Counted from the stretch's first letter, positions 1 to 64,000 are shown. The stretch is 64,000 nucleotides of DNA from Syntrophorhabdaceae bacterium (GCA_963666485.2 CAXXUO010000002.1:192001-256000), one strand, 5' to 3'. The notes: generated by a model not told the origin, from the sequence alone. Numbers and translations are program-made.

Positions 1-1
1 C

Positions 2-3000
2 GCCCTTGTCGGCCAGAATCAACTCGATAAAAAAGACTGGTCGGGCGGCAAATACTTCCACAGGGAGATCCAGAAGGTGGCCCTGTCGAAAGGGAAGGGG
101 TGGGTGGATTACGAGGCGGAAAACCCCGAAAAAAAACGATGGGAACTCAAGACGACATATGTCGAGGAAGCATCGGGTCTGATCATATGCGCAGGCGTCT
201 TTAAGGGCTCGGGGGCGACGCTCCTCGCCGTGCTCGGCATGGACATCGATGCCGGCGGGTGGAACATGGCGCTTATCCGCTCGGTATTTCTTCCCTCATG
301 CTGCGTGCTGGCACTGCTCTTCGTCGTCGCAGCAGGTGTGGTACTCTCCCGGTACTCCTTAAGGCCCGCCGCCCCATCATTTCTGCAGCGAAACCTCGAG
401 ACCGTCATCGTCGTGGTGATCGGCTGCATCCTGACACTGCTCATTGCGACAACTGCCCTCGAGTCGGACAACAATGACCGGCAGGAGTCTTTTATCCAAT
501 TGGCCGAGGTCCGCAGCGATGCGATCGCGGAAATACTGCGTGATGTACGGGATATTCACCTGGAAGGCCTGTCGAGCTTTTTTGAGAGCGACGCGGCGAT
601 CACGCAGGAAACGTTCAGCCGGTACTGCGGATACCTGATGAAAAACCCGGCAATACAGGCCTGGGAATGGATACCCGCGGTAAAAGCAGCGGAAAGGCGT
701 GCCTTTGAGCAAAAGATGCGGGCACGGGGCATGCCGGGTTTTCATGTATGGCAAAAGGATGAAGCCGGCAAACCGGAGCCCGTAACCGCGAGGGATGAAT
801 ATTATCCGGTTTCTCTCATAGCCCCGCTTGCGGGCAACGAAAAGGCCCTTGGCTATGACCTGGGGTCCGAAACCCTCCGCCGTACGGCCCTCCAGGAGGC
901 ACTCTACAGGCGCCTTCCCGCCGCGACGAATGCGATAAAGCTCGTTCAGGAAACGGGTATTCAAAAAGGCGTACTCGTTTACCGTCCGATTTTCAGCAAG
1001 GATGATCCGCAGCGGATCAGAGGATTTGTCCTGGCGGTCCTCAGGATGGGAAGCCTCCTGAAAAGTGCTGTTTCCGATAATTCCGCCTTCATTGAGCTCG
1101 CCCTGCTCAAACCGGATGCCGCCCCCGAGGTACTCGCCCGATCGGCCGACATCCCCTTTGCGGCCTCCCGCCTCGCCGTGACCCGTCCCGTTTTCGCCTT
1201 CGGGAAAGTGTTCGCCGTCAGGGCCTACGCCGGACCGGGTTTTCTGCGCCTCCACCCCGCCCGCGAGGCATGGCTGACCATTCTCGTCGGGCTGCTGCTC
1301 ACGGCCGCGCTCTCCGTCTTCATCGCCCTCATGAAGCGTAAAGGGCAGGAACTCGAGGACCTCGTCACCGAGCGTACGCACGCCTTGAGGGAAAGCCAGG
1401 AACGCCTCTCCGCAACATTCCGCTCGATGGGTGATGCGGTGGTCGTCGTCGACGTGAACGGGAACGTAACCGGTGTGAACACCGTGGCGGAAAAGCTCAC
1501 CGGGTGGAGCCTTGGAGACGCCCGGGGACAAGCGGTGGAAAGTGTCCTTCGCATTGTCCACGCCAAGACACGGCAGGAGGTGGCAAACCCTGTCCGCCAG
1601 GCACTGGCAGAAAACAAGACCATCGGCCTGGCCAACCACACGGTCCTCATTGCGCGTGACGGCACGGAATACCAGATAGCGGACAGCTGCGCGCCCATAC
1701 ACGATGCATCCAATGAGGTCATCGGGGCCGTCCTTGTCTTCAGGGACGTGACCGTGGAATACCGGCAACGTGAAAAGCTGCGCGAGACAGAGGCCCTGCA
1801 GCGGGTACTGCTGGCGAATCTGCCTGCGGGTGTCATCATTGTCGATCCCGTGACGCGGGTGATCGAGAACATCAACAATGCCGCCGCGGAGATGTTCGGG
1901 GCACAGGCGGGATCTATCCTCGGGAACCGGTGCCACCACTTCCTCTGCCCGGCGCAGGAAAACGCATGCCCTGTCCTTGACCTCGGAAAGACGCTGGACA
2001 ATACAGAGCACGAGATGGTCTGCAGTGACCGGACCATGCGGCCCATCCTGAAATCCGTGAAAAAGATCCAGATCGACGGACAGGATAAACTTATGGAATG
2101 TTTCGTCGATATCACGGCACGCAAAAAGGCCGAGGAATCGCTCCGCCTCGCGACCGAACAGGCACATAAGCTCGCGGAGGAAGCCGCCGCCGCGAACGCC
2201 GCCAAGAGCGAATTCCTCGCGAATATGAGCCACGAGATCCGCACGCCGATGAATGGTGTCATCGGGATGACGGGCCTTCTCCTCGATACCGACTTGAGCG
2301 ATGATCAGCGCCGTTTCGCCGAAACGGTGCGCTCGAGCGGGGAGTCGCTTCTCGGGCTTATCAACGACATCCTGGATTTTTCAAAGATAGAGGCCGGGAA
2401 ACTGGACCTCGAGGTGCTGGATTTCAACCTCAGGGTGCTCCTCGAGGACTTCTCGGCAATGATGGCCCTGCGCGCCCACGACAAAGGCCTCGAATTCATC
2501 TGTGCGGCCAACCCGGATGTTCCTGCCCTGCTTCGCGGCGATCCGGGACGGCTGCGCCAGGTCCTGACCAATCTCGTCGGCAACGCACTGAAATTTACAC
2601 ATGCCGGTGAAATAGCCGTACGCGTTTCCCTCACGTCCGAAACCGGCGATGAGGTCCTGCTCCATTTTTCTGTCCGGGACACGGGGATCGGCATCCCCTC
2701 CGACAGGCAGGACATACTTTTCCAGAAATTCACGCAGGCCGACGCGTCGACCACCCGAAAATACGGCGGCACAGGCCTCGGCCTTGCGATAGCAAAACAG
2801 CTGGCCGAAATGATGGGCGGAGAAATAGGGGTCATAAGCTCGGAAGGCGCGGGTTCCGAATTCTGGTTCACCTGCCGCTTCAGCAGGCAAAGCGGGGAAT
2901 ACGTGGAAGCTCCGCCTCCTGCCGGGATCCGCGGCGTGCGCGTCCTCGTGGTCGACGATAATGCGACGAACCGCGAGATACTCGCGGCCCAACTCAGGTC

Positions 3001-4153
3001 GTGGGATGTGAGGACCGAGGATGTACCGGACGGGGCATCGGCCCTGCGGTCACTCTATAACGCGCGGGACGCAGGCGATCCATTCCGTGCAGCCATCATC
3101 GATATGCAGATGCCCGGCATGAACGGGGTGACACTGGGCCGCGCCATTCGCAGCGATGAGACCCTCGGTGACACACGGCTGATCCTCTTCTCCTCGCTGG
3201 GGCAGAGAGGGGATGCGAGAAAGATGCAGGATGCCGGATTTTCCGGATACCTCACAAAACCGGCCCGTCAATCGGAACTGGTGGAATGCCTGGCGGCGGT
3301 CCTGTCCCCGAATGCCGGGACCTTGCGGCAGCAGCCCATCATAACCCGCCACGCGGTCCACGAGATGAAACGGCTCCGTATTCTCCTGGCCGAGGACAAC
3401 ATTACCAATCAGCAGGTTGCGATGGCTATCCTGAAAAAGCTCGGGTACCGGGTCGATGTGGTTGCGAACGGTACTGAAGCGATCAGGGCACTCGAGTTAA
3501 TTCCCTATGATCTTGTCCTCATGGATGTGCAGATGCCGGAAATGGACGGTCGTGAAGCGACACGCCGCATCCGGGGCCCGGAGACGAACGTACTCGATCA
3601 TTCCATACCGATCATAGCAATGACGGCACACGCCATGAAGCGCGACCGGGACCAGTGCCTGGAAGCGGGGATGAACGACTTTCTGTCAAAACCGGTACGG
3701 TCCGAGGCCCTTGCCGGTATGCTTGAAAAATGGCTTCCCACGGAAGGTCTCCGGGGTACCGGAAAAGAGACCGTCGCGTCCGGGGCACAAGATGCCGGGC
3801 AGACCACCACCCTTCACCCGGAGCCGGTCTTTGACAGGGAGGGCATGCTGGACCGCATGATGGGTGACGAAGAACTGGCGCAAACGGTGATCGACGGGTT
3901 CTTCACCGATATGCCGCGCCAGATCAGGTCGCTCAAGGAATACCTCGATGCCGGGGATGCCGCGGGGGCGCAGAGGCAGGCCCACAGCATGAAAGGCGCC
4001 TCGGCCAACATCGGGGCCGAGCGTCTTCGCAAAATTGCATACGAGATGGAAATGAAGGCACAGGAAAACGAGCTTGCGTGGGTAACAGCACACCTGACAG
4101 AACTGGAGGTCCGGTTCAACGAATTGCGCCAAGTCGTTCTCAGGCAAACCTGA
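2..4153 (+). CDS. Hybrid sensor histidine kinase (Cache-like, CHASE, 2xPAS, HisKA, HATPase, 2xREC, Hpt); 5'-truncated by the window edge
   Basis: Frame is open from position 2 (ALVGQNQLDKKDWSGGKYF...GKGWVDY, sCache-like). Motifs: CHASE (NEKALGYDL), H-box FLANMSHEIRTPMNG, G2 box GGTGLGL, two receivers (VLVVDD...DMQMP; ILLAED...DVQMP) and Hpt AHSMKGAS. Confidence 0.93.
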   Translation, partial: ALVGQNQLDKKDWSGGKYFHREIQKVALSKGKGWVDYEAENPEKKRWELKTTYVEEASGLIICAGVFKGSGATLLAVLGMDIDAGGWNMALIRSVFLPSCCVLALLFVVAAGVVLSRYSLRPAAPSFLQRNLETVIVVVIGCILTLLIATTALESDNNDRQESFIQLAEVRSDAIAEILRDVRDIHLEGLSSFFESDAAITQETFSRYCGYLMKNPAIQAWEWIPAVKAAERRAFEQKMRARGMPGFHVWQKDEAGKPEPVTARDEYYPVSLIAPLAGNEKALGYDLGSETLRRTALQEALYRRLPAATNAIKLVQETGIQKGVLVYRPIFSKDDPQRIRGFVLAVLRMGSLLKSAVSDNSAFIELALLKPDAAPEVLARSADIPFAASRLAVTRPVFAFGKVFAVRAYAGPGFLRLHPAREAWLTILVGLLLTAALSVFIALMKRKGQELEDLVTERTHALRESQERLSATFRSMGDAVVVVDVNGNVTGVNTVAEKLTGWSLGDARGQAVESVLRIVHAKTRQEVANPVRQALAENKTIGLANHTVLIARDGTEYQIADSCAPIHDASNEVIGAVLVFRDVTVEYRQREKLRETEALQRVLLANLPAGVIIVDPVTRVIENINNAAAEMFGAQAGSILGNRCHHFLCPAQENACPVLDLGKTLDNTEHEMVCSDRTMRPILKSVKKIQIDGQDKLMECFVDITARKKAEESLRLATEQAHKLAEEAAAANAAKSEFLANMSHEIRTPMNGVIGMTGLLLDTDLSDDQRRFAETVRSSGESLLGLINDILDFSKIEAGKLDLEVLDFNLRVLLEDFSAMMALRAHDKGLEFICAANPDVPALLRGDPGRLRQVLTNLVGNALKFTHAGEIAVRVSLTSETGDEVLLHFSVRDTGIGIPSDRQDILFQKFTQADASTTRKYGGTGLGLAIAKQLAEMMGGEIGVISSEGAGSEFWFTCRFSRQSGEYVEAPPPAGIRGVRVLVVDDNATNREILAAQLRSWDVRTEDVPDGASALRSLYNARDAGDPFRAAIIDMQMPGMNGVTLGRAIRSDETLGDTRLILFSSLGQRGDARKMQDAGFSGYLTKPARQSELVECLAAVLSPNAGTLRQQPIITRHAVHEMKRLRILLAEDNITNQQVAMAILKKLGYRVDVVANGTEAIRALELIPYDLVLMDVQMPEMDGREATRRIRGPETNVLDHSIPIIAMTAHAMKRDRDQCLEAGMNDFLSKPVRSEALAGMLEKWLPTEGLRGTGKETVASGAQDAGQTTTLHPEPVFDREGMLDRMMGDEELAQTVIDGFFTDMPRQIRSLKEYLDAGDAAGAQRQAHSMKGASANIGAERLRKIAYEMEMKAQENELAWVTAHLTELEVRFNELRQVVLRQT

Positions 4154-4188
4154 CGCGAGGCGCCGAACCGGGACAGGGGACAACCGCT

Positions 4189-7100
4189 ATGACCGGAAAA
4201 CAGACTGCTCCGAAACCGGAACACGGGTACCGAAACTTTTTCTCCTTTTTATCCAGGCGTCACACAGAGCTTTCAACGAAACCCGTATTGGCCCATCTCC
4301 TCTTCCCCCTGGTAACGGTGGTAATAGTCCTCGCCGGCGGCGGCGGTATCCTCTTCTGGATGCATCACCGTGCCACACTGGAAGGCAAAACCAGTTCGTA
4401 CGTAAACACCGTCAAGACGGAATTTCACATGGCCCTGGACGAACAGGCCTCGGGATTAACGGGCACGCTCCAGTTCTTCGTCGACAACAACGGCCTGCGC
4501 GCGGCCCTGCGCTCCGGGGACCGCAACCGGCTGCTTTCGGACTGGAAGCCCGTGTTCGAGAAATTGAACCGGCGCATCAGCCTCTCGCATCTTTATTTCA
4601 TGGACAGGCACCGGCGCTGTATCCTCAGGGTCCATAAACCGGATGCAGCCGGTGACATCATTGACCGCTTCACCGCGATCGAGGCAGAGCGAACGGGTGG
4701 AATCTCATCGGGTATAGAATTAGGCCCCCTGGGCACTTTCACTTTACGGGTCGTCCAGCCCGTCTTTGAGGGGAGCGAACTCATCGGTTATGTCGAGCTG
4801 GGGAAGGAGATAGAGGACGTACTCCAAACCCTGCAAAAATTCTATTACGACCAGTGGCTCATCATGATCGACAAAAAATACCTGAACAGGCGGGGTTGGG
4901 AAAGCGGCATGAAAATGCTTGGCCGGGAAGCCACCTGGGACCGGTTGAAAAACAATGCGATCACCTATTCTTCCCAGGGTGATCTGCCCGGGTCCCTTGC
5001 GTCGTGGGCAGATACCGCCCACGAAGGGTCCAACCTTGAATACACCTCCGGCGGCAAGAGCTGGCAGGCCGCTGCAGCCTGTCTGAAAGACGCCTCCGGC
5101 AGGGAGGTCGGCCATCTTCTCGTGATCCGTGACATCACCGCGGAGAAACGCGCCTTCACGAGGTCCGTTCTGCTTGCGGGCTTCGCCGGGACGCTGCTTT
5201 TCGCTCTATTCCTGGCAGTCATATATGTTCTTCTCCGCCGCACCGACTCATGGATCACTGCCCAGCAGAAAGCCCTGAAGGACAGTGAAGAATCGTACCG
5301 CAACCAGTTCGCCTACAACCAGGCCGTCATGCTTCTCATAGACCCGGTGGACGGGGCGATAGTCGACGCAAATATCGCGGCCGTAAAATTTTACGGTTAC
5401 CCCGTGGAAAAGCTCCTGTCGCTGCGCTTAACGGACATCAACACTCTTTCAGATAACGAGGTCTTCGAGGCCATGGCGTCGGTCCCCGCATGGAACGGCA
5501 AGAGGTTCAATTTCCGGCACCGCCTGGCGGACGGGAGCGCCAGGGATGTCGAGGTCTCCTCGACCCCCATACAGTTTGGAAAAAGCGTCGTGCTCCATTC
5601 GATCATTCACGATATTACCGACCGCAAGCGCGCTGAGCAGGAACTGAAAGACTCCAACGCGTACAACGCCCGCATCTTAAAATTCAACAGGGCCCTCCTT
5701 TCGGCCATCCCTACCCCGGTATTCTATGAAGACCGGGATGGAAGGTATCTCGGCTGCAACCCGGCATTCACGGAATTGATCGGGGTATCTGAAGACGACA
5801 TACGGGGGAAGATGGCGCAGGAGGTGTGGCCTGCACGGCATTCGGATGTGTACCGACAAAAGGACGCGGAAATGCTGATGAACCCGGGACGCCAGGTCTA
5901 CGAGTCCACGGTGGTGGACAGGAACGGGCAGGAACGCACGGTGATCTTTGCGAAAGACGTGTTCCACGACGAACAGGGGAATGTCGCGGGCATAGTGGGC
6001 TCGTTCCAGGACATAACGGACTACAGGACAGCGGAAGACGGCATGAACACCGCATTGTCGCTGCTCAACGCAGCGCTCGAAGCGACGGCCGACGGCATAC
6101 TCATAGTCGGCTCGGGCGACGAAAGAACGGTCACCGGCTACAACAGGAAGTTCCTCGAACTCTGGCGCATACCTCCGCGAATGGCGGAAGATGCCAGGGA
6201 CGACGAACTGCTCCAGTTCGTCATCGGACAGATCAAGGACCCCGGCGCGTTTATGGAAAGAGTCGATTTCCTCTATTTGGAACCCGAAAAACAGAGTTTC
6301 GATGTCATAGAGCTGAGCGACGGGCGGATGTTCGAACGGTTCTCCCAGCCACAGCGAATTGGAGAAAAGATCATAGGCAGGGTGTGGAGTTTCCGGGACG
6401 TCTCGGACCGCAAGAAGGTCCTCGAGGCGCTGTCGGAAAGTGAAGAAAAATTCCGCCTGCTCTTCGAACGATCGGTAGACCCGATCCTTCTCATTGACAA
6501 CAACAGGTGGGCCGAGTGCAATGCCGCGGCACTGCAGATCATGGGATGCGTGAACAAAGACCAGCTTCTGGGGCTTCACCCGTCCGATATATCTCCCGAA
6601 CTTCAACCGGACGGCCTGCCTTCGCTGGAAAAGGCCAACGAGATCCTTCGAAAAGCGATGGTAAACGGGTCGGATTATTTTGAGTGGGTCCATCGCGACG
6701 TAGATGGCAATGATTTCTGGGTCGACGTTTCATTGACCGTGATCCCGATCAGGGGCAAACGGATATTCTACACCGTATGGAGGGACATTACCGCACGCAA
6801 ACGGGCGGAAAAAAAGATCAATGACACCCTGAAAGAAAAGGATGCCCTGCTCAAAGAGATCCAGCACAGGGTGAAAAACAGCCTGCTCACCATCTCCGGT
6901 ATCCTCGCCCTTCAGCGTGACCAGGCTGAAAACGATGAGGTAAAAGATGCGATCATCACAAGCTTGAACCGGCTGACCGCAATGACCAAGATACACAGCA
7001 GGCTGTACCGTTCCGACGATTATTCTTCCATCGATTTCGGGGAATACATCCGGGAGATGATCCCGGAGATCTGCCGTTCGTATGGTTTTCCGGCCCGAAA

Positions 7101-7440
7101 TATCGAGCTGGATACCGACGCCGTTTCCATCGAGATCCATGCCGCCATCCCGGCCGGACTTATTGTGAACGAACTCGCGTCCAACGCGATGAAACACGCT
7201 TTCCCCGGCGGGCAATTCGGTACGATCAGGGTTTGTTTGAAAAAGAGTGGTGCGGGTACGCGGCTCACCATCGAAGATGACGGGATCGGCCTGCCGCGGG
7301 ATGTCAACATACATGAAGCGCAATCTCTTGGAATGCAGTTCATTTCAGGCCTGCTATTGCAGCTCGACGCGGACATCCGGGTCGAGAGGGACACCGGGAC
7401 GCGGTTTACTGTCGATTTCAGGGTAGAGCCGGTACAATAA
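4189..7440 (+). CDS. Membrane sensor histidine kinase, dCache-like periplasmic domain, multiple PAS domains, HisKA_2-type core
   Basis: Two TM segments flank a periplasmic domain, followed by four PAS/PAC-like repeats (DITD/DVSD ends). H-box EIQHRVKN, N-box NELASNAMKHAF, DDGIG. ATG at 4189 chosen over 4078 to avoid overlap with the upstream gene. Confidence 0.9.
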   Translation: MTGKQTAPKPEHGYRNFFSFLSRRHTELSTKPVLAHLLFPLVTVVIVLAGGGGILFWMHHRATLEGKTSSYVNTVKTEFHMALDEQASGLTGTLQFFVDNNGLRAALRSGDRNRLLSDWKPVFEKLNRRISLSHLYFMDRHRRCILRVHKPDAAGDIIDRFTAIEAERTGGISSGIELGPLGTFTLRVVQPVFEGSELIGYVELGKEIEDVLQTLQKFYYDQWLIMIDKKYLNRRGWESGMKMLGREATWDRLKNNAITYSSQGDLPGSLASWADTAHEGSNLEYTSGGKSWQAAAACLKDASGREVGHLLVIRDITAEKRAFTRSVLLAGFAGTLLFALFLAVIYVLLRRTDSWITAQQKALKDSEESYRNQFAYNQAVMLLIDPVDGAIVDANIAAVKFYGYPVEKLLSLRLTDINTLSDNEVFEAMASVPAWNGKRFNFRHRLADGSARDVEVSSTPIQFGKSVVLHSIIHDITDRKRAEQELKDSNAYNARILKFNRALLSAIPTPVFYEDRDGRYLGCNPAFTELIGVSEDDIRGKMAQEVWPARHSDVYRQKDAEMLMNPGRQVYESTVVDRNGQERTVIFAKDVFHDEQGNVAGIVGSFQDITDYRTAEDGMNTALSLLNAALEATADGILIVGSGDERTVTGYNRKFLELWRIPPRMAEDARDDELLQFVIGQIKDPGAFMERVDFLYLEPEKQSFDVIELSDGRMFERFSQPQRIGEKIIGRVWSFRDVSDRKKVLEALSESEEKFRLLFERSVDPILLIDNNRWAECNAAALQIMGCVNKDQLLGLHPSDISPELQPDGLPSLEKANEILRKAMVNGSDYFEWVHRDVDGNDFWVDVSLTVIPIRGKRIFYTVWRDITARKRAEKKINDTLKEKDALLKEIQHRVKNSLLTISGILALQRDQAENDEVKDAIITSLNRLTAMTKIHSRLYRSDDYSSIDFGEYIREMIPEICRSYGFPARNIELDTDAVSIEIHAAIPAGLIVNELASNAMKHAFPGGQFGTIRVCLKKSGAGTRLTIEDDGIGLPRDVNIHEAQSLGMQFISGLLLQLDADIRVERDTGTRFTVDFRVEPVQ

Positions 7441-7454
7441 CGGGCACGCCGGGA

Positions 7455-8186
7455 TCACTTTTCCGGCACCAGTTCGATCGTCCTGACATGTACCCGGGCG
7501 AGTCCCTTGTTAAAAAATCCCAGCTTTTTTGCAGCACCCGCCGAAAGGTCTATTATCCTCTCGCCGGATGCCGGGTTCTTATCACTCGGGAAGGGCCCCC
7601 GGTCGTTGACCCGCACAATGACGGAGCGGTTGTTCTCGAGGTTCGTGACCTCGACGTGCGTCGGGAGCGGGAGGTATTTGTGCGCAGCCGTCATCTGCTT
7701 GGGGTCGAAGACCTCCCCGTTCGCGGTCATGGCCCCCTTGTTTGCGCGCAGCGTCTCGTACCCGTACCACGAGGCAAGGCCGGTCTCGTCGTACGACTTC
7801 GCCTCTTCGACAGACATGGGGTAATATCTTTTCCCTTTCACCGTGTAGGGGGCGGTCTTCACACGGCCCTTGCGAATGGCTTCTTTGGGAGGCAGCCCGT
7901 CGATGCTGTCGATGTCACTCCTGACGAACGCCCAGTCGAGCGGCGCTTTCGTTATCCTGAACGTATATTCACCGACCTTGTAAACAAGTTTCGAGGTGCC
8001 TGTGGTGAGCTCGTACGTACCCTTGACGATATAGTAGCCCCCCTTCACCGTACCGGAGACGACCTGGTACGGCGCCTTGATGAGCGAGCACCCGGCAAAG
8101 TAAAGGCAGGCCGCCGCGAAAGAAAATGCAAGCACCAGCTGGAATTTACGGAAGGGGCTGAGGGAAGCGCCCGGCGTGGTCCTCAT
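7455..8186 (-). CDS. rlpA: RlpA-family septal lytic transglycosylase lipoprotein (no SPOR domain)
   Basis: Lipobox FAGC; GLASWYG, TANGE, TAAHKYLP, VRVNDRGPF and IIDLS double-psi beta-barrel motifs. Confidence 0.9.
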   Translation of the reverse strand: MRTTPGASLSPFRKFQLVLAFSFAAACLYFAGCSLIKAPYQVVSGTVKGGYYIVKGTYELTTGTSKLVYKVGEYTFRITKAPLDWAFVRSDIDSIDGLPPKEAIRKGRVKTAPYTVKGKRYYPMSVEEAKSYDETGLASWYGYETLRANKGAMTANGEVFDPKQMTAAHKYLPLPTHVEVTNLENNRSVIVRVNDRGPFPSDKNPASGERIIDLSAGAAKKLGFFNKGLARVHVRTIELVPEK

Positions 8187-8319
8187 TGAGCACCATTATA
8201 ACCAAACTTTCCGGTTGTGGCATATATTTTTTTGGATCATCGGGAACGACCGGCGCGCCGGTCATGAGAGGAAATTGGAGGCGGCGCGGCCAAGGGGTGC
8301 CGCGCCGCCGGTTCACCGG

Positions 8320-9879
8320 TTATTTCTTTGCCGGAAAAAGCCTGTTGATCAGTTCGTTTGAAGGTCTCTTCGTAAGCAGGCTTACGCCGAAATAGAGGAC
8401 TGCGCAGCCACCGACAAGTATCCATTCCATGGTGCCCATCCCGAGAAGTGCCGGCTTGCGCGCGAGGACCGCCCAGCCGCCCCACAGCGTAGCGAGCGTC
8501 CCGTAGATGACCGTCGCAATTGCTCCCCACTTTGTCGCACCCTTCCAGTAATACGAGACGGCCGTGACGAAGAAGAATATCGCGCCGAGTCCCATCGCGG
8601 CAAGGCCCATGAACACGGCGAGCAGTTCAGGCGGTCTCTGGAGCGTCCAGTAGAACGGGAGGAACAGGAAGAAAGCGATGAGGACATAGCCGAGGTACAG
8701 CATCGATTTATCCGATACATTGGGCTTTAAGAGCTTGATGATATCGTTCGTTACATTGGCGCTCATGATAAAGACAAGCGCGGACAGCGTCCCCAGGGCG
8801 GCGCCGATAAGGCCCGTCAGGTACGCGGCAAGAAGGCCTGAACCGCCGATGGCCCACGAGAGCATCGGGGCGGCAAGGTCGGCTCCCCACTGTTTGTTCT
8901 GCAGGAGGTTCTCGCCGAAGATGATCCGTGCCACGAGGCCGTTCGACGAGCAGTCGAGCATGACCGGGATGCCTGCCGTTATCCAGACGATGAAGCACAA
9001 CAGGATGAATTCCTTGCGGGACATTTTCTTCATGCCGAGGAACCTGCTGACATTGTGCGGGAAACCCACCGCCATCGTGAAGAAGATGATGGGGGTCGAC
9101 AACACGCCGATCCAGCTCGAAAAGAGCTGCGTCATACCCACCTGGGGAAGTTCGGGGTCCATGAGCTTCAGCAATCGCGGGCTCTGCTGAAGCAGTCCGT
9201 CGGAGATGTTATGAAATCCGCCCACGTAGATTATTGCCCAGATACCGAGAAGGGCCCCGACAAGTCCCAGGAAGGCGCCTTTTACAGCGATGAACCACTG
9301 GGTGCCCATATACCCGCCGAGAACGAGGAAAAGCCACGCGATGACGATTGATATCAGCAGGCACCATACTGCGGGAAGACCGGTGACGGCGTACCAGACA
9401 GCGCCGGCAGCCTTGAGCTGGCCAACAGAATAAATGAAGAGAAAAAAGAGCATACTGACGGCGATCAGCAGCTGAAGGCCTTTGGATTCGAAGCGTCCGC
9501 CGATCGTCTGGGGGATGGTCGCCGCACCGAGCTTCGACGCAAATTCACGCGTCTTGGTCGCCGCAAGCCAGACGCAGGGTATGATGCCGACCAGCGTCCA
9601 GATCCCCGCAAACCACATACCGGAGAAACCAACTTTATAGACAACGGCCGTACTGCCGCAGAATGCCCAGCCGGAAATATACGACCCCGTAAGGGCGAGG
9701 CCGGTCACCCACGGCCCGATGTCGCGCTTGCCCACGAGGTATTCTTCAAAGGAGGCCCACTGCTTTTTTGCCATGATGCCGAGAACGATGGCGACGATCA
9801 GAAGGATGGCAACGCCGACCACCGACCAGATGATCATGTCCGGTGTCGGCTTCGGGATATCGAGAAATTTCGGGTTCAT
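8320..9879 (-). CDS. Sodium:solute symporter family protein
   Basis: About 13 TM segments; EYLVGKRDIGPWVTGL, SYISGWAFCG and YWKGATKWGA match SSS-family patterns. Confidence 0.9.
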   Translation of the reverse strand: MNPKFLDIPKPTPDMIIWSVVGVAILLIVAIVLGIMAKKQWASFEEYLVGKRDIGPWVTGLALTGSYISGWAFCGSTAVVYKVGFSGMWFAGIWTLVGIIPCVWLAATKTREFASKLGAATIPQTIGGRFESKGLQLLIAVSMLFFLFIYSVGQLKAAGAVWYAVTGLPAVWCLLISIVIAWLFLVLGGYMGTQWFIAVKGAFLGLVGALLGIWAIIYVGGFHNISDGLLQQSPRLLKLMDPELPQVGMTQLFSSWIGVLSTPIIFFTMAVGFPHNVSRFLGMKKMSRKEFILLCFIVWITAGIPVMLDCSSNGLVARIIFGENLLQNKQWGADLAAPMLSWAIGGSGLLAAYLTGLIGAALGTLSALVFIMSANVTNDIIKLLKPNVSDKSMLYLGYVLIAFFLFLPFYWTLQRPPELLAVFMGLAAMGLGAIFFFVTAVSYYWKGATKWGAIATVIYGTLATLWGGWAVLARKPALLGMGTMEWILVGGCAVLYFGVSLLTKRPSNELINRLFPAKK

Positions 9880-9995
9880 TTATCGATCCTCCTCGCCACA
9901 AGAAAAGTGCCGACGACCGTAAAGATAAACGTGCCGATCATCATGATGATCCAGACGTACCAGGGAAACATAAGATCCACAGCTTCAGCGTGCAT
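9876..9995 (-). CDS. 39-aa single-TM small protein, putative symporter accessory subunit (missing from the ORF track)
   Basis: MHAEAVDLMFPWYVWIIMMIGTFIFTVVGTFLVARRIDK; GGAGG RBS upstream; its stop overlaps the symporter start (ATGA). Confidence 0.75.
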   Translation of the reverse strand: MHAEAVDLMFPWYVWIIMMIGTFIFTVVGTFLVARRIDK

Positions 9996-10173
9996 AATAA
10001 CCCTCCGGAACAAGATAGTATTGTTAAAAACCCCTGCAAAGGGGAGCATCTTTACCCAATTTCAAGACGCTGTTCATTTATCCCAATGGTCTAAGCGTAA
10101 AAGACGGCCGCCCAAAATGGCATTGGGTTTTTTCTGATTTTTTTGTACGGGAAATTCTTACAACTCCCTTAAG

Positions 10174-10375
10174 TCGTCACCCCGGTGAAGGCCGGGATCC
10201 AGGGTTTTTCTTCTCAATCATTTCCGTTGCCTGAAACCGTAAATTGGCATAAAAAAACAAAACCCTGGATCCCGGTGTCAAGCACCGGGATGACGGATGG
10301 AGATATCACAGATGAGAGGTGATGGGTGATGAAAAAAAAACAAAACCTTGGGTTCCCGCGTTCGCGGGAATGACG
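10174..10375. repeat. Cluster of three CGTC-type REP palindromes
   Basis: CGTCACCCCGG..CCGGGATCC, then inverted GGATCCCGG..CCGGGATGACG and GGGTTCCCGCG..CGCGGGAATGACG. Confidence 0.8.
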
Positions 10376-10390
10376 GCGGGGGGGGACGCC

Positions 10391-10429
10391 TTTAGCCGTT
10401 AGCCGTACGCCGTTAGCCGTTCGCCGTTA
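10391..10429. repeat. Heptamer tandem array (GCCGTTA/GCCGTAC)
   Basis: tagccgt-tagccgt-acgccgt-tagccgt-tcgccgt, abutting the response-regulator stop codon. Confidence 0.8.
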
Positions 10430-11053
10430 CTCAATCAACTTATGCTGCATCGCATACCGCATGATCTCCGCGTTGTTCGCGACACTGAGCTTTTCGAGTA
10501 TCCTCGTCCTGTACGTGCCGACCGTCTTGACGCTCAAGGACATCTCTTCTGCAATACGGGATATGTTTTTGCCGGACGCTATCATCAGCATGACCTGGAA
10601 CTCACGGTTTGACAGGTTCTCATGGAGGGGCTTTTCCGTGTCGATGATAAAAAGGAGCTTTTCGGAAAGGGCCGGGCTGATGTATTTCCCGCCCCGTGTT
10701 ATCTTTTTTATGGCGGTCAGGAGGTCGTACGGAGCGCTCTCCTTGTTCATGTATCCGGCGGCGCCTTCCTTCAGGGCGCGCATCGCATATTGCTCTTCGG
10801 GATGCATGCTGAGTATGAGGACGGGCAATTTCGGGTAATCGCGCTTCAATTCCTTGAGGATGTCGAGGCCGCCGCGCCCGGGCATGGCTATGTCCAGGAT
10901 GACCGCGTCCCAGGGAGATGTTCGGATCAGGTTCAATGCCTCCTGGGAATTCGACGCCTCCCCGACCATTGTGATCTGCGGCTCCCCTGACAAGATATAC
11001 TTCAATCCCTGCCGTACGACCGGGTGGTCGTCAACGACCAGTATCCTGAGCAT
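10427..11053 (-). CDS. NarL/LuxR-family response regulator
   Basis: MLRILVVDDH...LDIAMP receiver; LSNREFQV...SVKTVGTYR LuxR HTH; GGAGGAG RBS before the ATG at 11053. Confidence 0.95.
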   Translation of the reverse strand: MLRILVVDDHPVVRQGLKYILSGEPQITMVGEASNSQEALNLIRTSPWDAVILDIAMPGRGGLDILKELKRDYPKLPVLILSMHPEEQYAMRALKEGAAGYMNKESAPYDLLTAIKKITRGGKYISPALSEKLLFIIDTEKPLHENLSNREFQVMLMIASGKNISRIAEEMSLSVKTVGTYRTRILEKLSVANNAEIMRYAMQHKLIE

Positions 11054-12950
11054 GATATACGATCTCCTCCCTGTGCGGAATCCTGACCACGACCTGCGTG
11101 CCCTTGTTCTCGGCGCCCGAAATATGCACATCCCCTCCGAAGATACCGACGCGTTCGCGCATCCCGAGAAGGCCAAGTGAACGGGAATCGACGATCTCGG
11201 CCGGGGATATTCCCTTTCCGTTATCTTCGATGGTAAGCGTGATAGTGCCGTCCTGATCGTTTATTTCGATCCGGACGCGGGTTGCACCGGCATGACGGAT
11301 GATATTGGTCAGGGTCTCCTGGAACACCCGGAACACCGCGGTGATAATATCGTGGTCGAGACAGCTGTCATCGATCTCCGATAAGAACTCGCATTCTATT
11401 CCCGTCCTTTTCCTGAAATCGTTCAACTGCCATTCCATGGCTGCAACGAGGCCGAGATCATCAAGTATCCCGGGTCTTAAGTCACTCGATATCCGTCTGA
11501 CCAGTTTTATCGTGTCGTCGATAATGCCCTCCATGGATCTCAACCTCTGGCCCAGGAGCTCCTTATTTTTCGGGGGTCTTTGCGAAAGAGAGACGAGGTC
11601 CATCATGAGCCCCGTCAGCCTCTGTCCGAGTTCATCATGAATGTCCCGGGCAAGCTTGGTCCTCTCCTCCTCCCGTATCGACTGCAAACGGGTCGACAAC
11701 GCGCGCAGCCTTTCGCTCGACTGCCTCAGCTGATCTTCCCTGATCTTGCTTTCTGTTATATCGCGCGCGATCGCCGACATACCGACGATCTCCCCTGACG
11801 CATCCCTTATGGGCGATATATTGAGGGAGACATTCACGATCTCACCGTCTTTTCGCACATGCGCCGTCTCATAGAGGTCCACCCGCCTGCCGTTCTTGAT
11901 CTTGCCCAGGATGACCGGGACCCTGTTTTTGTTCTGTGGCAGGACAAGCTGGGATATGGACCGGCCGAGCAATTCCTCCGCCGGATACCCGTAGATAGCC
12001 TCGGCGCCCTGGTTCCAGCTTACGATCCTGCCGTCGAGGTCGACACTCATGATGGCATCCGCTGAAGATTCGACAATAGCCGCCAGGCGCTGTTTTTTTG
12101 ACTCGGCCTGCCGCTGGGCACTGTACGCTTCCTCCGCCAGGTTGATCCGTGTGATCGCCTCTGCTGCGAGGTTCGCAAACGTTTCTACGAACTGGACCTG
12201 CCCCCGGGAAAGTGCGGCGTCGCCTTTCTTCATACGCACGGCGAGAGATGCCATCGTTCTTTCTTCCTTCCTGACGGGGAAGAAGATCATCTGCCCGTCG
12301 TCTGCACTGCCCGGCCTGGCCTTCGTGTCGCCGTGCTCGAATACGGACCTGACATAAGGCCAATCGCTGTATTTAAGTCGGCTGCCCGGCGGCCAGGATG
12401 CTTCAATGCCTATATTTGCACCGTCAGGGTCCGGCATGAGAATGATGATCTCTCCCTGTATCGCCTCGCCTACCTTCTCGGCCGAAAATGCAAGGATCTC
12501 CCTCAGGTCGTTTTCCGCGGCCATTTTTTCGCTTGCCGCATAGAGGGCCAGCGTCCTCTTCTCGCGTGAACGGGTGCGCTCGAGTTCATTCCTCAGTTTC
12601 GTTCCCACGATCCCTGTGATGACGGCGACAACGAGGAAAATGAAAAGGTTGAAATACTCTCGCGGATTGTCCGGTTTGAAGGCAAAAGCAGGCGGGATAA
12701 AAAAATAGTCGAACATGAGGACCCCGAGGCCTGCGGCAAAGAACGACGGTCCCCTGCCCCACCGCGCAGCGGTAATGAAGACCGGCAGCAGGTAAAGGAT
12801 GGCTATATTGACGAGGTCGAAGATGGGTACGAGGATCGCGCCGATAAGGGAAATTGTCAGCATCGCCGCGAAGGTCACGAGATATTCGACGACGAGCGTG
12901 GCGAAACGCGGTAAGACCCGCCCTTTTATTTTTTCCGAGACTTCGTTCAT
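11031..12950 (-). CDS. Sensor histidine kinase: KdpD-like 4-TM (DUF4118), GAF-like, PAS, HisKA_3, HATPase
   Basis: YLLPV...FDYFFIPP TM signature of KdpD; EEERTKLARDIHDELGQ and QETLTNIIRHA are HisKA_3/NarX-type. Confidence 0.9.
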   Translation of the reverse strand: MNEVSEKIKGRVLPRFATLVVEYLVTFAAMLTISLIGAILVPIFDLVNIAILYLLPVFITAARWGRGPSFFAAGLGVLMFDYFFIPPAFAFKPDNPREYFNLFIFLVVAVITGIVGTKLRNELERTRSREKRTLALYAASEKMAAENDLREILAFSAEKVGEAIQGEIIILMPDPDGANIGIEASWPPGSRLKYSDWPYVRSVFEHGDTKARPGSADDGQMIFFPVRKEERTMASLAVRMKKGDAALSRGQVQFVETFANLAAEAITRINLAEEAYSAQRQAESKKQRLAAIVESSADAIMSVDLDGRIVSWNQGAEAIYGYPAEELLGRSISQLVLPQNKNRVPVILGKIKNGRRVDLYETAHVRKDGEIVNVSLNISPIRDASGEIVGMSAIARDITESKIREDQLRQSSERLRALSTRLQSIREEERTKLARDIHDELGQRLTGLMMDLVSLSQRPPKNKELLGQRLRSMEGIIDDTIKLVRRISSDLRPGILDDLGLVAAMEWQLNDFRKRTGIECEFLSEIDDSCLDHDIITAVFRVFQETLTNIIRHAGATRVRIEINDQDGTITLTIEDNGKGISPAEIVDSRSLGLLGMRERVGIFGGDVHISGAENKGTQVVVRIPHREEIVYHAQDTGR

Positions 12951-13122
12951 GAAAAAGGTTCTACGTTCCAGGTTCTACGTTCTACGTTCCAGCGCTCCTG
13001 GTATCAACCGGGCGCAAAGTCCACTATCTATCAATTTTTCCGATGATGGCTTTTCCCTTTGTTTATTTATGACGGATGGATACGGCAGGTCAAGCAATTA
13101 ATAGCGGCGGACGTGACGCCAT

Positions 13123-13155
13123 AAAAAAATGAGGCCCCCTTTTCGGAGGCCTCAT
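13123..13155 (-). terminator. Intrinsic terminator after the cytochrome gene
   Basis: ATGAGGCC...GGCCTCAT stem with an A7 tract on + (U tract on -), about 25 nt downstream of the cytochrome stop. Confidence 0.7.
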
Positions 13156-13179
13156 CGATGTTTCACATTTCAACAGTTT

Positions 13180-13686
13180 TCAAGGGGTCTTGAAATCGAA
13201 TTTATGGCACTGGGCGCAAAAATTCTCCGACTTCTGGTGCTGGTGGTGGCATGCGTTGCAGTCAAGCGTGTTCCCGTAATGCGGTGACGTGTGGGGGTTC
13301 TCCGGTTTGACCTTTGCGGTCTTCTCGACGAGCTTGCCCGGATTGTGGCATTTCACGCACGTATCCATGGGCACGGCCTGCATCTTCCCTTTTCCATGGC
13401 ACTTCTCGCAGGTCACCCCTGACAGCTGGTGGACGTGACTGCCCGGCAGCTTACCGGAAAGCCTCTGAGGCCCCGCCTTGTCATGGCACCCCAGGCAATC
13501 CTTATACGTCATGGCCTTCGTGTCGATGTGCGAGGGCTCGAAGACCTTTTCCTGTCCATGGCACGCCGTGCAATCACCGCCCTTTGCCGTCGGCAGCCTT
13601 TTCGGCGCGGCGATAACGACCGTGATGCACATCAGAAGCACCGCAAGGATGAGTACTAATGCCAGGAGTTTCTTCCGCGGTATCAT
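13180..13686 (-). CDS. Periplasmic hexaheme cytochrome c (c3-like)
   Basis: Signal peptide; six CxxCH motifs (CTACH, CLGCH, CEKCH, CVKCH, CNACH, CAQCH); GGAGG RBS before the ATG at 13686. Confidence 0.92.
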   Translation of the reverse strand: MIPRKKLLALVLILAVLLMCITVVIAAPKRLPTAKGGDCTACHGQEKVFEPSHIDTKAMTYKDCLGCHDKAGPQRLSGKLPGSHVHQLSGVTCEKCHGKGKMQAVPMDTCVKCHNPGKLVEKTAKVKPENPHTSPHYGNTLDCNACHHQHQKSENFCAQCHKFDFKTP

Positions 13687-13708
13687 TCTTGCCTCCCGGC
13701 GGGGACCT

Positions 13709-15265
13709 TTAGCCCCACGCTGTTTCTTTCGCGGCATTCTTGCCCGCTATGCGGCCGAACACGATACAGTCAGCCATCGCAACGCCTCCCAAGCGCACGG
13801 CGCCATGCACTCCGCCCGTCACCTCGCCGGCGGCATACAGGCCTTTCACGGGCTTTAAGTCAAAGCCAAAGACCTGCGCGGTCTTGTCGATGACGAGCCC
13901 GCCCATGGTGTGGTGGACCTTCGGCCAGAGCCGGGCGACGTAAAATGGCGGCGCCACGGTGGGTTTTGCGTCGGGGAAGATCATGCATTCGAAGTCGTCG
14001 TCCTTTTTCTTTTCGACAAACCCGTTCCATCTTTTTATCTGATCGAGAAATTCAGCCACGGGCATCTTGTATGCCTTTGCGACATCCTCGAGCGTATCGA
14101 ACTTTTTGACGGCCCCTGATTCCGTCGCCTTTTCGAGGGCCTTGGGAAATACCTGTTTGTTGACCGCATAGGAGTCGCCCATGATGACGACCGGGTGGCC
14201 GATAAGGATTATCGCATCGGCCCTTTCCTTGCGGTTGCCCGTTTCCTTGAAGAACCGTTTCCCTTTGGCAGGGTCTATCATGGGCCCGTAACCGACGAGC
14301 CTTTCACAGAACAGCGGGACATAACCGAAACCCTTTTCGTCAGGGCTTGTCCAGGGCCCGAGCTGTATCCAATCCATCTGCAGGTCCATTGCGCCGGCTA
14401 TGCAGGCGGCGAGCAGTGCCTCACCCGTCGCGCCGGGCTGGTTTGTCGACTGGAACTTGTCCGTGAGGCGGGGGTCTTCTATCTGGCGCAAGGCGATGTC
14501 ATTGGAGAAACCTCCCGATGTCAGGACAACCGCTTTTTTCGCTTTTATGAAAGCCCTGTTCCCGGACTTTTCGTCGGGGAATTTGTAGCCCTTTTTGACC
14601 TCGACCCCGACGACGCGCCCGTTCTTGTCGAGAACGAGCCGCTCCATCTTTGTTCTCAGCTGAACGGCCACGCCAATCGATTTCGCCTTGGCAAGCTCTT
14701 TGTTGACAACTTCGGAGCCCGACGCGGAAACCGTCTGGTTGGCCCTTTTTACCGAATGGCCGCCGTGGAAATTGAGCCGCGTAAATTTGGCACCGAGATA
14801 ACTTTCGCACCATTCGAGCGCATCCTTCGCCCCGTATGCCACGGTCTTTGCAAGGTCGGGGTGGTTGAGGTACAACCCCGCCTTCATCATGTCGTTGTAC
14901 ATCAGCTCCGGGGAATCTTTCACACCGGCTTCCTTCTGCAATTTCGTATCGGGAGCGCAGAAATCGCCGCCGTTGATGATCGAATTGCCCCCATGGACCA
15001 TCATCTTCTCGATCACCGCCACGCTGGCGCCCGCGTTCTTTGCCTCGATCGCCGCCGCAAGGCCGGCAAAACCGCTGCCGATCACAACGACATCGAACGT
15101 TTCGTCCCACTTCTTCGGCATGACACCGGCGGCAGCTTTAAGTTCCGACGCCCCGAGTGTGACGCCGCCCGCAGCCAATCCCGCAACGGCCGCGGCACCG
15201 CTTGCCGACTTCAGGAAACCGCGACGTGTGAAACCTTTTTTTACTTTTGCGTCATCGTCTTTCAT
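13709..15265 (-). CDS. Tat-exported flavocytochrome c flavin subunit (fumarate-reductase superfamily; substrate uncertain)
   Basis: Tat motif TRRGFLK; GSGFAG FAD-binding motif; VHHTMGG; GLYAAGEVTGGVHGAVRLGG. Confidence 0.92.
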   Translation of the reverse strand: MKDDDAKVKKGFTRRGFLKSASGAAAVAGLAAGGVTLGASELKAAAGVMPKKWDETFDVVVIGSGFAGLAAAIEAKNAGASVAVIEKMMVHGGNSIINGGDFCAPDTKLQKEAGVKDSPELMYNDMMKAGLYLNHPDLAKTVAYGAKDALEWCESYLGAKFTRLNFHGGHSVKRANQTVSASGSEVVNKELAKAKSIGVAVQLRTKMERLVLDKNGRVVGVEVKKGYKFPDEKSGNRAFIKAKKAVVLTSGGFSNDIALRQIEDPRLTDKFQSTNQPGATGEALLAACIAGAMDLQMDWIQLGPWTSPDEKGFGYVPLFCERLVGYGPMIDPAKGKRFFKETGNRKERADAIILIGHPVVIMGDSYAVNKQVFPKALEKATESGAVKKFDTLEDVAKAYKMPVAEFLDQIKRWNGFVEKKKDDDFECMIFPDAKPTVAPPFYVARLWPKVHHTMGGLVIDKTAQVFGFDLKPVKGLYAAGEVTGGVHGAVRLGGVAMADCIVFGRIAGKNAAKETAWG

Positions 15266-15403
15266 AGAGAACCTCCAGGATTCTGGTTATGATTATGTCC
15301 GGAATTAATGATAAGAGTTTACGCCATCTCCGAAGATTTTTACATTTTATTTTTAAATTACGATCAACTTTTTGTTACAATGCTTTACGGAAATTAAACT
15401 ACC

Positions 15404-16585
15404 ATGCCGGATACCGCGAAACGTGAGTACTATGTCGACAATCTCAGGACAATGGTCATCATGCTCGTGGTCATGCTTCACCTTGCGGTGACCTACAGCA
15501 GCCTTGGCAGATGGTATTATAACGAGCAAATATACCGGGGATTCTCAAGCCAGGTCTTCTTCGCCACTTTCCAGATGTTCACCCAGTCTTTTTCCATGGG
15601 CCTCATGTTCCTCCTCGCGGGATACTTCACACCGGCATCATATGACAGGAAGGGTTTCGGCAGGTTTGTCACCGACCGCTTCAAACGGCTCGGGCTGCCT
15701 TCCCTTTTGTACCTCCTTGTCATCACACCTTTTATATGCTGGATAATGGTGCCCACCCCGGAATTTACACGGGGCGCAGCAACATTCGGTGAGTTTTACA
15801 GGAACTACATTTTTTCCGGCGGGTATGAATTTCTCGGTGTCGGCCCGATGTGGTTTGCGGTCGCGCTTCTCGGCTTTTCAATAATATACGCGCTGGTCCG
15901 TGCGGTCGTGCCGGGCACCGGCAAAAATGAACGCGGGGATAAAAGGACAAGCTGGGCCATGCTTGCCGGGCTGGTCATTGTTGTCGCCGCGGGCGCGTTC
16001 CTGTTGCGCCTCGTATTCCCCATAGGGTCAATCTCCTACGGAATGCAGCTCTGTTATTTCTCCCAGTACCTGATCCTCTTCACGGCAGGGATCTTTGCAT
16101 ACCGCGGCAATTACCTGGCCAGCATAAGCCCGGCCATGGGCAAAGGGTGCCTCGTTGCAGGCCTCACCGCCGGCACGCTCGGCCTGTTTACGCTGAAAAT
16201 AGCGGCGGGGATGTATGACCTTTCCTCATTCAGGATCGTCCTCAACCCGCCCCGGGGGACATTCGCAGGCGGCATCACGTGGCCAAGCATTTCGTTCGCC
16301 GTCCTGGAATCATTTATCGCCGTGACCATGTCTGCCGGGCTCATCGCCCAGTTCCGCGAAAAAATGAATTTCTCGAACCCGTTGACCAAAAAACTTTCGG
16401 ACAGCTCGTTTGCCGTCTACATGTTCCACCCGCCGATCATTATCGCCATCACCCTCGCGATACAGGCCCTCGTATTCGCTCCCGTGCCAAAGTGGGCCGT
16501 AGCAAGCATCATCTCAGTCCCGGTCTGCTTTTTTCTCGGGTACCGGGTGCTGCTCAAAGTGCCCGTTCTCAAGAAGATCCTTTAA
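15404..16585 (+). CDS. Acyltransferase family 3 (OpgC/MdoC-like) membrane protein
   Basis: REYYVDNLR, FSMGLMFLLAGYF, DRFKRLGLP, GPMWF and SFAVYMFH motifs; about 10 TM segments. Confidence 0.88.
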   Translation: MPDTAKREYYVDNLRTMVIMLVVMLHLAVTYSSLGRWYYNEQIYRGFSSQVFFATFQMFTQSFSMGLMFLLAGYFTPASYDRKGFGRFVTDRFKRLGLPSLLYLLVITPFICWIMVPTPEFTRGAATFGEFYRNYIFSGGYEFLGVGPMWFAVALLGFSIIYALVRAVVPGTGKNERGDKRTSWAMLAGLVIVVAAGAFLLRLVFPIGSISYGMQLCYFSQYLILFTAGIFAYRGNYLASISPAMGKGCLVAGLTAGTLGLFTLKIAAGMYDLSSFRIVLNPPRGTFAGGITWPSISFAVLESFIAVTMSAGLIAQFREKMNFSNPLTKKLSDSSFAVYMFHPPIIIAITLAIQALVFAPVPKWAVASIISVPVCFFLGYRVLLKVPVLKKIL

Positions 16586-16735
16586 AAGAAGGTTCAAAGT
16601 TCAAGGTTCAACAAAAACCGAATCGATCCTTTTTGATCATGATCCCGGGCTTAACCCGGGACCCGAGGTTTTTTTCTTGCATTGAACCTTGAACCTTGAA
16701 CCATTTTTTATACGTCATCCCGGTGCTTGACACCG
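16581..16735 (+). repeat. Copy A of a ~155-176 bp direct duplication (heptamer arms enclosing a REP)
   Basis: Near-identical to 17174-17349, differing mainly in heptamer copy number. Confidence 0.85.
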
Positions 16736-16920
16736 GGATCCAAGGTTTGGTTTTTATTTGTTTTTCTCCATTTCTTTCTTGCGATAAAAGCCTAAAAAAA
16801 GAAAAACCTTGGATTCCGGTGTCAAGCACCGGAATGACGGCGGGTTGTGGATTCCGGCGTCAAGCGTGGAATAACGACCTTAATTAGAGTGGCAACACGG
16901 TCTCGAAGGCGGGAATGACG
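16713..16920. repeat. CGTC-type REP doublet plus degenerate copies
   Basis: CGTCATCCCGGTGCTTGACACCGGGATCCAAGG (16713) with inverted partner CCTTGGATTCCGGTGTCAAGCACCGGAATGACG (to 16839); partial copies near 16848 and 16909. Confidence 0.8.
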
Positions 16921-17018
16921 GGCGAGAGGGACGGGGATGTCGTGCGCTGTGTCGAGCGGGGACGTCCTTAAGAAAGTCGAGCGGGGACGTCCTTAAGAAA
17001 GTAAGAAAAGTGTCGAGC

Positions 17019-17163
17019 GGGGACGTCCTTAAGAAAGTAAGAAAAGTCAAAATATTTAGAGTCGGTCGTAGGGTAATTATCACAGAATTGATCATCCGGC
17101 AGCAGGGCAAGAAGCTTAGATTGATCGAGGGATAAGGTTACTTACTTTCTTAAGGACGTCCCC
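17019..17163. mobile_element. 145-bp MITE-like element with perfect 23-bp terminal inverted repeats
   Basis: GGGGACGTCCTTAAGAAAGTAAG (17019-17041) and its exact reverse complement (17141-17163); same TIRs at 56954-57066; extra left-end copies at 16958 and 16983. Confidence 0.65.
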
Positions 17164-17173
17164 TTACTCCTCA

Positions 17174-17349
17174 TTTAAAAGAAGGTTCAAAGTTCAAGGT
17201 TCAAGGTTCAAGGTTCAACAAAAAACCGAATCGATCCTTCTTGATCATGATCCCGAACTTAACCCGGGACCCGAGGTTTTTTTCTTGCATTGAACCTTGA
17301 ACCTTGAACTTTGAACATTTTCTATACGTCATCCCGGTGCTTGACACCG
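17174..17349 (+). repeat. Copy B of the direct duplication
   Basis: Matches 16581-16735, with 5 vs 3 (G/A)GTTCAA units and 4 vs 3 TTGAAC units. Confidence 0.85.
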
Positions 17350-17506
17350 TAGTCGAGCGGGGACGTCCCCTTACTCCTCATTGAACCTTGAACTTTGAAC
17401 CTTGAACCATTTTCTACTTGAATCCAATGACTTTGTCTTTTTAGGGGAAAATGTCTTTGCGTGGAACGTGGAACGTGGAACCTGGAACCCCTTTTTTAGG
17501 GGGGGG

Positions 17507-17980
17507 TTACGGTGTTACGGTCACTGTGATGTGGTCGCTGTATGAACCTGTGGAGACATTCTGGCCTGCAGGTATCCGGCCGTAAAAGATCTCCGAGGCA
17601 GCCCAGGGCTCAGGCCTTCCCCCGGGACGTCTGAACTGGACGATGCTCGTGCCGCTTGTTCCGTCGCCCCAGATCGCGGCGCGGGCCGATGATGTGTAAA
17701 TGTTATAGTTGAGCACGTCCGACCCCGTCGCAAGCTTCATGCCGCGCGGGTTGAAGCGGCCCGTTGTTGCGCTGGCGCTTATCGTGACATTAGCCGTGCC
17801 CACATCCCGTGTGCAGTTCACATACACCCGGCCCGAATCGCTGTCAACCGGCGTCGATACAAACACGTCGTAGGACATGAACGCCACGTTTGTCACCGAC
17901 ATTGAGCAGGCGGCATCAGCAGATACGGTTACCAGCAGAAAAAAGAAACAGAGAAAATATGCCCTGACTAAAATATTCAT
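17507..17980 (-). CDS. Csu-type (spore coat U domain) fimbrial subunit
   Basis: Signal peptide (ADA); Cys pair; LNYNIY...WGDG and YGRIPAGQNVSTGSYSDHITVTV SCPU signature. Confidence 0.88.
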   Translation of the reverse strand: MNILVRAYFLCFFFLLVTVSADAACSMSVTNVAFMSYDVFVSTPVDSDSGRVYVNCTRDVGTANVTISASATTGRFNPRGMKLATGSDVLNYNIYTSSARAAIWGDGTSGTSIVQFRRPGGRPEPWAASEIFYGRIPAGQNVSTGSYSDHITVTVTP

Positions 17981-18032
17981 GTGCTCCGTATTATACCAGA
18001 ATTGACGGGCCTGTTCCTAACAGAAAATGATC

Positions 18033-20480
18033 TCAGCGGCTGCTGCAGGTCACGGTCCCCAGGTCTGTGATCACGTCATCGCTTTTGGGTATAACGAGAT
18101 CGAACGAACAGGGCTTGTCCTTATACGTGAACGAAGCCGCGTATTTGCCCGGCTTGACATTCTCGAAATAGAACTCCCCGCCCTTGCCGGTAGGAAATAC
18201 GACCTCCTTGCCGTCTACCTGCATGGTCACTTCGAAAAACTCCGCCGGCTTTGTCACCCCGCCCTCCTTCACGTGCAGCATGCCCGTGGTCGCGATGAAT
18301 TTCACGACATCGAACCGGATGTGCGAACCGCTCCGCAAGGGAGGCGAGACGTACCTCGTAAGCTCGCCGATCGTATGGTCCATGGGTATGTCTTTTTGAT
18401 TGATCGCCACCTGGTTGTCCATGTACGAATTGAGGGTCGGCACGAAGACCTTGCCCGAAGCATCCGTCTTGCCGATCTGCGCGCCGTTCACTGTCACACC
18501 GACCCCTTTCACATCCCCTGTCTGCACGACGCCGAAACTGTCGGTTATGGGCCTCGCGAGCCCGAAGGTCCCGCCGGTATAGGCAATGGCCCCTGCGGCC
18601 GTGAGGCGCAGGGCATCAGTTTTCGTCGAACCCGTATAAATCCCTTTGTATTCGCCTGTATATATGCCGTATTTGCCATTGTACTGGAAGAACGGGTTCA
18701 ACGTCTCGGACGTGGTCCCGTTTATCTCCGACCTTTCGCCGCTCACCCGGTACCCGTAGCCTTCGCCGACAGGGACGTTCTTCGTATAGTCGATCCTCTG
18801 GACATTCTGGTCTTTATCCTGCGTATAACTGGCCGACAGTGTCGAGTTGTTCGCAAAGTAGTAATTGAAACTTATGAAGAACTGATTTGACGTTGTCTCG
18901 TTCCTCACATGCTTGAACGATGCAAGGACCACCGAATTCCTCGTGATATTTCTCGAATAGGACGCCATGTATTCCCTGGCGTCCTGGTCTATGTATTTTT
19001 TGATCTCGGAATAGTTCAGCGAGAGCGACCCGAATTCCCTGGTCCCGAAACCAATACCGGCCCCGAACTCGTACTTGGTCCCCACGGTGGTGGCCGGGAG
19101 CTCCTGCGGAGCCAGTACAGTATTGATCAATCCCGCTGATGGCGTGATGATGGACGATGTAGCGGATGCCGAGCCTTCATTGCCAACCATCATATAATAC
19201 CGCGAGTAGTGTTTGTAAAGCAGCCTCCAGTTCCACACCCTGCCCTGGAAACCGTAGTTCACGAGCCCCGCGTTGCCGTCGCCCACCGTGTCGTTGTGGC
19301 TTAAGGAATAGTTGAGGACCAGCGTGCCGAAACGCCACAGGGTCAATGCGACCAGCGGGCTGAAAAGATATGTTTTTCGCGTCCCTTCCGCATTGAACCC
19401 GACATTGAACGCATCGGTCACACCGTACTTGTGGTATGCAGAAAACGCCAGGTCTCCATAGTCATTGCTCTCTACCCCGTATTGCTGCCTCAGGAAACCG
19501 ACATTATAGCTGTATTCATGGAGCCCCTTACTTAAGAGGACATCGTTGAAATAATAAGGCAGGCGGTACCGCGTCTCTCTCCCGAAGGAATCCTTCATCA
19601 CGACCTCCACGAACCGCGCACCGCCATAATAGTTGATGTCGTTGAGGGAAAATTTCCCGGGGCCGATCTTCTGGGCCGCTATCTTCGTTCCGTCGAGATA
19701 GATGTCCGCTTCGGACGGCAATGTTGCCAGCCCCGTAAAATTGAACGTGGGACGCTTCACAAAATACGGGTCCATGCTGTAGACCTTTGAAAAGCTCAAA
19801 CCCCCGAGATTGAGGGTGCTCCCCAGGTCTCCGCCGACCGCATAGAAATCGCCTGCTATGAAACGCTGAAGCGTATTCCTCCTGTCATAGGTCATGCTGC
19901 TCATAAGCCTCGTGAAGGTCTCCTGCTCCTTCGTATCCTGGTAGGAGAAATTCGACAGGAAGAGGAGGTCTTTGAGGCGAACACCTACCTCGCTCGTCGC
20001 ATTGAAGCTCTGAAACGCGAATGAGTCACCCGAATTGTGCTCGAGGCCGTAATTAAAAAAGACACTTGAATCCCGCGGGTAATACACCTTCTGCTGCCTT
20101 TTGGCCGCAAAATCGAAGGACCTGGTCGCAAGCAGGTCCGGTTTCGCCGTGATGTTAAGAGTCAGCGTCTTTTCATCGAAGACGAACGTGACCCCTTCAA
20201 TGGATTTGAGGGACAGGAACGGCTCGCCCGCGACCTGCGTGATCTTGCCCGCCGGTTCGCTGAACCCCATGGACTTGAGGTCGTCCGTTTTGATGAGAAA
20301 ATCCCCGTCCCCGGTCATTTGGACAAAAATCTCACCCTTGGCTTCCTGGTTGAGGGTAATATTCATGACCAGGGTCTCGTCAGCCTGAACGCCTACGGGG
20401 AGGGACAGGATCAGGCAGAATAGAATGAAACGCAGTATGGAGGGGATATTTCGGATGTCTTTACTTGCACATCGATGCAT
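18033..20480 (-). CDS. Fimbrial outer-membrane usher (CsuD-like)
   Basis: Beta-rich 815-aa protein with a signal peptide; LLSKGLHEYSYNVG, AYHKYGVTD and IGKTDASGKVFVP usher motifs. Start codon uncertain. Confidence 0.9.
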   Translation of the reverse strand: MHRCASKDIRNIPSILRFILFCLILSLPVGVQADETLVMNITLNQEAKGEIFVQMTGDGDFLIKTDDLKSMGFSEPAGKITQVAGEPFLSLKSIEGVTFVFDEKTLTLNITAKPDLLATRSFDFAAKRQQKVYYPRDSSVFFNYGLEHNSGDSFAFQSFNATSEVGVRLKDLLFLSNFSYQDTKEQETFTRLMSSMTYDRRNTLQRFIAGDFYAVGGDLGSTLNLGGLSFSKVYSMDPYFVKRPTFNFTGLATLPSEADIYLDGTKIAAQKIGPGKFSLNDINYYGGARFVEVVMKDSFGRETRYRLPYYFNDVLLSKGLHEYSYNVGFLRQQYGVESNDYGDLAFSAYHKYGVTDAFNVGFNAEGTRKTYLFSPLVALTLWRFGTLVLNYSLSHNDTVGDGNAGLVNYGFQGRVWNWRLLYKHYSRYYMMVGNEGSASATSSIITPSAGLINTVLAPQELPATTVGTKYEFGAGIGFGTREFGSLSLNYSEIKKYIDQDAREYMASYSRNITRNSVVLASFKHVRNETTSNQFFISFNYYFANNSTLSASYTQDKDQNVQRIDYTKNVPVGEGYGYRVSGERSEINGTTSETLNPFFQYNGKYGIYTGEYKGIYTGSTKTDALRLTAAGAIAYTGGTFGLARPITDSFGVVQTGDVKGVGVTVNGAQIGKTDASGKVFVPTLNSYMDNQVAINQKDIPMDHTIGELTRYVSPPLRSGSHIRFDVVKFIATTGMLHVKEGGVTKPAEFFEVTMQVDGKEVVFPTGKGGEFYFENVKPGKYAASFTYKDKPCSFDLVIPKSDDVITDLGTVTCSSR

Positions 20481-21216
20481 CGGTATTCAATTTGTGCTTC
20501 AAATTGACTTTGTCCGTAACAACCTCGACATCAAGGGTCGCGGTCTTTATGCACGCATCGCGCGCAAGGGGGGCCGAGTACGTTCTCGATACACCGCTCA
20601 GGAGATACCAGCCGCTCAGGTCTTTTGCAAAGGTCTGCCCGCCCTTTGAGTCCCGGCCAACCAGCTTCACTGTATTGATCACCAGGTGCACATTCCCCGT
20701 ATTGCTGACCGAAAGGGTGACGGTGCCCTTCGACAGGTCGCATCTCTCGACGGCCCCCCGCACCTCTTCCTTGACAGGCTGGGAAAAGATCGGGACGCCG
20801 AACCGGATGGCGACCGCTATGGCGGTCCCCTGTGCCTTCTTCGGTTCGGGAATCTCCTCGATGAATAAACGGTACGTTTTTTCTTTCGCCACGGCGGGTA
20901 TTTTTATGCCTGCCCGTATGACGCGTTCGCCCTTTGGGTCGACGGTCATGATCTTGGGAAAGAATATGAGGTCCTGCGTCTCCTCGTAGACATCCTTGCC
21001 CGCTGCGTCCTGGGTCCATTCAAACGCCTTCATCTGGCACTGCAGCTTCTCTTCCGCTTCATTGGTCACCGTAATGACCCCGGTCTTTGCCCGTGCATCG
21101 AGGACAAGGCGTATGGGCGTGACCCTGAACTCCCCACCCTGCGCACTGCCGGACAGGAGGACAAAAATGCAGATCAGGGACGCAAAAACAACGTAAAACA
21201 TAGTACGGATGGACAT
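20461..21216 (-). CDS. Fimbrial periplasmic chaperone (CsuC/PapD-like)
   Basis: VTPIRL, IFFPKI, EKTYRLFIEEIP and NTGNVH motifs; signal peptide. Confidence 0.9.
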   Translation of the reverse strand: MSIRTMFYVVFASLICIFVLLSGSAQGGEFRVTPIRLVLDARAKTGVITVTNEAEEKLQCQMKAFEWTQDAAGKDVYEETQDLIFFPKIMTVDPKGERVIRAGIKIPAVAKEKTYRLFIEEIPEPKKAQGTAIAVAIRFGVPIFSQPVKEEVRGAVERCDLSKGTVTLSVSNTGNVHLVINTVKLVGRDSKGGQTFAKDLSGWYLLSGVSRTYSAPLARDACIKTATLDVEVVTDKVNLKHKLNTDASMCK

Positions 21217-21321
21217 TTGACACTATATATCACAGAAGCCGAGAATATTACAAGGATGATAAGGTTGTTACGACTGATTTCTTCAGACGGGTACTTTTGA
21301 GCGCCTGATACCCCCTGTCGC

Positions 21322-21454
21322 CGTCATTCCGGCTTGCCGGAATCCAGTGTCTTTCGTTTTTCTTGGGAAAAGGCTTCTTTCCGACACTCTGAAACTTCCA
21401 AATGTTCTTCTTTTAAAGACACTGGATTCCGCCGCAAAAGCCGGCGGAATGACG
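21322..21454. repeat. CGTC-type REP doublet inside the pilus cluster
   Basis: CGTCATTCCGGCTTGCCGGAATCCAGTGTCTTT ... AAAGACACTGGATTCCG..CGGAATGACG, an inverted pair. Confidence 0.8.
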
Positions 21455-21491
21455 AAGAGGCAGAGCCGCGATGCGGAGATAAACCGTTAGC

Positions 21492-22610
21492 CTATACGGG
21501 CCGTGCCGAGATGTTCAGAGGCCATGCGTACGTGCCGGGCTGTGCGTCCTTGGCGAGGACGAAGCGGTAGCTCAAGTCGATCGCGACGGGTACCCGTGCA
21601 AAGGGCTGCGTCACCCAGCCGGCTGACTCTATATAGACATCCCGTCCGCCTCCCTTGACGTGCACGCCCTTGATAAAGTTCATCGGACCGCCGAACCCTT
21701 CGAACACGATAAGGCACCCGGCGGGGTTGTTGTTGTTCACCTCGATGCGCGAGGCTGTGGGAACATCCACGTAACCGCGGGCGATATCGGCATTCGTTAT
21801 GACAAGCTCGGCCGACTGCTTTAAGACCTTCAGCTTGACGTAGGGAAGGACGTGGGCAGTGACCATGACCTTCGCCGATGAACCTTTTGTTTGAGGCTGG
21901 CCCGTGGAGTGCGCCTTTGTGGGGACAACGGCACCCGCAAGGGCAAGTGATGCCACAAGGGCAGCGGTGACCAGTTTCCGCTGAAGCGTGAGGACCCGGT
22001 CGATTTGCTGAGGTATTACGTAGCCGGCCTCTACCAGGATCTCGCCGATCTTCTTCTGCGACTGCCTCTGTTTTTGGAGGGCATCGTCAAGCTGGGCGCG
22101 GGTGACCTGGCCTGTGGCAACAAGGAGCTCACCGAGCCTGAGTTTTCCTTCTTCCGGCTTCTTTGAACCCTGCCGTCTCTGGAAATCCAGGATCGTCTTT
22201 AATTCCTTGCTGGTGAGAAGTCCATGCCGCAGCAATAACTCACCGATCTTCTCACCGGTCTCTTTCTGTTCGTTCAACAGGCTCTCGAGGTCGCGCCGCG
22301 AGATATATTTCGCCTCGAGGAGGAGTTCGCCGAGCATCCGCCTCGTGCCCGCGGCAAGTTTCAACGCATCCCGGGGGTTGGCGAGGTCCTTCTGGACCGC
22401 AAGGACCGCTTCAAGGTCCCGCGTATCGAGGAGGCCCATACCGATAAGGATCTCGCCCAGCTGCCTGTTTGTCTCCTTCTGCAGCTTGATCGAACGGTCG
22501 AGGTCCTTTTTCGTCACAAACCTCCCGTCTACCAGTATCCTTCCCAGGAGCCGTTTGACAAGCAGAGAACCCAGCCTGCCTTTCGCCTTCTTCACCTGAG
22601 CCGTTGCCAC
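21492..22610 (-). CDS. Triple-MshEN (c-di-GMP-binding) protein with internal signal-like segment and C-terminal pilin-like domain
   Basis: Six 24-aa xLGxxLxxxGxxxxxxLxxxLxxQ-type motifs paired by 5-aa spacers; then RKLVTAALVASLALAGAVVPTKAHS; then a beta-rich domain ending PGTYAWPLNIS. GTG start with AAGGAG RBS. Confidence 0.8.
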   Translation of the reverse strand: MATAQVKKAKGRLGSLLVKRLLGRILVDGRFVTKKDLDRSIKLQKETNRQLGEILIGMGLLDTRDLEAVLAVQKDLANPRDALKLAAGTRRMLGELLLEAKYISRRDLESLLNEQKETGEKIGELLLRHGLLTSKELKTILDFQRRQGSKKPEEGKLRLGELLVATGQVTRAQLDDALQKQRQSQKKIGEILVEAGYVIPQQIDRVLTLQRKLVTAALVASLALAGAVVPTKAHSTGQPQTKGSSAKVMVTAHVLPYVKLKVLKQSAELVITNADIARGYVDVPTASRIEVNNNNPAGCLIVFEGFGGPMNFIKGVHVKGGGRDVYIESAGWVTQPFARVPVAIDLSYRFVLAKDAQPGTYAWPLNISARPV

Positions 22611-22718
22611 GCCCCTGTCTCCTTTAAGGTCTCGCCATGGAGCACCGCTGCCGTTATATTATTACGGCAGCCTTCGCGTGCTCTCAGGCATCTTCCCTGC
22701 ACCAGCCGTCACGTGCGA

Positions 22719-23186
22719 TCACGGGGTTATGCTCAGCACCACCGTGTCCGCATAGTTGGCTGCAGTCTTTCCCGTATAATCGGGGCCCAGGACCTGCCCG
22801 TCGATCGTGAGGGTCCTTGGTGTTGCCGGTCCCGCATTGGGATTCGCATCTTTCGTCAGCGTCAGGGTATACGGGATCAAGTCGCCGGAGCCCGCATCTT
22901 TCATGTTTCTCTTACCGCCCGCAAAGTTCACGCCGTTGTCGGCGGCGACCGCGTCTGTCGACGTGCCTTTTGTGCACCAGAACTGGGTCGTGGTGCTTCC
23001 GTTTACCGTCGTCCCGACTGACGGGTCAAGGGCCCCGAAATTCAACGTGCTGGTGGTCGAAACGAATTTACAGGTCCCCGTGACGCTTGCCTGCACCGTC
23101 AGCGTGTTGCTGCCCGCAGCCATGACCGTCCCGCACAACAATAGAACAAACATACCCGCGACGAACAATAAAGTGAGCGTTTTCAT
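22719..23186 (-). CDS. Csu-type (spore coat U) pilin subunit
   Basis: Signal peptide; TLTVQASVTGTC, LNFGALDP and NYADTVVLSITP; AAGGAGAGG RBS before the ATG at 23186. Confidence 0.88.
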   Translation of the reverse strand: MKTLTLLFVAGMFVLLLCGTVMAAGSNTLTVQASVTGTCKFVSTTSTLNFGALDPSVGTTVNGSTTTQFWCTKGTSTDAVAADNGVNFAGGKRNMKDAGSGDLIPYTLTLTKDANPNAGPATPRTLTIDGQVLGPDYTGKTAANYADTVVLSITP

Positions 23187-23385
23187 TTTCCTCTCCTTTG
23201 GTGCAATATCTCTATTGCACCATGTCTTAATATAGTCACACTTTGTATTACAGTCAACAGAATACTTTGAATCTCCCTCTGTTTCCTTGTATATGGTCTC
23301 GCGCACATTACCCTGTCCTGCCGATATTCTACCTAATTGCATTTCATAGTCAATATGTAGGTTTGTTTTACACATGCCATTTCCT

Positions 23386-23898
23386 TCACGGCGTGATCGT
23401 TATGACCACTGTATCTGCGAAATTCCCCGCACGTGCACCCGCGTAGTCAGTACCTTTCACCGTGCCGGTTATGGTCAGCGTCCGGTTGGTGTTCCTCGGC
23501 ACCGTACCGTTCGTGGGGCTCAGCGCGATGGTATAGGGCAAATATTCCGTCGTTACCGTCGCATGCCGCATCCTGGGGGCATTGGGGCCCGTCTCGTAAC
23601 GGCCGCTGTCATGGGTTATCGCGTACGCGGCGATGGGTGCGGTCCCTCCGCACCGGAATGTCGTCGTTGTATTGACGGTCTTGTCTGACGGGCTGCCCGG
23701 GTCAAGCGTACCGAAAGCGAGAGTGGAGGTGGCCGTATTGAATCGGCAGTTGCTGTTCGATACGACGGTGGCAGACACGGAAAGATTGATGCCGGCGGCC
23801 TGGGCCGTGCTTGCCATGACCAGGGAGCAGCATGCCGTGACCATTAGTATGATCACGGCTGCCTTTAAGTGCTCTCTTATGGCTGAGCTAGTTCTCAC
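23386..23898 (-). CDS. Csu-type (spore coat U) pilin subunit
   Basis: Signal peptide (AQA); LSVSATV..C, LAFGTLDP and GNFADTVVITITP. Confidence 0.85.
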   Translation of the reverse strand: MRTSSAIREHLKAAVIILMVTACCSLVMASTAQAAGINLSVSATVVSNSNCRFNTATSTLAFGTLDPGSPSDKTVNTTTTFRCGGTAPIAAYAITHDSGRYETGPNAPRMRHATVTTEYLPYTIALSPTNGTVPRNTNRTLTITGTVKGTDYAGARAGNFADTVVITITP

Positions 23899-23932
23899 GT
23901 GCTCTCCGGCCGGTCCTTTTTATGCCTTTCTC

Positions 23933-24394
23933 TCACGGGGTTATGGTCAACGTCACCGTGTCTGTATAGCTGCCCGCGGTCTTGCTCGTATAATCGGTAC
24001 CCAGCACCTGTCCGGCTACCGTCAACGTCCTCGGCGATCCCGGGCCGGCGTTGGCGCTTCCGTCGGGAGTCAGCGTCAGGGTGTACGGGATGAGATCGGT
24101 CGCCGTTGCATGCTTCATATTTCTCTTTGTACCGTCCCAGTTGGAGCCCTGGCCGGCGCTCAGTGTTTCGGTCGTGCCCTTCGTACACCAGAACTGGGTC
24201 GTGGTGCTCCCGTTAACGTTTGTCCCCACTGAAGGGTCGAGGGCACCGAAATTCAAGGTGCTGGTGGCCGATGAGAACTTGCAGGTCCCTGTGACGCTTG
24301 CCTGCACTGTCAGTGTGTTCGTGCCCGAGGCCAGAACGGTGCCCGCTACAAGGATAAATCCAACTGCCAGTACTGCGATCAGGTTCTTCTTCAT
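23933..24394 (-). CDS. Csu-type (spore coat U) pilin subunit, probable major pilin
   Basis: Close paralogue of 22719-23186; ends GSYTDTVTLTITP; GGAGG RBS before the ATG at 24394. Confidence 0.88.
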   Translation of the reverse strand: MKKNLIAVLAVGFILVAGTVLASGTNTLTVQASVTGTCKFSSATSTLNFGALDPSVGTNVNGSTTTQFWCTKGTTETLSAGQGSNWDGTKRNMKHATATDLIPYTLTLTPDGSANAGPGSPRTLTVAGQVLGTDYTSKTAGSYTDTVTLTITP

Positions 24395-24597
24395 TGTGTC
24401 CTCCCTTATTTCATCTGAGTATTTTTTACAATGCATTAACTTCACCTGACCTAAGCTTACGCACGAATTACCATGTAATCAAGATGTCATACCATTTTAC
24501 TATGTTAAATGATTTTACAGGGGATGGAAGGCAGCGCCGGCTCGAAAGGGGACCAATTCGGCGGCCGGCGCGTTGAAATGTATACGCTTAATGGAGG

Positions 24598-26061
24598 TTA
24601 CCCATTTGTTTTCTTTACGTTTTCTTCTTTTTCTCCCGGTGCCGGACCGGCTGTCCAGCCACCGCCCAACGCCTTGTAGAGGCGAACGAGGTCGCCGACG
24701 ACAGCCCCCCTGCTTGTCGCCAGGTTGTCCTTGACCGAGAGATATGTCCTCTGGGCATCGAGGACCGCCTGGAAATCGATGAGCCCCGATTTGTACTGTG
24801 ACAGGGCAAGGTTCGTGGAATCCGTCGCGGATGCCAGGGCGTCGTTCAGGGACTGCATCCTTTTCTGTTCGTTGACAAATGCGGTGATGGCGTTTTCCGC
24901 CTCCTCGAGGGCGAGGATGATCGTATTTTCGTACTGGAGGTACGCCTGTTCCTGGCGGGCGTTCTGGATCTCGATGTTGCTGCGGACCGCGCCGGCATTG
25001 AAGATATTCCAGGTGAAACGCGGGCCTATGTCAAAGAGCCTGTTGTTCCCGGTAAAAAGTCCGGCAAAGGTCGATGCGTCTATCCCGATGGAACCGTTGA
25101 GGGTCAGCTTCGGGTACAGGTCTGCCGTCGCGACGCCGATGCGCGCCGTCTGGGCGGCAAGCTGCCTTTCGGCGTTGCGCACGTCGGGCCTGCGGCGCAA
25201 TGTCTCGGCAGGGACGCCGAGTGCGATCTCGACAGGTACGGACGGCAGGCCGGCGGGTGCGGACACCTTCGGGTCGGCGAAGCCGGGATATTCGCCCATC
25301 AATGCCGAAAGCCTGTTCAAGGCCGCGGCAAGGCGGGTCTTGAGCGTCGGGATCGCCGCACGTGTCGCCTCCATATTGGTCTTTGCGCGATCGATGTCAA
25401 GCTGGGTGACGAGGCCGGCTTTTTGCCTGTAGACCGTCAGTTCGTATGTCTCGGTGAGGAGCTTGAGGTCGTCTTCCACGATCGCAAGCCTGTCCTGGAA
25501 CGTCCGCACATCCACGTAATTGAGGGCAACCTCTGCGGCCAGCGTCACATAGACCATGCCGTAATCTTCCTGCGAGGCCTCGTACGTTGCCCGTGCCGCT
25601 TCATTGGCCCTTCTTACGCCCCCAAACAGGTCGATCTCCCAGCCGGCATCGAGCCCCGCGGAGAAGATCTCCCGGGTCGTACCGGTCTCCCCGTTCTTCT
25701 CCGTCCGGGACAGCGAGTAGGCGCCCGAACCGTTGACCGCCGGGTAATACCGGGCCTCGGCCACGCCGCGGGCCGCACGGGCCTCACGTATACGCGCCTC
25801 GGCCTTCTTCAGGTCCTTGTTGTTCTTTATCGCTGTATCGATAAGATCGGCGAGGACGGGATCGTTGAGGGTCACCCACCATGATGCCAGGGTGTCCTGC
25901 GCTGCGCCCGGCGTCGTCGCGCCCTGCGCCGTCCGTGTATTCCATGCCCCGGGCGCCTTTATATCCGGCTTTACATAGTCGGGCCCCACCGTCGCACACC
26001 CCGCGAACATCAGCACCGCCACAAAAACCACAGCGTATTTGATCACATTTCTCAGTTCCAT
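24598..26061 (-). CDS. Outer-membrane efflux lipoprotein (NodT/TolC family)
   Basis: Lipobox FAGC-ATVGPDY; WEIDLFG, LRRRPDVR and LYKALGGGW. Confidence 0.93.
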   Translation of the reverse strand: MELRNVIKYAVVFVAVLMFAGCATVGPDYVKPDIKAPGAWNTRTAQGATTPGAAQDTLASWWVTLNDPVLADLIDTAIKNNKDLKKAEARIREARAARGVAEARYYPAVNGSGAYSLSRTEKNGETGTTREIFSAGLDAGWEIDLFGGVRRANEAARATYEASQEDYGMVYVTLAAEVALNYVDVRTFQDRLAIVEDDLKLLTETYELTVYRQKAGLVTQLDIDRAKTNMEATRAAIPTLKTRLAAALNRLSALMGEYPGFADPKVSAPAGLPSVPVEIALGVPAETLRRRPDVRNAERQLAAQTARIGVATADLYPKLTLNGSIGIDASTFAGLFTGNNRLFDIGPRFTWNIFNAGAVRSNIEIQNARQEQAYLQYENTIILALEEAENAITAFVNEQKRMQSLNDALASATDSTNLALSQYKSGLIDFQAVLDAQRTYLSVKDNLATSRGAVVGDLVRLYKALGGGWTAGPAPGEKEENVKKTNG

Positions 26062-26092
26062 TTTGGTTCTCCCCTTCATGATGACCGGATGC

Positions 26093-27301
26093 CTATTCAT
26101 GCCGTAACGCCTCGATCGGGTCTAAACTGGCGGCCTTGTGTGCGGGCACATACCCGAAGGCAAGCCCGACACCCGCGGAAAACAGAAAAGCGATGATGAT
26201 GATGCCTATGTTGAGGACCAACGGCACACCAAGGATGCGGACAAGGACCGCGGACGCGGCAAGGGCGAGTGCTATCCCGATGAGCCCCCCGAATGCCGAC
26301 AGCACCATGGCCTCGACAAGGAACTGCAGGAGCACCTCGCGCTCGAGGGCTCCTATCGCAAGCCGCGTCCCGATCTCGCGCGTCCGTTCTGTCACCGAGA
26401 CAAGCATGATGTTCATAATTCCTATCCCGCCCACGAGCAGGCTCACGGCGGCCACTGCTCCAAGCAGCGCGGTCAGGAGCTTTGTCGTGTCAAGCATCGT
26501 GCTCGCCAGCTCCTTCATGTCCCTGATCTGGAAATCGTTCGGTTTGAGGGTCGATACGCGCCGGCGCTCCCTGAGCAGCGCCTCGATATCCTGCTGTGCC
26601 TTTTCCGTGGACACGCCCTCTTCCACGGAGACCTGTATGAGGCCGATCTTGTCGTTGCCCGATATGCGCCGCTGAAAGGCGCGAAGCGGCATAACGACCG
26701 CGTCATCCTGGTCCCGGCCCATCGTCGACTGACCTTTGGACGCGAGAACACCCAGCACCTCGAACGAAATGCCCTTGACGCGAATTCTCTGGCCGATGGC
26801 CTCCTGGTCCCCGAAAAGCTCTTTTTTGACCGTCGCGCCGAGAATGCACACGGCCGTTCCCGAACGCAGCTCGCCGTCAGAAAATTCCCTGCCTTTATCT
26901 ATCGCCCAATCCTTCGCCTTGAAGAAATTGTTGTCTACGCCGTTCACCGACGTGCTCCAGTTCTTTGAACCGAAAACGACCATCGCTGTCGACGACGCCG
27001 TCGGGGCCACCGCTGCCAGCGATCCCACGTCCCGGCTGATCGCCCTCGCGTCGTCTATCTCGAACGATTTGGCGTCCGAGTGGCCGCCGCCCCCGCTGCG
27101 CATCTGGCCGGGCGTCACCATGAGCAGGTTGCTCCCGAGCTTCGCGATGTCCTCGGTCACCTTCGCCGTTGCCCCGCTGCCAACGGTGACCAATGTAATG
27201 ACCGCCGCGACGCCGATGACGATGCCGAGTATCGTGAGAAATGAACGCATCTTGTTGCGCCGTATTGCCCGTAAGGCCAGGATGAATGCATTGAGGATCA
27301 T
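26093..27301 (-). CDS. MacB-like ABC transporter permease
   Basis: RSFLTILGIVIGV, GGIGIMNIMLVSVTERTREIG and LDPIEALRHE. Confidence 0.93.
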   Translation of the reverse strand: MILNAFILALRAIRRNKMRSFLTILGIVIGVAAVITLVTVGSGATAKVTEDIAKLGSNLLMVTPGQMRSGGGGHSDAKSFEIDDARAISRDVGSLAAVAPTASSTAMVVFGSKNWSTSVNGVDNNFFKAKDWAIDKGREFSDGELRSGTAVCILGATVKKELFGDQEAIGQRIRVKGISFEVLGVLASKGQSTMGRDQDDAVVMPLRAFQRRISGNDKIGLIQVSVEEGVSTEKAQQDIEALLRERRRVSTLKPNDFQIRDMKELASTMLDTTKLLTALLGAVAAVSLLVGGIGIMNIMLVSVTERTREIGTRLAIGALEREVLLQFLVEAMVLSAFGGLIGIALALAASAVLVRILGVPLVLNIGIIIIAFLFSAGVGLAFGYVPAHKAASLDPIEALRHE

Positions 27302-28038
27302 TGTACCACCTCGCTTTGCCGGCTGTCCGACGCTATGAGGCCGTCGCGGAAACGCACCGTGCGGCTCGCGTATTCGGCCATGTCCGGCTCATGTGTCACC
27401 ATCATGATCGTGATCCCGCGCTCCCTGTTGAGCGACGTTAAAAGTTCCATGATCTCCACGCTCCGGATCGAGTCGAGATTCCCCGTCGGCTCGTCGGCAA
27501 GAAGCACGGTCGGCGTTGTTGCGATCGCCCGCGCTATGGCGACCCTCTGCTGCTGGCCGCCGGAAAGCTCCGCGGGCGAGTGATGTTCCCAACCCGAAAG
27601 CCCGACGGCGTCGAGCGCCTCGTGTGCTATCCTGCTCCTTTCGGTGTGATGTATGCCCCTGTATACGAGGGGAAGCTCCACGTTCTCGAGGGCCGAGGTA
27701 CGGCTCAGGAGGTTGAATCCCTGGAAGACGAACCCGAGGTAATGGCGCCTGAGCAGGGCCCTCTGGTTCCGCGAAAGATTCCCGATATCGATACCCCGAA
27801 AAAGGTACTGCCCGCTCGTCGGCGTATCGAGACAGCCAAGGAGGTTCATACAGGTGGATTTCCCGCATCCGCTCGGGCCCATGACCGCGACGAAATCACT
27901 TTCATAGATCGTGAGGTCGATGCCCTTCAAGGCCTGGAGCGCGGCCTGGCCTTTGCCGTAGACCTTGGTTATCCCTTTGAGCTCGATAAGCGGCTGATCG
28001 TTGTCCCGTGTCATTTCATTCACCTGGGCGTTCATCAC
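27298..28038 (-). CDS. ABC transporter ATP-binding subunit (MacB/LolD type)
   Basis: Walker A GPSGCGKST; signature LSGGQQQR; Walker B LLADEPTGNLD. Confidence 0.95.
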   Translation of the reverse strand: MMNAQVNEMTRDNDQPLIELKGITKVYGKGQAALQALKGIDLTIYESDFVAVMGPSGCGKSTCMNLLGCLDTPTSGQYLFRGIDIGNLSRNQRALLRRHYLGFVFQGFNLLSRTSALENVELPLVYRGIHHTERSRIAHEALDAVGLSGWEHHSPAELSGGQQQRVAIARAIATTPTVLLADEPTGNLDSIRSVEIMELLTSLNRERGITIMMVTHEPDMAEYASRTVRFRDGLIASDSRQSEVVQ

Positions 28039-29372
28039 TTCTGCCTCACGATGTCGGTCGCAACGAACGTACCCGGCATAATATTCCCTTCAACGACCTG
28101 CGTCATCGTCCCGTCCGTCGCACCGATCTTGACGGGGACCCGGACGACGCCCTGCCCTTCGATCTTCCAGACAGCGGCGTTGTCATTCTGTTTCTGCTGT
28201 GCGGGCTTCGGACCGGCTGTCGGCGGCCTGCGGCCTATGAGGTTCGTAAGGAGCTTGCTGCCCGACTGGCCGTCACTTTGTGCCTTGTCCTGGGGCGGCG
28301 TGAACCTCAGCGCCGAATTCGGTATGAGTGTCGCGTCGGGGATGCTGTTCACGGTTATGAATGCCGTGGCCGTCATCCCGGGCCTCAAGAACATCTCCGA
28401 ATTGTCGACCTCGAGCACCGTCTCGTATGTTACGACATTATTTTCCGTCTTCGACGCGAACCGGGCCTCTTTGACCCGGGCAGGGAATTTCCTGTCGGGA
28501 AAAGCATCGACCGTAAAGATCGCCTTCTGGCCCACCTCGACCTTGCCGATATCGGCCTCGTCAACGAAGATGTTCAATTCCATCTGCTTCAGATCTTCCG
28601 CGAGCTTGAAAAGGAGCGGGGTCTGCAGCGATGCGGCGACCGTCTGGCCCGGCTCAACCTTGCGTTCAAGGACGATACCATTAATGGGCGAGCGTATCGT
28701 CGCCTTCTCGAGGTCCGTCCGGTTCGACCTGAGCGTCGCCTCGGCCTTGGCGATATCCGCGCGCGCTGTATTCTCGAGCGCCTTCGCCCGTTTATAAGCC
28801 GCCTCGGCAGCATCATACTCGGTGCGGGACGGCACCTTTCCGCCGCTGAGCTCCAGGCTCTCCTTGAACCTTTTCAACTTGCTCTCGGTCTCGAGCGCCG
28901 TCGCCTTCGCCTCTTCGAGTTTTGCCTTTGCATATTTCAGGGTCGCTTCGGATTGAAGCACCTGCGCTTCCAGTTTCGTCGTGTCGAGCTTTGCCAGGAC
29001 ATCTCCCTTTTTTACCCGGGAGTTATAGTCGACGAGCACCGTCTTCATCGTCCCCGACACCTCCGTGCCCACCTCGACCTGTTCCACCGGCTGGAGGTTC
29101 CCCGTTGCGGTCACGGTGACGGTCAGTTCGCCCTTTTTCACCTCTGCGCTCCTGTAGCGGACCTGGGACTTTCCCGTCGCCGCATAGACTATGACCGCCC
29201 CTGCCAGCACGAGTACCGCCGCGATGCATACAAGCCACATCATTCGTTTTGTAAAGAATGACCGCGGTGCCGAATTCAAGATCTTCTTCAGATACGATAC
29301 GTCGTCACGAGATGTTTCCATATGAGGCTCCTTGCCAAACAATTTTTTGTCCTGTTGTTCCGTGTTTTTCAT
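28035..29372 (-). CDS. MacA-like periplasmic adaptor (membrane fusion protein)
   Basis: N-terminal TM; VTATGNLQP, IRSPINGIV and LRPGMTA; coiled-coil hairpin. Confidence 0.92.
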   Translation of the reverse strand: MKNTEQQDKKLFGKEPHMETSRDDVSYLKKILNSAPRSFFTKRMMWLVCIAAVLVLAGAVIVYAATGKSQVRYRSAEVKKGELTVTVTATGNLQPVEQVEVGTEVSGTMKTVLVDYNSRVKKGDVLAKLDTTKLEAQVLQSEATLKYAKAKLEEAKATALETESKLKRFKESLELSGGKVPSRTEYDAAEAAYKRAKALENTARADIAKAEATLRSNRTDLEKATIRSPINGIVLERKVEPGQTVAASLQTPLLFKLAEDLKQMELNIFVDEADIGKVEVGQKAIFTVDAFPDRKFPARVKEARFASKTENNVVTYETVLEVDNSEMFLRPGMTATAFITVNSIPDATLIPNSALRFTPPQDKAQSDGQSGSKLLTNLIGRRPPTAGPKPAQQKQNDNAAVWKIEGQGVVRVPVKIGATDGTMTQVVEGNIMPGTFVATDIVRQK

Positions 29373-29385
29373 GGTCCTGACTATG

Positions 29386-29413
29386 AGTCGCAGGGAAACG
29401 GGGAAAGGTTACA
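29386..29413 (-). promoter_or_regulatory. ECF-type promoter TGTAACC-N16-CGACT upstream of the macA-like gene
   Basis: Identical boxes and spacing to the motif at 29664-29691 on the + strand. Confidence 0.75.
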
Positions 29414-29457
29414 AAAAATTTTCGCCCCAAGATCCATAACCCTAATTCCTCCCACAT

Positions 29458-29610
29458 CGTCATCCCGGCCCCCGAGCCGGGACCCAAGGTTTTTTTCTGC
29501 ATCTCCAGATAAATGGCGATGAACTACTGAAAAAAGACGGTAGATGAAGCGGAGATGACGCGGGGTAGAAACAAAAAAACCTTGGGTCCCGGGTCAAGCC
29601 CGGGATGACG
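29458..29610. repeat. CGTC-type REP doublet between the divergent promoters
   Basis: CGTCATCCCGG..CCGGGACCCAAGGTTTTTTT ... AAAAAAACCTTGGGTCCCGGG..CCCGGGATGACG. Confidence 0.8.
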
Positions 29611-29663
29611 GACTTTGCTTTATGACGGTAAAAAGAGCTGCCTCCCAGGCTTTCAAAAAACTT

Positions 29664-29691
29664 TGTAACCTTTTAAATGTTGCAAGCGACT
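29664..29691 (+). promoter_or_regulatory. ECF-type autoregulatory promoter TGTAACC-N16-CGACT
   Basis: tgtaacc ttttaaatgttgcaag cgact, upstream of the ECF sigma gene. Confidence 0.75.
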
Positions 29692-29880
29692 TAAAGATTA
29701 AAGAAACGGGCCGGAAGTTAAAAGGCCCGCGAGGAAAGAATGATCGGAGCATCGGAAACATTACCCGTTTCACCCGCCAGTATCGGCGCGATACCATTTC
29801 TCCTGACCGGGATCGCTGGGGACGGTGCCCTTGCCCTGCCTTTACGTGTCTGTTATAACAGAGTATCAGGATATCGCAGC

Positions 29881-30465
29881 ATGACCGAAACCGACCAGGA
29901 CCGCGAAGCCGCCCTCTATATCGACCGTATCATACGCGGCGATAAAGATGCCTTCTCCTTTATAATTAAGACGTACAAGATGTATGTTCTCAAGATCGTC
30001 AACCGCCACATACCCTACGAGGATGCCGAAGAGGTGGCGCATGACGCATTCATCCGCATCTATGAATCTCTTTCTCAATTCAAGGGACAGGGCGGGTTCA
30101 GGAACTGGATGGCCGCTATAGCGACCCGCACGTGTTACGACTACTGGCGGCGGGCGTACCGCTCGAAGGAAGTGCCCATGAGCTCGCTTGGCGATGAACA
30201 CCGTGAATGGCTGGAACGGGCAGCGTCCGGGACAGCGTCCGTGGAAGACATCGCCCGCGAGGCCGAGGCCCGCGAGGTGCTCGACTATGCTTTATCCAAA
30301 TTATCACCACAGGACAGGATGGTCCTCACGCTCATCTACATGGAAGGATTGTCGGTCCGCGAGGTCGCCGATCTCACCGGCTTCAGCGTGGCAAACGTGA
30401 AGATCAGGTCCTTCCGCTCGCGCAGGAAATTGCATAAGATCCTGAAAGATTCAGCCAGGAGATGA
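29881..30465 (+). CDS. ECF (sigma-70 group 4) RNA polymerase sigma factor
   Basis: Region 2 DAEEVAHDAF..FRNWMAAIATRTCYD; region 4 EGLSVREVADLTGFSVANVKIRSFRSR. Confidence 0.93.
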   Translation: MTETDQDREAALYIDRIIRGDKDAFSFIIKTYKMYVLKIVNRHIPYEDAEEVAHDAFIRIYESLSQFKGQGGFRNWMAAIATRTCYDYWRRAYRSKEVPMSSLGDEHREWLERAASGTASVEDIAREAEAREVLDYALSKLSPQDRMVLTLIYMEGLSVREVADLTGFSVANVKIRSFRSRRKLHKILKDSARR

Positions 30466-30478
30466 AAGGGGCAGGCAC

Positions 30479-30793
30479 ATGAAGAAAGAAGACAGGAACA
30501 TCGAAGAGGCTTTAGCCGCGGCACACCGGAGGCGTCAGGGGCCCGAGCCCGGCGAGGACTGGGAAGTGTCGGTTATGAGAAGCATACGGAATGTCGCCGG
30601 CGAATCGCAAGGGGTACGCTGGTCCGAGCTGATCGGGAGGCTTTTCTGGGAGATATGCCCCGCCGCGTGCGCTGTCATTATTTTCCTTGCGATCGCCACA
30701 TACCGGCTGAACGTCATCCCACCCGAGGACTTTGCCCAGATGGTGACGGCGGATGACACGATCGAAGTCATTATCGGCGACAGCAACGGTTAA
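30479..30793 (+). CDS. Putative single-TM anti-sigma factor
   Basis: Directly after the sigma gene; short cytoplasmic domain plus one TM helix. Confidence 0.65.
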   Translation: MKKEDRNIEEALAAAHRRRQGPEPGEDWEVSVMRSIRNVAGESQGVRWSELIGRLFWEICPAACAVIIFLAIATYRLNVIPPEDFAQMVTADDTIEVIIGDSNG

Positions 30794-30805
30794 AGGAGTC
30801 ATGCC

Positions 30806-31474
30806 ATGAATACCGTAAAACTGGTCGTTATATTTATTCTGGTCCTTGTCGTGGGGATATTCGCCGGCTCGCTGGGTACAAAGATATACCTGAAGCATGA
30901 GCTTCAAAGGACCGGCCCGGGCAGGCAGTCCTCCGAAGAAAAGGTGAACAGGATCGTCGGACGCCTGACGGAGGACCTCAAACTTGACGCCGGTCAACAG
31001 GACGAGGTCCGGAAGATCATCACGGCGACCGAGGCACGGGCAACAGGCCTCAAGGCACTGTACGAGCCGGACCTGAAAGAGATATACGACCGGAGCTTCG
31101 CGAGGATCGGTGAAAAACTGAATGCCGAACAGAAGATAAGACTTCTGAAAAGGCAGGAGAGATTTTCCTCCCGGTTCAACGCAATGTATTTCAGGTCATT
31201 GCAGGCCGCCCGGGCGGGGATACCGGACATGGAAACTATTTCCCGTCTTCTCAACCTCGATGCGTCCCGGCGCGAGCACGTACGGGCGGTCCTCAAAGAC
31301 CGGAAGGAACGGGAGGACCTCGTGATAGCGAAATATCAGAAACTGGAGCGGCCGGACCTCGCGGCACTCAGCGGGGACCTCAAGAAGATCCGCACCGACA
31401 CAGAGAAGGACCTTTCGCGTGTGCTTTCGAGCGATCAGCTCAGGCATTTCAAGACGGATGTCGAGGCCTACTGA
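30806..31474 (+). CDS. Membrane-anchored periplasmic helical protein (Spy/CpxP-like)
   Basis: N-terminal TM; repeated LKLDAGQQ / LNAEQK / LSSDQ (LTxxQ-like) motifs; AAGGAG RBS. Confidence 0.65.
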   Translation: MNTVKLVVIFILVLVVGIFAGSLGTKIYLKHELQRTGPGRQSSEEKVNRIVGRLTEDLKLDAGQQDEVRKIITATEARATGLKALYEPDLKEIYDRSFARIGEKLNAEQKIRLLKRQERFSSRFNAMYFRSLQAARAGIPDMETISRLLNLDASRREHVRAVLKDRKEREDLVIAKYQKLERPDLAALSGDLKKIRTDTEKDLSRVLSSDQLRHFKTDVEAY

Positions 31475-33699
31475 TCAGTCGAGATGTGCCTTGAGTGAAA
31501 GGTTGGTGTAGATCAGCCGCTGTCCCATCTGCCGGATGATGAACCTGTGAAAAGCCGCGGCAAGGTGCGGGTCGTCCTTTTCCATCCTCTGCAAAGCATC
31601 GACGGTTATCTTGTAAAAAACGCTCTGCGATTCGGTCACGACCGACGCGGTTGAAGGTTCGCGCAGGTAAAGGCCCAGCTCGCCTATGATCGTCCCGGGG
31701 CCGAGCGTCCTCAAACGGACACTCTGGCCCGAGGCGTCCTCGAGATTGACCGTCGCGCTGCCGGATTCAAGATAGTACAGGGAGTGCGGCGGGTCGTTCT
31801 GCCGTATCAGGTAAAAACCGGCAGGCACCTCCTTGCGCTCTGCGTATTCAATGAGCTCGCGCACCTGCCCCGCGTCTTCGGGAAAAGCTCGCGCAAATGC
31901 TCCTCGAGGGGATATTTTTCATTCCCGGACAGTGCGCGCTCCGAGCGAAGGATCTCATTCTCGCACCATTCCGCGGCAAGATCGAGATCGGGGAACACCC
32001 GGAACGGGCCCGCTTCGCCGGGGTCAATGCCCTCCCGCCCAAGAAGCGCCAGGGCATCCCCGGGCACCTGCGCAAAGACGATCGTGTACCCCGCCGATCT
32101 GGCCTGTTCCCCCATCTTTATGAACGTATTGACTGCCGATGAATCGAGCCCGTTGACAAGGCGGAAATCGAGGACGGCGAACCGGAGAGCGTCACGTGTC
32201 GCGTCATTTGCCCTCTTGCGGATCCTGTCGTACAGGTCGTTCGCGGTCCCGAAGAAGATAAAACCCTGCAGTTTCAAGATATAAATGCTGCTGCCCTTTT
32301 CCGAGAGTATCGCCTTCTGCGCGGGGGCACGGTCCACATTGCTCTGGAAACTGATCCCCGACAACGAATGCTTGACGACGCTTACATGGCTGTATTTGAC
32401 AACGAATATCACGATCGCGACGAGCATCCCGACGGCGACCCCCTGGAGGAAACCGAACATCCCGATGATAACGAGAATGAAGACGATGAGGGCATAATCG
32501 GTCTTTGGAAGCCGCGTCCACGTGCGGTAGAGCCATTCATAAAGAAATGTCAACCCCAGGAAAAGCAGTACGCCGCCCATGATCGGCCGCGGGAAGTACG
32601 CGAGCAGGGAACTGCCGAAGAGTATGATGGAACCGCACAGGACGGCCGAGATCACGCCCACCATGCGGCTCTTTGCCCCCATTGAATACCCGAGGGCCGA
32701 AAGGCTCAGGGAGTGGAACCCGACCGTGCTCCCCGTAAAGCCGGAAAGCAGGTTGGCATATCCTGTCGCGCGCAACTCCCTGTTCAGGTCGATGTCCTCC
32801 TTCACGACGATCTCCAGCCCGCTTGCGTTCAGCAAAAGCGATATGCAGCTCAAGATGAGGATGGTCAGGATCTTGCCCGTCTGCGCGGCGACAAGCCTCC
32901 AGTCGATCTGTGCGACGGTCGACATCGTCAGGTCCCGTGCCCCGCTGCCTTCAATAGACCCGATCAGCCAGCCCCCGGCCTTCAGGTCGGTAAACGTGGC
33001 CCCCACCGAATGTGCGACTATGTAAAAGAGGATAAAGGAGATCGTGAGCCAGACGGGCATCACGAGATAATGATTGCGCCAGCGCAGGATAAAGAAAAGC
33101 ACGAGGGCGAATGCAAGGCCCGGCAGCCATTTGGCCAGAAGACCGGACGAGGCGAGATACGCCATGTTCTCCACCGTGAGCGCCCTGCCTGTCATGACGC
33201 CGAACGCCCCTTTGACGAGAAGCAGGCCCGTCCCGGCGAGAAACCCCCCGATAACGGGATACGGCACGAAGCGTATGAGGTTGCCTAAATTGAGGTATCC
33301 CAGGATGAGGAAGAAGACCCCGGTTGCGCACGACGTGATAAAAATGGCGGCAATGACCGTCGCGAAAACCGCACCGCCGGTTGCCCCCGCGGTCATGTGG
33401 CCGGCGATCGAGGCGGCGATGATCGCGACGATGGCCGCGGGTATCTCATGCGGGCGCGCAACCGTGCCGGCATAGGAACTCGTCAGCGCGGTCACGACGC
33501 CGAGGATGAATGCGCCGAAAAGGATAAGCGAGATGCCGGTCGAGACATAGCCCGAAAGAGGGCCTGAAAATATAAGGGCCGAAAAGGCGCAGGCCATCGC
33601 GATGGTCAGGACGCCCGAAATGAGACCGGCGGTCGCGATCGTAAGGTAACGGCCGGGTGCCGGGGCTGAAAGCTCACCGCTTAGCGCATTGTCCGCCAT
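31475..33699 (-). pseudogene. SulP-family anion transporter with STAS and cNMP-binding domains, split by a 1-nt frameshift near 31880
   Basis: SulP TM core (LIRFVPYPVIGGFLAG) and STAS (LQGFIFFGTA, LDSSA) in one frame; cNMP domain (LYYLESG, IGELGLYL) in another. Adding one base gives ...LFPEDAGQVRELIEY. Confidence 0.75.
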
Positions 33700-33743
33700 A
33701 TCCCTCACAATAACGGGATATTAAGCTCTTGTCAATCTGAACC

Positions 33744-35165
33744 TTACGGCGGCGTGGCTTTGCTGCCGTCGAGCATCTGCAGGTTGTTCATGGCATGCTC
33801 GAGCCCGGGATCTATCTCGAGCGCGCGCAGATATGCCTCGCGGGCGTCGCCCTTACGGCCGGCAAGGTAATACGCGTATCCCAGGTTATTGTAGGCCCGC
33901 GCATTTGCAGGGGATTTCTTCACCGTATCTTCCCACAGGGCTGTTTCGCTTGAATACACGCGGTTCCGGGCAACGGTAAAAGAACCGAGAACGATCGAGA
34001 TACACACCAGGAATATCACAAAAAAGCGAAACCGCGGAAGTCTCCGGTAAAAAAATGACGTTATCGCAATTGCCGCTGCGAGGAACAATCCCCAGCTCGC
34101 GTGATAGAAATGCCGGTCGCTTATACTGTCGATACGCGGTATCAGGACCACCATGGCCATGGCAAGAAAGAACCAGCATATCCCGAAGGCGACATACGCC
34201 CTCTTCCGCACAATTCCCAGGAGGGTGATAACGGCAAGCACAACGACAGCCGCAGTCTGAAGGGAAAAAGCGGACGAGGTGAACAGTTCACCGGGGTCGA
34301 TATTGAGCCGGTTCGGCAGGAACAGGTGGAAGAGAAGCTCCCCGGCGGCCGTCGCCTGGCCGATGAGGTTCTCCCTGAACCCCCTTAACCCGAAACTGTA
34401 CATGAGAATGTAGCGGTACCGGGGATGGGCGAGGACCATGGCAATGATCCCCGCAAAAAGCGCCCAATGGACCCATTGCCGGGACAGCGTTTTCTTGAAG
34501 GGCCTTACATGACCCGTGCCCGCCTCGTACAGGACAAGGGCCAAGGGTAGGGTGATGGCGTATTCCTTGGTTGCGACCCCCATGAGGAACAGAAGCGGCG
34601 ACAGGGCATACAGCCAGATCTTTTTCCCTTCCCGCGAACCCTTCACGTAAGCGGCGATGCTCCCCAGGCAGAACATCGTCATCAAAGAAGCGCTGCGCCC
34701 GCTTATATATGTGACGGCTTCCGTCTGGATGGGGTGCAGGGCGAACAGAAGTGCTGTCAGGAGGGCTGCCGGGTATGCGCCGTTTTCGGGAAGGCCCGTT
34801 TTGCTTTCCTTCACAAAAGAGACTGTGAGGTTGTATACGAGAAGTACATTAATGAGATGGATGGCAAGGTTGAATACGTGAAATCCGAACACCCCCGCGG
34901 GCGATGTCCAGTTCAGGGTATACGTTAGCTTGAGCAAAGGCCGGATGCCGGGAACGAACTGTTTCCAGAAGGCAGGCCATGAATGTACGGCCGGGTTGAA
35001 CACGATGACGTTGTAGTCATCGAGCTGGAACACACCCCGGAATGAGTTGATATAGACGATAAGCGCCGCGCCGAGCGGTATCAACGCGTATAAAGCACGG
35101 CTCGCGTCGGGCCAGTTCTTATTTTCCGAAGAAACCACCAGCCTTCTTGAAAACGTCAACAACAC
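33744..35165 (-). CDS. TMTC-like GT-C membrane glycosyltransferase with C-terminal TPR
   Basis: DDYNVIVFNPAV acidic motif after TM1; RPL, FHVFNLAIH, LFALHPIQTEAVTYISGR, KE and DRHFY; terminal TPR (AYNNLG). Start uncertain. Confidence 0.8.
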   Translation of the reverse strand: MLLTFSRRLVVSSENKNWPDASRALYALIPLGAALIVYINSFRGVFQLDDYNVIVFNPAVHSWPAFWKQFVPGIRPLLKLTYTLNWTSPAGVFGFHVFNLAIHLINVLLVYNLTVSFVKESKTGLPENGAYPAALLTALLFALHPIQTEAVTYISGRSASLMTMFCLGSIAAYVKGSREGKKIWLYALSPLLFLMGVATKEYAITLPLALVLYEAGTGHVRPFKKTLSRQWVHWALFAGIIAMVLAHPRYRYILMYSFGLRGFRENLIGQATAAGELLFHLFLPNRLNIDPGELFTSSAFSLQTAAVVVLAVITLLGIVRKRAYVAFGICWFFLAMAMVVLIPRIDSISDRHFYHASWGLFLAAAIAITSFFYRRLPRFRFFVIFLVCISIVLGSFTVARNRVYSSETALWEDTVKKSPANARAYNNLGYAYYLAGRKGDAREAYLRALEIDPGLEHAMNNLQMLDGSKATPP

Positions 35166-35388
35166 CCGGTGCCGGGTTGGAAGGATTCACCGACGGAACA
35201 GGGACAGGTTGTGAATTGCCTGTCTGCCCTGTGTTCTGGCGCGACGTACCGCTTCTGCCTGACGAGCTGTCCTGCCCCCCGGAGCCCGGCAGCTGCAGGC
35301 CGGGTATGGTCTGGCTCCCGGCTTCGCATACCATGAACAAAAAGCACAGGCCGAGGATAATAAGGGAAATGATCTTGACAGTTTTCAC
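35119..35388 (-). CDS. Small exported Ser/Gly/Pro/Thr-rich protein
   Basis: GTG start with AGGAGG RBS; signal peptide; low-complexity mature region. Confidence 0.7.
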   Translation of the reverse strand: MKTVKIISLIILGLCFLFMVCEAGSQTIPGLQLPGSGGQDSSSGRSGTSRQNTGQTGNSQPVPVPSVNPSNPAPGVVDVFKKAGGFFGK

Positions 35389-35404
35389 GGTGCCTCCTGC
35401 AGCA

Positions 35405-38308
35405 TTAACGGACCACGGCGATCGGGAAATCCTGGATCGTCTGCGGCTTTGCCGTTGTGGGCGTCTGCCTGCCCTGGGTTAACTCTTTTACTCTCTCGGA
35501 CAGGTAAAGGTCAAGCATATTGATGGTGACCCTGCCTTTCCCTGTCATGTCGGCCTTTCCGCCGAGACCGTCGATCAAGGCCCTCGTAAAAGCGCCGTTG
35601 TTCCACTTCTGGTCTTCGAGCGACTGCTGGCGCCCTGTCGACGATGTAAAAACGACAGCACCGTTCTCGGCACTGATCAGCTCGTTGACAATGCCGTCGA
35701 TGTTCGGCGCGATCGCCTTTGCCCCTCTTTTGCCGAGGACGTCGCCCGCATGGCAGGTATCCATGAAAACGATCACCTTGCCGGGAATCGATGCCACCGC
35801 GTCCTTGATATAGGTGAAAAGGACACTCGTCGACTCGAGCCGTGCCTTGTCAAAATCGGACGGTATGAAATAATACTGCCCCGAGCTGTTGTCCCCGTGT
35901 GACGACATAAATATCATGGCGACATCGTGCTGCGTCGCGGAGCGCTTGAGCCATTGCAGGCCATCAACGACATTTTCCCGGGTCGCCTGCGCATCCGTCA
36001 GGACCTTCGTCGAAACGTCGCGGTACAGCTTTCCTTTCTGGGCATTCATCGCGCCGGCGAAATCGATGGCATCTTTCGCGGCAAACTTCAGGTTGTTCTC
36101 GGGATGCTTCGTGTACCTGCTGACGCCGATGGCGAGAACGTACAGTTTCGGCTTGATCGTGAAGCCCTCGGCAGCCGGCTGCTGCGCGTTGGTCCTCATG
36201 ACCCGGACGGATGCGGCCTCGCTCGTCGTGTTCTTTGTCATCGCGATAACGCTTATCGTGTTCTGCGGCCCGTCGATCGCCACGTCGACAGTCCTCGCAA
36301 CCGATCCTTTGCCTGTCGACGGCCGTGTGCCTGCTCCCTCGAGGACGATGTCGCGCGCCTGCGGTATCGGGCGGCCGTCAACGAGGACCTTTATGCCGGT
36401 TACCGGCGCGCCGGACGGAGATTCCACGGAAAATTTTACAGGAACTGTATTCGCACCGACCCGGGCCCCGTCGGCGGGTGACGTTATGCGGACCACCGGC
36501 GGAAGGTTCCCGGCGATGGATGACTGTGCCGCCTGCTGACCGGATGCTGTGAGCGCCCCGCCTTCATCGTAGGTCGTCATGAGATTTGCCAGGACCTCGG
36601 GATGGTAATATGTTTTCCGGAACTGGGCGACGGGATAGAAGTACGCCTCCCGGTCCCAGCCGTTGTTGACATGCCAGCCAAGGATCGAATCAGCGCCGGG
36701 GCTCGCCGCGTAGTAACCGCGGGGCGTCCATGCCACCCAGGGTTTCCTCGGGCCGTCAAACCTGAGGACACGGAACATTGCAGCCAGTTGCGTCCCGTCG
36801 GATACCCGGTACCACCGTATCGTCCCGTCGTCATGGCCCACCACGAGCACCTTGCCGTTCTGCGAAACATTCGCGACCCACGGTACGGAGAAGGCACGTT
36901 TCTTCCATATGACTTTGCCGCTTGCGTCAAACCGGAAGATAGACCAGTTCGACCCGACGATAAAAGATTGCCCTCCCGGGACTATTACGGCGCTTCTCGC
37001 CATCTCATCCTTTCCAAGATCGATCTTCTGATCATTGAGCCTGAAGCCATCCCTGTCCCTGATGCCCGTCAATTTCATCCCGGGCGCAGAGCGGATGGGA
37101 TCGGCAAGTTCGGAATCACGCCCTGACGCGGCGTCAAAATCACCATCCACAAGGGAGAACCTGTACGTGATGGCCTGCTCTCTTCCGAAGACCAGGCCGA
37201 TCGCACTGCCGTCCCCGGAAACCCTGATGGTCGTGCTCCGATAATCAGTCCCCACATCGGACCTGGTGAACAGGCGCTTACCCTCCGGTGTGAATCCGCC
37301 GAGGATGGGGTCCGCCGTGGCATACACCACGTTCCCGCCGGGAATGGTCCGGGTGACAAGTATCGTATTGGCCCCGGACACCACCCACGTGACACTGCCC
37401 CTGCCCGCATCGTCAAAGACGCCTATGACGTATCTTCCGTCCCGGATATACGTGCCCCCGGCGATAAGCCTCTGACCGTCGGGCGACCATGCAACGGCTG
37501 CAAGGCCCTGATTTTTCTTGAGGCTGGAAAGATCGGGTGAATAGAGGAATTTCAGGTCGTCACCCGACAGGACCTCGATGTCCGGCGTGCCGGATATCCC
37601 TGCCGCAATGCGTTTGCCATCCGGAGAGAACCTGACCTGCGCGGCGTTGCCGGTACGCGTCCTGGCCCGCGCGATCTGTTTCAGGCCCCGGTCATACAGG
37701 ATCACATCCCCGTTTCCTGAAGAGGCTGCCCAGCGGCCTGACCGGTCACAATCGATGGTCCTGACAGCCCCGGAAAATTCCGGTGTTCGGGCGATACGCG
37801 CGAATGTGGCGGCATCCACCGTATGTATGCCGCCGGAGTTGAGGCCGACCGCCAGTATTTTCCCGTCGGACGAATACGCAAGATATCGCGGGCGGTCGGG
37901 AAACCCGTTCAATCGCTTCACCATCCTGCCTGACGCACGGTCGTAAAAATACAGGGAATAATCGTTCGGGGCAGAATTCGTAAAGCCGCCGAACGCGACC
38001 ACCTCTCCGTCAGGCGAGATCGCAGCCGCACTGATGACCCCCTGCGAGCCCTCGTCGATGGGGAAGCGCAGCGCTCTTACAAGTTTGCCGTCGGGCAGCG
38101 ACCAGATCCTCACCTGTTTTTCCGAAGCCGTTACCATGAACCTGCCGGCGGCGTCGATGGACATTGTATAGATCGCCGAATTATGCGTGCCCGTATCCAG
38201 TTGGATTATGGGGTTGGATGTCAGGGCGAGCCCCCCTGCCGGAACGATCAAAAGGAAGAGGGAAATCAATGCCGTCACGTGAAAAACCGCAACCGCCGTC
38301 TTGCGCAT
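35405..38308 (-). CDS. Exported WD40-repeat / Ig-like / caspase-family (peptidase C14) protein
   Basis: Signal peptide; many xSPDG/WD-type repeats; PPVVRITSP Ig-like domain; LYVLAIGVS; catalytic SSHG and DTCHAG; GGAGG RBS before the ATG at 38308. Confidence 0.9.
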   Translation of the reverse strand: MRKTAVAVFHVTALISLFLLIVPAGGLALTSNPIIQLDTGTHNSAIYTMSIDAAGRFMVTASEKQVRIWSLPDGKLVRALRFPIDEGSQGVISAAAISPDGEVVAFGGFTNSAPNDYSLYFYDRASGRMVKRLNGFPDRPRYLAYSSDGKILAVGLNSGGIHTVDAATFARIARTPEFSGAVRTIDCDRSGRWAASSGNGDVILYDRGLKQIARARTRTGNAAQVRFSPDGKRIAAGISGTPDIEVLSGDDLKFLYSPDLSSLKKNQGLAAVAWSPDGQRLIAGGTYIRDGRYVIGVFDDAGRGSVTWVVSGANTILVTRTIPGGNVVYATADPILGGFTPEGKRLFTRSDVGTDYRSTTIRVSGDGSAIGLVFGREQAITYRFSLVDGDFDAASGRDSELADPIRSAPGMKLTGIRDRDGFRLNDQKIDLGKDEMARSAVIVPGGQSFIVGSNWSIFRFDASGKVIWKKRAFSVPWVANVSQNGKVLVVGHDDGTIRWYRVSDGTQLAAMFRVLRFDGPRKPWVAWTPRGYYAASPGADSILGWHVNNGWDREAYFYPVAQFRKTYYHPEVLANLMTTYDEGGALTASGQQAAQSSIAGNLPPVVRITSPADGARVGANTVPVKFSVESPSGAPVTGIKVLVDGRPIPQARDIVLEGAGTRPSTGKGSVARTVDVAIDGPQNTISVIAMTKNTTSEAASVRVMRTNAQQPAAEGFTIKPKLYVLAIGVSRYTKHPENNLKFAAKDAIDFAGAMNAQKGKLYRDVSTKVLTDAQATRENVVDGLQWLKRSATQHDVAMIFMSSHGDNSSGQYYFIPSDFDKARLESTSVLFTYIKDAVASIPGKVIVFMDTCHAGDVLGKRGAKAIAPNIDGIVNELISAENGAVVFTSSTGRQQSLEDQKWNNGAFTRALIDGLGGKADMTGKGRVTINMLDLYLSERVKELTQGRQTPTTAKPQTIQDFPIAVVR

Positions 38309-38348
38309 AATGCCTCCCTTGCTATTGCGAGATATGATCCACCACGGG

Positions 38349-41300
38349 TCAGCGGATGCGCTGCACCGCGTATGTCCGCGAATCACCGCCTTCCGTCGCG
38401 CGGACCGTGCATGAGAACTGGTTGCCGCTTCCGTCCATCACAAAACTGAAGGTCCCCGAGTTCTTCGCATCGCTTGCTTCGCGGAAAGTACCCTTCGCCG
38501 TGTTGCCGGCAATGGTGCCTTCGAGCGGCCCTCCGAGTGTTTCCGTCTGACGTGCACCCGATGACGTCTTGTACGGGACATTGACCGAAAAAGTACCCGT
38601 GATGCGCGTACCGCTCGATGTCAGGCTGAAGGTAATGACCTCACCCTCGCGGCCGGCTGAGCTCTTCCATGAACCCGAAAATGACACCGCAGCCGCAGGG
38701 CCGTGCGAGGTCTCCACCGGTTTCGCGGTATATACCCTTCCCGTCTGGGTGCCCGGCTTGCTGGCGGCATACGAGGCTTCCAGCTGTTTCACATAATTTG
38801 CCATCGCGGTGTCGTTCGGCGCATACCTCAGGTATTCCCTGTATGCGGCAATCGCCTCGGGGATCTTGTTCTGTTTTTGCAATTGCTCGCCCTGCTGGCG
38901 CAGCTGCATGGCGTGCTGTGAATTCTTCTGGTCGGCGGCATATTTCGCTTCCAGTGTTTTTATGTAATTTGCCATCGCGGTGTCGTTCGGTGCATATTTC
39001 AGGTATTCCTTATACTTCATCACCGCTTCGGGGATCTTGTTCTGCTTCTGGAAGGCCTCACCTTCGGAACGCAGCACCTTCGCACGGGCCTCAATGGCCC
39101 TGGCGTCCGCCTGTTTCTTCAATTCCGCCTCGAGCTGCCGTATATAATCCTGCAATTTCGGGTCGGGCTGGCACTTCAGGCTTTCACGATACTTATCGAT
39201 GGCATCGGCGTATCTCTTCTGCTGCGCGAGGGCGTCACCCTGCTGGCGCAGGGCCTGGCACGCCTGTTTCGCTGCCGCTTGTTTTTTCAGCGAATCATCG
39301 AGCTGGGCTGCATATGTTACGCGCTGTTTGTTCCCCGGAGCACAGGCGATGTTCTCTTTGAACTTCGCGAGCGCATCGGCATGCTTGCCTGCATTGTAAA
39401 GCGCCTGGCCTTCGGTCCATTTGGCCTCGCACTTACGGGCCGCATCATCTTTCTTCGCCTTTGCCTGCTGCAATTCATTAAGCTTCCCCTTGAGCTTGTT
39501 CCCGTGGATCTCCATGTCCCCGTTGCGAGGACGGATCTTGAGGCCTTCTTCGGCCGAGGCTATGCCTTTTTTGATCGTCGCCTCGTCGAGAGGCTGCGTC
39601 GTCGTGGCAAGCCCGGCGACGTACGCATAAAGCTCCTTGAACCTCTTATCTTTGAGGCCCGCGTCTTCCTTGAGCTTCGAGTATTTTGCGTAGTCAGGGT
39701 CTTTGATGTCCCCGTTGTCCCGCATGGCCTTGAGCCCCTGTTCATAACTCGTTGAGGCCGCCTCGAAATTATAGGAGCGGTAATACTGGTCCCCCGTATT
39801 GAAGAAGGATTGCGCGTACGCCTTCGCGTTGGCATTCTTTTGCTTTTTCTCCATCGCCGCGGCAAGCTCATTTATCTGTGCCCGCCTCGGATCGTCGGCC
39901 TTGAAGCGCGCGGCTTTGTCCTTGAGTTCCTTGACGACCGCCGCGATCGCGTTCGGGTCCGAGGGTACACCCCGCGCGAAATTGGCCTTCGCGGTCTCGT
40001 AATACTGCATCGCGTCGCGCTTCATTGCGAGCATCGTGTTTATCGTCCCGAGCGCGGCTTCGTAGTGCTTTTTATCCGCAGGGTTCAGTTCATATGTCAG
40101 GACCTGCTTGACGTGGACCTCGGCCTTTTCCCAGTCCTCCGCCTTGAACAGGCGCGTCCATTCCGCGTTGCTCTTCTGCGAGAAGTCGTTGTACCATGCG
40201 ATCCCTTTATTGAAATCCGCCGTCACGCGGGCCCACAACGGGTTGGTCGACGCCTGTCCCCCTGCCTGTTCGCGCAGGATGTCCTGTATCTCGAGCATCG
40301 CCTTTTGGGCCGACCATATCTTTTTCTGTGCTATAAATGCATCGAATTCTTTTGTTTTTGCCTCGACGCGCGGCCATGCATCGGCGTATTTCTTCGCCTC
40401 TTCGAGCTTCTTTTTCGCATCGGCATCCGCGGGGTTGAGCTTTACCGCCTGTTCAAGCCGTTTTATCGCTTCTTTATGATCTGCCTTATTGAGGGCGTCC
40501 CATCCCATCTTCTTGCAGTCCTGCGAAAATTGGTTAAGAACGGGTGCGGCCAGTTTCGGGTCCGTCTTTGCCGCGTCTTCGGCGGCAGCAATTGCCTCAT
40601 CGTATTTCTTCTGCGACCAGAGCTGCTTTGCGGAGTCGAGCTTTTTCTTCGCCTCATCCTTTTTCTTGCCCGTCGACACGTCGGACTGGGAGATGGTGAC
40701 GCTGAGCGACCCGGTGCCGCTGCCTAAGTCCGCTCCATCGGCCGACTTGACGGCGCACGTCATCGTGTACGAACCGGTCTTGCTGCATGTTACCCCGGTT
40801 TCCTTTGACGATGGTCCCGAGATGCTGCAGCCTTCGGGGGCTACGGTCCACTGATAACGGAGATTTTCTGTGGCCGGGGTCACGCTCGCCGCGAACTCGA
40901 CCCGCTGCCCTTCCGCTATCTGGCGGTCCGCCGATACCAGCCCGACGCCTTCCTTCCAGATCATCGGGGGCGGCCCGGCGATCTTCGGGCCTGTTACGGT
41001 AACGGATGGTTTCTTCGCAGTAACCGTGATCTTTTCAACACCGATCTCATCGCCGCCGTCCTTTGCCTTCGCGTGAGCGGTCACGGTGACGGGTTTGTCA
41101 TCTTTCGGTTTATAGGTGTATGTCTTCTGGTCCTGTGTCGCGGCACCCCCGCTCTGCGTGTTGCCGGCTGCCTCCCACCAGTATGAGACGGTCTGCTGGT
41201 CGAGTTTGGGCTGTTCCGTCAGCGTAATCTTCACCTCCTGCCCGACAAGCGGTTCAGCAGGCTCGGCCTTCAGGGTTATCCCGGGCTTCACGACCTGGAT

Positions 41301-44300
41301 CTGTATCTGCTCCGATTCGCCGACCGTCATCTTCCGGCCGTCCACATCACGCTGGACAACGACCCAGACAGGTGTTGTCCCCGGCTTCCGGAAAGACGCC
41401 GTATTGCGTGACTGGGAACCGCCTTTCGTTTCGTATGTCGGGTTCTTCGGGTCGCCGAAAACAGCGTCGGGGTTGCGCTCCCATACAAATGAGAACGAAC
41501 CGCCCGCCGGTTTGTCGCCGGAAAAGACCTCAGCGAGGAAAGTCGCCTTCCCGCCTATCGGGATGCTGTTCTCCTTCGGGCTCTCCTTGGTGATCTTGAC
41601 CTTCAGGCCCGTGCACTGGATAGCCAGGCTGGCGGCTGCGCTGTTGTCATCCTGGTCCGTCACCGTGACGCTTGCGGTGCATGTCTTGCATTCACGGGTG
41701 TTCAGTACTTTTGCACGGTCTTCCTTTGCATCCTGGGCGCACCCGCCCCAGGTGAATTTGTATCCGCCGGATCCCTCGCTGGCCTCGGCTACGAGGTCGA
41801 CGATATCGCCAAAATCGGCGGGGTTCTTCGATGCGGTAAGTTTGACCGTAAGAGGCTTCGTGTGTTTCTTGTTCTGGTCGCGCCTCATCTTGTCGGCGAG
41901 CGCCGGGTCGTAGGTCCCCTTTCCATAAGCCCCTTCCCAGCAAGTCTTTGCGCAGTCGTTCGGGGCGCCGAAGCTATGCCGTCTGGTCGCTCCAAAGGCA
42001 CCTGCCCCGCCAAAACACGGGCCGGAGCTTTTTGCCTCGGGTATCGATTTCTCTTCCGGGTCCCACCATACGCCGATGTGCCCCGCCCAGCCGCAGTAGC
42101 ACCGGCACAGGCAGTTATAGTAGCGTGCGTCGAGTTCCTCTTTCGTCGGCGGCGGGGTGCAGCCCTGTTCCAGGGCGGGTTTGCCCCTTTCGACACAGTC
42201 GTCAGGCTTTGTTGCCGTAACGGTCCGCGTCTGTTTCTTCGTTGCCCTGCTGCATTCACCCCATTCGGAATATTCGTAAGAGCACGTGGGCGCCTCTTTT
42301 TTCGTCGTAGCCGCCGTATCGGTCGAGGGCGTGTCCGGCTTCTTCACATCCTGGGTCTTGTCCGGCGGCAGTTCTACAACAACCGTTGCGCAGCCTCTTT
42401 GTAACGCCTTGCCCGACAACCCGTCCTCAAGTGCGACGACCGGCAGGCCTGTGACATACCAGTCGTACTGTTCGGTCACACAGACCTCATAGTTCCCCGG
42501 GGTATCGAGGGTCAGTTCCGCCGCGCCCCTGTATTCTTTCAGCATTTCCCTGCCGTTTAAGGTCCAGACAAACTGCCGGCCGGAGCCCGGTTTCGCATGG
42601 ACCCCGCCGAGGCATTTCGCATGCTCTTCGATGTCCTTCCTGATCGCGGCCGTGTCTTTGCTGTCCGTCGCCGAAAGCCGGACGGTCCCCTTTTCTTTGA
42701 GCCGGGCCGGGCTTGCCGTGACAGTGATGCCCTGTTCTTCAAGGGACTGCCGCAGGGCATCCGTCTCGTTGACCTTGAGCTGGCGGTTGTCGAGCCACGT
42801 CTTCACCACAGGCTGAAGGCATTTATTGATGAGGGCCTGCTCAACCCCTTCGTCATGTTTTGACTCATAATCGTCATAATGTTTTGACGCGGCCTTGGCA
42901 TGGCACTTCAGAAGGGAGATCAGGTACGGCGGTATGAGTTCCTGCCGGAATTTGTGCCCCATCTCCAGGCTTTTCCTTAAGCCCTGGGAATCATATATCC
43001 GGCATGCGAGGCTCCCGTCATCGACAAGCTGTTCACACGTCTTGTCCTCGATATTCTGCTCCCTGCCGGGGACCGTGTAGATGCCGGCGATGAGGTCCAT
43101 GCAGTCCTGCCTGCTGACGACCGCCCCGTACCCGTACTGGCTGATCCAGTCGACAAGCAATTCCCCCGTGGTCATAAATATGACGCTGAACAACTGGGCA
43201 TAACCGAAGGTCGGGTTGGCGAGGCCTGCAATATTTGCCGCAAGGCGTGCACTTGCCTTTGCCGCCCCTTCCTTTTCGATGGCAGCCGGGAACTCCTTGA
43301 GCTCCCAGAGCATTATGAGCGACATGAACCAGTTCTTGTACGCGAACCTTGCGCCGCTCTGCAAGGTAGCGAGAGCACTTCCTGAGGCCTCTTCAAGGTT
43401 TACACGTAAAGTGGCCCACTTTCCCTCACCTTCGAGTATCCCCTTGAGAAAAGCCCGGTACCGCGCGGAAGCCTTCGCCGCCATTGCCTCGAGTGCGGTG
43501 AACTCGACATTGGCCTTTTTCGTCACCTCCGAGCCGAGCTTGTTTGCTATCTGCCTCGATTTGGCCAGCATTGCCTTTGCATCGTCGGCGGATTCAAATG
43601 CGGCCTTTATCGCGTCATCGACCTGGCCCTCGAGGCTGTCGAGGTCTTTCACCACGGCGCCTTCGGGGGTGACCCCGCCGAGCTGGCGTGCACTCTTCAG
43701 CCGGTCTTTCGCCCGTTTCAGGTTCTTCTTCGCCGTGTCGAGCTTCCCTTCTTTCAGCGCCTTCTGGGCTTCATTCAGGCTGTATTCCGCCGACTGCACG
43801 TACCCTTTCAGGTTGGCCTCACCTACCTGTTCGGCCGTGTGCTCCGCTTCCGCCGTCGCCTTGTGCACAAGTTCATATGAATCCGAACCCTCTTTTGCGA
43901 CAAGCTCCGAGACCTGGACCCTCTTACCTGTCTCGTATCCCTGGCGGATGAACTTCGTGGGGGTTGTGTAAAGGCCCTCCGCCGCATCCTCACCCACCTC
44001 GAGGAGGTTCGGGTAATTCCCCATCTTGAGGAATTTGGCGATCGCCTCTTCATTCTGCTCGATCCCTTTCATGAGCTGGGCGGGCGGATAGAAATTGACC
44101 GATTTCAAAAGCAGCTGGATCTGTTCCGTGCTGTATCCCGCCTTCTGGGCCATAGCGAAGATCTTCTTCCTGAGCCGGCCCTGGAAGGCTTTCCAGACCT
44201 CTCGCGCCCGTTCAGGTGACACATCATCCAGCGAGATGAACAACCGGGCGTCATGGTCGGACGGGTCCGCAAGATTGAGAAGGGGGTTCCTGTAGCCTTC

Positions 44301-44483
44301 GCCGGATATCCAGGACCCCTGTTTGATGACCTTGAGGAATGGGTTGCCCATATCCAGGAGGACCCCGTCCATCGCCTGGCTGACAAGATGCGACGGCTCC
44401 ACGGAGACCGCGAAGAGCAAGGCCGGGAATACCAGGGAAAAGATAATGACAGCTGCCGTGGCCAGATGTTTCGGGGTGCGCAT
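38349..44483 (-). CDS. 2044-aa exported multidomain protein (helical N-region, TSP1-like repeat, Cys-rich domain, Ig/PKD-like domains, TPRs, C-terminal beta domain)
   Basis: Single long ORF with signal peptide and GGAGGG RBS; CSYEYSEWGECS..QTRTV..C; several YxW Ig-like modules; TPRs (EAIKRLEQAVKLNPAD). Confidence 0.85.
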   Translation of the reverse strand: MRTPKHLATAAVIIFSLVFPALLFAVSVEPSHLVSQAMDGVLLDMGNPFLKVIKQGSWISGEGYRNPLLNLADPSDHDARLFISLDDVSPERAREVWKAFQGRLRKKIFAMAQKAGYSTEQIQLLLKSVNFYPPAQLMKGIEQNEEAIAKFLKMGNYPNLLEVGEDAAEGLYTTPTKFIRQGYETGKRVQVSELVAKEGSDSYELVHKATAEAEHTAEQVGEANLKGYVQSAEYSLNEAQKALKEGKLDTAKKNLKRAKDRLKSARQLGGVTPEGAVVKDLDSLEGQVDDAIKAAFESADDAKAMLAKSRQIANKLGSEVTKKANVEFTALEAMAAKASARYRAFLKGILEGEGKWATLRVNLEEASGSALATLQSGARFAYKNWFMSLIMLWELKEFPAAIEKEGAAKASARLAANIAGLANPTFGYAQLFSVIFMTTGELLVDWISQYGYGAVVSRQDCMDLIAGIYTVPGREQNIEDKTCEQLVDDGSLACRIYDSQGLRKSLEMGHKFRQELIPPYLISLLKCHAKAASKHYDDYESKHDEGVEQALINKCLQPVVKTWLDNRQLKVNETDALRQSLEEQGITVTASPARLKEKGTVRLSATDSKDTAAIRKDIEEHAKCLGGVHAKPGSGRQFVWTLNGREMLKEYRGAAELTLDTPGNYEVCVTEQYDWYVTGLPVVALEDGLSGKALQRGCATVVVELPPDKTQDVKKPDTPSTDTAATTKKEAPTCSYEYSEWGECSRATKKQTRTVTATKPDDCVERGKPALEQGCTPPPTKEELDARYYNCLCRCYCGWAGHIGVWWDPEEKSIPEAKSSGPCFGGAGAFGATRRHSFGAPNDCAKTCWEGAYGKGTYDPALADKMRRDQNKKHTKPLTVKLTASKNPADFGDIVDLVAEASEGSGGYKFTWGGCAQDAKEDRAKVLNTRECKTCTASVTVTDQDDNSAAASLAIQCTGLKVKITKESPKENSIPIGGKATFLAEVFSGDKPAGGSFSFVWERNPDAVFGDPKNPTYETKGGSQSRNTASFRKPGTTPVWVVVQRDVDGRKMTVGESEQIQIQVVKPGITLKAEPAEPLVGQEVKITLTEQPKLDQQTVSYWWEAAGNTQSGGAATQDQKTYTYKPKDDKPVTVTAHAKAKDGGDEIGVEKITVTAKKPSVTVTGPKIAGPPPMIWKEGVGLVSADRQIAEGQRVEFAASVTPATENLRYQWTVAPEGCSISGPSSKETGVTCSKTGSYTMTCAVKSADGADLGSGTGSLSVTISQSDVSTGKKKDEAKKKLDSAKQLWSQKKYDEAIAAAEDAAKTDPKLAAPVLNQFSQDCKKMGWDALNKADHKEAIKRLEQAVKLNPADADAKKKLEEAKKYADAWPRVEAKTKEFDAFIAQKKIWSAQKAMLEIQDILREQAGGQASTNPLWARVTADFNKGIAWYNDFSQKSNAEWTRLFKAEDWEKAEVHVKQVLTYELNPADKKHYEAALGTINTMLAMKRDAMQYYETAKANFARGVPSDPNAIAAVVKELKDKAARFKADDPRRAQINELAAAMEKKQKNANAKAYAQSFFNTGDQYYRSYNFEAASTSYEQGLKAMRDNGDIKDPDYAKYSKLKEDAGLKDKRFKELYAYVAGLATTTQPLDEATIKKGIASAEEGLKIRPRNGDMEIHGNKLKGKLNELQQAKAKKDDAARKCEAKWTEGQALYNAGKHADALAKFKENIACAPGNKQRVTYAAQLDDSLKKQAAAKQACQALRQQGDALAQQKRYADAIDKYRESLKCQPDPKLQDYIRQLEAELKKQADARAIEARAKVLRSEGEAFQKQNKIPEAVMKYKEYLKYAPNDTAMANYIKTLEAKYAADQKNSQHAMQLRQQGEQLQKQNKIPEAIAAYREYLRYAPNDTAMANYVKQLEASYAASKPGTQTGRVYTAKPVETSHGPAAAVSFSGSWKSSAGREGEVITFSLTSSGTRITGTFSVNVPYKTSSGARQTETLGGPLEGTIAGNTAKGTFREASDAKNSGTFSFVMDGSGNQFSCTVRATEGGDSRTYAVQRIR

Positions 44484-44580
44484 GCAATCCCTCCGGATAT
44501 TTGTTATAAGGGTATCAGGTCAATCCTGATGAAAAGATATGGGCGGCGAAGGCATCGATACATCCTCCGCCCCGATTAGC

Positions 44581-44609
44581 AATATATTAGTCGTACAATG
44601 TATTGTCAA
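44581..44609 (-). promoter_or_regulatory. Sigma70-type promoter for the leftward arm of the caspase locus
   Basis: TTGACA-N17-TATATT on the - strand. Confidence 0.6.
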
Positions 44610-44671
44610 CATATTTTAGCAATCCCGTTTTTCCTTGTTTTTAAAGGTATTTTCGGCACCTTTATCTCTCG

Positions 44672-44701
44672 TTGACAAAATTTTCAGCTCATGGTTATAC
44701 T
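44672..44701 (+). promoter_or_regulatory. Sigma70-type promoter for the rightward arm of the caspase locus
   Basis: TTGACA-N18-TATACT. Confidence 0.6.
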
Positions 44702-44817
44702 ACGTTCAACAGGAATCTTTTTGGGGTGGACATTCCGCGTTTAATCTCGTTAGCGCATGTCCCGTTTTCACCAGGCATCAGAAGTTAAAAAACATTTATT
44801 TTTACATGGAGGTTGGT

Positions 44818-45678
44818 ATGAAAGCATTACCTTCAGTCATTGCAGTTGTCGTCCTTTCACTTTTCATTCTCGGCCTCGCGGGCGAAGCCCCGGCGGGACC
44901 ATCCGGTGCAAAAGCGATCTTTGACAGCGGTGAAGGGCCTGCAGTCCGGATGTCATCAGGCGGCGGGACCGCAAAACCGGCCACGCAGACGGCTTCAGCT
45001 CCTGCCAGAGAAAAATATGTCGGTGTATCCTATAAGCTTGTACTCCTGCGCGACAATGGCTCCTTTGACATTGTCAGCAAGGCGCGTACCTTCCGTACCG
45101 GCGAGAAGATAAAGCTCCTCGTCCGGACCAACAGGCCCGGCTACCTCACGATCATGAATATCGGTACGTCCGGCAACTCAACCGTCCTGTGCAGCGAGCA
45201 GGTAGAGCCCGGCGCAATGGTAGAGATCCCGAGAACGGGTAATTTCCGGTTCTCCGGCCCTGCGGGAACAGAAAAGCTTCTCGTCATGCTTTCGTCCCAG
45301 CCGAATCCCATGGGCGGACCTTCGTCATCGACGGTAGCATCCGCACCGCCCCCTCCTCCGGCTGATGCATCCTCCACGGCTGCACTTCCCCCGCCGCCTC
45401 CTCCGGGTTCGTCGGACGCGGCAAACGTGCCGCCTCCACCGCCTCCGAGCGGCGCGGTCATGACGGCGTCACTTGAGGGCTCCAAGGATATAACGCTCGA
45501 CAGCAACGGCACGAGTTATGGCGTCGTTAACCCGAAAAAAGGCTGGAAGCCCGAAGCACGCGGGAAAAAAGACATTATCATGGAATCGGCGGGTGGTGAG
45601 AATTTCGGCGTCGTGCCTGCATCATATGTGGCGGACGGCAGCATACTCACGCTCGAAATAAAGCTCAAACACAGATAA
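44818..45678 (+). CDS. Exported DUF4384-like protein with polyproline linker
   Basis: Signal peptide; FRTGEKIKLLVRTNRPGYLTIMN...FSGPAGTEKLLVMLS pattern; three poly-Pro tracts; GGAGG RBS before the ATG at 44818. Confidence 0.8.
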   Translation: MKALPSVIAVVVLSLFILGLAGEAPAGPSGAKAIFDSGEGPAVRMSSGGGTAKPATQTASAPAREKYVGVSYKLVLLRDNGSFDIVSKARTFRTGEKIKLLVRTNRPGYLTIMNIGTSGNSTVLCSEQVEPGAMVEIPRTGNFRFSGPAGTEKLLVMLSSQPNPMGGPSSSTVASAPPPPPADASSTAALPPPPPPGSSDAANVPPPPPPSGAVMTASLEGSKDITLDSNGTSYGVVNPKKGWKPEARGKKDIIMESAGGENFGVVPASYVADGSILTLEIKLKHR

Positions 45679-45687
45679 GGAGCGGCT

Positions 45688-46515
45688 ATGAAGAAAGAAA
45701 GTATCAGGTTTCTCATCATTGCTTTCATCGGGGTATTCTTCCTGTACTCGTGCGCTTCCATGCTGCCGAATCCCGATGAGATAAAAACGGAAGAAGACCG
45801 CATTCGGGCGAGAAATCAATGCATAGCTATGTATACAGCCGGTGGAGCCCTCGGCGGTGCCATTATCGGCGGACTGATCGGCGGCGATTGGAAGGGGGCC
45901 GGTATTGGTGCCGCGATCGGGGGCGGTATCGGTTTCGCATATGCCTGGGGTAAATGCCTTTCACTGTACTCCACCCTGAAAAGCACCCAGACGGCAGGTT
46001 ACCAGGAGACTGCGCAGAAGACCGGGTACAATCAGTCGCAGGGCGAAGTCGTCAAGATACAGAGGTTCAACATCACTCCGGTATCCGTCGCGCAAGGCGG
46101 CTCGGTTAAACTGAACGGCTCCTATTATGTCATGGCCCCTCCCGACCGGAAAGAGATCAAGGTGACGGAAACGCGGATCGTGAAGTATTTCGATCCTTCC
46201 AAGAAAGAGTTCGTCGATCTCGGACAGGTAGACCAGGAAGTGACCGCAGCACCGGGAACGCGGACTGCGGACGGCTCTTTCGACATTCCCAAGGATGTCC
46301 CGGAAGGCCGCTATAAAATCGCATTTGTCGTCAATGCAGAAGGCAAGTCGGACATGGTCGAGCGTGAGCTCACTGTCCGGAAAGGGACCGCGTATGTCCC
46401 CGGCTTTAACATGCAGGCCTTCGACCGGCCGGTTACGTACTCCGCCCAGCAGGTCATGATCGTTGAGGAGGTTTCCCTGCTCCACAGAACGGCAGGCGGG
46501 TCTGTCGTGAGGTAA
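45688..46515 (+). CDS. Glycine-zipper lipoprotein with C-terminal Ig-like domain
   Basis: Lipobox LYSC; GGALGGAIIGGLIGG..GAGIGAAIGGGIG; FDIPKDVPEGRYKI. Confidence 0.8.
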   Translation: MKKESIRFLIIAFIGVFFLYSCASMLPNPDEIKTEEDRIRARNQCIAMYTAGGALGGAIIGGLIGGDWKGAGIGAAIGGGIGFAYAWGKCLSLYSTLKSTQTAGYQETAQKTGYNQSQGEVVKIQRFNITPVSVAQGGSVKLNGSYYVMAPPDRKEIKVTETRIVKYFDPSKKEFVDLGQVDQEVTAAPGTRTADGSFDIPKDVPEGRYKIAFVVNAEGKSDMVERELTVRKGTAYVPGFNMQAFDRPVTYSAQQVMIVEEVSLLHRTAGGSVVR

Positions 46516-46520
46516 GAGAT

Positions 46521-47765
46521 ATGAAGCTTCTGAAGATCCTTTTTTGTGCTGCACTTTGCCTGGCCTTCCTTGCTGCCCCGGGCGGCAGGGTGTGTGCCCA
46601 GACATCGCCGGTTACAGACGGACATTTAAATGCCATCAACAACAGTTTCAAGCAGAACAGGGTAACGAACGGTTTCGCTGAACTCGACTCGTATGGCCGG
46701 GTCCAGCTTAAAGGCGGATACGAGGACGACAGGCAGGTTGACCTGGCCTTCTCGCTTGCCCAGCAGATCGTCGGTGTAAAATGGGTCTCCCCCGTCACCC
46801 CGGACAATATCAAGGTCAAGGAATGGGAGAAAAGGATCGGCGGTCTTTTCAGCCGGGCCCGCGTTATCAAGGAGGTTGGACCTGACTCGTCCGTGCCGGG
46901 TTCGGTGCGCAACCGGTACGCCCTGGTCGTCGGTGTCGGCCAGTTCAAGTACGGTATCCAGTCCCTGCAGTACACGGTGCGGGATGCCTCCAGTTTTTAC
47001 AGCTTTCTCGTGAATCCGCAGGGAGCGGGGTTTCCCCGCAACAACGTGTATTACCTGACCGACCAGACGGCAACCCGGGACAATATCGTGAAATACCTCA
47101 ATACCATCAAGTCCCAGGCGGGGCCGGACGACCTCGTGGTCATTTACATGTCGAGCCACGGGACGCCCCCCGATAAGTTTGGCGGTGTTCACATCGTTAC
47201 GTACGACACCGAGGTGAAACCGCGTGAGAAGGTCTGGCACACGGCTATCACGGAACAGATGCTCAAGGACTTTGTTGAGAATTTAAGGTCAAAGCGTCTT
47301 GTGATGATCCTCGATACGTGCTACAGCAACGGCGCCTACCGCTCCATACCCGGTTTTCTGCCGCCGGGCGGCAAATCCCTTGGCGCAGACGAAGATGAGG
47401 GATACGGCATATCCCGTGACTACGGAAAACGGCTTCTCGGGTCCAAGGACATCGTCCTCGATGACGAGCCGAAGAAAAAAAGCTCGGGCAAGAGCATAGA
47501 CAGCCAGGACGGGTACGGCAAGGTCCTCCTGTCTGCCAGTAGCGCCGGAGAAAAATCCTGGGAATCCGACAGTCTCAAGAACAGCGTCTTCACGTACTAT
47601 TTCGTCGACGGTTTAAAGCGGTATAACGGTTCCGTAAAAGATGCATTTACATATTCCAAGCCGCTTGTTTCCCAGAGGGTAAAACAGGAAAAGGGCGCCG
47701 ATATTTCGCAGACCCCGCAGGCGATGGCGACGAGCGACAACTGGAACATGCGCATTACGAAATAA
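46521..47765 (+). CDS. Exported caspase-family (peptidase C14) protease with N-terminal BON-like domain
   Basis: Signal peptide; GRVQLKG...QIVGVKWV (BON-like); RYALVVGV; catalytic SSHG and DTCYS; SVFTYYFVDGL and QTPQ. Confidence 0.9.
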   Translation: MKLLKILFCAALCLAFLAAPGGRVCAQTSPVTDGHLNAINNSFKQNRVTNGFAELDSYGRVQLKGGYEDDRQVDLAFSLAQQIVGVKWVSPVTPDNIKVKEWEKRIGGLFSRARVIKEVGPDSSVPGSVRNRYALVVGVGQFKYGIQSLQYTVRDASSFYSFLVNPQGAGFPRNNVYYLTDQTATRDNIVKYLNTIKSQAGPDDLVVIYMSSHGTPPDKFGGVHIVTYDTEVKPREKVWHTAITEQMLKDFVENLRSKRLVMILDTCYSNGAYRSIPGFLPPGGKSLGADEDEGYGISRDYGKRLLGSKDIVLDDEPKKKSSGKSIDSQDGYGKVLLSASSAGEKSWESDSLKNSVFTYYFVDGLKRYNGSVKDAFTYSKPLVSQRVKQEKGADISQTPQAMATSDNWNMRITK

Positions 47766-47800
47766 ATATGAACTTTTAAATAAAGAGGAGGGAACTATAG

Positions 47801-48451
47801 ATGAGGAAAATGGTATTCGTTGTGACGATAGCATTTCTGGTGTCTATCGGGTTGATGGGAACGGGCTGCGACAAGATGCCGTGGAACAAGCCGAAAGCGG
47901 AGCCTCCGCAGCAGGCAGCACCGCCGCCGCCTCCGCCGCCGCCTGCGCAGGAAGAGAAGAAAGCCGAGCCTGCGGCCGCTCCTGACAAGAAAGCAGCATC
48001 AGGCGAACCGAGTGAAGCCGCCAAGGCGAACCTGAAACAGGCAATGCAGTACATCAATACAGCGAAGAGTACCAAAACCAATCGCAAAGAGAACATAGAG
48101 AATGCAATAGCCGAATATACGAACGCGATCAATAAAGACCCGAATTATGCCGAGGCCTATGCAGGACGGGCCGGTGCATATATGCTGCAGGACAAGAACA
48201 ATAAAGCCCTCGATGACCTCAAGAAGGCAAAAGAGTTGAAACCTGACAGCGCGAGCATCCGTTACAACCTGGCATGCGTCCATTCATTGATGGGAAATAC
48301 CGACTATGGCCTCGATGAACTCGACGCAGCGCTTTCCAAGGGTTTCAATGACTACGACTCCCTGAGGAAGGACCCGGACATCAACAATCTCCGGAAAAAA
48401 GCGGAATTTCAGAAGATACTGGAAAAACACAAGGTGTTTATCACGAAGTAA
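47801..48451 (+). CDS. TPR-repeat lipoprotein with Pro8 linker
   Basis: Lipobox-like GTGC; TPRs; terminal YNLACVHS..DPDINNLR (TPR end-type). Confidence 0.85.
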   Translation: MRKMVFVVTIAFLVSIGLMGTGCDKMPWNKPKAEPPQQAAPPPPPPPPAQEEKKAEPAAAPDKKAASGEPSEAAKANLKQAMQYINTAKSTKTNRKENIENAIAEYTNAINKDPNYAEAYAGRAGAYMLQDKNNKALDDLKKAKELKPDSASIRYNLACVHSLMGNTDYGLDELDAALSKGFNDYDSLRKDPDINNLRKKAEFQKILEKHKVFITK

Positions 48452-48472
48452 AATAGGATAGTAAAACGCTCT

Positions 48473-48515
48473 AAAAACCCTGCAGATACTATGTATTTGC
48501 AGGGTTTTCTTTTTT
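48473..48515 (+). terminator. Intrinsic terminator closing the rightward caspase operon
   Basis: AAAACCCTGCAGATAC-tat-GTATTTGCAGGGTTTT stem followed by a T run. Confidence 0.8.
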
Positions 48516-48786
48516 GCCTTCCTTGATTCATCGGACCTTCCTTGCCGGTCAACTGATTTTCACAAATCAGCTCTTTTTTTCACAAGGAGAGTGTCGGGTC
48601 TCGTCTACACGCCTTGCATTGATACAATGGTATTATGTTGTCATATTTGATGCATCCATTCTTGGTATCCCATCAATAGCTGATCCGGCCAGCATTTCAC
48701 TTTTTTTCTTTCTTCTGTGCACTATCATCTTTGTTGCAATCGCCCGGGCAGTATGTTAAAAAATTAACAAGCGAGGTTATAAAAAA

Positions 48787-49239
48787 ATGAGCAATTTTCT
48801 CGACAAGTTGTCCGTCAGGCAGATGACGAAAGATGACCTTGATGCAATTACAGAGATCGATACCCGGGTCCTCGGGGATCCGAGGCGCGAATACTGGGTG
48901 ACCAAGATCATAAAACAGGCCGAGAACAGGCCCCCCGATGCCTCGCTTGTCGCCGAAATAGACGGGAAGGTCGCCGGGTTCATACTCGGCGAAGTAAGCG
49001 GCTGGGAATTCAAGATACCCAACAACATCGGCTGGATCGATACCATAGGCATTGATCCCGATTATCAGAACAGGGGCATTGCCAAGGTCCTCGCAGTAGG
49101 CCTCATTGAAAACCTTCAGAAATACAGCGTCAACACGATATACACCCTCGTCAACTGGAACGACTGGGACCTTCTCCAGTTCTTCCACGCCATGGGATTC
49201 TCGCGGGGGGATATGATCAATCTCGTGCTGAAAGTCTAA
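48787..49239 (+). CDS. GNAT-family N-acetyltransferase
   Basis: IDTIGIDPDYQNRGIAKVL acetyl-CoA-binding motif; FFHAMGF. Confidence 0.88.
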   Translation: MSNFLDKLSVRQMTKDDLDAITEIDTRVLGDPRREYWVTKIIKQAENRPPDASLVAEIDGKVAGFILGEVSGWEFKIPNNIGWIDTIGIDPDYQNRGIAKVLAVGLIENLQKYSVNTIYTLVNWNDWDLLQFFHAMGFSRGDMINLVLKV

Positions 49240-49381
49240 AAGACGGTTCCACGTTCCACGTTAAAAGAATCAAACCATCCCTTTTTCAAGAATTCCAAGA
49301 TTATCGTAATGTAATACAGGGAAGAATTAGCGGGTTTTTTAGCGTGGAACGTGGAACCTGGAACGTGGAACCGTCTTTTTT
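49240..49381. repeat. Inverted (GTTCCAC)n / (GTGGAAC)n heptamer arrays between convergent genes
   Basis: agacggttccacgttccacg ... cgtggaacgtggaacctggaacgtggaaccgtct. Confidence 0.8.
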
Positions 49382-49382
49382 T

Positions 49383-51224
49383 CTACGACTTTCTATCGTC
49401 CACTACAATTTTGAGTTTTGCGTTTTTATTTATCTTATTCCCTTTTAACTTATTCGCCGCTTTAAGATCGTCTATGTCGACACCGTATTTATCGGATATG
49501 GAGCTGAGGGTCTCACCTTTTTTCACCGTGTGATATTTAACTTTTTTGGACCGGGCGGACTCGGTCTTTTTCGTTTCCGCCTTCGGCTCGACGTGACTTA
49601 CGAGCCGGAGCTTCATGTTGGGGTAGACCTTGCCGCCCTTGAGCTTATTTGTCGAGCGCAGGCTGTCCTCGTCTATTCCGTAACGGTCACTGATATCGGA
49701 GAGGGTCTCACCGCGTTTGACGACGTGATATGTCTTGAACACACGGGTCGCTGACCGGCCTTTGGCAGGGGGAGTCTCAGACGGTTTTTCAACTATTTTT
49801 GGTGATGCGGATGATCTCACGGTTGCTACGAGGACCGGTTTGTCGCCGGCATTTTTCTTGACCGTTCTCAGTTCGCTCACGGTAGGTGTATCGTCGCTGT
49901 CAACAGGGGCGATCTTTTCATCTGTATCGGCCCGGGCAACGGACTCACGGACCCTCTCTCCCGAGAACCTGGGTATGGCAAGGACCATGCCGGGCTTTAT
50001 CTTGAGGTCGTTATCGCTTGAATTCAGAAGAAGGAGGTCTCTCTGGTCGATCTTGTGCTTCTTCAGGATACTCGCGACACTGTCCCTTTTTTTGACCTTG
50101 TATGTCGTAATGCTTTTCAGGACCGGAATACTCTCAAGTTCGGGCCCAAGACGTTCGTAAAAGGCCTGGGCGGTTACGTCGGAAGGAAGTTTGACAACGT
50201 AATCTTTCCCCGGCGGGGTTATGCCTCTCAAGATCTCCGGGTTGAAGGTCCGAATGAGGTCGATATCCACGAGCGACGCCTTTGCGATCGTTGTGATCGG
50301 GGTGGCGGGAGGCACCTTTGCCTCTGTGAACCTGATCGGCGGGTCGTAGGTTATATTGCCGAAACCGAATTTTGCCGGGTCCTTTGCGATAATGGCGGCT
50401 GCGATCAACTGCGGGACATATTCGCGGGTCTCCCGGGGAAGCGTGTTGTACCTGTGAAGTTCCCAGAAATCCATCGTGTTGTGTTTTTGCGTCAACCTGC
50501 CTATCCTGCCCTCGCCGGCATTATAGCTCGCAGCGGCCAGGTACCAGCACCCGAATTGGTCGAACAGGGCTTTGAGGTATTTTGCAGCGGCTACCGTGGA
50601 CTTTTCGGGGTCCCGGCGCTCATCGACCCAGTAGTTGACCTCCAGGCCGAATCGCCCTCCCGTCGAATAGATGAATTGCCAGGGGCCGGACGCCCGGGCG
50701 GTGGAATATGCCTTCGGGTTGAACCCGCTCTCTATCATGGCCAGGTACACAAGGTCCTCGGGCATGTCGTTTTCGCGAAGTATTTCCCGTATAATTGGCA
50801 CGTAGAGTTTTGATCTCCTCAGCCAGTTGGCGAAGACCTTCTTCTTGTCCTCGGAGAACCATCTTATGTAATATTTGACAGCATCGTTGAAAACGATGGG
50901 GATATCGAAATTCTGGCTGTAATTGGTGCTCAGCAATTTTGTGATATCATCCTCGTCGTTGACCTTCATTTCCAGGCAATACCGGCCCGGCTTGGTCTTT
51001 TCCTGTTCCTCGCCGGTCTTCAATTCGCCCGGTTTGGTCTTTGAGGGCTTCACAGCGGTCTTTTTTGGTTTCGTAACGGCAGGCGCATCAGCCGGGCGGG
51101 AGGGCGGGGTATACGCATCGGCCACCGGTAGAGGTGTATCGGCGTTCTGGCTGGAGATATTATTGCCGGTTGCACATCCGGCGACAATAAGAACGAGTGT
51201 AGCCAAGAACCAGTATCGCTTCAT
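49383..51224 (-). CDS. mltD: Membrane-bound lytic murein transglycosylase D-like lipoprotein (SLT + LysM repeats)
   Basis: Lipobox VAGC; LAMIESGFNP, ASGPWQF, AASYNAGEG and ETREYVP; three LysM domains. Confidence 0.9.
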   Translation of the reverse strand: MKRYWFLATLVLIVAGCATGNNISSQNADTPLPVADAYTPPSRPADAPAVTKPKKTAVKPSKTKPGELKTGEEQEKTKPGRYCLEMKVNDEDDITKLLSTNYSQNFDIPIVFNDAVKYYIRWFSEDKKKVFANWLRRSKLYVPIIREILRENDMPEDLVYLAMIESGFNPKAYSTARASGPWQFIYSTGGRFGLEVNYWVDERRDPEKSTVAAAKYLKALFDQFGCWYLAAASYNAGEGRIGRLTQKHNTMDFWELHRYNTLPRETREYVPQLIAAAIIAKDPAKFGFGNITYDPPIRFTEAKVPPATPITTIAKASLVDIDLIRTFNPEILRGITPPGKDYVVKLPSDVTAQAFYERLGPELESIPVLKSITTYKVKKRDSVASILKKHKIDQRDLLLLNSSDNDLKIKPGMVLAIPRFSGERVRESVARADTDEKIAPVDSDDTPTVSELRTVKKNAGDKPVLVATVRSSASPKIVEKPSETPPAKGRSATRVFKTYHVVKRGETLSDISDRYGIDEDSLRSTNKLKGGKVYPNMKLRLVSHVEPKAETKKTESARSKKVKYHTVKKGETLSSISDKYGVDIDDLKAANKLKGNKINKNAKLKIVVDDRKS

Positions 51225-51319
51225 ATTCCCCTTGTACGTTATAGTGTTTGGTGCAACTCTATCGTGATGATATGAGTTGTTCGCCTGTTATGTCAATAAA
51301 AAAATCGTTATTTATGAAC

Positions 51320-52243
51320 CTAATTCAACAGGTTGCCGCGTAAGTCACGGTATCCCCTGGAGAAATCATATGCTTTCATCCGTTTCTTGTTTTCGAGCTG
51401 CAGCTCCGAGACGGTAAGGATGCCGTGCCCGGTCGCCACATCAAACCCTTCTCTCGACACCGCCAGTATGGTCCCGGGGGCCTCGCCAGGATCTCCGGCC
51501 TCATCGACCCGGGAATGATATATCTTCAACCTTTTCCCGTTGAGATGGGTATAGGCCGTAGGCCATTCGACAAAAGCGCGTATCCGGCAGGAGATCTCCC
51601 GGGCGCCTGCGCTCCAGTCTATTTTTCCCATTTCCTTGGTGATGATCTTCGAGTAGGTGGCGCGGGAATGGTCTTGCGCCTCGGCCTTGATGACGGGCTC
51701 ATGCCCGATGTGATCGATGATCTCCGACAGGATATCCGCCGACCGTACCGCAAGCCGCTGCGAAAGGCTCGTATAGTCGTCATCGTCCTTGATCGCGGTA
51801 CGCTCCTGGAAGATGATATTTCCTTCATCCATCTTTTCATTCATGACGATAAAGGTGATGCCTGTCTCCCTGTCGCAGTTGAGAAGCGCCCACTGCATGG
51901 GCGACGGCCCGCGATAGAGCGGCAAAAGCGACGGGTGAATATTGACAGGAGCGATCGACGGGATGTCGAGGGCCCATTTCGGGACGATCAGGCCAAAAGA
52001 TATCACGATAAAAAGGTCCGGCCGGTAATCAGCTATGGTCTTTGCAGCCTCGTCCCGGAAGGAATCGATCTCAATGAGCGGGAGACCGAGCTCGAGGGCC
52101 GCCCTTTTTACCTCGTTGTCGTCGGTCTGGTAGCCCCTGCCCTTCGGCCGCGCCTTTTTCGTGACAACCGCGGCAACCTGGCCGCTCACCTTTTTTAGCG
52201 AGGGAACGGAAAACACCGAGGACCCGAAAAACACGATCCTCAT
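51320..52243 (-). CDS. fmt: Methionyl-tRNA formyltransferase
   Basis: MRIVFFGS; NIHPSLLPLYRGPSP; MDEGNII; adjacent to def. Confidence 0.95.
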   Translation of the reverse strand: MRIVFFGSSVFSVPSLKKVSGQVAAVVTKKARPKGRGYQTDDNEVKRAALELGLPLIEIDSFRDEAAKTIADYRPDLFIVISFGLIVPKWALDIPSIAPVNIHPSLLPLYRGPSPMQWALLNCDRETGITFIVMNEKMDEGNIIFQERTAIKDDDDYTSLSQRLAVRSADILSEIIDHIGHEPVIKAEAQDHSRATYSKIITKEMGKIDWSAGAREISCRIRAFVEWPTAYTHLNGKRLKIYHSRVDEAGDPGEAPGTILAVSREGFDVATGHGILTVSELQLENKKRMKAYDFSRGYRDLRGNLLN

Positions 52244-52740
52244 GTATTTTTCCTGGAGTATTTCTTTTTGAAAAGGGCTTTCTTGAGCGGGCTCAATATA
52301 TCGGTGAACAGCACGCCTTCCAGGTGGTCCGTCTCGTGCTGCAGCGCACGTGCAAGCTGGCCTTCGCAGTCAAATTCGATCGTCCTGCCGTCAATGTCCG
52401 TGGCGCGCGCCAGCACTCTTTTTGCCCGCTTCACGTACTCATAATATCCCGGGACGCTCAAGCACCCTTCTTCGGCATTCTCCTCGAGATCTTTCCCGAC
52501 GATCACCGGGTTGATAAGGATAAGGTGTTCTTTCTCCCGGGGGTTCAGTGAAGCATCGATAACGATAAGGCTTATCGGGAGACCGACCTGGTTCGCTGCA
52601 AGCCCCGCACCATGCGCAAGGATCATCGTCTCTATCATGTTCTTTGACAGCGTGACGATATCGTCGTTGATATTTTCGACAGGCTTCGCGATCTTCCGCA
52701 GAACCGGGTCCGGGATCACTCTTATATCTATGACTGACAT
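52240..52740 (-). CDS. def: Peptide deformylase
   Basis: GAGLAANQ, EGCLS and QHETDH motifs. Confidence 0.97.
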   Translation of the reverse strand: MSVIDIRVIPDPVLRKIAKPVENINDDIVTLSKNMIETMILAHGAGLAANQVGLPISLIVIDASLNPREKEHLILINPVIVGKDLEENAEEGCLSVPGYYEYVKRAKRVLARATDIDGRTIEFDCEGQLARALQHETDHLEGVLFTDILSPLKKALFKKKYSRKNT

Positions 52741-52778
52741 GGCAAAAGTATACAGGTTCAGGTTGAAGGTTGCAATAC

Positions 52779-52953
52779 TAACGGCGTACGGCTTACGGCG
52801 GACGGCGGACGGAAAAAAAATAAATACAGGTTGTAATCAAAGACGCTGGATTCCGGCAAGCCGGAATGACGACCAGAAAAGATGCCTTTAGCCTTTAGCC
52901 TTTAGCCGTACGCCGTAAGCCGTAAGCCGTAAGCCGTACGCCGTACGCCGTTT
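52779..52953. repeat. Inverted (ACGGCGT)-type / (GCCGTAA, GCCTTTA) heptamer arrays enclosing a single REP
   Basis: acggcgt-acggctt-acggcgg-acggcgg ... GGATTCCGGCAAGCCGGAATGACG ... (gccttta)3 gccgtac (gccgtaa)3 (gccgtac)2. Confidence 0.8.
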
Positions 52954-52955
52954 TT

Positions 52956-53327
52956 TCAACTCTCCGGGCTTCTGTAATACGGAAAATGCCTCACCATTTT
53001 TTCTTCTATATCATCGAGTATGGCGTCGGCGAATTCCTTCAGGCCCGGGGCGTCCTTCCAGTGCGGGGGGTCGTATTCGTCGATGTGCATGAGCATCAGG
53101 AAATTGACGATGCGCTGGGGCCTCCACGATGTCATGGCAGTCAGGGTCTCGGCCACATCGGTTTCCGCTTCGACAAGCCCGGTCTCGAGGGCGAGAAGCG
53201 CTGCCTGCGCGCAGTACAGGCTTTCGTCACGGGGACTCCTGCCCGATCCTTCCATCAGCTCGCGTGCCCTGACGTTCACAGGCATCGCGTTGAGGTCATG
53301 CATCACTTCGCCGTCTGTCTGTTTCAT
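52956..53327 (-). CDS. Hypothetical acidic protein
   Basis: Fills the def-folK gap with normal codon usage; TATAAT just upstream; no recognised motif. Confidence 0.6.
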   Translation of the reverse strand: MKQTDGEVMHDLNAMPVNVRARELMEGSGRSPRDESLYCAQAALLALETGLVEAETDVAETLTAMTSWRPQRIVNFLMLMHIDEYDPPHWKDAPGLKEFADAILDDIEEKMVRHFPYYRSPES

Positions 53328-53434
53328 GCTCGCTAGTATTATACCGACCAAAACGCGATAATCAACACTTTTGATCACGCAAAAGCATTGACTCGATTTT
53401 TTCGCCGGTGCTATTATTAAAAATCGGGTCATTC

Positions 53435-53938
53435 ATGGACAAAAAGATATTTATCGGCGTCGGCTCCAACATGGGGCAGAGTTATAAGAACTGTGTCAAT
53501 GCAATAAAAAAAATTTCGAGCGATCAGAGGGCGTCTCTTCGCTCGATATCGTCGTTCTACCAGACGTCCCCCGTCTCGGCCGTCAAGCAGGATGATTTCA
53601 TCAACTGCGCCGTCGAGATCGAGTGGAACGGTACGCCACCGGAGCTTCTACAATTCCTGCATGAGATAGAAGATTCGATGGGACGGACACGTGATGTAAA
53701 AGACGGGCCCCGCGTCATTGACCTCGACATTCTCCTGTACGGGAACAAGATCGTGAACGAGGACGCCCTGACGATCCCGCACAAAGAGCTTCACCGCAGG
53801 AAATTCGCAATAATGCCCTGCCTTGAGATCCAACCGGACCTCGTCCTCACAATGCCTCTCGCCAACTTCCTTCCCGGACTGGGGGAAGATCAAAAGATTG
53901 CGAAACTGGAAGGGATAGGGTTCGACGAGAAAGAATAA
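53435..53938 (+). CDS. folK: 2-amino-4-hydroxy-6-hydroxymethyldihydropteridine diphosphokinase
   Basis: IGVGSNMG, SSFYQTSP, GPRVIDLDILLY and LTIPH. Confidence 0.96.
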   Translation: MDKKIFIGVGSNMGQSYKNCVNAIKKISSDQRASLRSISSFYQTSPVSAVKQDDFINCAVEIEWNGTPPELLQFLHEIEDSMGRTRDVKDGPRVIDLDILLYGNKIVNEDALTIPHKELHRRKFAIMPCLEIQPDLVLTMPLANFLPGLGEDQKIAKLEGIGFDEKE

Positions 53939-54068
53939 AAGACGGTTCCACCGTTCCACGTTCCACGTTAAAAAAATCCCTATAGTAAAGATTTCGATCC
54001 GACGGCACTGGCTGTCCTGTATGATCGGGCGTCTTGCTTTTCCGTGGAACGTGGAACGTGGAACCGTT
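53939..54068. repeat. Inverted GTTCCAC/GTGGAAC heptamer arrays between convergent genes
   Basis: aagacggttccaccgttccacgttccacg ... cgtggaacgtggaacgtggaaccgt. Confidence 0.8.
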
Positions 54069-54070
54069 TG

Positions 54071-55075
54071 TTACGGTTTTATGATCACTTTTATCGACTC
54101 CCGTCCGTCCGATACCAGCTGAAAGCCTTTTACGATCTCATCGAGGGGGAGACGGTGGGTTATGAGGTCATCGACGATGATCTTTCCTGCGTTTATCAAC
54201 CCCATAGCTTCGATGATGTCGGGGGGACCGCAATAATATGATGTGAGTATCGCTATTTCCTTCGTCCAGAAATCATTGACGGGGACAACGACGTCCTCGT
54301 CCGGGCCGGGCACCGCGAACAAGACTACGACGCCGCCTTTGTCGACGCTTTGCCAGGCCTCGTCCACGGCCTGCCGCGCGGACGAGGCGAGAATGACGAC
54401 GTCCGCCTTGCGGCCGTTTTCGGATATAAGGCGGCCGTGTACGTCCTCGGCGCCGCTTATGATCTGCGCTCCCAGGCGGGCGGCGATCTCGAGCTTGGCA
54501 GGGTTTATATCGACGGCGAAAACGCGGCACCCTTCGGCGACGGCCAGTTTGACGTGGAGCAGCCCTGACATTCCGCACCCGAGGATCAGGACGGTTTTGT
54601 CTTTCGTCACCCCGGCAAGGCGCTGCGCCCTGACGGCGCAGGCAAGGGGTTCGATGAACGTGCTCTGCTCGTACGTGATGTTCCCGGGGAGAAGATAGGT
54701 TCCCTTCTCGACGAAGACGGCGGGGACCAGGATATACTCGGCGAATCCCCCGGGAAGGCGCTCGCCGATCGCAGTGCATTGCGGATAATGACCGTCGCGG
54801 CAATAATAGCATTCACCGCATGGTATCTTCGGCGGTATGAAGACCCTGTCGCCGGGTTTATACTTTGTTACCCCCTGCCCGACTGCGAAAACTTCCGCAC
54901 CGATCTCGTGGCCCTGGACCAGAGGTGCCCTGGGAAGCCGGTACCACTCAACGATATCACTTCCGCAGATGCCGCAGGCGTGGACCCTGACGAGCATTTC
55001 ACCCGGACCAGGTTGAGGGGTGGGGATCTCCTCGATGCGGATATCCTTGTTGTTATACCAGTATGATACCTTGAT
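54071..55075 (-). CDS. Zinc-dependent (MDR) alcohol/polyol dehydrogenase; apparent start codon is ATC
   Basis: CGICGSD, GHE, CGECYYC..C, EPLAC and GCGMSG. Family-like N-terminus IKVSYWYNNKDIRIEE extends upstream of the first ATG (54997). Confidence 0.85.
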   Translation of the reverse strand: MKVSYWYNNKDIRIEEIPTPQPGPGEMLVRVHACGICGSDIVEWYRLPRAPLVQGHEIGAEVFAVGQGVTKYKPGDRVFIPPKIPCGECYYCRDGHYPQCTAIGERLPGGFAEYILVPAVFVEKGTYLLPGNITYEQSTFIEPLACAVRAQRLAGVTKDKTVLILGCGMSGLLHVKLAVAEGCRVFAVDINPAKLEIAARLGAQIISGAEDVHGRLISENGRKADVVILASSARQAVDEAWQSVDKGGVVVLFAVPGPDEDVVVPVNDFWTKEIAILTSYYCGPPDIIEAMGLINAGKIIVDDLITHRLPLDEIVKGFQLVSDGRESIKVIIKP

Positions 55076-55096
55076 ATCGTGCCTCGCTCTTTCCGT

Positions 55097-55978
55097 CTAT
55101 TTCTTTTTCTTTAAACTGTTGTAAAGCTTGAGCGCCTCTTTCGGCTTCATGTCCTGGTGGACAACGGCCCCTACCGCCCGGATCATGGCGATCGGCGCAT
55201 CGGACTGGAATATGTTGCGTCCCATATCGACGCCCGAAGCGCCCTGCTGCACCGCGTTATAGGCCATGGTCAGGGCATCGAGCTCCGGGATCTTCTTGCC
55301 GCCCGCCATGACGATCGGGACCGGGCAGGAGGATGTTACCGTGTCGAAATCCTTATCAACATAATAGGTCTTGATATAATGGGCGCCGAGCTCGGCACAT
55401 ATGCGGCAGGCAAGCTGGAAATACTTTGCGTCCCGCGCCATGTCCTTGCCGACCGCTGTGACGGCAAGCACCGGAATACCGTACCGGTTGCCGATATCGA
55501 CCATCTTCGTCATATTGATGATCGATTCTTTCTCGAATTCACCGCCGATAAAGACCTGGACCGCCATTGCGCAGACGTTGAGCCGGATCGACTCTTCGAT
55601 ATCGACGGCAATGTCCTCGTTCGACAATTCCTTGAGGATGCTCGCACCGCCCGATACCCTCAGCACAATGGCCTTCTGCGTGGCCGCGGGGACGACGCTC
55701 CGCAGGATGCCGCGCGTGAGCATCAGCGTGTCCGCATAGGGAACGAGGGGCAGGATATTGATGTCCACGCGTTCGAGGCCGGTCGTCGGCCCCTGGAAAT
55801 ACCCGTGGTCTATCGCAAGCATGACGGTCCTTCCGGTGTCGGGATTGAATATTCTCGAAAGCCTGTTCTTGATCCCCCAGTCAAGGGCGCCGCACCCTTT
55901 CAGGAAAAAACCCTCCGTCTTCTGGGGTGTGCCGATGTAAAAATTCTTGGCTTCCTTCATCCCGTCAATATCAGGCAT
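55097..55978 (-). CDS. lsrF: LsrF-like class I aldolase/thiolase
   Basis: [46 protein letters not shown] and [11 protein letters not shown]. Confidence 0.9.
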
Positions 55979-56175
55979 CCTCTTCTCCTTTTTTGCGCTA
56001 AGCATTCGATAATGCAGAAATTGTTCGCTGCGAGAGTATAAGGCAAATGCAAATGAACCTTCAAGTTAAAAAAATGATGTTCCGACGACCCGCCTGACTT
56101 GAAGCGTGCGGCCGGTTTATGATACATCATTCTCTGTCCGGTACACGACAGGACATTCACGGTAAAGAGGCTTTT

Positions 56176-56730
56176 ATGCTCGACGGCTCCATCATACAGG
56201 ATTTTATCGACATCGGACGCGACATGTTCCTTCGGGGACTCATAAGTTCCCATGCCGGCAATATGAGCGTCAGGTCGGGTGATCTCATATATATAACGCG
56301 GAGCCAGTCAATGTCCGGACGCCTCAAACCTTCGGATATCATCAAGGTGCGCAGCCGGGACCCCGATGATCCGGCCCTCCTTATCGCCTCGACGGAATAC
56401 GTGGTCCACCGGACCATTTACATGAATACCGATGCAGGCGCCGTCGTGCACGCGCACCCGCCCTACGCTACCCTCCTGTCCTTCACCGGTGAACTCGTCC
56501 CCGTCGATGCCGAGGGGTCACACCACTTAAAGCGCGTCCGCGTCACGTCCCCGCAAAACCCGATCGCATCCAACGAAACAGCCGACCTCGTAGCTGAGGA
56601 GTTGAAGGAAAGCAGGATAGTGCTCGTCCGCGGACATGGCAGTTTCGCCCGCGGGAAGACCCTCGAAGAGGCCTACATGCTCACCAGTACGCTGGAATCG
56701 TCGGCGTTCTATCTCTACCACCTAAAATAA
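56176..56730 (+). CDS. Class II aldolase/adducin family protein (FucA-like)
   Basis: GNMSVR, ASTEYVVH, VVHAHPPYA and GHG metal-binding motifs. Confidence 0.9.
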   Translation: MLDGSIIQDFIDIGRDMFLRGLISSHAGNMSVRSGDLIYITRSQSMSGRLKPSDIIKVRSRDPDDPALLIASTEYVVHRTIYMNTDAGAVVHAHPPYATLLSFTGELVPVDAEGSHHLKRVRVTSPQNPIASNETADLVAEELKESRIVLVRGHGSFARGKTLEEAYMLTSTLESSAFYLYHLK

Positions 56731-57129
56731 AAGGTTCAAAGTTCAAGGCTAAAAGTTCAAGGCTAAAAGCAAAAAAACAAAACAAACGGTCTGTCTTGAT
56801 ATGCACTGGTCAGGATAAGCGTTAACAATTACAGACTCAGATAAATGAAGAGTCACGGTCTTCCGGTCAAGATTGTTTCAGTGCAAGACATTCCAATCGC
56901 AGAAGGGATATCAGCTGCCACTCATTCATTGTCAAACCTTCCGGAAAAATTTGGGGGACGTCCTTAAGAAAGTAAGAAACTCCTCAAACAACTAAACGGA
57001 TCGCTCTGTCGTTATTATCCCCCGACCGGGTAATTTTAAGTTACTTACTTTCTTAAGGACGTCCCCTTTGCCTTTACAGTGCCTTTACAGTGTTTTTCGC
57101 CTTGAACCTTGAACCTTGAACCTTGAACC
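56731..57129. repeat. Intergenic cassette bracketed by inverted GTTCAA/TTGAACC heptamer arrays
   Basis: ggttcaa-agttcaa-ggctaaa-agttcaa-ggctaaa at the aldolase stop; (ttgaacc)4 near the ggt stop. Confidence 0.8.
56954..57066. mobile_element. 113-bp MITE-like element with the same 23-bp TIRs as 17019-17163
   Basis: GGGGACGTCCTTAAGAAAGTAAG (56954-56976) and CTTACTTTCTTAAGGACGTCCCC (57044-57066); interior unrelated to the first copy. Confidence 0.65.
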
Positions 57130-57135
57130 GGTTTT

Positions 57136-58848
57136 TCAGTACCCCAGTGCCATGCCTTCCCTCCTCGGGTCCGAGGCGCCGAAGCGTATCGATGTGGCGG
57201 GGTCGATGAGGATGCTGGATGCGGCGCCCATGGGGGCCCTCACGACGACGTTGTGGCCCATGTCACGCAGTATTTTTATTGTGTCGGGGCTTATGCCTTT
57301 TTCTATCCTGAGCTCATCCGGCATCCATTCGTGGTGGACTTTCGGTGCGTTCACGGCCTCCTGTATGTTCATGCCGTGATCGATGGTGTTGAGGATGACC
57401 TGCACGATCGTCGAAATGATCCGGGAACTTCCCGGGCTGCCGGTGACGAGGAACAATGTCCCGTTCCTGAAGACCATTGTCGGCGCCATGGCGGTTACCA
57501 TTCGCTTACCGGGCGCAATGGCATTCGCTTCACTCTGAACTATCCCGGCACCGTCCGCCCGGCCGGGGTTCGTGTTGAAATTGTCCATTTCATTATTGAG
57601 GAGGAATCCCATTCCTTCCACGATGATCCCGCTCCCGAAATTGCCGTTTAAGGTATAGGTAGCGGATACTGCGTTGCCCTCCCGGTCGACAAGGGAAAAA
57701 TGCGTGGTGTCGCCCTTCTCAAAGATACTGACGTCTCCTGACCGGATCTCCTTCGAAGGGGTCGCACGCGACCGGTCGATGCCCCCGGCGAGCGTGAGGG
57801 CGTACGCCTTCGATGCGAGTGCACGGACGGGTACAGCGACTGTGTCCGGATCGCCCGCGTAGACGAAAAGGTCAGCAAAGGCACGCTTCATGGCCTCGGC
57901 GATCAGATGTATCGAAGCCGCTGTGTTGTGGCCCGCGCCCGCCATATCGAAGTTTTCGAGGATATTGAGGACCTGGGTTATTGCAACCCCGCCGGAGCTC
58001 GGCGGATACATAGAATAGACGGTATTGCCCCGGTATGTCGTCCCGACAGGCCGGCGGAGCACAGGCTGGTACGCGGCCAGGTCGGCTTGCGTGACCAGGC
58101 CCCCGTTCCTTTTCATCTCCTTCGCGATGCGTGCCGCGATCGGCCCGTCGTAAAATGCCTGCGGGCCTTCTTTCGCTATCAAGCCCAGCGTACGGGCAAG
58201 GTCCTTTTGAATGAACCTGTCACCGGGCTCGTAAAATGCACCGGACGGTTTGAAAAAGATCGAGGCGGACCCGGGACGGCTTTTCAGCAATTTCTCATAC
58301 GACCTGATATCCGCGCAGACCCCCGCGCTTAAAGGAAAGCCGTGCTCGGCATACCTTATCGCAGGCGCCATCGCATCCTGAAGCGACAGTGTCCCGTATT
58401 TCGCCAGGGCAAGGAAAAGACCTGCCACCGTTCCCGGCACCGCGACGGCACGGTAGCTTTCACGGCTCGATCCCGGATCGGTCCTCCCGTCCCCGCCGAC
58501 GAACATGTTCCTCGAGGCGCCAGATGGGGCCTTTTGCCAGAAATCGAGAGCAATCGTCTCTTTCTTTTTTGCATCGTGGATAAGCATGAACCCGCCGCCG
58601 CCGATGTTGCCGGCGCGGGGGAGGGTAACGGCCATGACGAATGCCGCAGTGACGGCGGCATCGATGGCATTGCCGCCTTTTTTGAGCACCGCTACCGCTT
58701 CTCTGGTCGCAAGCTCCTGGCCGGTCACGACCATTGCGTGACGTCCCTCGACCGGGAAGGAAATTGCGGTTTCTTCAGCAGCGCCGTTATGGCACGCTGT
58801 GATGGCGAGCACTATCAGGAAAAGGCAGGATGCAGCCCTTTTCACCAT
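57136..58848 (-). CDS. ggt: Gamma-glutamyltransferase-family Ntn-hydrolase with altered acyl-binding pocket
   Basis: GGNAIDAAV, GNIGGGGF, catalytic TTHFS, TYTLN and GASDPRREG; lipoprotein-like signal. Confidence 0.88.
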   Translation of the reverse strand: MVKRAASCLFLIVLAITACHNGAAEETAISFPVEGRHAMVVTGQELATREAVAVLKKGGNAIDAAVTAAFVMAVTLPRAGNIGGGGFMLIHDAKKKETIALDFWQKAPSGASRNMFVGGDGRTDPGSSRESYRAVAVPGTVAGLFLALAKYGTLSLQDAMAPAIRYAEHGFPLSAGVCADIRSYEKLLKSRPGSASIFFKPSGAFYEPGDRFIQKDLARTLGLIAKEGPQAFYDGPIAARIAKEMKRNGGLVTQADLAAYQPVLRRPVGTTYRGNTVYSMYPPSSGGVAITQVLNILENFDMAGAGHNTAASIHLIAEAMKRAFADLFVYAGDPDTVAVPVRALASKAYALTLAGGIDRSRATPSKEIRSGDVSIFEKGDTTHFSLVDREGNAVSATYTLNGNFGSGIIVEGMGFLLNNEMDNFNTNPGRADGAGIVQSEANAIAPGKRMVTAMAPTMVFRNGTLFLVTGSPGSSRIISTIVQVILNTIDHGMNIQEAVNAPKVHHEWMPDELRIEKGISPDTIKILRDMGHNVVVRAPMGAASSILIDPATSIRFGASDPRREGMALGY

Positions 58849-58849
58849 T

Positions 58850-59965
58850 TTACAGCTTCAATTTCAGCCCTGAATCGCTCTTCTCTTTTGAATCGCCCGG
58901 CTTCATCTCGGCCATCTTGATCTTGAGCCTCACGTCGTTCGGGCTGTCCGCATACGCGATAGCGTTATTCAGGTCGAGGACACCGGACTGGTACATGTCG
59001 AAGATATGCTGGTCGAATGTCTGCATCCCTTCGAAGTACGATTCGGCCATCGTTTCCTTGAGCATGGTTATGTCGCCCTTCAGGATGAGGTCCTTCACCC
59101 TCGGGCTGTCGAGCAGTATCTCGATCAGGGCCGCGCGTTTGCCTTCCACCGTCGGAACGAGCCTCTGGGAGATAATGGAGCGCAAATTGAGGGACAGCTG
59201 CATGTAGATCTGCAGGTGGCGCTCGATCGGGAAAAAGTTGAGGATACGCTCAATAGCCTGGTTCGCGTTGTTCGCGTGAAGCGTGGCAAGGGCCAAATGG
59301 CCTGTTTCTGCAAATGTGATGGCGTCTTCCATTGTCTCGGCGTCCCGGATCTCGCCTATGAGGATGACATCCGGCGCCTGGCGCAATGTATTCTTCAGGG
59401 CGTTGTAAAAACTCAACGTGTCGAAGCCGACCTCCCTCTGTGTGATGACACTCATCTTATGCTGGTGGACATACTCCACCGGGTCCTCGATCGTTATTAT
59501 ATGGCCCCGCTGGTTCGAATTCCGATAATCGATGAGCGCTGCGAGCGTGGTCGATTTACCGCTGCCGGTCGCGCCCACGACAAGGACAAGGCCGCGCTTG
59601 GACATGCAGATGTCCTTCATGATCGCGGGCAGGCCCCAGTCGTCGATCGTCTTGATCGTCATCTTTATCTGGCGGATGACGATCCCGACAAAACTTTTCT
59701 GCCTGAAGATGTTCACCCTGAACCTGCCGTATTCCGGCTTGTAAATGGCAAGGTTCATCTCCATTTCCTCTTCGAATTTCTTCTTCTGCTGGTCATTCAT
59801 GACGGAATATGCCAGCTCGTGCGTATCTTCCGCGGTCATGGTTTTGTCGCCATAGGGTGACACGATGCCTTCAATGCGGAACGAAGCGGGCACTCCCACG
59901 GTAAAATAAATATCCGAAGCGTCCGTATCGACCATGTACTTCAAATATTCATCAATAACGTCCAT
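58850..59965 (-). CDS. pilU: Type IV pilus retraction ATPase PilU-like
   Basis: GATGSGKST, TIEDPVE, LRQAPDVILIGEIRD and TLHANNANQAIERI. Confidence 0.9.
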   Translation of the reverse strand: MDVIDEYLKYMVDTDASDIYFTVGVPASFRIEGIVSPYGDKTMTAEDTHELAYSVMNDQQKKKFEEEMEMNLAIYKPEYGRFRVNIFRQKSFVGIVIRQIKMTIKTIDDWGLPAIMKDICMSKRGLVLVVGATGSGKSTTLAALIDYRNSNQRGHIITIEDPVEYVHQHKMSVITQREVGFDTLSFYNALKNTLRQAPDVILIGEIRDAETMEDAITFAETGHLALATLHANNANQAIERILNFFPIERHLQIYMQLSLNLRSIISQRLVPTVEGKRAALIEILLDSPRVKDLILKGDITMLKETMAESYFEGMQTFDQHIFDMYQSGVLDLNNAIAYADSPNDVRLKIKMAEMKPGDSKEKSDSGLKLKL

Positions 59966-59968
59966 GGA

Positions 59969-61000
59969 TCACCTCATTGAGCTGAGATAGAATGAAACCT
60001 CGTCCCTGGTCACCAGGTTCTTGGCGATCAGGTCGTTGCACGCCGCTTCCATCGTCTGCATGCCGATGCCCTTGCTCGTCTGGATCATTGACGGGATCTG
60101 GGCGATCTTGTTCTCCCTGATAAGGTTCCGTACCGCCGGGGTTGCGATCATAACCTCGAACGCCGCGACCCGGCCCCTGCCGTCGCGCCTTTTGAACAAC
60201 GCCTGGGAGATGACGGCCTGCAGTGAACCGGACAGCATCGAGCGCACCTGGTTCTGTTGGCCGGCCGGGAAGACGTCGATGACCCTGTCCACCGTATCCG
60301 GCGCCGAGCTCGTATGGAGTGTTGCAAAAACAAGGTGCCCTGTTTCAGCTGCCGTCAGCGCCAGCTGAATGGTCTCGAGGTCGCGCATTTCGCCGACGAG
60401 TATGATATCGGGGTCTTCACGCAGCGCGCTCCGCAATGCATTGGCAAAACTCTTGGTATGAGGTCCGAGTTCGCGCTGGTTGACCAGGCATTTCTTGGAG
60501 AGATGGAGGAATTCTATAGGGTCCTCGACCGTCAGGATATGTTCCTTCGCCGTGTCGTTTATGTAATCGATGATAGCCGCAAGGGTGGTCGACTTACCGC
60601 TGCCGGTAGGTCCCGTGACAAGGACAAGGCCTTTCTCGAGGTTTGCGATATCCTTGAACACCTTGGGAAGGTTAAGTTCGTCGAAGCTCGGTATCTTGGT
60701 TGGAATTGTCCTGAAAACCGCGGATTCACCCCGGTGCTGCTTGAAGACGTTGACCCTGAAACGGGCAATTTCCCCGAGACCGAAAGAAAAGTCAAGTTCG
60801 AGGTGCTCCTCGAAGACCTTTCTCTGGAAGTCACTGAGGATATCATAGATCATGTTATGCACGTCCTCTTTATCGAGGGCGGGCAGATCGACCTTCGTCA
60901 TTTCACCATGGATCCTGATAACGGGCGGCTCACCGGCGCTTATATGCAGGTCGGACCCGCCGCTTTCAAGGGCAAAGCGCAGCAATTCGGAAATATCCAT
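59969..61000 (-). CDS. pilT: Type IV pilus retraction ATPase PilT
   Basis: GPTGSGKST, ALREDPDIILVGEMRD, AVRNLIRE and GMQTM. Confidence 0.95.
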   Translation of the reverse strand: MDISELLRFALESGGSDLHISAGEPPVIRIHGEMTKVDLPALDKEDVHNMIYDILSDFQRKVFEEHLELDFSFGLGEIARFRVNVFKQHRGESAVFRTIPTKIPSFDELNLPKVFKDIANLEKGLVLVTGPTGSGKSTTLAAIIDYINDTAKEHILTVEDPIEFLHLSKKCLVNQRELGPHTKSFANALRSALREDPDIILVGEMRDLETIQLALTAAETGHLVFATLHTSSAPDTVDRVIDVFPAGQQNQVRSMLSGSLQAVISQALFKRRDGRGRVAAFEVMIATPAVRNLIRENKIAQIPSMIQTSKGIGMQTMEAACNDLIAKNLVTRDEVSFYLSSMR

Positions 61001-61009
61001 TATTACCTC

Positions 61010-61528
61010 CTATCCTTCTAAAGATTCGATATCTTTATATGTCGGCAGATCTTCGATGCTTTTTAACCCGAACACTTCAAGGAACCTCGCCGTGGTCCTG
61101 AATGCCATCTTTTTCCCGGCGTCACCGTTGCGGCCCGCGATATCGATGAGCCTTTTCTCGAGCAGGTGCTTGATCGCCCGCGCCGAATCGACACCGCGCA
61201 CCGCGTCGATGTCCTTCTTGGTGACCGGCTGCTTGTACGCGATGATAGAGAGCGTCTCGAGCATGGGCCGGGACAGTGCCACATCCTTCTCTTTCACGAA
61301 GCGCTTGACGATCTCCCGGTAATCCACCTTGGTCCTCATCTGGTACCCGCCCGCAACCTCGGCCACCTCGACCGAACGGTCCGGGCCGGAATAATCCCTG
61401 ATGAGGACCCTGAAGGCCTCATCAATGTCCCCGATGGGGAACTCTTCAAGGCGCCGGGCGACCTGTTTCGACGTCACGGGCCTCGATGAGGAAAAAAGGA
61501 CGGCTTCCAGTATGGTCTTCAGTTCCAT
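61010..61528 (-). CDS. scpB: SMC-Scp complex subunit ScpB
   Basis: LEAVLF, EVAGGYQMRT, LETLSIIAYKQPVT and FLEVFGLKSIEDLP. Confidence 0.95.
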   Translation of the reverse strand: MELKTILEAVLFSSSRPVTSKQVARRLEEFPIGDIDEAFRVLIRDYSGPDRSVEVAEVAGGYQMRTKVDYREIVKRFVKEKDVALSRPMLETLSIIAYKQPVTKKDIDAVRGVDSARAIKHLLEKRLIDIAGRNGDAGKKMAFRTTARFLEVFGLKSIEDLPTYKDIESLEG

Positions 61529-62448
61529 TACGATAAAAAACCTGCGATCATGTCAAAAATCCTGTCAGTATCCCCCGGATAGTTGAACCATCGTATATCT
61601 TTTTCTTTAGCGAACCAGGTAAACTGCCGCTTGGCATAATGTCGTGTATTTTTCTGTATATCTTTTATCATATCTTCATAATCAATGGAACCATTAAGAT
61701 ACAGGAGCACCTCCCGGTACCCGATGCTCGAAAAAGGCTTTTCTTTTCCGTTATATCCCCGCGCAAGGATCGATCTCGCTTCACCGACGAGGCCGTCGTC
61801 GAGCATCTTTCTGACCCGTGTATCTATCCTCCTGTAGAGCTCGTCGCGGGGCGCCGTAAGCCCGATCATGCACAGGTCATACCGCGGCTCGCGAAAACCG
61901 TGTTCTTTCTCGAGAGCGCTCATCGGCTTTCCTTCAAGGAGATAGATCTCCATCGCGCGGACGCTCCTGACGCGGTCCTTGAAACTTATCCGCAGGGCAT
62001 ATTCGCTGTCGACGCCTTTCAGTTTTTCGTAAAATGCGATGGGGTCGCGGGCGTATTCGGCGTTGAGGTCTTCACGGAGCTTTCCATCCCTTTTCGCCGG
62101 GAACAACCCGTAAAAAAGTGCCCTGAGGTAAAGCCCGGTGCCCCCGACGACAACAGGCAGCCTTCCCCGCGATGCGATCTGCCTTATCGCTTCGTCCGCC
62201 AGTGACCGGAACCGGGCGGCGTTGAATTCCTCGTCCGGGTCGATGATGTTGACGAGATGATGGGGAAGTTCTTCAAGGGTATCGGGGGAGGGCTTGGCCG
62301 TCCCTATGTCGAAATAACGGTACACCTGCATCGAGTCGGCGTTCACGATCTCGCCGCCGAATCTTTTCCCTGCGCTCAGTGCGAGGTCCGACTTGCCGGT
62401 GCACGTCGGCCCGCCGATCGCGAGGACCCTGATCTTGTTTGATAACAT
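61528..62448 (-). CDS. miaA: tRNA dimethylallyltransferase
   Basis: GPTCTGKS, NADSMQVY..DIGTAKP, VGGTGLY and TRHYAKRQFTW. Confidence 0.96.
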   Translation of the reverse strand: MLSNKIRVLAIGGPTCTGKSDLALSAGKRFGGEIVNADSMQVYRYFDIGTAKPSPDTLEELPHHLVNIIDPDEEFNAARFRSLADEAIRQIASRGRLPVVVGGTGLYLRALFYGLFPAKRDGKLREDLNAEYARDPIAFYEKLKGVDSEYALRISFKDRVRSVRAMEIYLLEGKPMSALEKEHGFREPRYDLCMIGLTAPRDELYRRIDTRVRKMLDDGLVGEARSILARGYNGKEKPFSSIGYREVLLYLNGSIDYEDMIKDIQKNTRHYAKRQFTWFAKEKDIRWFNYPGDTDRIFDMIAGFLS

Positions 62449-62476
62449 ATGTGATATACAGTATAATAAGCCCCGG

Positions 62477-64000
62477 ATGTATTCAAGGATTATCAAAATA
62501 GCGATAATACTGATCACCCTTCCGATGATCTTCGGTGTCGGGCTCGGTTACGGCCTTGTAAATTACCTCGAGATCCCCGACGTAAAGCAGCTCGAAAGCT
62601 ACCGCCCGAAATCCTCCACCCGGCTTTACTCGGACGACGGGACCCTGTTTGCGGAGCTGTATGTCGAGAAGAGGGTCCCTATCCCTCTCACCGAGATGCC
62701 GAAACACCTGCGCCTCGCCTTTATCGCGATCGAGGACGTCCGTTTCTACAGCCATTTCGGGGTCGACATGCGCGGCATCGGACGGGCATTTTTTCGCAAC
62801 CTGATGAAGAAGGGCATCTCGGAGGGGGCATCGACCATTACCCAGCAGCTCGCGCGCAACCTCTACCTGACGCCCCAGAAGACGTACAAGAGGAAGATCG
62901 AGGAGGCCATCCTCGCCATACAGATAGAGCGGACATATTCCAAGGATGAGATCCTCAACATGTACCTGAACCTCATCTACCTCGGTGAGGGGGCCCATGG
63001 CGTGGAGGCTGCCGCGTACACCTATTTCCATAAGAAGGCAAAAGACCTGAACCTCGAAGAGTCCGCCATGCTTGCCGCGCTCACCAAGTCGCCCTCTCGG
63101 CTGTCTCCTTACAAGAACGCGGCCCGGACCGTGGAGCGCCGCAATCTCGTCCTGAAGAAGATGTACGAGGCCGGTTTCATCGACAAGACCAGCTATGCGA
63201 AGGCCGTCCAGACAACGCTGGCCATAGCGCCCTTCAAGACATATGAGAAAAAGACAGGATATTTCACCGAGTATGTAAAGCAGGTGCTCGAGGAATACGT
63301 AGAACATGCACAGGAAGTCTTTACAAGCGGTTTCAACGTCAAGACGACAATGAACATGAAGATGGTCGATTACGCCTACGAAGCGATCGAGAAGGGAATG
63401 GAGGCGTACAAAAAACGTCATCCCGGCGTCCAGGAAACACCCGAGGTCGCGCTTGTCGCGATCGAAGTGAAGACCGGAGAGCTCAAGGTCATCGTGGGCG
63501 GCAAGGATTTTTCGCAGTCACCGTACAACCGCGCGGTCCAGGCGAAACGGCAGCCCGGGTCCTCTTTCAAACCGATCATATACCTGGCTGCCCTCGAGCA
63601 GGGGTTCACCCCGGACAGCATATTGAGGGATTCACCCCTGTCATACACGAACCCGTACACGGGTGTCGGGTGGAACCCCAAGAATTACAGGAACGAATAC
63701 CACGGCGACGTGACGCTGAGGAAGGCCCTCGAGCTGTCCCTCAATACCGCGACGATCCGGCTTCTTGAGAGCGTCGGGCTCGAGAACGTCATAGACATGG
63801 CGAAGCAGCTCCATATAACGAGCAAGTTCGAGCCGAACCTGTCGCTCGCCCTTGGAACGACCGAGATAGCCCCCATAGAGCTCGCGAACGCCTACGCCAC
63901 GTTCGCCCGCGGCGGCGCCTATATCCAGCCCATATCGGTCCGGGCGATCACGACAATGGACGGCGAGGCCCGCTACCGCGAGGAAGCGGTCGAAGAACCC
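62477..64000 (+). CDS. Class A penicillin-binding protein (PBP1A family), 3'-truncated; absent from the ORF track
   Basis: Hand translation: MYSRIIK.. TM helix, IEDVRFYSHFGVD, GASTITQQLAR and RQPGSSFKP; frame is open to the window end. Confidence 0.93.
   Translation, partial: MYSRIIKIAIILITLPMIFGVGLGYGLVNYLEIPDVKQLESYRPKSSTRLYSDDGTLFAELYVEKRVPIPLTEMPKHLRLAFIAIEDVRFYSHFGVDMRGIGRAFFRNLMKKGISEGASTITQQLARNLYLTPQKTYKRKIEEAILAIQIERTYSKDEILNMYLNLIYLGEGAHGVEAAAYTYFHKKAKDLNLEESAMLAALTKSPSRLSPYKNAARTVERRNLVLKKMYEAGFIDKTSYAKAVQTTLAIAPFKTYEKKTGYFTEYVKQVLEEYVEHAQEVFTSGFNVKTTMNMKMVDYAYEAIEKGMEAYKKRHPGVQETPEVALVAIEVKTGELKVIVGGKDFSQSPYNRAVQAKRQPGSSFKPIIYLAALEQGFTPDSILRDSPLSYTNPYTGVGWNPKNYRNEYHGDVTLRKALELSLNTATIRLLESVGLENVIDMAKQLHITSKFEPNLSLALGTTEIAPIELANAYATFARGGAYIQPISVRAITTMDGEARYREEAVEEP

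Follow-up and report, generated by a model that had tools for sequence, protein, structure and literature searches.

Do the genes around two exported caspase-family proteases of a Syntrophorhabdaceae bacterium form one proteolytic system, and if not, which of them belong together and what might they do? The locus occupies about 15 kb (positions 33744 to 48515) of a stretch of 64,000 nt that was analysed as a whole (hereafter, the window), and it had been interpreted from the sequence alone as a single extracytoplasmic cascade. Characterised bacterial caspase-like proteases were described in that context as mostly cytoplasmic. Clan CD also includes the secreted gingipains and clostripain. The description is too strong, considering that about 15% of prokaryotic metacaspases carry transmembrane or signal segments according to the available text of PMC3501461.

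The available text of a 2017 review (PMC5756287) names only one bacterial orthocaspase as characterised biochemically and gives no natural substrate for it. In the literature that we searched, we found no orthocaspase for which a cognate partner or motif had been defined, no combination of a Peptidase_C14 domain with a BON domain and no caspase family protein of Syntrophorhabdus. The same literature yielded no description of the four-gene cassette that is delineated below, relatives of which might be included in the operon lists of PMC3501461 (Dataset S1/Table S2). Here we report that the divergent 15-kb locus is one conserved operon with optional neighbours and no single two-caspase unit.

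Results

Organization of the locus

Eight open reading frames were re-derived between 33744 and 48451, each of them in the place and on the strand given by the sequence-only reading. Together with the transcription signals and a short shared motif, they are the following features of the window:

33744..35165, minus strand: GT-C-like protein with C-terminal TPRs (five or more hydrophobic segments; HMM matches to TPR only)
35119..35388, minus strand: small exported S/G/P-rich protein, 89 aa (from translation; paired with the GT-C-like gene)
35405..38386, minus strand, likely 35405..38308: exported WD40/Ig (Big_7)/C14 caspase (Pfam; dyad alignment)
38349..44483, minus strand: giant exported protein, 2044 aa (Pfam PKD and TPR)
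44581..44609, minus strand: sigma-70-type promoter of the leftward arm (TTGACA, 17 nt, TATATT; 11/12 positions)
44635..45678, plus strand, true start 44818: DUF4384 partner protein (Pfam DUF4384; conserved GGAGG and ATG)
44672..44701, plus strand: sigma-70-type promoter of the four-gene operon (TTGACA, 18 nt, TATACT; 11/12 positions)
45478..45501, plus strand: motif copy 1 of the DUF4384 protein, GSKDITLD (motif scan)
45562..45585, plus strand: motif copy 2 of the DUF4384 protein, GKKDIIME (motif scan)
45688..46515, plus strand: Gly-zipper lipoprotein with a beta-rich C-terminal domain (sub-cut-off Pfam matches; lipobox Cys22; synteny)
46521..47765, plus strand: BON-domain orthocaspase, C14 (Pfam 71.5 bits; dyad; AF2 model)
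47439..47462, plus strand: motif copy in the caspase p20-p10 linker, GSKDIVLD (motif scan; alignment)
47801..48451, plus strand: TPR lipoprotein with a Pro-rich tether (Pfam TPR_11 43.6 bits; NCBIfam TPR_END_plus 73.4 bits)
48474..48508, plus strand: intrinsic terminator closing the four-gene operon (16-pair stem, then a T run)

The back-to-back promoters and the terminator behind the right arm had been proposed before and were recovered here. In the whole 16.5-kb region there are 12 promoter-like sites, compared with 7.1 +/- 3.1 in shuffles, and the hexamers of these two promoters are the best-conserved intergenic islands when 11 loci of the genus are aligned. The DUF4384 protein starts with the ATG in position 44818, which is preceded by a GGAGG, both conserved in the 11 genus loci, and the likely start of the WD40-caspase is the ATG at 38308 inside its longer ORF. 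Each product has one N-terminal hydrophobic segment or, in the case of the GT-C-like protein, several TM segments, in line with the export suggested earlier; an extracytoplasmic location of the locus products is supported by these predicted features.

A conserved four-gene core

The conserved core of the locus is its right arm (44818-48451), which encodes the DUF4384 protein, the Gly-zipper lipoprotein, the BON-C14 orthocaspase (from here on, the BON-caspase) and the TPR lipoprotein. The order of these four genes was intact in all 13 loci of relatives and, when species genomes were scanned, in 40 of 49, with six further loci interrupted by contig ends. The syntenic loci of that scan span Desulfobacterota, Nitrospirota, Pseudomonadota, Methylomirabilis and others. 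When the ORFs of 48 loci were clustered, the giant protein (16 loci) was the sole other widely recurring neighbour.

The distribution of the cassette across phyla is patchy, and a tree of the caspase (MAFFT + FastTree) departs from taxonomy. Within the genus, its position is stable and the flanks are housekeeping genes. The best explanation that we can offer is a self-contained four-gene cassette that was transferred between phyla.

Optional neighbours on the leftward arm

Co-occurrence in other genomes, as expected for a single system, was found in the neighbourhood search for the right-arm genes in the proportions given above, whereas the WD40-caspase and the pair of GT-C-like and small proteins adjoin the cassette only within the genus.

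The WD40-caspase is a lineage-specific, strain-variable accessory gene. Its product matches Peptidase_C14 with 53.8 bits (cut-off 21.4) and WD40 in Pfam, and its SSHG and DTCHAG sequences align with the dyad of the BON-caspase. Orthologues with at least 66% identity lie between the giant and GT-C genes only in G000, G007, G011 and G016, while the same junction is intact without a WD40-caspase in five genomes of the genus (G003, G006, G009, G018 and G019), a finding that contradicts the claim of a single ~15 kb system organised around two caspases. Other genomes possess only paralogues of about 40% identity, which are located elsewhere with no cassette genes nearby.

In four loci (L017, L020, L021 and L064), the GT-C gene is immediately preceded by a gene for a weak homologue of the small S/G/P-rich protein. 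This pair adjoins the cassette only within the genus and, because linkage is absent outside it, was rejected as a cassette member; it is an unrelated genus-specific neighbour. The larger protein had been called a TMTC-like glycosyltransferase. Its language-model features are nearest to PMT_2 clusters (0.98) and TMTC_DUF1736 (0.93), but HMM and PDB sequence searches gave no match outside the TPRs, and the label is one of language-model features only.

The giant protein is composed of an N-terminal hydrophobic segment, a largely unmatched domain of ~690 aa, a TSR-like Cys-rich module, PKD/Ig repeats, a TPR array and a C-terminal beta domain. Its N-terminal 690 aa had no usable match in the Atlas, no PDB sequence match at E<=1 and only chance-level matches in Pfam, and among 5.8 billion clusters only 25 relatives were found, all unnamed or hypothetical; judged by these searches, the domain appears to be novel. 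Among related genomes, 16 of the 17 that have the caspase encode this domain, compared with 0 of the 24 that lack the caspase; the genomes counted are kin and not independent.

Three arrangements of the giant protein and the cassette exist: divergent in the genus, directly downstream in L033, L048, L052, L053 and L055, and upstream in L049 and L059, where the encoded large PKD/TPR protein has only partial similarity to the giant protein. In four of the five cassette genomes without a linked copy that were checked, no homologue of the N-terminal part was detected with this query, and the role of the giant protein is therefore not essential to the cassette. It accompanies the cassette often but is optional, and its earlier inclusion in the locus stands as a recurrent linkage and not as a fixed membership.

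The BON-domain orthocaspase

The BON-caspase matches Peptidase_C14 (PF00656) with 71.5 bits, compared to a cut-off of 21.4, and consists of a signal peptide, a BON-like domain (residues 33-99), a p20 part with His213 and Cys267, a disordered linker of 60 residues and a C-terminal p10-like part. Among 36 BON-caspase sequences, His213-Gly214 and Cys267 do not vary. Both caspases keep the His-Gly/Cys dyad, as had been noted, and both look catalytically competent from their sequences. D155, S211 and D265 are also invariant in the BON-caspase and align to the metacaspase Asp/Ser/Asp.

The proposed S1 pocket of TbMCA2 comprises Cys92, Asp95, Ser156 and Asp211 (available text of PMC4357240). According to our position mapping, D155, S211 and D265 correspond to Asp95, Ser156 and Asp211, hence to three of the four pocket residues, and the equivalent of Cys92 is not kept. 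All characterised non-caspase C14 enzymes cleave after Arg or Lys, and self-processing is obligatory for the orthocaspase MaOC1 (both from the available text of PMC5756287). We predict that the BON-caspase is Lys/Arg-specific and presumably active.

In the AF2 model of this protein, pLDDT is 72.7 overall, above 90 in the caspase core and below 50 in the linker (269-328). The C-terminal part (333-414) is folded in the model, and sequence alignments to PDB entries span the p20 part and the linker only. Foldseek searches with the model returned the paracaspase MALT1 (E 5.3e-12), metacaspases and GSU0716 (2.8e-10). The best structural matches, MALT1 and plant and fungal metacaspases, share the caspase-haemoglobinase fold (E 5.3e-12 to 1e-9, target-normalised TM up to 0.71), but have only 12-17% identity, are eukaryotic and cytoplasmic, and carry other accessory domains.

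The expected topology of a BON domain is alpha-beta-beta-alpha-beta, and this is the topology of the N-terminal domain in the AF2 model. A profile of the N-terminal part matches both BON domains of OsmY (8rjx) with an E value of 2.9e-5, whereas the Pfam BON model (PF04972) does not match residues 1-126 even at E<=5. In contrast to OsmY and DolP, the domain is fused to a protease; we assume that it binds lipids by analogy to DolP.

The partner protein and the two lipoproteins

The DUF4384 domain (PF14326; 45.4 bits, cut-off 27) is present as a single copy in the genome and belongs to a partner family with 4645 representatives at E<=0.001. In an alignment of 27 sequences, the protein is made up of a signal peptide, the motif GAKAIFDSGEG, the Ig-like DUF4384 domain, a variable Pro-rich linker and a C-terminal beta module ending in LKHR. 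Its AF2 model has a pLDDT of 72.7, with about 90 for domain residues 71-164. A PDB sequence search gave no match and the best E value in Foldseek was 0.014; VIA-align returned generic Ig-like sandwiches, including macroglobulin domains, with a best Z of 7.8, a value that a common arrangement can be expected to give.

In the Gly-zipper lipoprotein, a G-x-x-x-G run is visible and the lipobox Cys22 is conserved in most orthologues, but the Pfam scores behind its name are below the cut-offs (Gly-zipper_YMGG, PF13441, 20.6 vs 28.9 bits; Rick_17kDa_Anti, PF05433, 19.8 vs 24.2 bits). The lipobox of the TPR lipoprotein is conserved in many or most orthologues.

A motif shared by protease and partner

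Protease and partner have the motif G-x-K-D-[ILMV]-x-x-[DE] in common: the p20-p10 linker of the caspase contains one copy, and the DUF4384 protein has two in its tail. The motif was matched 37 times in 40 caspase ORFs and 62 times in 36 DUF4384 ORFs, and not at all in 37 Gly-zipper, 42 TPR and 19 giant-protein ORFs; other ORFs, with 169,438 residues in total, gave 4 matches. When the whole genome was read in six frames (2.84 million residues), a stricter form was matched 4 times, three of them inside the cassette. Within the caspase linker, Lys309-Asp310 is invariant, and when the caspase and DUF4384 families were compared by hhalign only these 13 motif columns aligned, at a probability of just 27%. 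Among the best 150 representatives of the DUF4384-partner family, 88 carry the motif.

Variants of the motif are paired by genome, with KDIFVE/KDIFVE in L036, SKDLFVE/SKDLFVE in L061 and KDL/KDL in six loci; the exception is L051, with KDL in the caspase and KDI and KDM in its partner. Similarity was 3.55 of 6 within the own locus versus 2.80 across loci, a value reached by 0 of 10,000 permutations in a test that ignores relatedness. Copy 1 of the partner falls within a stretch of low pLDDT (residues 215-233 in the model, which covers 291 residues), and copy 2 starts a confident beta-strand (259-263, pLDDT ~71-85) and is the copy that the most divergent relatives retain. The modelled strand position and the retention of copy 2 are at least as compatible with a structural or docking element as with a cleavage site.

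Discussion

We lean, by a modest measure, towards the four-gene operon (44672-48508) being an envelope protease module with an outer-membrane-proximal, Lys/Arg-specific protease and a dedicated DUF4384 substrate or regulator, for which we infer the protease activity, the cleavage position, the localisation and the biological role. The BON domain would probably hold the orthocaspase at the membrane surface, the DUF4384 protein would be periplasmic and the Gly-zipper and TPR lipoproteins would serve as anchors or adaptors. The protease would be made as a zymogen with the disordered 60-residue linker between p20 and p10 and would cut after Lys or Arg, like other non-caspase C14 enzymes, with the invariant Lys309-Asp310 within G-S-K-D-I-V-L-D as the likely self-processing site. 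As the DUF4384 protein carries the motif in its tail too, it would be a dedicated substrate or a pseudosubstrate regulator.

A more specific form of this module is tentative: a horizontally mobile periplasmic switch of a caspase and its cognate substrate, in which the motif of the activation linker was copied into the DUF4384 partner and co-evolves with it, so that the same active site would mature the protease first and then cleave the partner on the inner side of the outer membrane, with control of the giant PKD/TPR protein in many lineages. It is rather doubtful, but worth weighing against cleavage, that the shared motif acts as an uncut docking strand. The linker and the partner tail would then bind the same groove, either in the Ig-like module of the partner by strand exchange or in the TPR lipoprotein, and the DUF4384 protein would hold or release the zymogen without being cleaved. 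TPR domains commonly bind short acidic peptides, the strand formed by copy 2 and its persistence in the most divergent relatives fit such a role, and the co-variation of the motif suits a common binding site as well as a common active site. Against docking stand the invariant Lys, which sits exactly where a P1 residue would be needed by a Lys/Arg-specific C14 enzyme, and the location of the caspase motif within the linker where C14 zymogens are processed (available text of PMC5756287).

The linkage of the giant protein in three arrangements, its genome co-occurrence and its PKD/Ig repeats and TSR-like module, which are typical of surface proteins, would be accounted for if the cassette were a machine that processes or releases this giant surface or matrix protein, as the periplasmic protease LapG does with the adhesin LapA, and if the DUF4384 protein were its regulator. 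We regard this as unlikely in view of the four cassette genomes without a detectable N-terminal homologue, the lack of the motif in the giant-protein ORFs, the lack of any secretion-system or outer-membrane anchor gene in the locus (Pfam, NCBIfam) and the relatedness of the genomes in the co-occurrence count. A serial action of the WD40- and BON-caspases on the giant protein, in which WD40 and TPR domains would be scaffolds and the whole 15-kb locus one cascade, is very unlikely, although both caspases have the dyad and a predicted export signal, their genes lie on either side of a shared promoter region, G007, G011 and G016 have the same arrangement, and operons with multiple metacaspases are known in Deltaproteobacteria (available text of PMC3501461). 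The five genomes of the genus that lack the WD40-caspase at the intact junction keep everything else, no locus outside the genus contains this caspase, its more distant paralogues lie at unrelated loci, and it has neither the long linker nor the shared motif. With the WD40-caspase in place in only four genomes of the genus, the two-caspase cascade was rejected as a conserved unit.

Least probable among the explanations weighed here is an envelope-level anti-phage or conflict system that spread horizontally. Caspase-like proteases work in several defence systems. The patchy distribution and the discordant caspase tree are compatible with this idea, and the generic PADLOC 'caspase' model matches both proteases (E 1.6e-14 and 3.6e-11), but the other six locus proteins have no PADLOC match and no system-specific model was matched. 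Moreover, the caspases reach 75.5 and 74.6 bits with the EACC1-associated caspase model (NF047832), far below its cut-off of 140, the cassette has a stable position with housekeeping flanks within the genus, and nucleotide-sensing, NTPase or effector-toxin domains were not found by Pfam and NCBIfam.

The cassette provides a protease together with a candidate for its cognate substrate, the gene of which is two genes away, and a predicted cleavage or docking motif that is conserved over several phyla and in a large share of the thousands-strong DUF4384 family. The roles of exported bacterial caspases and of DUF4384 are thereby reduced to a simple question of cleavage and binding. The conserved operon with its optional neighbours is a better study target than a 15-kb 'two-caspase system'. 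If true, the proposed switch would be a general device for envelope signalling or remodelling and would explain why DUF4384 accompanies exported caspase-like proteases across bacteria.

Among known systems, the Craspase of type III-E CRISPR (Csx29 TPR-CHAT with its substrate Csx30) likewise has a caspase-like protease adjoining a dedicated substrate gene and TPR modules that accompany the protease, and in some variants the C-terminal domain of the substrate is DUF4384 (bioRxiv 10.1101/2022.08.17.504292). However, Craspase is cytoplasmic, RNA-guided and bound to Cas7-11, and its protease is CHAT and not C14, whereas the parts of the cassette are all predicted to be exported. Searches with Pfam and NCBIfam found no Cas, sigma-factor or anti-sigma-factor domains in the eight locus genes and no Craspase components (Cas7-11, Csx29, Csx30/Csx31/RpoE) among their products, and the resemblance would be one of mechanism only. 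With orthocaspases such as MaOC1 of Microcystis aeruginosa and GSU0716 (3bij), the BON-caspase shares the Peptidase_C14 domain and the His-Cys dyad, as well as acidic residues of a putative pocket that would predict Arg/Lys specificity and a presumed zymogen linker that is expected to self-process. It differs from them in its export, its N-terminal BON-like domain and its place in a fixed four-gene envelope operon.

Locus organization and expression signals

All eight genes that the sequence-only reading had placed within 33744–48515 are present as listed, and its observation as a whole, including promoter-like sites, terminator and hydrophobic segments, was confirmed. The features are as follows, in window positions:

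33744–35165 (−), multi-TM GT-C-like protein with TPRs (GT-C gene)
35119–35388 (−), small exported S/G/P-rich protein, gene directly upstream of the GT-C gene (pair 33744–35388)
35405–38308 (−), WD40-caspase
38349–44483 (−), 2044-aa PKD/TPR protein (from here: giant protein)
44609–44581 (−), promoter-like site of the leftward arm, 11/12 consensus positions
44672–44701 (+), promoter-like site of the rightward arm, 11/12 consensus positions
44818–48451 (+), four-gene cassette: DUF4384 protein (the partner), Gly-zipper lipoprotein, BON-caspase, TPR lipoprotein
48474–48508, strong terminator at the 3′ end of the rightward arm
49383–51224 (−), SLT lytic transglycosylase with LysM repeats and a lipoprotein-like N-terminus

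Pfam searches assigned Peptidase_C14 to two locus proteins (71.5 and 53.8 bits, cut-off 21.4), of which the larger also contains WD40 and a Big_7 Ig domain. The DUF4384 match scored 45.4 bits, the giant protein matched PKD and TPR, TPRs were found in two more locus proteins, and the glycine-zipper matches were below threshold. The genome has no C14 genes other than these two and a single DUF4384 gene. The export signals noted before were recovered as one N-terminal hydrophobic segment or several in each of the eight products, and the lipobox cysteines are kept in most orthologues.

When the intergenic regions of 11 loci from the genus are aligned, the promoter hexamers are the best-kept islands. 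The same alignment shows that the DUF4384 gene actually starts at the ATG at 44818 behind GGAGG, the mechanically called ORF beginning further 5′ at 44635, and that the giant gene starts at the ATG at 44483 with GGAGGG. Three loci (L019, L021, L022) carry an extra insert of ~60 nt between the divergent promoters, aligned to 44636–44672, with both hexamer sets kept. In most genomes of the genus the cassette is followed by the SLT gene, an arrangement not seen outside it. The stretch 48001–50000, spanning the operon end and the gap before the SLT gene, has the lowest G+C content of the window (0.479 vs 0.51–0.60 elsewhere).

Conservation and spread of the four-gene cassette

The gene-neighbourhood search returned the genes for the DUF4384 protein, Gly-zipper lipoprotein, caspase and TPR lipoprotein in that order in 13/13 relatives, based on the regions around their BON-caspase orthologues. 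A scan with one genome per species yielded 49 loci, 40 of them with the same four-gene order; six end at contig edges (L029, L030, L042, L051, L060 and partly L057) and two are rearranged (L047, L057). The distant relative L061 yielded just two of the four genes, and L062 was rejected, not being an orthologue. Clustering of all ORFs from 48 loci showed that wide recurrence is limited to the four cassette genes and the giant protein. The real unit is a four-gene, predicted envelope, orthocaspase cassette with a candidate cognate DUF4384 partner.

Carriers include relatives of Syntrophorhabdus, Syntrophaceae, Geobacter and Desulfatibacillum; the others belong to Nitrospirota, Dissulfurispiraceae, Burkholderiaceae, other Beta- and Gammaproteobacteria, Methylomirabilis and Rokubacteria. 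Across these phyla, the caspases share 48–70% identity. A FastTree phylogeny of 39 caspases, rooted on L061, is at odds with taxonomy: one Nitrospiraceae caspase groups with Geobacter, and betaproteobacterial caspases fall inside a Nitrospirota/Dissulfurispiraceae group. Because the tree does not follow taxonomy, these sequence comparisons suggest that the whole cassette moved between phyla by horizontal transfer.

The giant protein is an optional partner of the cassette and its linkage is not obligatory. Its homologues occupy three placements. In 10 loci from the genus the gene is divergent and upstream of the cassette; in L033 (Burkholderiaceae) and in L048, L052, L053 and L055 (Nitrospirota, Dissulfurispiraceae) it follows the cassette directly in the same orientation; and in L049 and L059 a large, only partially similar PKD/TPR protein is encoded upstream of the cassette, again in the same orientation. 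In a set of 41 relatives that counts the own genome, caspase orthologues (E below 1e-100) are present in 17; 16 genomes, all within those 17, carry the giant protein's N-terminal domain, which was found in 0/24 genomes lacking the orthologue. Since kin are not independent, the tally is descriptive. G023 and G039 have the two genes on separate contigs. Of the five cassette genomes without a linked copy, four gave no detectable N-terminal homologue and the fifth a partial one. The N-terminal part has only 25 relatives among 5.8 billion clusters, all unnamed or hypothetical. At 42100–42330 (residues ~720–790) the giant protein contains a Cys-rich module resembling a thrombospondin/midkine-type repeat, which is unusual for a bacterial protein; the PTN_MK_C match is weak (E 0.004–0.006), and PF01091 is precomputed on three distant homologues (P0142–P0144).

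The remainder of the leftward arm is variable. Only the own genome, G007, G011 and G016 have a WD40-caspase orthologue (66–84% identity) positioned between the giant gene and the small-protein/GT-C pair; in G003, G006, G009, G018 and G019 the giant gene is followed by the GT-C gene with no WD40-caspase at that junction. Paralogues of ~40% identity in other genomes sit in loci with none of the cassette genes. Several genomes of the genus have the small-protein/GT-C pair next to the giant gene, whether or not the WD40-caspase is there, and the pair occurs beside the cassette within the genus only. It may be a protein O-glycosylation pair, the GT-C-like label (PMT_2/TMTC-like) deriving from language-model features. 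With the WD40-caspase present at the junction in four genomes and missing from it in five, and the pair limited to the genus, the conserved system is not built around two caspases, as had been proposed. That earlier interpretation is partly supported: the four-gene cassette is conserved and the giant protein is an optional, often linked partner, and the second caspase is variable. Elsewhere in the genome, a caspase-domain fragment (G000:C9:76021–76434) that is 54% identical to the last 140 residues of the WD40-caspase occupies a 146-aa frame containing a single in-frame TGA and is probably a gene remnant.

The BON-caspase and known systems

Residues H213, G214, C267, D155, S211 and D265 are invariant among the 36 aligned BON-caspases and align with the catalytic His, Cys and Asp/Ser/Asp positions of yeast Mca1 and Arabidopsis MC4. 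The Asp/Ser/Asp positions were proposed as the S1 pocket in work on TbMCA2 (PMC4357240); the equivalent of TbMCA2 Cys92 is not kept in the BON-caspases. According to the account in PMC5756287, the non-caspase C14 enzymes characterised so far all favour Arg or Lys in the P1 position, and the one characterised orthocaspase requires self-processing for activity. In the AF2 model (mean pLDDT 72.7), the caspase core is confident, residues 33–99 form an alpha-beta-beta-alpha-beta domain at the N-terminus, and a 60-residue linker (269–328) has pLDDT <50. Foldseek matched the model to MALT1 (5.3e-12), metacaspases and the Geobacter protein GSU0716. Pfam found no BON domain in the protein; the profile of the N-terminal domain matches both OsmY BON domains (E 2.9e-5).

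DUF4384 is described as often fused to protease domains and as the C-terminal domain of some Csx30 proteins, a family that is the substrate of the caspase-like Csx29 (bioRxiv 10.1101/2022.08.17.504292), and is counted among orthocaspase accessory domains in reviews (PMC7475262). In a survey of prokaryotic metacaspases (PMC3501461), about 15% had TM or signal segments and 16 operons had cell-surface functions; we found no description there of an operon like the four-gene cassette. PADLOC returned only a generic caspase match for the locus proteins, and the EACC1-type caspase model scored far below its cut-off.

A Lys-Asp motif shared by caspase and partner

The caspase linker contains GSKDIVLD, with K309 and D310 invariant, and the C-terminal part of the DUF4384 proteins contains GSKDITLD and GKKDIIME. 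The pattern G-x-K-D-[ILMV]-x-x-[DE] gave 37 matches in 40 caspase ORFs and 62 in 36 DUF4384 ORFs. It is missing from 37 Gly-zipper, 42 TPR-lipoprotein and 19 giant-protein ORFs, and the other 534 ORFs (169,438 residues) contain four matches. In the own genome, the six-frame open frames (2.84 million residues) contain four matches to a stricter form, three of them in cassette proteins; the fourth match, GGKDLILE at G000:C2:137554, lies within a 275-aa open frame outside the window. In a profile–profile comparison of the two families, only the 13 motif columns align (E 6.8e-4, probability 27%). The motif is a family-wide feature of the partner: a profile search retrieved 4645 representatives at E ≤ 0.001 (~1800 relatives at E ≤ 1e-10), with the motif in 51 of the best 60 and 88 of the best 150.

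The motif varies jointly in both proteins. Caspase and partner share KDIFVE in L036 and SKDLFVE in L061, the most distant pair, and KDL is paired with KDL in L037, L043, L047, L050, L054 and L057; L051 is an exception to this matching. In the caspase tree, sequences with the KDL state fall on four or more distinct branches. Over six variable positions and 29 distinct motif combinations, similarity was 3.55 within loci vs 2.80 across loci, a value reached by 0/10,000 permutations in a test uncorrected for relatedness. We regard this co-varying motif as the most useful new lead, which is directly testable.

Two roles can be envisaged for the motif, a cleavage site or a docking strand. In the first case, cuts would be expected after each motif Lys, leaving the caspase with Asp310 as its new N-terminus. 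In the partner model (pLDDT 72.7, DUF4384 domain 71–164 confident), copy 1 lies in a disordered Pro-rich linker and copy 2, which alone is kept in divergent relatives, starts a confident strand of the C-terminal beta module. As modelled, this placement is compatible with a loop-strand junction that would be cut, and it fits equally well a docking strand which the caspase linker would mimic. The partner fold itself is a generic Ig-like sandwich.

Follow-up and report, generated by a model that had tools for sequence, protein, structure and literature searches.

Within a 64,000-nucleotide stretch of a Syntrophorhabdaceae genome (the window, meaning the whole stretch of DNA that was analysed), two caspase-family proteins and a DUF4384 protein carry similar short motifs centred on Lys or Arg. 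The locus raises the question of whether these motifs are recognition sites that tie a protease to a partner, or a chance likeness. The original prediction proposed one Lys/Arg-directed recognition code for all three proteins, and all six motif instances on which it drew are present where it had placed them. Our analysis retained the proposal for the linker of one caspase and the DUF4384 protein, here called the partner, and gave it up for the other caspase, which bears WD40 repeats. The features are as follows.

35405..38386, minus strand: WD40-caspase gene, start probably M27 (Pfam WD40, Big_7, Peptidase_C14)
35711-35725, minus strand: GAKAI, WD40-caspase residues 888-892, ten past Cys878 (read in the sequence)
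36338-36358, minus strand: ARDIVLE, WD40-caspase residues 677-683 (read in the sequence)
38349..44483, minus strand: exported TPR/PKD protein gene, 2044 aa, divergently transcribed (Pfam TPR_2, PKD)
44818..45678, plus strand: secreted DUF4384 partner gene (PF14326)
44905..44919, plus strand: GAKAI, class A site at the mature N-terminus of the partner, within the invariant GAKA[IL]FDSG[ED]G
45478..45501, plus strand: GSKDITLD, repeat R1, class B site where the disordered Pro-rich loop ends (G220, K222 and D223 invariant)
45562..45585, plus strand: GKKDIIME, repeat R2, class B site (G248, K250, D251 and E255 invariant)
45688..46515, plus strand: Gly-zipper lipoprotein gene with a C-terminal beta domain, second in the cassette (weak Pfam Gly-zipper matches)
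46521..47765, plus strand: secreted caspase-family protease (Peptidase_C14) gene with an N-terminal alpha-beta-beta-alpha domain (PF00656)
47367..47384, plus strand: GGKSLG, residues 283-288, first of two Lys sites in the p20-p10 linker, class A, invariant
47439..47462, plus strand: GSKDIVLD, residues 307-314, second linker Lys site, class B, 40 residues past the catalytic Cys267
47801..48451, plus strand: TPR lipoprotein gene, fourth conserved cassette gene (TPR Pfam matches)

Chance frequencies were counted in a rough ORF-based proteome of the window's genome (3152 ORFs, each 100 aa or longer; 1,129,916 aa in total), using motif patterns that were set post hoc. The loose pattern [KR]DI.[LM][DE] occurs 20 times; four of these lie in the caspase, the WD40-caspase and the DUF4384 protein, and four more belong to an unrelated response-regulator tail, SGYT[KR]DI[IV]LDKG. 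The stricter G[SK]KDI[IVT][LM][DE] occurs three times, every one at this locus, and GAKAI four times, two of them at this locus. Across 2000 shuffles, an exact 5-mer was shared by chance with the DUF4384 protein in 29% for the WD40-caspase and in 11.5% for the BON-like caspase (46521..47765). Because chance 5-mers are this frequent, motif sharing in a single genome is not significant by itself, and the case depends on conservation in relatives.

Four genes constitute a conserved envelope cassette, in which the secreted DUF4384 protein and the secreted caspase-family protease are encoded together with two lipoproteins, one of the Gly-zipper and one of the TPR kind; it recurs at more than 50 loci in Desulfobacterota, Nitrospirota and Burkholderiales. 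A relative of the DUF4384 partner is encoded at 65 loci, and the order and strand of the DUF4384, lipoprotein and caspase genes are constant in the 57 loci whose caspase has at least 90% coverage. An orthologue of the Gly-zipper lipoprotein (at least 80% coverage) sits between the DUF4384 and caspase genes at 53 loci, and the TPR lipoprotein follows immediately 3' of the caspase gene at 54. The 2044-aa TPR/PKD protein adjoins the cassette often, not always: homologues of its N-terminal part lie upstream at loci L001-L009, L035 and L036, and downstream at L034, L051, L053 and L055.

The WD40-caspase was considered as a further cassette member and rejected, since neither its neighbourhood nor its motifs are conserved. 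Its gene adjoins the cassette in the window and L001 only; four of five other cassette genomes contain a WD40-caspase match, none beside the cassette. ARDIVLE is found in 10/121 members of the WD40-caspase family (16/121 with a relaxed pattern) and GAKAI in 4/121, and the neighbouring R887 is invariant (121/121). GAKAI is absent from the WD40-caspase linkers of three other cassette genomes, as is RDIVLE from the Ig-like strand of WD40-caspases in two. On these sequence comparisons, ARDIVLE and GAKAI in the WD40-caspase are a trait of one small clade and most probably a chance likeness.

The cassette caspase belongs to family C14, with PF00656 matching residues 132-401 at 71.5 bits (cutoff 21.4). 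Its model (mean pLDDT 75) has the caspase-hemoglobinase fold, giving 348 Foldseek matches in the PDB at E ≤ 1e-3, the best of them to metacaspases, MALT1 and GSU0716 (E 2e-11 to 1e-9). The His-Cys dyad of H213 (SSHG) and C267 (DTC) is present in 46/46 aligned orthologues, and S211, H213, D265, C267, S346 and E348 are invariant in the same 46 sequences. The BON label first given to this caspase found no backing, because Pfam returns neither BON nor any other family for residues 27-125 at E ≤ 1; the region is modelled as helix-strand-strand-helix, and its consensus resembles a BON domain only to the eye. The p20-p10 linker, about 65 residues long and predicted to be disordered, has pLDDT below 50 over residues 276-328, which cover both Lys sites. 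As the original prediction had it, GSKDIVLD follows the catalytic Cys in this linker. G[SA]KD[IL] is present in the linker of 58/58 caspase orthologues, as is GGKS[LI]G, and the latter is likely the counterpart of GAKAI in the partner.

The partner starts probably at ATG 44818 (MKALPS...), which is favoured over the mechanical ORF start at 44635 because homologues begin at MK.... PF14326 (45.4 bits, cutoff 27; residues 152-223 in the 347-aa ORF) places it among DUF4384 proteins, and the domain is found in 120/120 of the homologues listed, from 298 at E ≤ 1e-3. AF2 models an Ig-like sandwich from residues 66-158 and 231-285, with a disordered N-tail and Pro-rich loop; Foldseek returned no match to this model at E ≤ 1e-3. 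GAKAI begins about four residues past the likely signal-peptide cut, in a region of pLDDT below 50 (residues 28-60), and G29, A30, K31, A32, F34, D35, S36, G37 and G39 are invariant in alignments of 22 and 41 homologues. R1 (pLDDT below 50 at residues 222-225) is kept in 56/56 orthologues, and R2, which leads into the predicted beta-strand 253-257 of the sandwich, in 53/56, the remaining three having KDM. G[SA]KD[IL] occurs twice per partner protein in all 53 scorable cases. Some distant members depart from this, with P0263, P0268 and P0270 lacking the R2 Lys and P0267 the R1 Lys. Conservation in homologues, on which the original prediction was staked, thus held for the caspase linker and the three partner sites and failed for the WD40-caspase.

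R1 and R2 form a tandem repeat (hhalign P = 1.9e-4), and the caspase linker resembles both (P = 0.0038 against R1 and 0.0042 against R2), the likeness running past the motif into a [YW]G.V strand (P about 0.004). Since R2 is a sandwich strand and R1 its tandem copy just ahead of the C-terminal strands, the motifs might act as mutually pairing beta-strands: the caspase linker strand would join the partner sandwich or replace R1 or R2, giving a stable non-covalent complex without cleavage. We consider this quite unlikely. Side-chain packing in such a complex would account for the Ile/Leu match described below, which falls at exactly the linker, R1 and R2 positions. However, AF2 models neither the linker nor R1 as a strand, and strand pairing leaves unexplained both the invariance of the N-terminal GAKA[IL]F and GGKSLG and the joint change of Lys to Arg with loss of Asp (TRSLVV) in distant members.

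In a scan of all four cassette proteins, the only columns with [KR][DAS][IL]-hydrophobic in at least 60% of orthologues were caspase 309 and partner 31 (56/56 orthologues), 222 and 250; at this threshold the Gly-zipper and TPR lipoproteins have no such column. The residue after Lys-Asp is identical, Ile or Leu, in the linker, R1 and R2 at 53/53 loci (R2 has Met in three Ile-type loci). Burkholderiales, L052/L063 and L062 have Leu, and L052 and L063 also share a Glu-to-Val change in both the caspase linker and R1. The caspase tree has four Ile/Leu changes; for each of the three that can be tested, R1 and R2 change in the same direction. The formal matched-change test counted two pairs on well-supported branches and three on all branches, with a sign test p = 0.5, owing to too few independent Ile/Leu events. 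Partner columns 14, 49 and 240 likewise split Ile-type from Leu-type loci fully. The motif copies of the caspase and the partner differ in DNA at synonymous positions, which makes recent gene conversion between them unlikely and indicates that the motif peptides themselves are under selection.

These counts bear on the view that each motif is kept for a structural reason of its own and that the matched variation reflects the shared ancestry of adjacent genes. The 11.5% of single-genome shuffles with a shared 5-mer and the small number of independent switches are in keeping with it, and it suits the motifs of the WD40-caspase, which are rare in its family. For the cassette, however, it would have to accommodate invariance in 58/58 caspases and 56/56 partners within otherwise variable, disordered stretches, three Ile/Leu switches and one Lys/Arg switch that are all concordant across two proteins, and selection on the peptides as judged from the synonymous differences. 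Taken for the cassette as a whole, such a coincidence appears very improbable.

The Lys/Arg switch is found in eight distant family members, in which the partner N-terminal site, R1 and R2 all carry Arg. Of the representatives in which each of these sites could be read, 17 have Lys throughout and seven were scored all-Arg by script; P0290, all-Arg in the alignment, brings the latter to eight, and P0269 mixes Lys and Arg. In the Arg-type partners, Lys changes to Arg everywhere together and the Asp is lost (TRSLVV), and the linker reads SGR.IGG(T)RGL in 4/4 of the Arg-type loci with a caspase neighbour. In the MAFFT alignment, the Arg-type caspases have SGR[NAS]IG opposite GGKSLG and G(T)RGLA opposite GSKDIVLD, and the WD40-caspase has GAKAIAP opposite GSKDIVLD. 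The Arg-rich linker is widespread in a caspase family of very large size, where 117 of the 120 members listed match it; the linker motif can therefore not be taken as specific to caspases paired with a partner.

The cassette caspase has the residues of an acidic S1 pocket, namely Asp two before Cys, Ser two before His and a Ser-x-acid in the p10 part. In a profile alignment with AtMC4, the Lys/Arg-specific type II metacaspase of Arabidopsis, S211/H213 fall on Ser84/His86 and D265/C267 on Asp137/Cys139; S346-W-E348, which lies outside that alignment, would by its spacing correspond to Ser350/Asp352. Pocket residues are S/D/S/E in the Lys type and A/D/A/D in the Arg type, a difference that amounts to no more than one deep split; the WD40-caspase family runs counter to a simple pocket rule in combining S/D/S/E with an invariant linker Arg.

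Taking together what is seen directly, namely the motifs, their conservation, the matched variation, the predicted disorder and the Lys/Arg-type S1 residues, we infer that the motifs bind the protease active site and are cleaved there, with the consequences outlined here. With a probability of roughly 0.55, the linker and partner motifs are P1-Lys sites of the cassette's protease (P1-Arg in the distant branch), serving self-processing and then cleavage or pseudosubstrate binding of the partner. The protease would process its own p20-p10 linker at GGK-SLG and G[SA]K-D[IL]V, as metacaspases do. The partner would offer both kinds of site, GAK-A[IL]F at its N-terminus and G[SA]K-DI[VT] (R1) and G.K-DI[VI] (R2), and the protease would next cut it at these copies, or the copies would restrain the protease as pseudosubstrates. 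The DUF4384 neighbour is thus probably the protease's own substrate or regulator. Several observations run counter to this reading. A strand of the folded sandwich, where R2 is predicted to lie, is a poor position for cleavage, and a cut at GAK-A would trim only about six residues off the mature partner. The distant members without the R1 or R2 Lys, the mixture of Lys and Arg in P0269, the small number of independent Ile/Leu events, the partner columns 14, 49 and 240, the lack of any caspase column at the active site that follows Ile versus Leu, the one-off pocket contrast and the wide occurrence of the Arg-rich linker also count against it.

It is also conceivable, if unlikely, that the active site is not the reader and that the motifs are short peptides by which a third component docks; the most plausible one is the TPR lipoprotein, which would bring the caspase, held by its linker, and the DUF4384 protein, held by its three copies, together at the outer membrane. 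TPR domains are well established as docking platforms for short linear peptides, and the TPR lipoprotein is the sole other component retained in both Lys-type and Arg-type systems (a 37-42% identical one adjoins Arg-type DUF4384 genes in seven loci); moreover, the segments that hold the motifs are predicted to be disordered, and none of the caspase columns around the active site follows Ile versus Leu. Yet none in the TPR lipoprotein follows it either, where just two columns reach 80%, within one clade and in a variable N-terminal stretch. Furthermore, Lys/Arg-type C14 proteases classically self-process at a basic residue of the p20-p10 linker that is strictly conserved, which speaks against docking.

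Among known systems, the partner model, an Ig- or MG-like sandwich into which a long flexible loop with a candidate cleavage site is inserted, may be compared with bait proteins of the alpha-2-macroglobulin and complement C3 kind. It matches MG domains of alpha-2-macroglobulin, C3, C4, C5 and TEP1 with Z 6.2-6.9, where Z below 8 is the usual sandwich background; the top structural matches are unrelated Ig-like domains, and the partner is a single-domain protein. Craspase is alike in gene arrangement: according to the parts of its description consulted, the caspase-like protease Csx29 (CHAT-type) and its own substrate Csx30 are encoded adjacently and Csx30 is cut at a hairpin/linker beside a beta-rich C-terminal domain, resembling the partner layout. 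Unlike the cassette, Craspase is cytoplasmic and RNA-guided, cuts with P1 Met and belongs to another clan CD branch, and the same parts do not report a protease linker motif that occurs in repeated copies.

Orthocaspases are described, in the accessible sections of the respective papers, as caspase homologues of prokaryotes that have a His-Cys dyad and cleave after basic residues (PMC6426788) and whose accessory domains include DUF4384 and WD40 (PMC7475262). There, DUF4384 accompanies the protease as a domain, whereas in the cassette it forms a secreted protein of its own, whose gene lies two genes upstream; the portions available of the literature mentioning DUF4384 describe neither the cassette nor the shared motif.

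AtMC4 (PDB 6W8R/6W8S) shares the C14 fold with the cassette caspase by Foldseek, and the profile match to 6w8s (E = 4e-8) aligns Ser-x-His and Asp-x-Cys; each protein has a conserved Lys in its p20-p10 linker. As given in the excerpts of the AtMC4 work, linker Lys225 is the first self-cleavage site and occupies an S1 pocket lined by the Ser84/His86/Asp137/Cys139 residues, with cleavage of other linker sites and of the substrate Propep1 coming after it. In contrast to AtMC4, the cassette caspase is bacterial and exported, has an N-terminal alpha-beta-beta-alpha domain, and carries its Lys sites in a predicted disordered linker instead of a folded linker domain. The main difference is that both linker sites are repeated in a partner from the same operon.

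The region contains five large genes and, downstream of them, a TPR lipoprotein gene:

35405-38386, minus strand: WD40-caspase with two propeller regions, an Ig-like Big_7 match and Peptidase_C14
38349-44483, minus strand: TPR/PKD protein of 2044 aa
ORF from 44635, likely start 44818, plus strand: DUF4384 protein
45688-46515, plus strand: Gly-zipper lipoprotein
46521-47765, plus strand: caspase-family protein (cassette caspase)
47801-48451, plus strand: TPR lipoprotein, directly 3' of the caspase gene

Judged by eye from the translations, all of the region's proteins begin with hydrophobic signal-like N-termini, which in both lipoproteins are closed by a Cys. A search for the DUF4384 protein (hereafter the partner) returned 298 homologues at E <= 1e-3 among 3909 candidates, with about 50% identity over the full length. 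Scanning species-representative genomes, we found 65 loci with a DUF4384 relative, and the order DUF4384 protein, Gly-zipper lipoprotein and caspase on one strand is kept in the 57 loci whose caspase coverage is at least 90%. The TPR lipoprotein gene is the direct 3' neighbour of the caspase gene in 54 loci and is a conserved fourth cassette gene. By record title, the nearest loci belong to Syntrophorhabdus and related Desulfobacterota, and the carriers include Syntrophorhabdaceae, Syntrophales, Nitrospirota (Thermodesulfovibrionales among them), a Desulfatibacillum, and Burkholderiales (Rhodoferax and Ideonella, for example). A BON label for the cassette caspase was dropped, as no Pfam match was obtained. 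The exported 2044-aa protein carries TPR repeats, a PKD domain and Cys-rich stretches; no conserved Lys motif was seen in it, and in at least 15 loci homologues of its N-terminal part sit directly upstream or downstream of the cassette. Near the cassette lies another envelope protein, a lytic transglycosylase (SLT) with three LysM repeats (49383-51224, minus strand). Two ORFs that match no Pfam family (30479-30793 and 30806-31474) come after an ECF-type sigma factor gene (29740-30465, plus strand) and could be an anti-sigma pair.

The original prediction took KDI/RDI and GAKAI motifs in both caspases and the DUF4384 protein as candidate cleavage or docking sites of a Lys/Arg-directed code, and every motif it listed was found in its place. 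The chance background comes from a rough ORF set of the window's genome, 3152 ORFs with 1.13 million residues in all, searched with patterns picked post hoc. There, [KR]DI.[LM][DE] occurs 20 times, four of them at the locus and four in an unrelated response-regulator tail; GAKAI occurs four times, twice at the locus. That tail, SGYT[KR]DI[IV]LDKG, ends four large response-regulator/histidine-kinase-type paralogues (C1:536038-539772, C1:1071699-1074845, C3:195752-197776 and C4:240178-242448), and these account for a good part of the genome-wide KDIxLD background. The stricter G[SK]KDI[IVT][LM][DE] has three occurrences, all at the locus. In 2000 shufflings a shared exact 5-mer arose by chance in 29% of cases for the WD40-caspase versus the partner and in 11.5% for the cassette caspase versus the partner. 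Because the patterns were post hoc and such 5-mers are frequent in shuffles, a single genome proves little, and coincidence as the source of the likeness has to be judged from the relatives.

Among the relatives, the motifs of the cassette pair are firmly conserved. After the catalytic Cys, 58 of 58 caspases carry PGFLP[PA]GGKS[LI]G and, about 20 residues further, G[SA]KD[IL]V; the latter is followed by a segment variable in length and sequence, beyond which p10 begins with its first strand. The partner invariably has GAKA[IL]FDSG[ED]G directly after the signal peptide, and the C-terminus is a tandem repeat, G[SA]KDI[VT]..D...Y.V[IV].P..GWKP followed by G.KDI[VI][LV]ES..G.N[YF]GV[VI]P, whose two units we call R1 (with GSKDITLD, 45478-45501) and R2 (with GKKDIIME, 45562-45585). 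When all four cassette proteins were scanned for columns with [KR][DAS][IL]-hydrophobic in at least 60% of orthologues, only four columns emerged, caspase 309 and partner 31, 222 and 250, with none in the Gly-zipper and TPR lipoproteins. Read from these alignments, the two predicted motif kinds map onto two site classes, both represented in the caspase linker between p20 and p10: class A, G-[GA]-K-[SA]-[LI], comprises linker GGKSLG and partner GAKAIF, and class B, G-[SA]-K-D-[IL]-V, comprises a single linker copy together with R1 and R2.

By hhalign, R1 and R2 match each other (P = 1.9e-4), and the caspase linker profile weakly matches R1 (P = 0.0038) and R2 (P = 0.0042), with the following [YW]G.V strand included. 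We also considered whether the C-terminal repeat is a mobile module. A profile search of 1.84 billion representatives gave 51 matches at E <= 1e-3. Nearly all of these are either fragments or proteins 240-330 aa long that carry the module C-terminally; three matches (P0286, P0287 and P0294) are unrelated repeat proteins. Since nearly all of the 51 representatives have the same architecture, the repeat belongs to the partner family, and the mobile-module explanation was rejected.

The class B sites also vary together. After K-D, 44 caspases have Ile and 14 have Leu, and wherever every class B site is readable (53 loci) R1 and R2 are of the same type as the caspase (41 Ile-type loci, with Met at R2 in three, and 12 Leu-type). 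On a caspase tree built with the motif masked, Leu-type loci fall at three separate places, a Burkholderiales clade, L052/L063 (with L045) and L062; L041, where the partner gene is incomplete, makes a fourth. The tree calls for four Ile/Leu changes in the caspase; R1 and R2 need three apiece, each on a branch where the caspase changes too. L052 and L063 further have in common a Glu-to-Val change in both the linker (KDLVIVD) and R1 (KDLVLVD). A sign test of matched change gave p = 0.5 (two pairs on well-supported branches, three on all branches) and cannot reach significance because the independent pairs are too few. As a control, we looked for columns that separate the two types in all four clades: the caspase has only residue 311, and the partner has 224 and 252 but also 14, 49 and 240. 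No convincing column that tracks Ile/Leu and might read the motif was seen in the caspase, the TPR lipoprotein or the Gly-zipper lipoprotein. Recent gene conversion between the motif copies was rejected as a cause of their likeness, because the copies differ in DNA at synonymous positions.

A deeper change affects the basic residue itself. In distant members of the partner family Arg replaces Lys at all three sites ([AV]R[SAG]LF, [TA]R.L[VI] and TR.LVV), and the residue after Arg is identical in R1 and R2 in six of eight Arg-type members. Among representatives read at the three sites, the script called 17 all-Lys and 7 all-Arg; P0290 had been scored RRK through a spurious later match, and with it, as the alignment shows, the all-Arg members number 8. 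P0269 is mixed (K, R, K). In the distant Lys-type P0263, P0268 and P0270 the R2 Lys is lost (e.g., SSTNMMVES) and R1 reads G[AS]KDIVLED, while P0267, also distant and Lys-type, has lost the R1 Lys; these losses imply that the three partner sites are not equally indispensable.

A metagenome scan with a four-sequence alignment (A6) yielded ten Arg-type loci, four of them with a neighbouring caspase (L066, L068, L070 and L075). These caspases have the short linker DACRDNPF..SGR[NAS]IGG(T)RGL[AS].T, in which MAFFT aligns SGR.IG with GGKSLG and G(T)RGLA with GSKDIV. The Arg-type caspases at L068:1195-3393 and L070:574-2832 are built differently: an N-terminal domain of about 300 aa precedes a long Glu/Lys/Ala-rich coiled-coil-like stretch and a C14 domain whose linker is very short. 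The pocket residues are S/D/S/E in the Lys type versus A/D/A/D in the Arg type, one deep contrast only, and one that loses weight because the WD40-caspase family pairs an S/D/S/E pocket with an invariant linker Arg. Arg-rich linkers characterise a very large family of caspases (117 of the 120 listed members), and if many such caspases go without a partner of this kind, the partner would appear to copy the enzyme and not the reverse. When 400 genomes from the class to which L047's genome belongs were searched for the Arg type, matches came from two, L047's own genome and G318. The G318 locus, L093, holds a Lys-type cassette with GAKSIFDSGYG, CGSKDLYIDG and CGAKDLLVEE, a Gly-zipper lipoprotein and the start of a caspase, and ends before the linker; it is not used in any conclusion here.

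These observations bear on what reads the motifs. They might be docking sites for a common partner, the TPR lipoprotein being the obvious one: a TPR lipoprotein lies beside Arg-type DUF4384 genes in seven loci (37-42% identity) and is the only accessory component common to Lys-type cassettes and Arg-type loci, from which the Gly-zipper lipoprotein is absent. Alternatively, linker and partner might pair as strands, the profile match running on into the [YW]G.V strand. A third rival is coincidence. We favour reading by the active site, because a strictly kept basic residue switches jointly from Lys to Arg in the linker and in all partner sites. According to the comparative evidence, we consider it somewhat probable (about 0.55) that the cassette caspase is Lys-specific, and Arg-specific in the distant branch, and that its active site reads the linker and the partner sites. 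The recognised sequence would be G-x-K, with D or a small residue next and Ile or Leu after that. The enzyme would cut itself at one or both linker sites, and the partner copies would either be cut or occupy it.

Inclusion of the WD40-caspase in this shared code is not supported. We aligned 121 members of its family (the window protein plus the best 120 of 1640), and all counts here refer to these 121. A strict ARDIVLE-type pattern matches 10 and a relaxed one 16, GAKAI matches 4 and G[AT]K[AS][IF] 9, and the bearers fall within the small clade of the window's protein. The ARDIVLE Arg is common (100/121) within a strand-like R-x-hydrophobic-x-hydrophobic pattern after the Ig-like domain, and for that reason the region seems to be a structural strand. 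In the linker, Arg887 is found in 121/121 and Lys890 in 10/121. At residues 885-895 (35696-35731, minus strand) a three-residue insertion of the clade creates G[AT]KAI, where the rest of the family has R-R-G after the invariant Arg887. MAFFT places the window protein's GAKAIAP under the class B site (GSKDIVL) of the cassette caspase. A WD40-caspase adjoins the cassette only in the window and in L001; of five other cassette genomes, four have a match and none has it beside the cassette. Linkers in three other cassette genomes read SRRAVADI or TRKALGDI, and the Ig-like strand in two reads IRGVAA. The code as predicted is supported in part, namely for the cassette caspase and DUF4384 protein, with their conserved, matched sites; for the WD40-caspase, whose motifs are confined to a clade, it lacks support. 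A lineage-specific link of its GAKAIAP to the cassette may be conjectured, unsupported as it is.

Predicted structures indicate how the sites are presented. In the cassette caspase model (mean pLDDT 75), the C14 core runs through strand 259-266 up to Cys267 and resumes with strand 333-338; both Lys sites fall in the stretch 276-328, where pLDDT is < 50. Foldseek matched it to metacaspases, MALT1 and GSU0716 from E = 2e-11, and a profile search of PDB sequences found AtMC4 at E = 4e-8, placing S211/H213 on Ser84/His86 and D265/C267 on Asp137/Cys139. The AtMC4 preprint describes a pocket made of Asp137, Ser84, Asp352 and Ser350 that holds linker Lys225, the first self-cleavage site. S346-W-E348 is invariant in the cassette caspase, and we infer that it corresponds to AtMC4 Ser350/Asp352.

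In the partner model (mean pLDDT 69), a disordered N-tail (28-60) contains GAKAIFDSGEG, and residues 66-158 form a sandwich with C-terminal strands 231-285; the two parts are joined by a disordered Pro-rich loop that ends in R1, and R2 runs into strand 253-257. A wide structural search matched this fold only to generic Ig- or MG-like sandwiches (Z <= 7.8); Foldseek gave no PDB match at E <= 1e-3, and the ESM Atlas returned only unnamed DUF4384 clusters. On these models R1 and the N-terminal site would be better candidates for real cuts than R2, because both lie in flexible parts; R2, a strand of the fold, may just be R1 duplicated. Cutting at R1 would break the loop that joins the sandwich halves, and cutting at the N-terminal site would remove about six residues.

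A bolder reading, which we regard as rather unlikely, casts the DUF4384 protein as a decoy or timer dedicated to one exported bacterial caspase. By two-site mimicry it would reproduce both linker self-processing sites, in three copies borne by the flexible parts of its Ig-like body, and so would compete with the zymogen's own linker for the active site. Its consumption would time release of the protease at the outer membrane, through a co-evolving readable site code of Lys-Asp-Ile, Lys-Asp-Leu or Arg-Ser/Gly-Leu. In the lineage of the window's genome, the WD40-caspase may have gained a matching GAK-AI linker site, allowing a two-caspase cascade.

To our knowledge, no natural substrate or regulator of a bacterial caspase homologue has been established. 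Here, comparative sequences by themselves nominate one particular enzyme and partner, pinpoint residues to mutate in them and offer natural variants of specificity for swaps (KDI, KDL and Arg type), and the pair is well suited to direct experimental test. Export and the tie to lipoproteins suggest that the system acts in the cell envelope and not in the cytoplasmic cell-death or defence roles usually discussed. If the partner is indeed decoy or substrate, it illustrates how a short site code can stay matched between protease and target across great evolutionary distances.

Literature searches on DUF4384, periplasmic orthocaspases and Syntrophorhabdus caspases brought up no description of the cassette. 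A metacaspase-like enzyme with linker self-processing sites is known; an operon partner that seems to copy those sites would be new. AtMC4 is the closest precedent for the enzyme side. For an enzyme encoded next to its substrate, where the substrate bears a DUF4384-type domain, the closest is Craspase Csx29/Csx30. Read as a decoy, the DUF4384 protein would be the envelope counterpart of control by caspase inhibitors or bait proteins.
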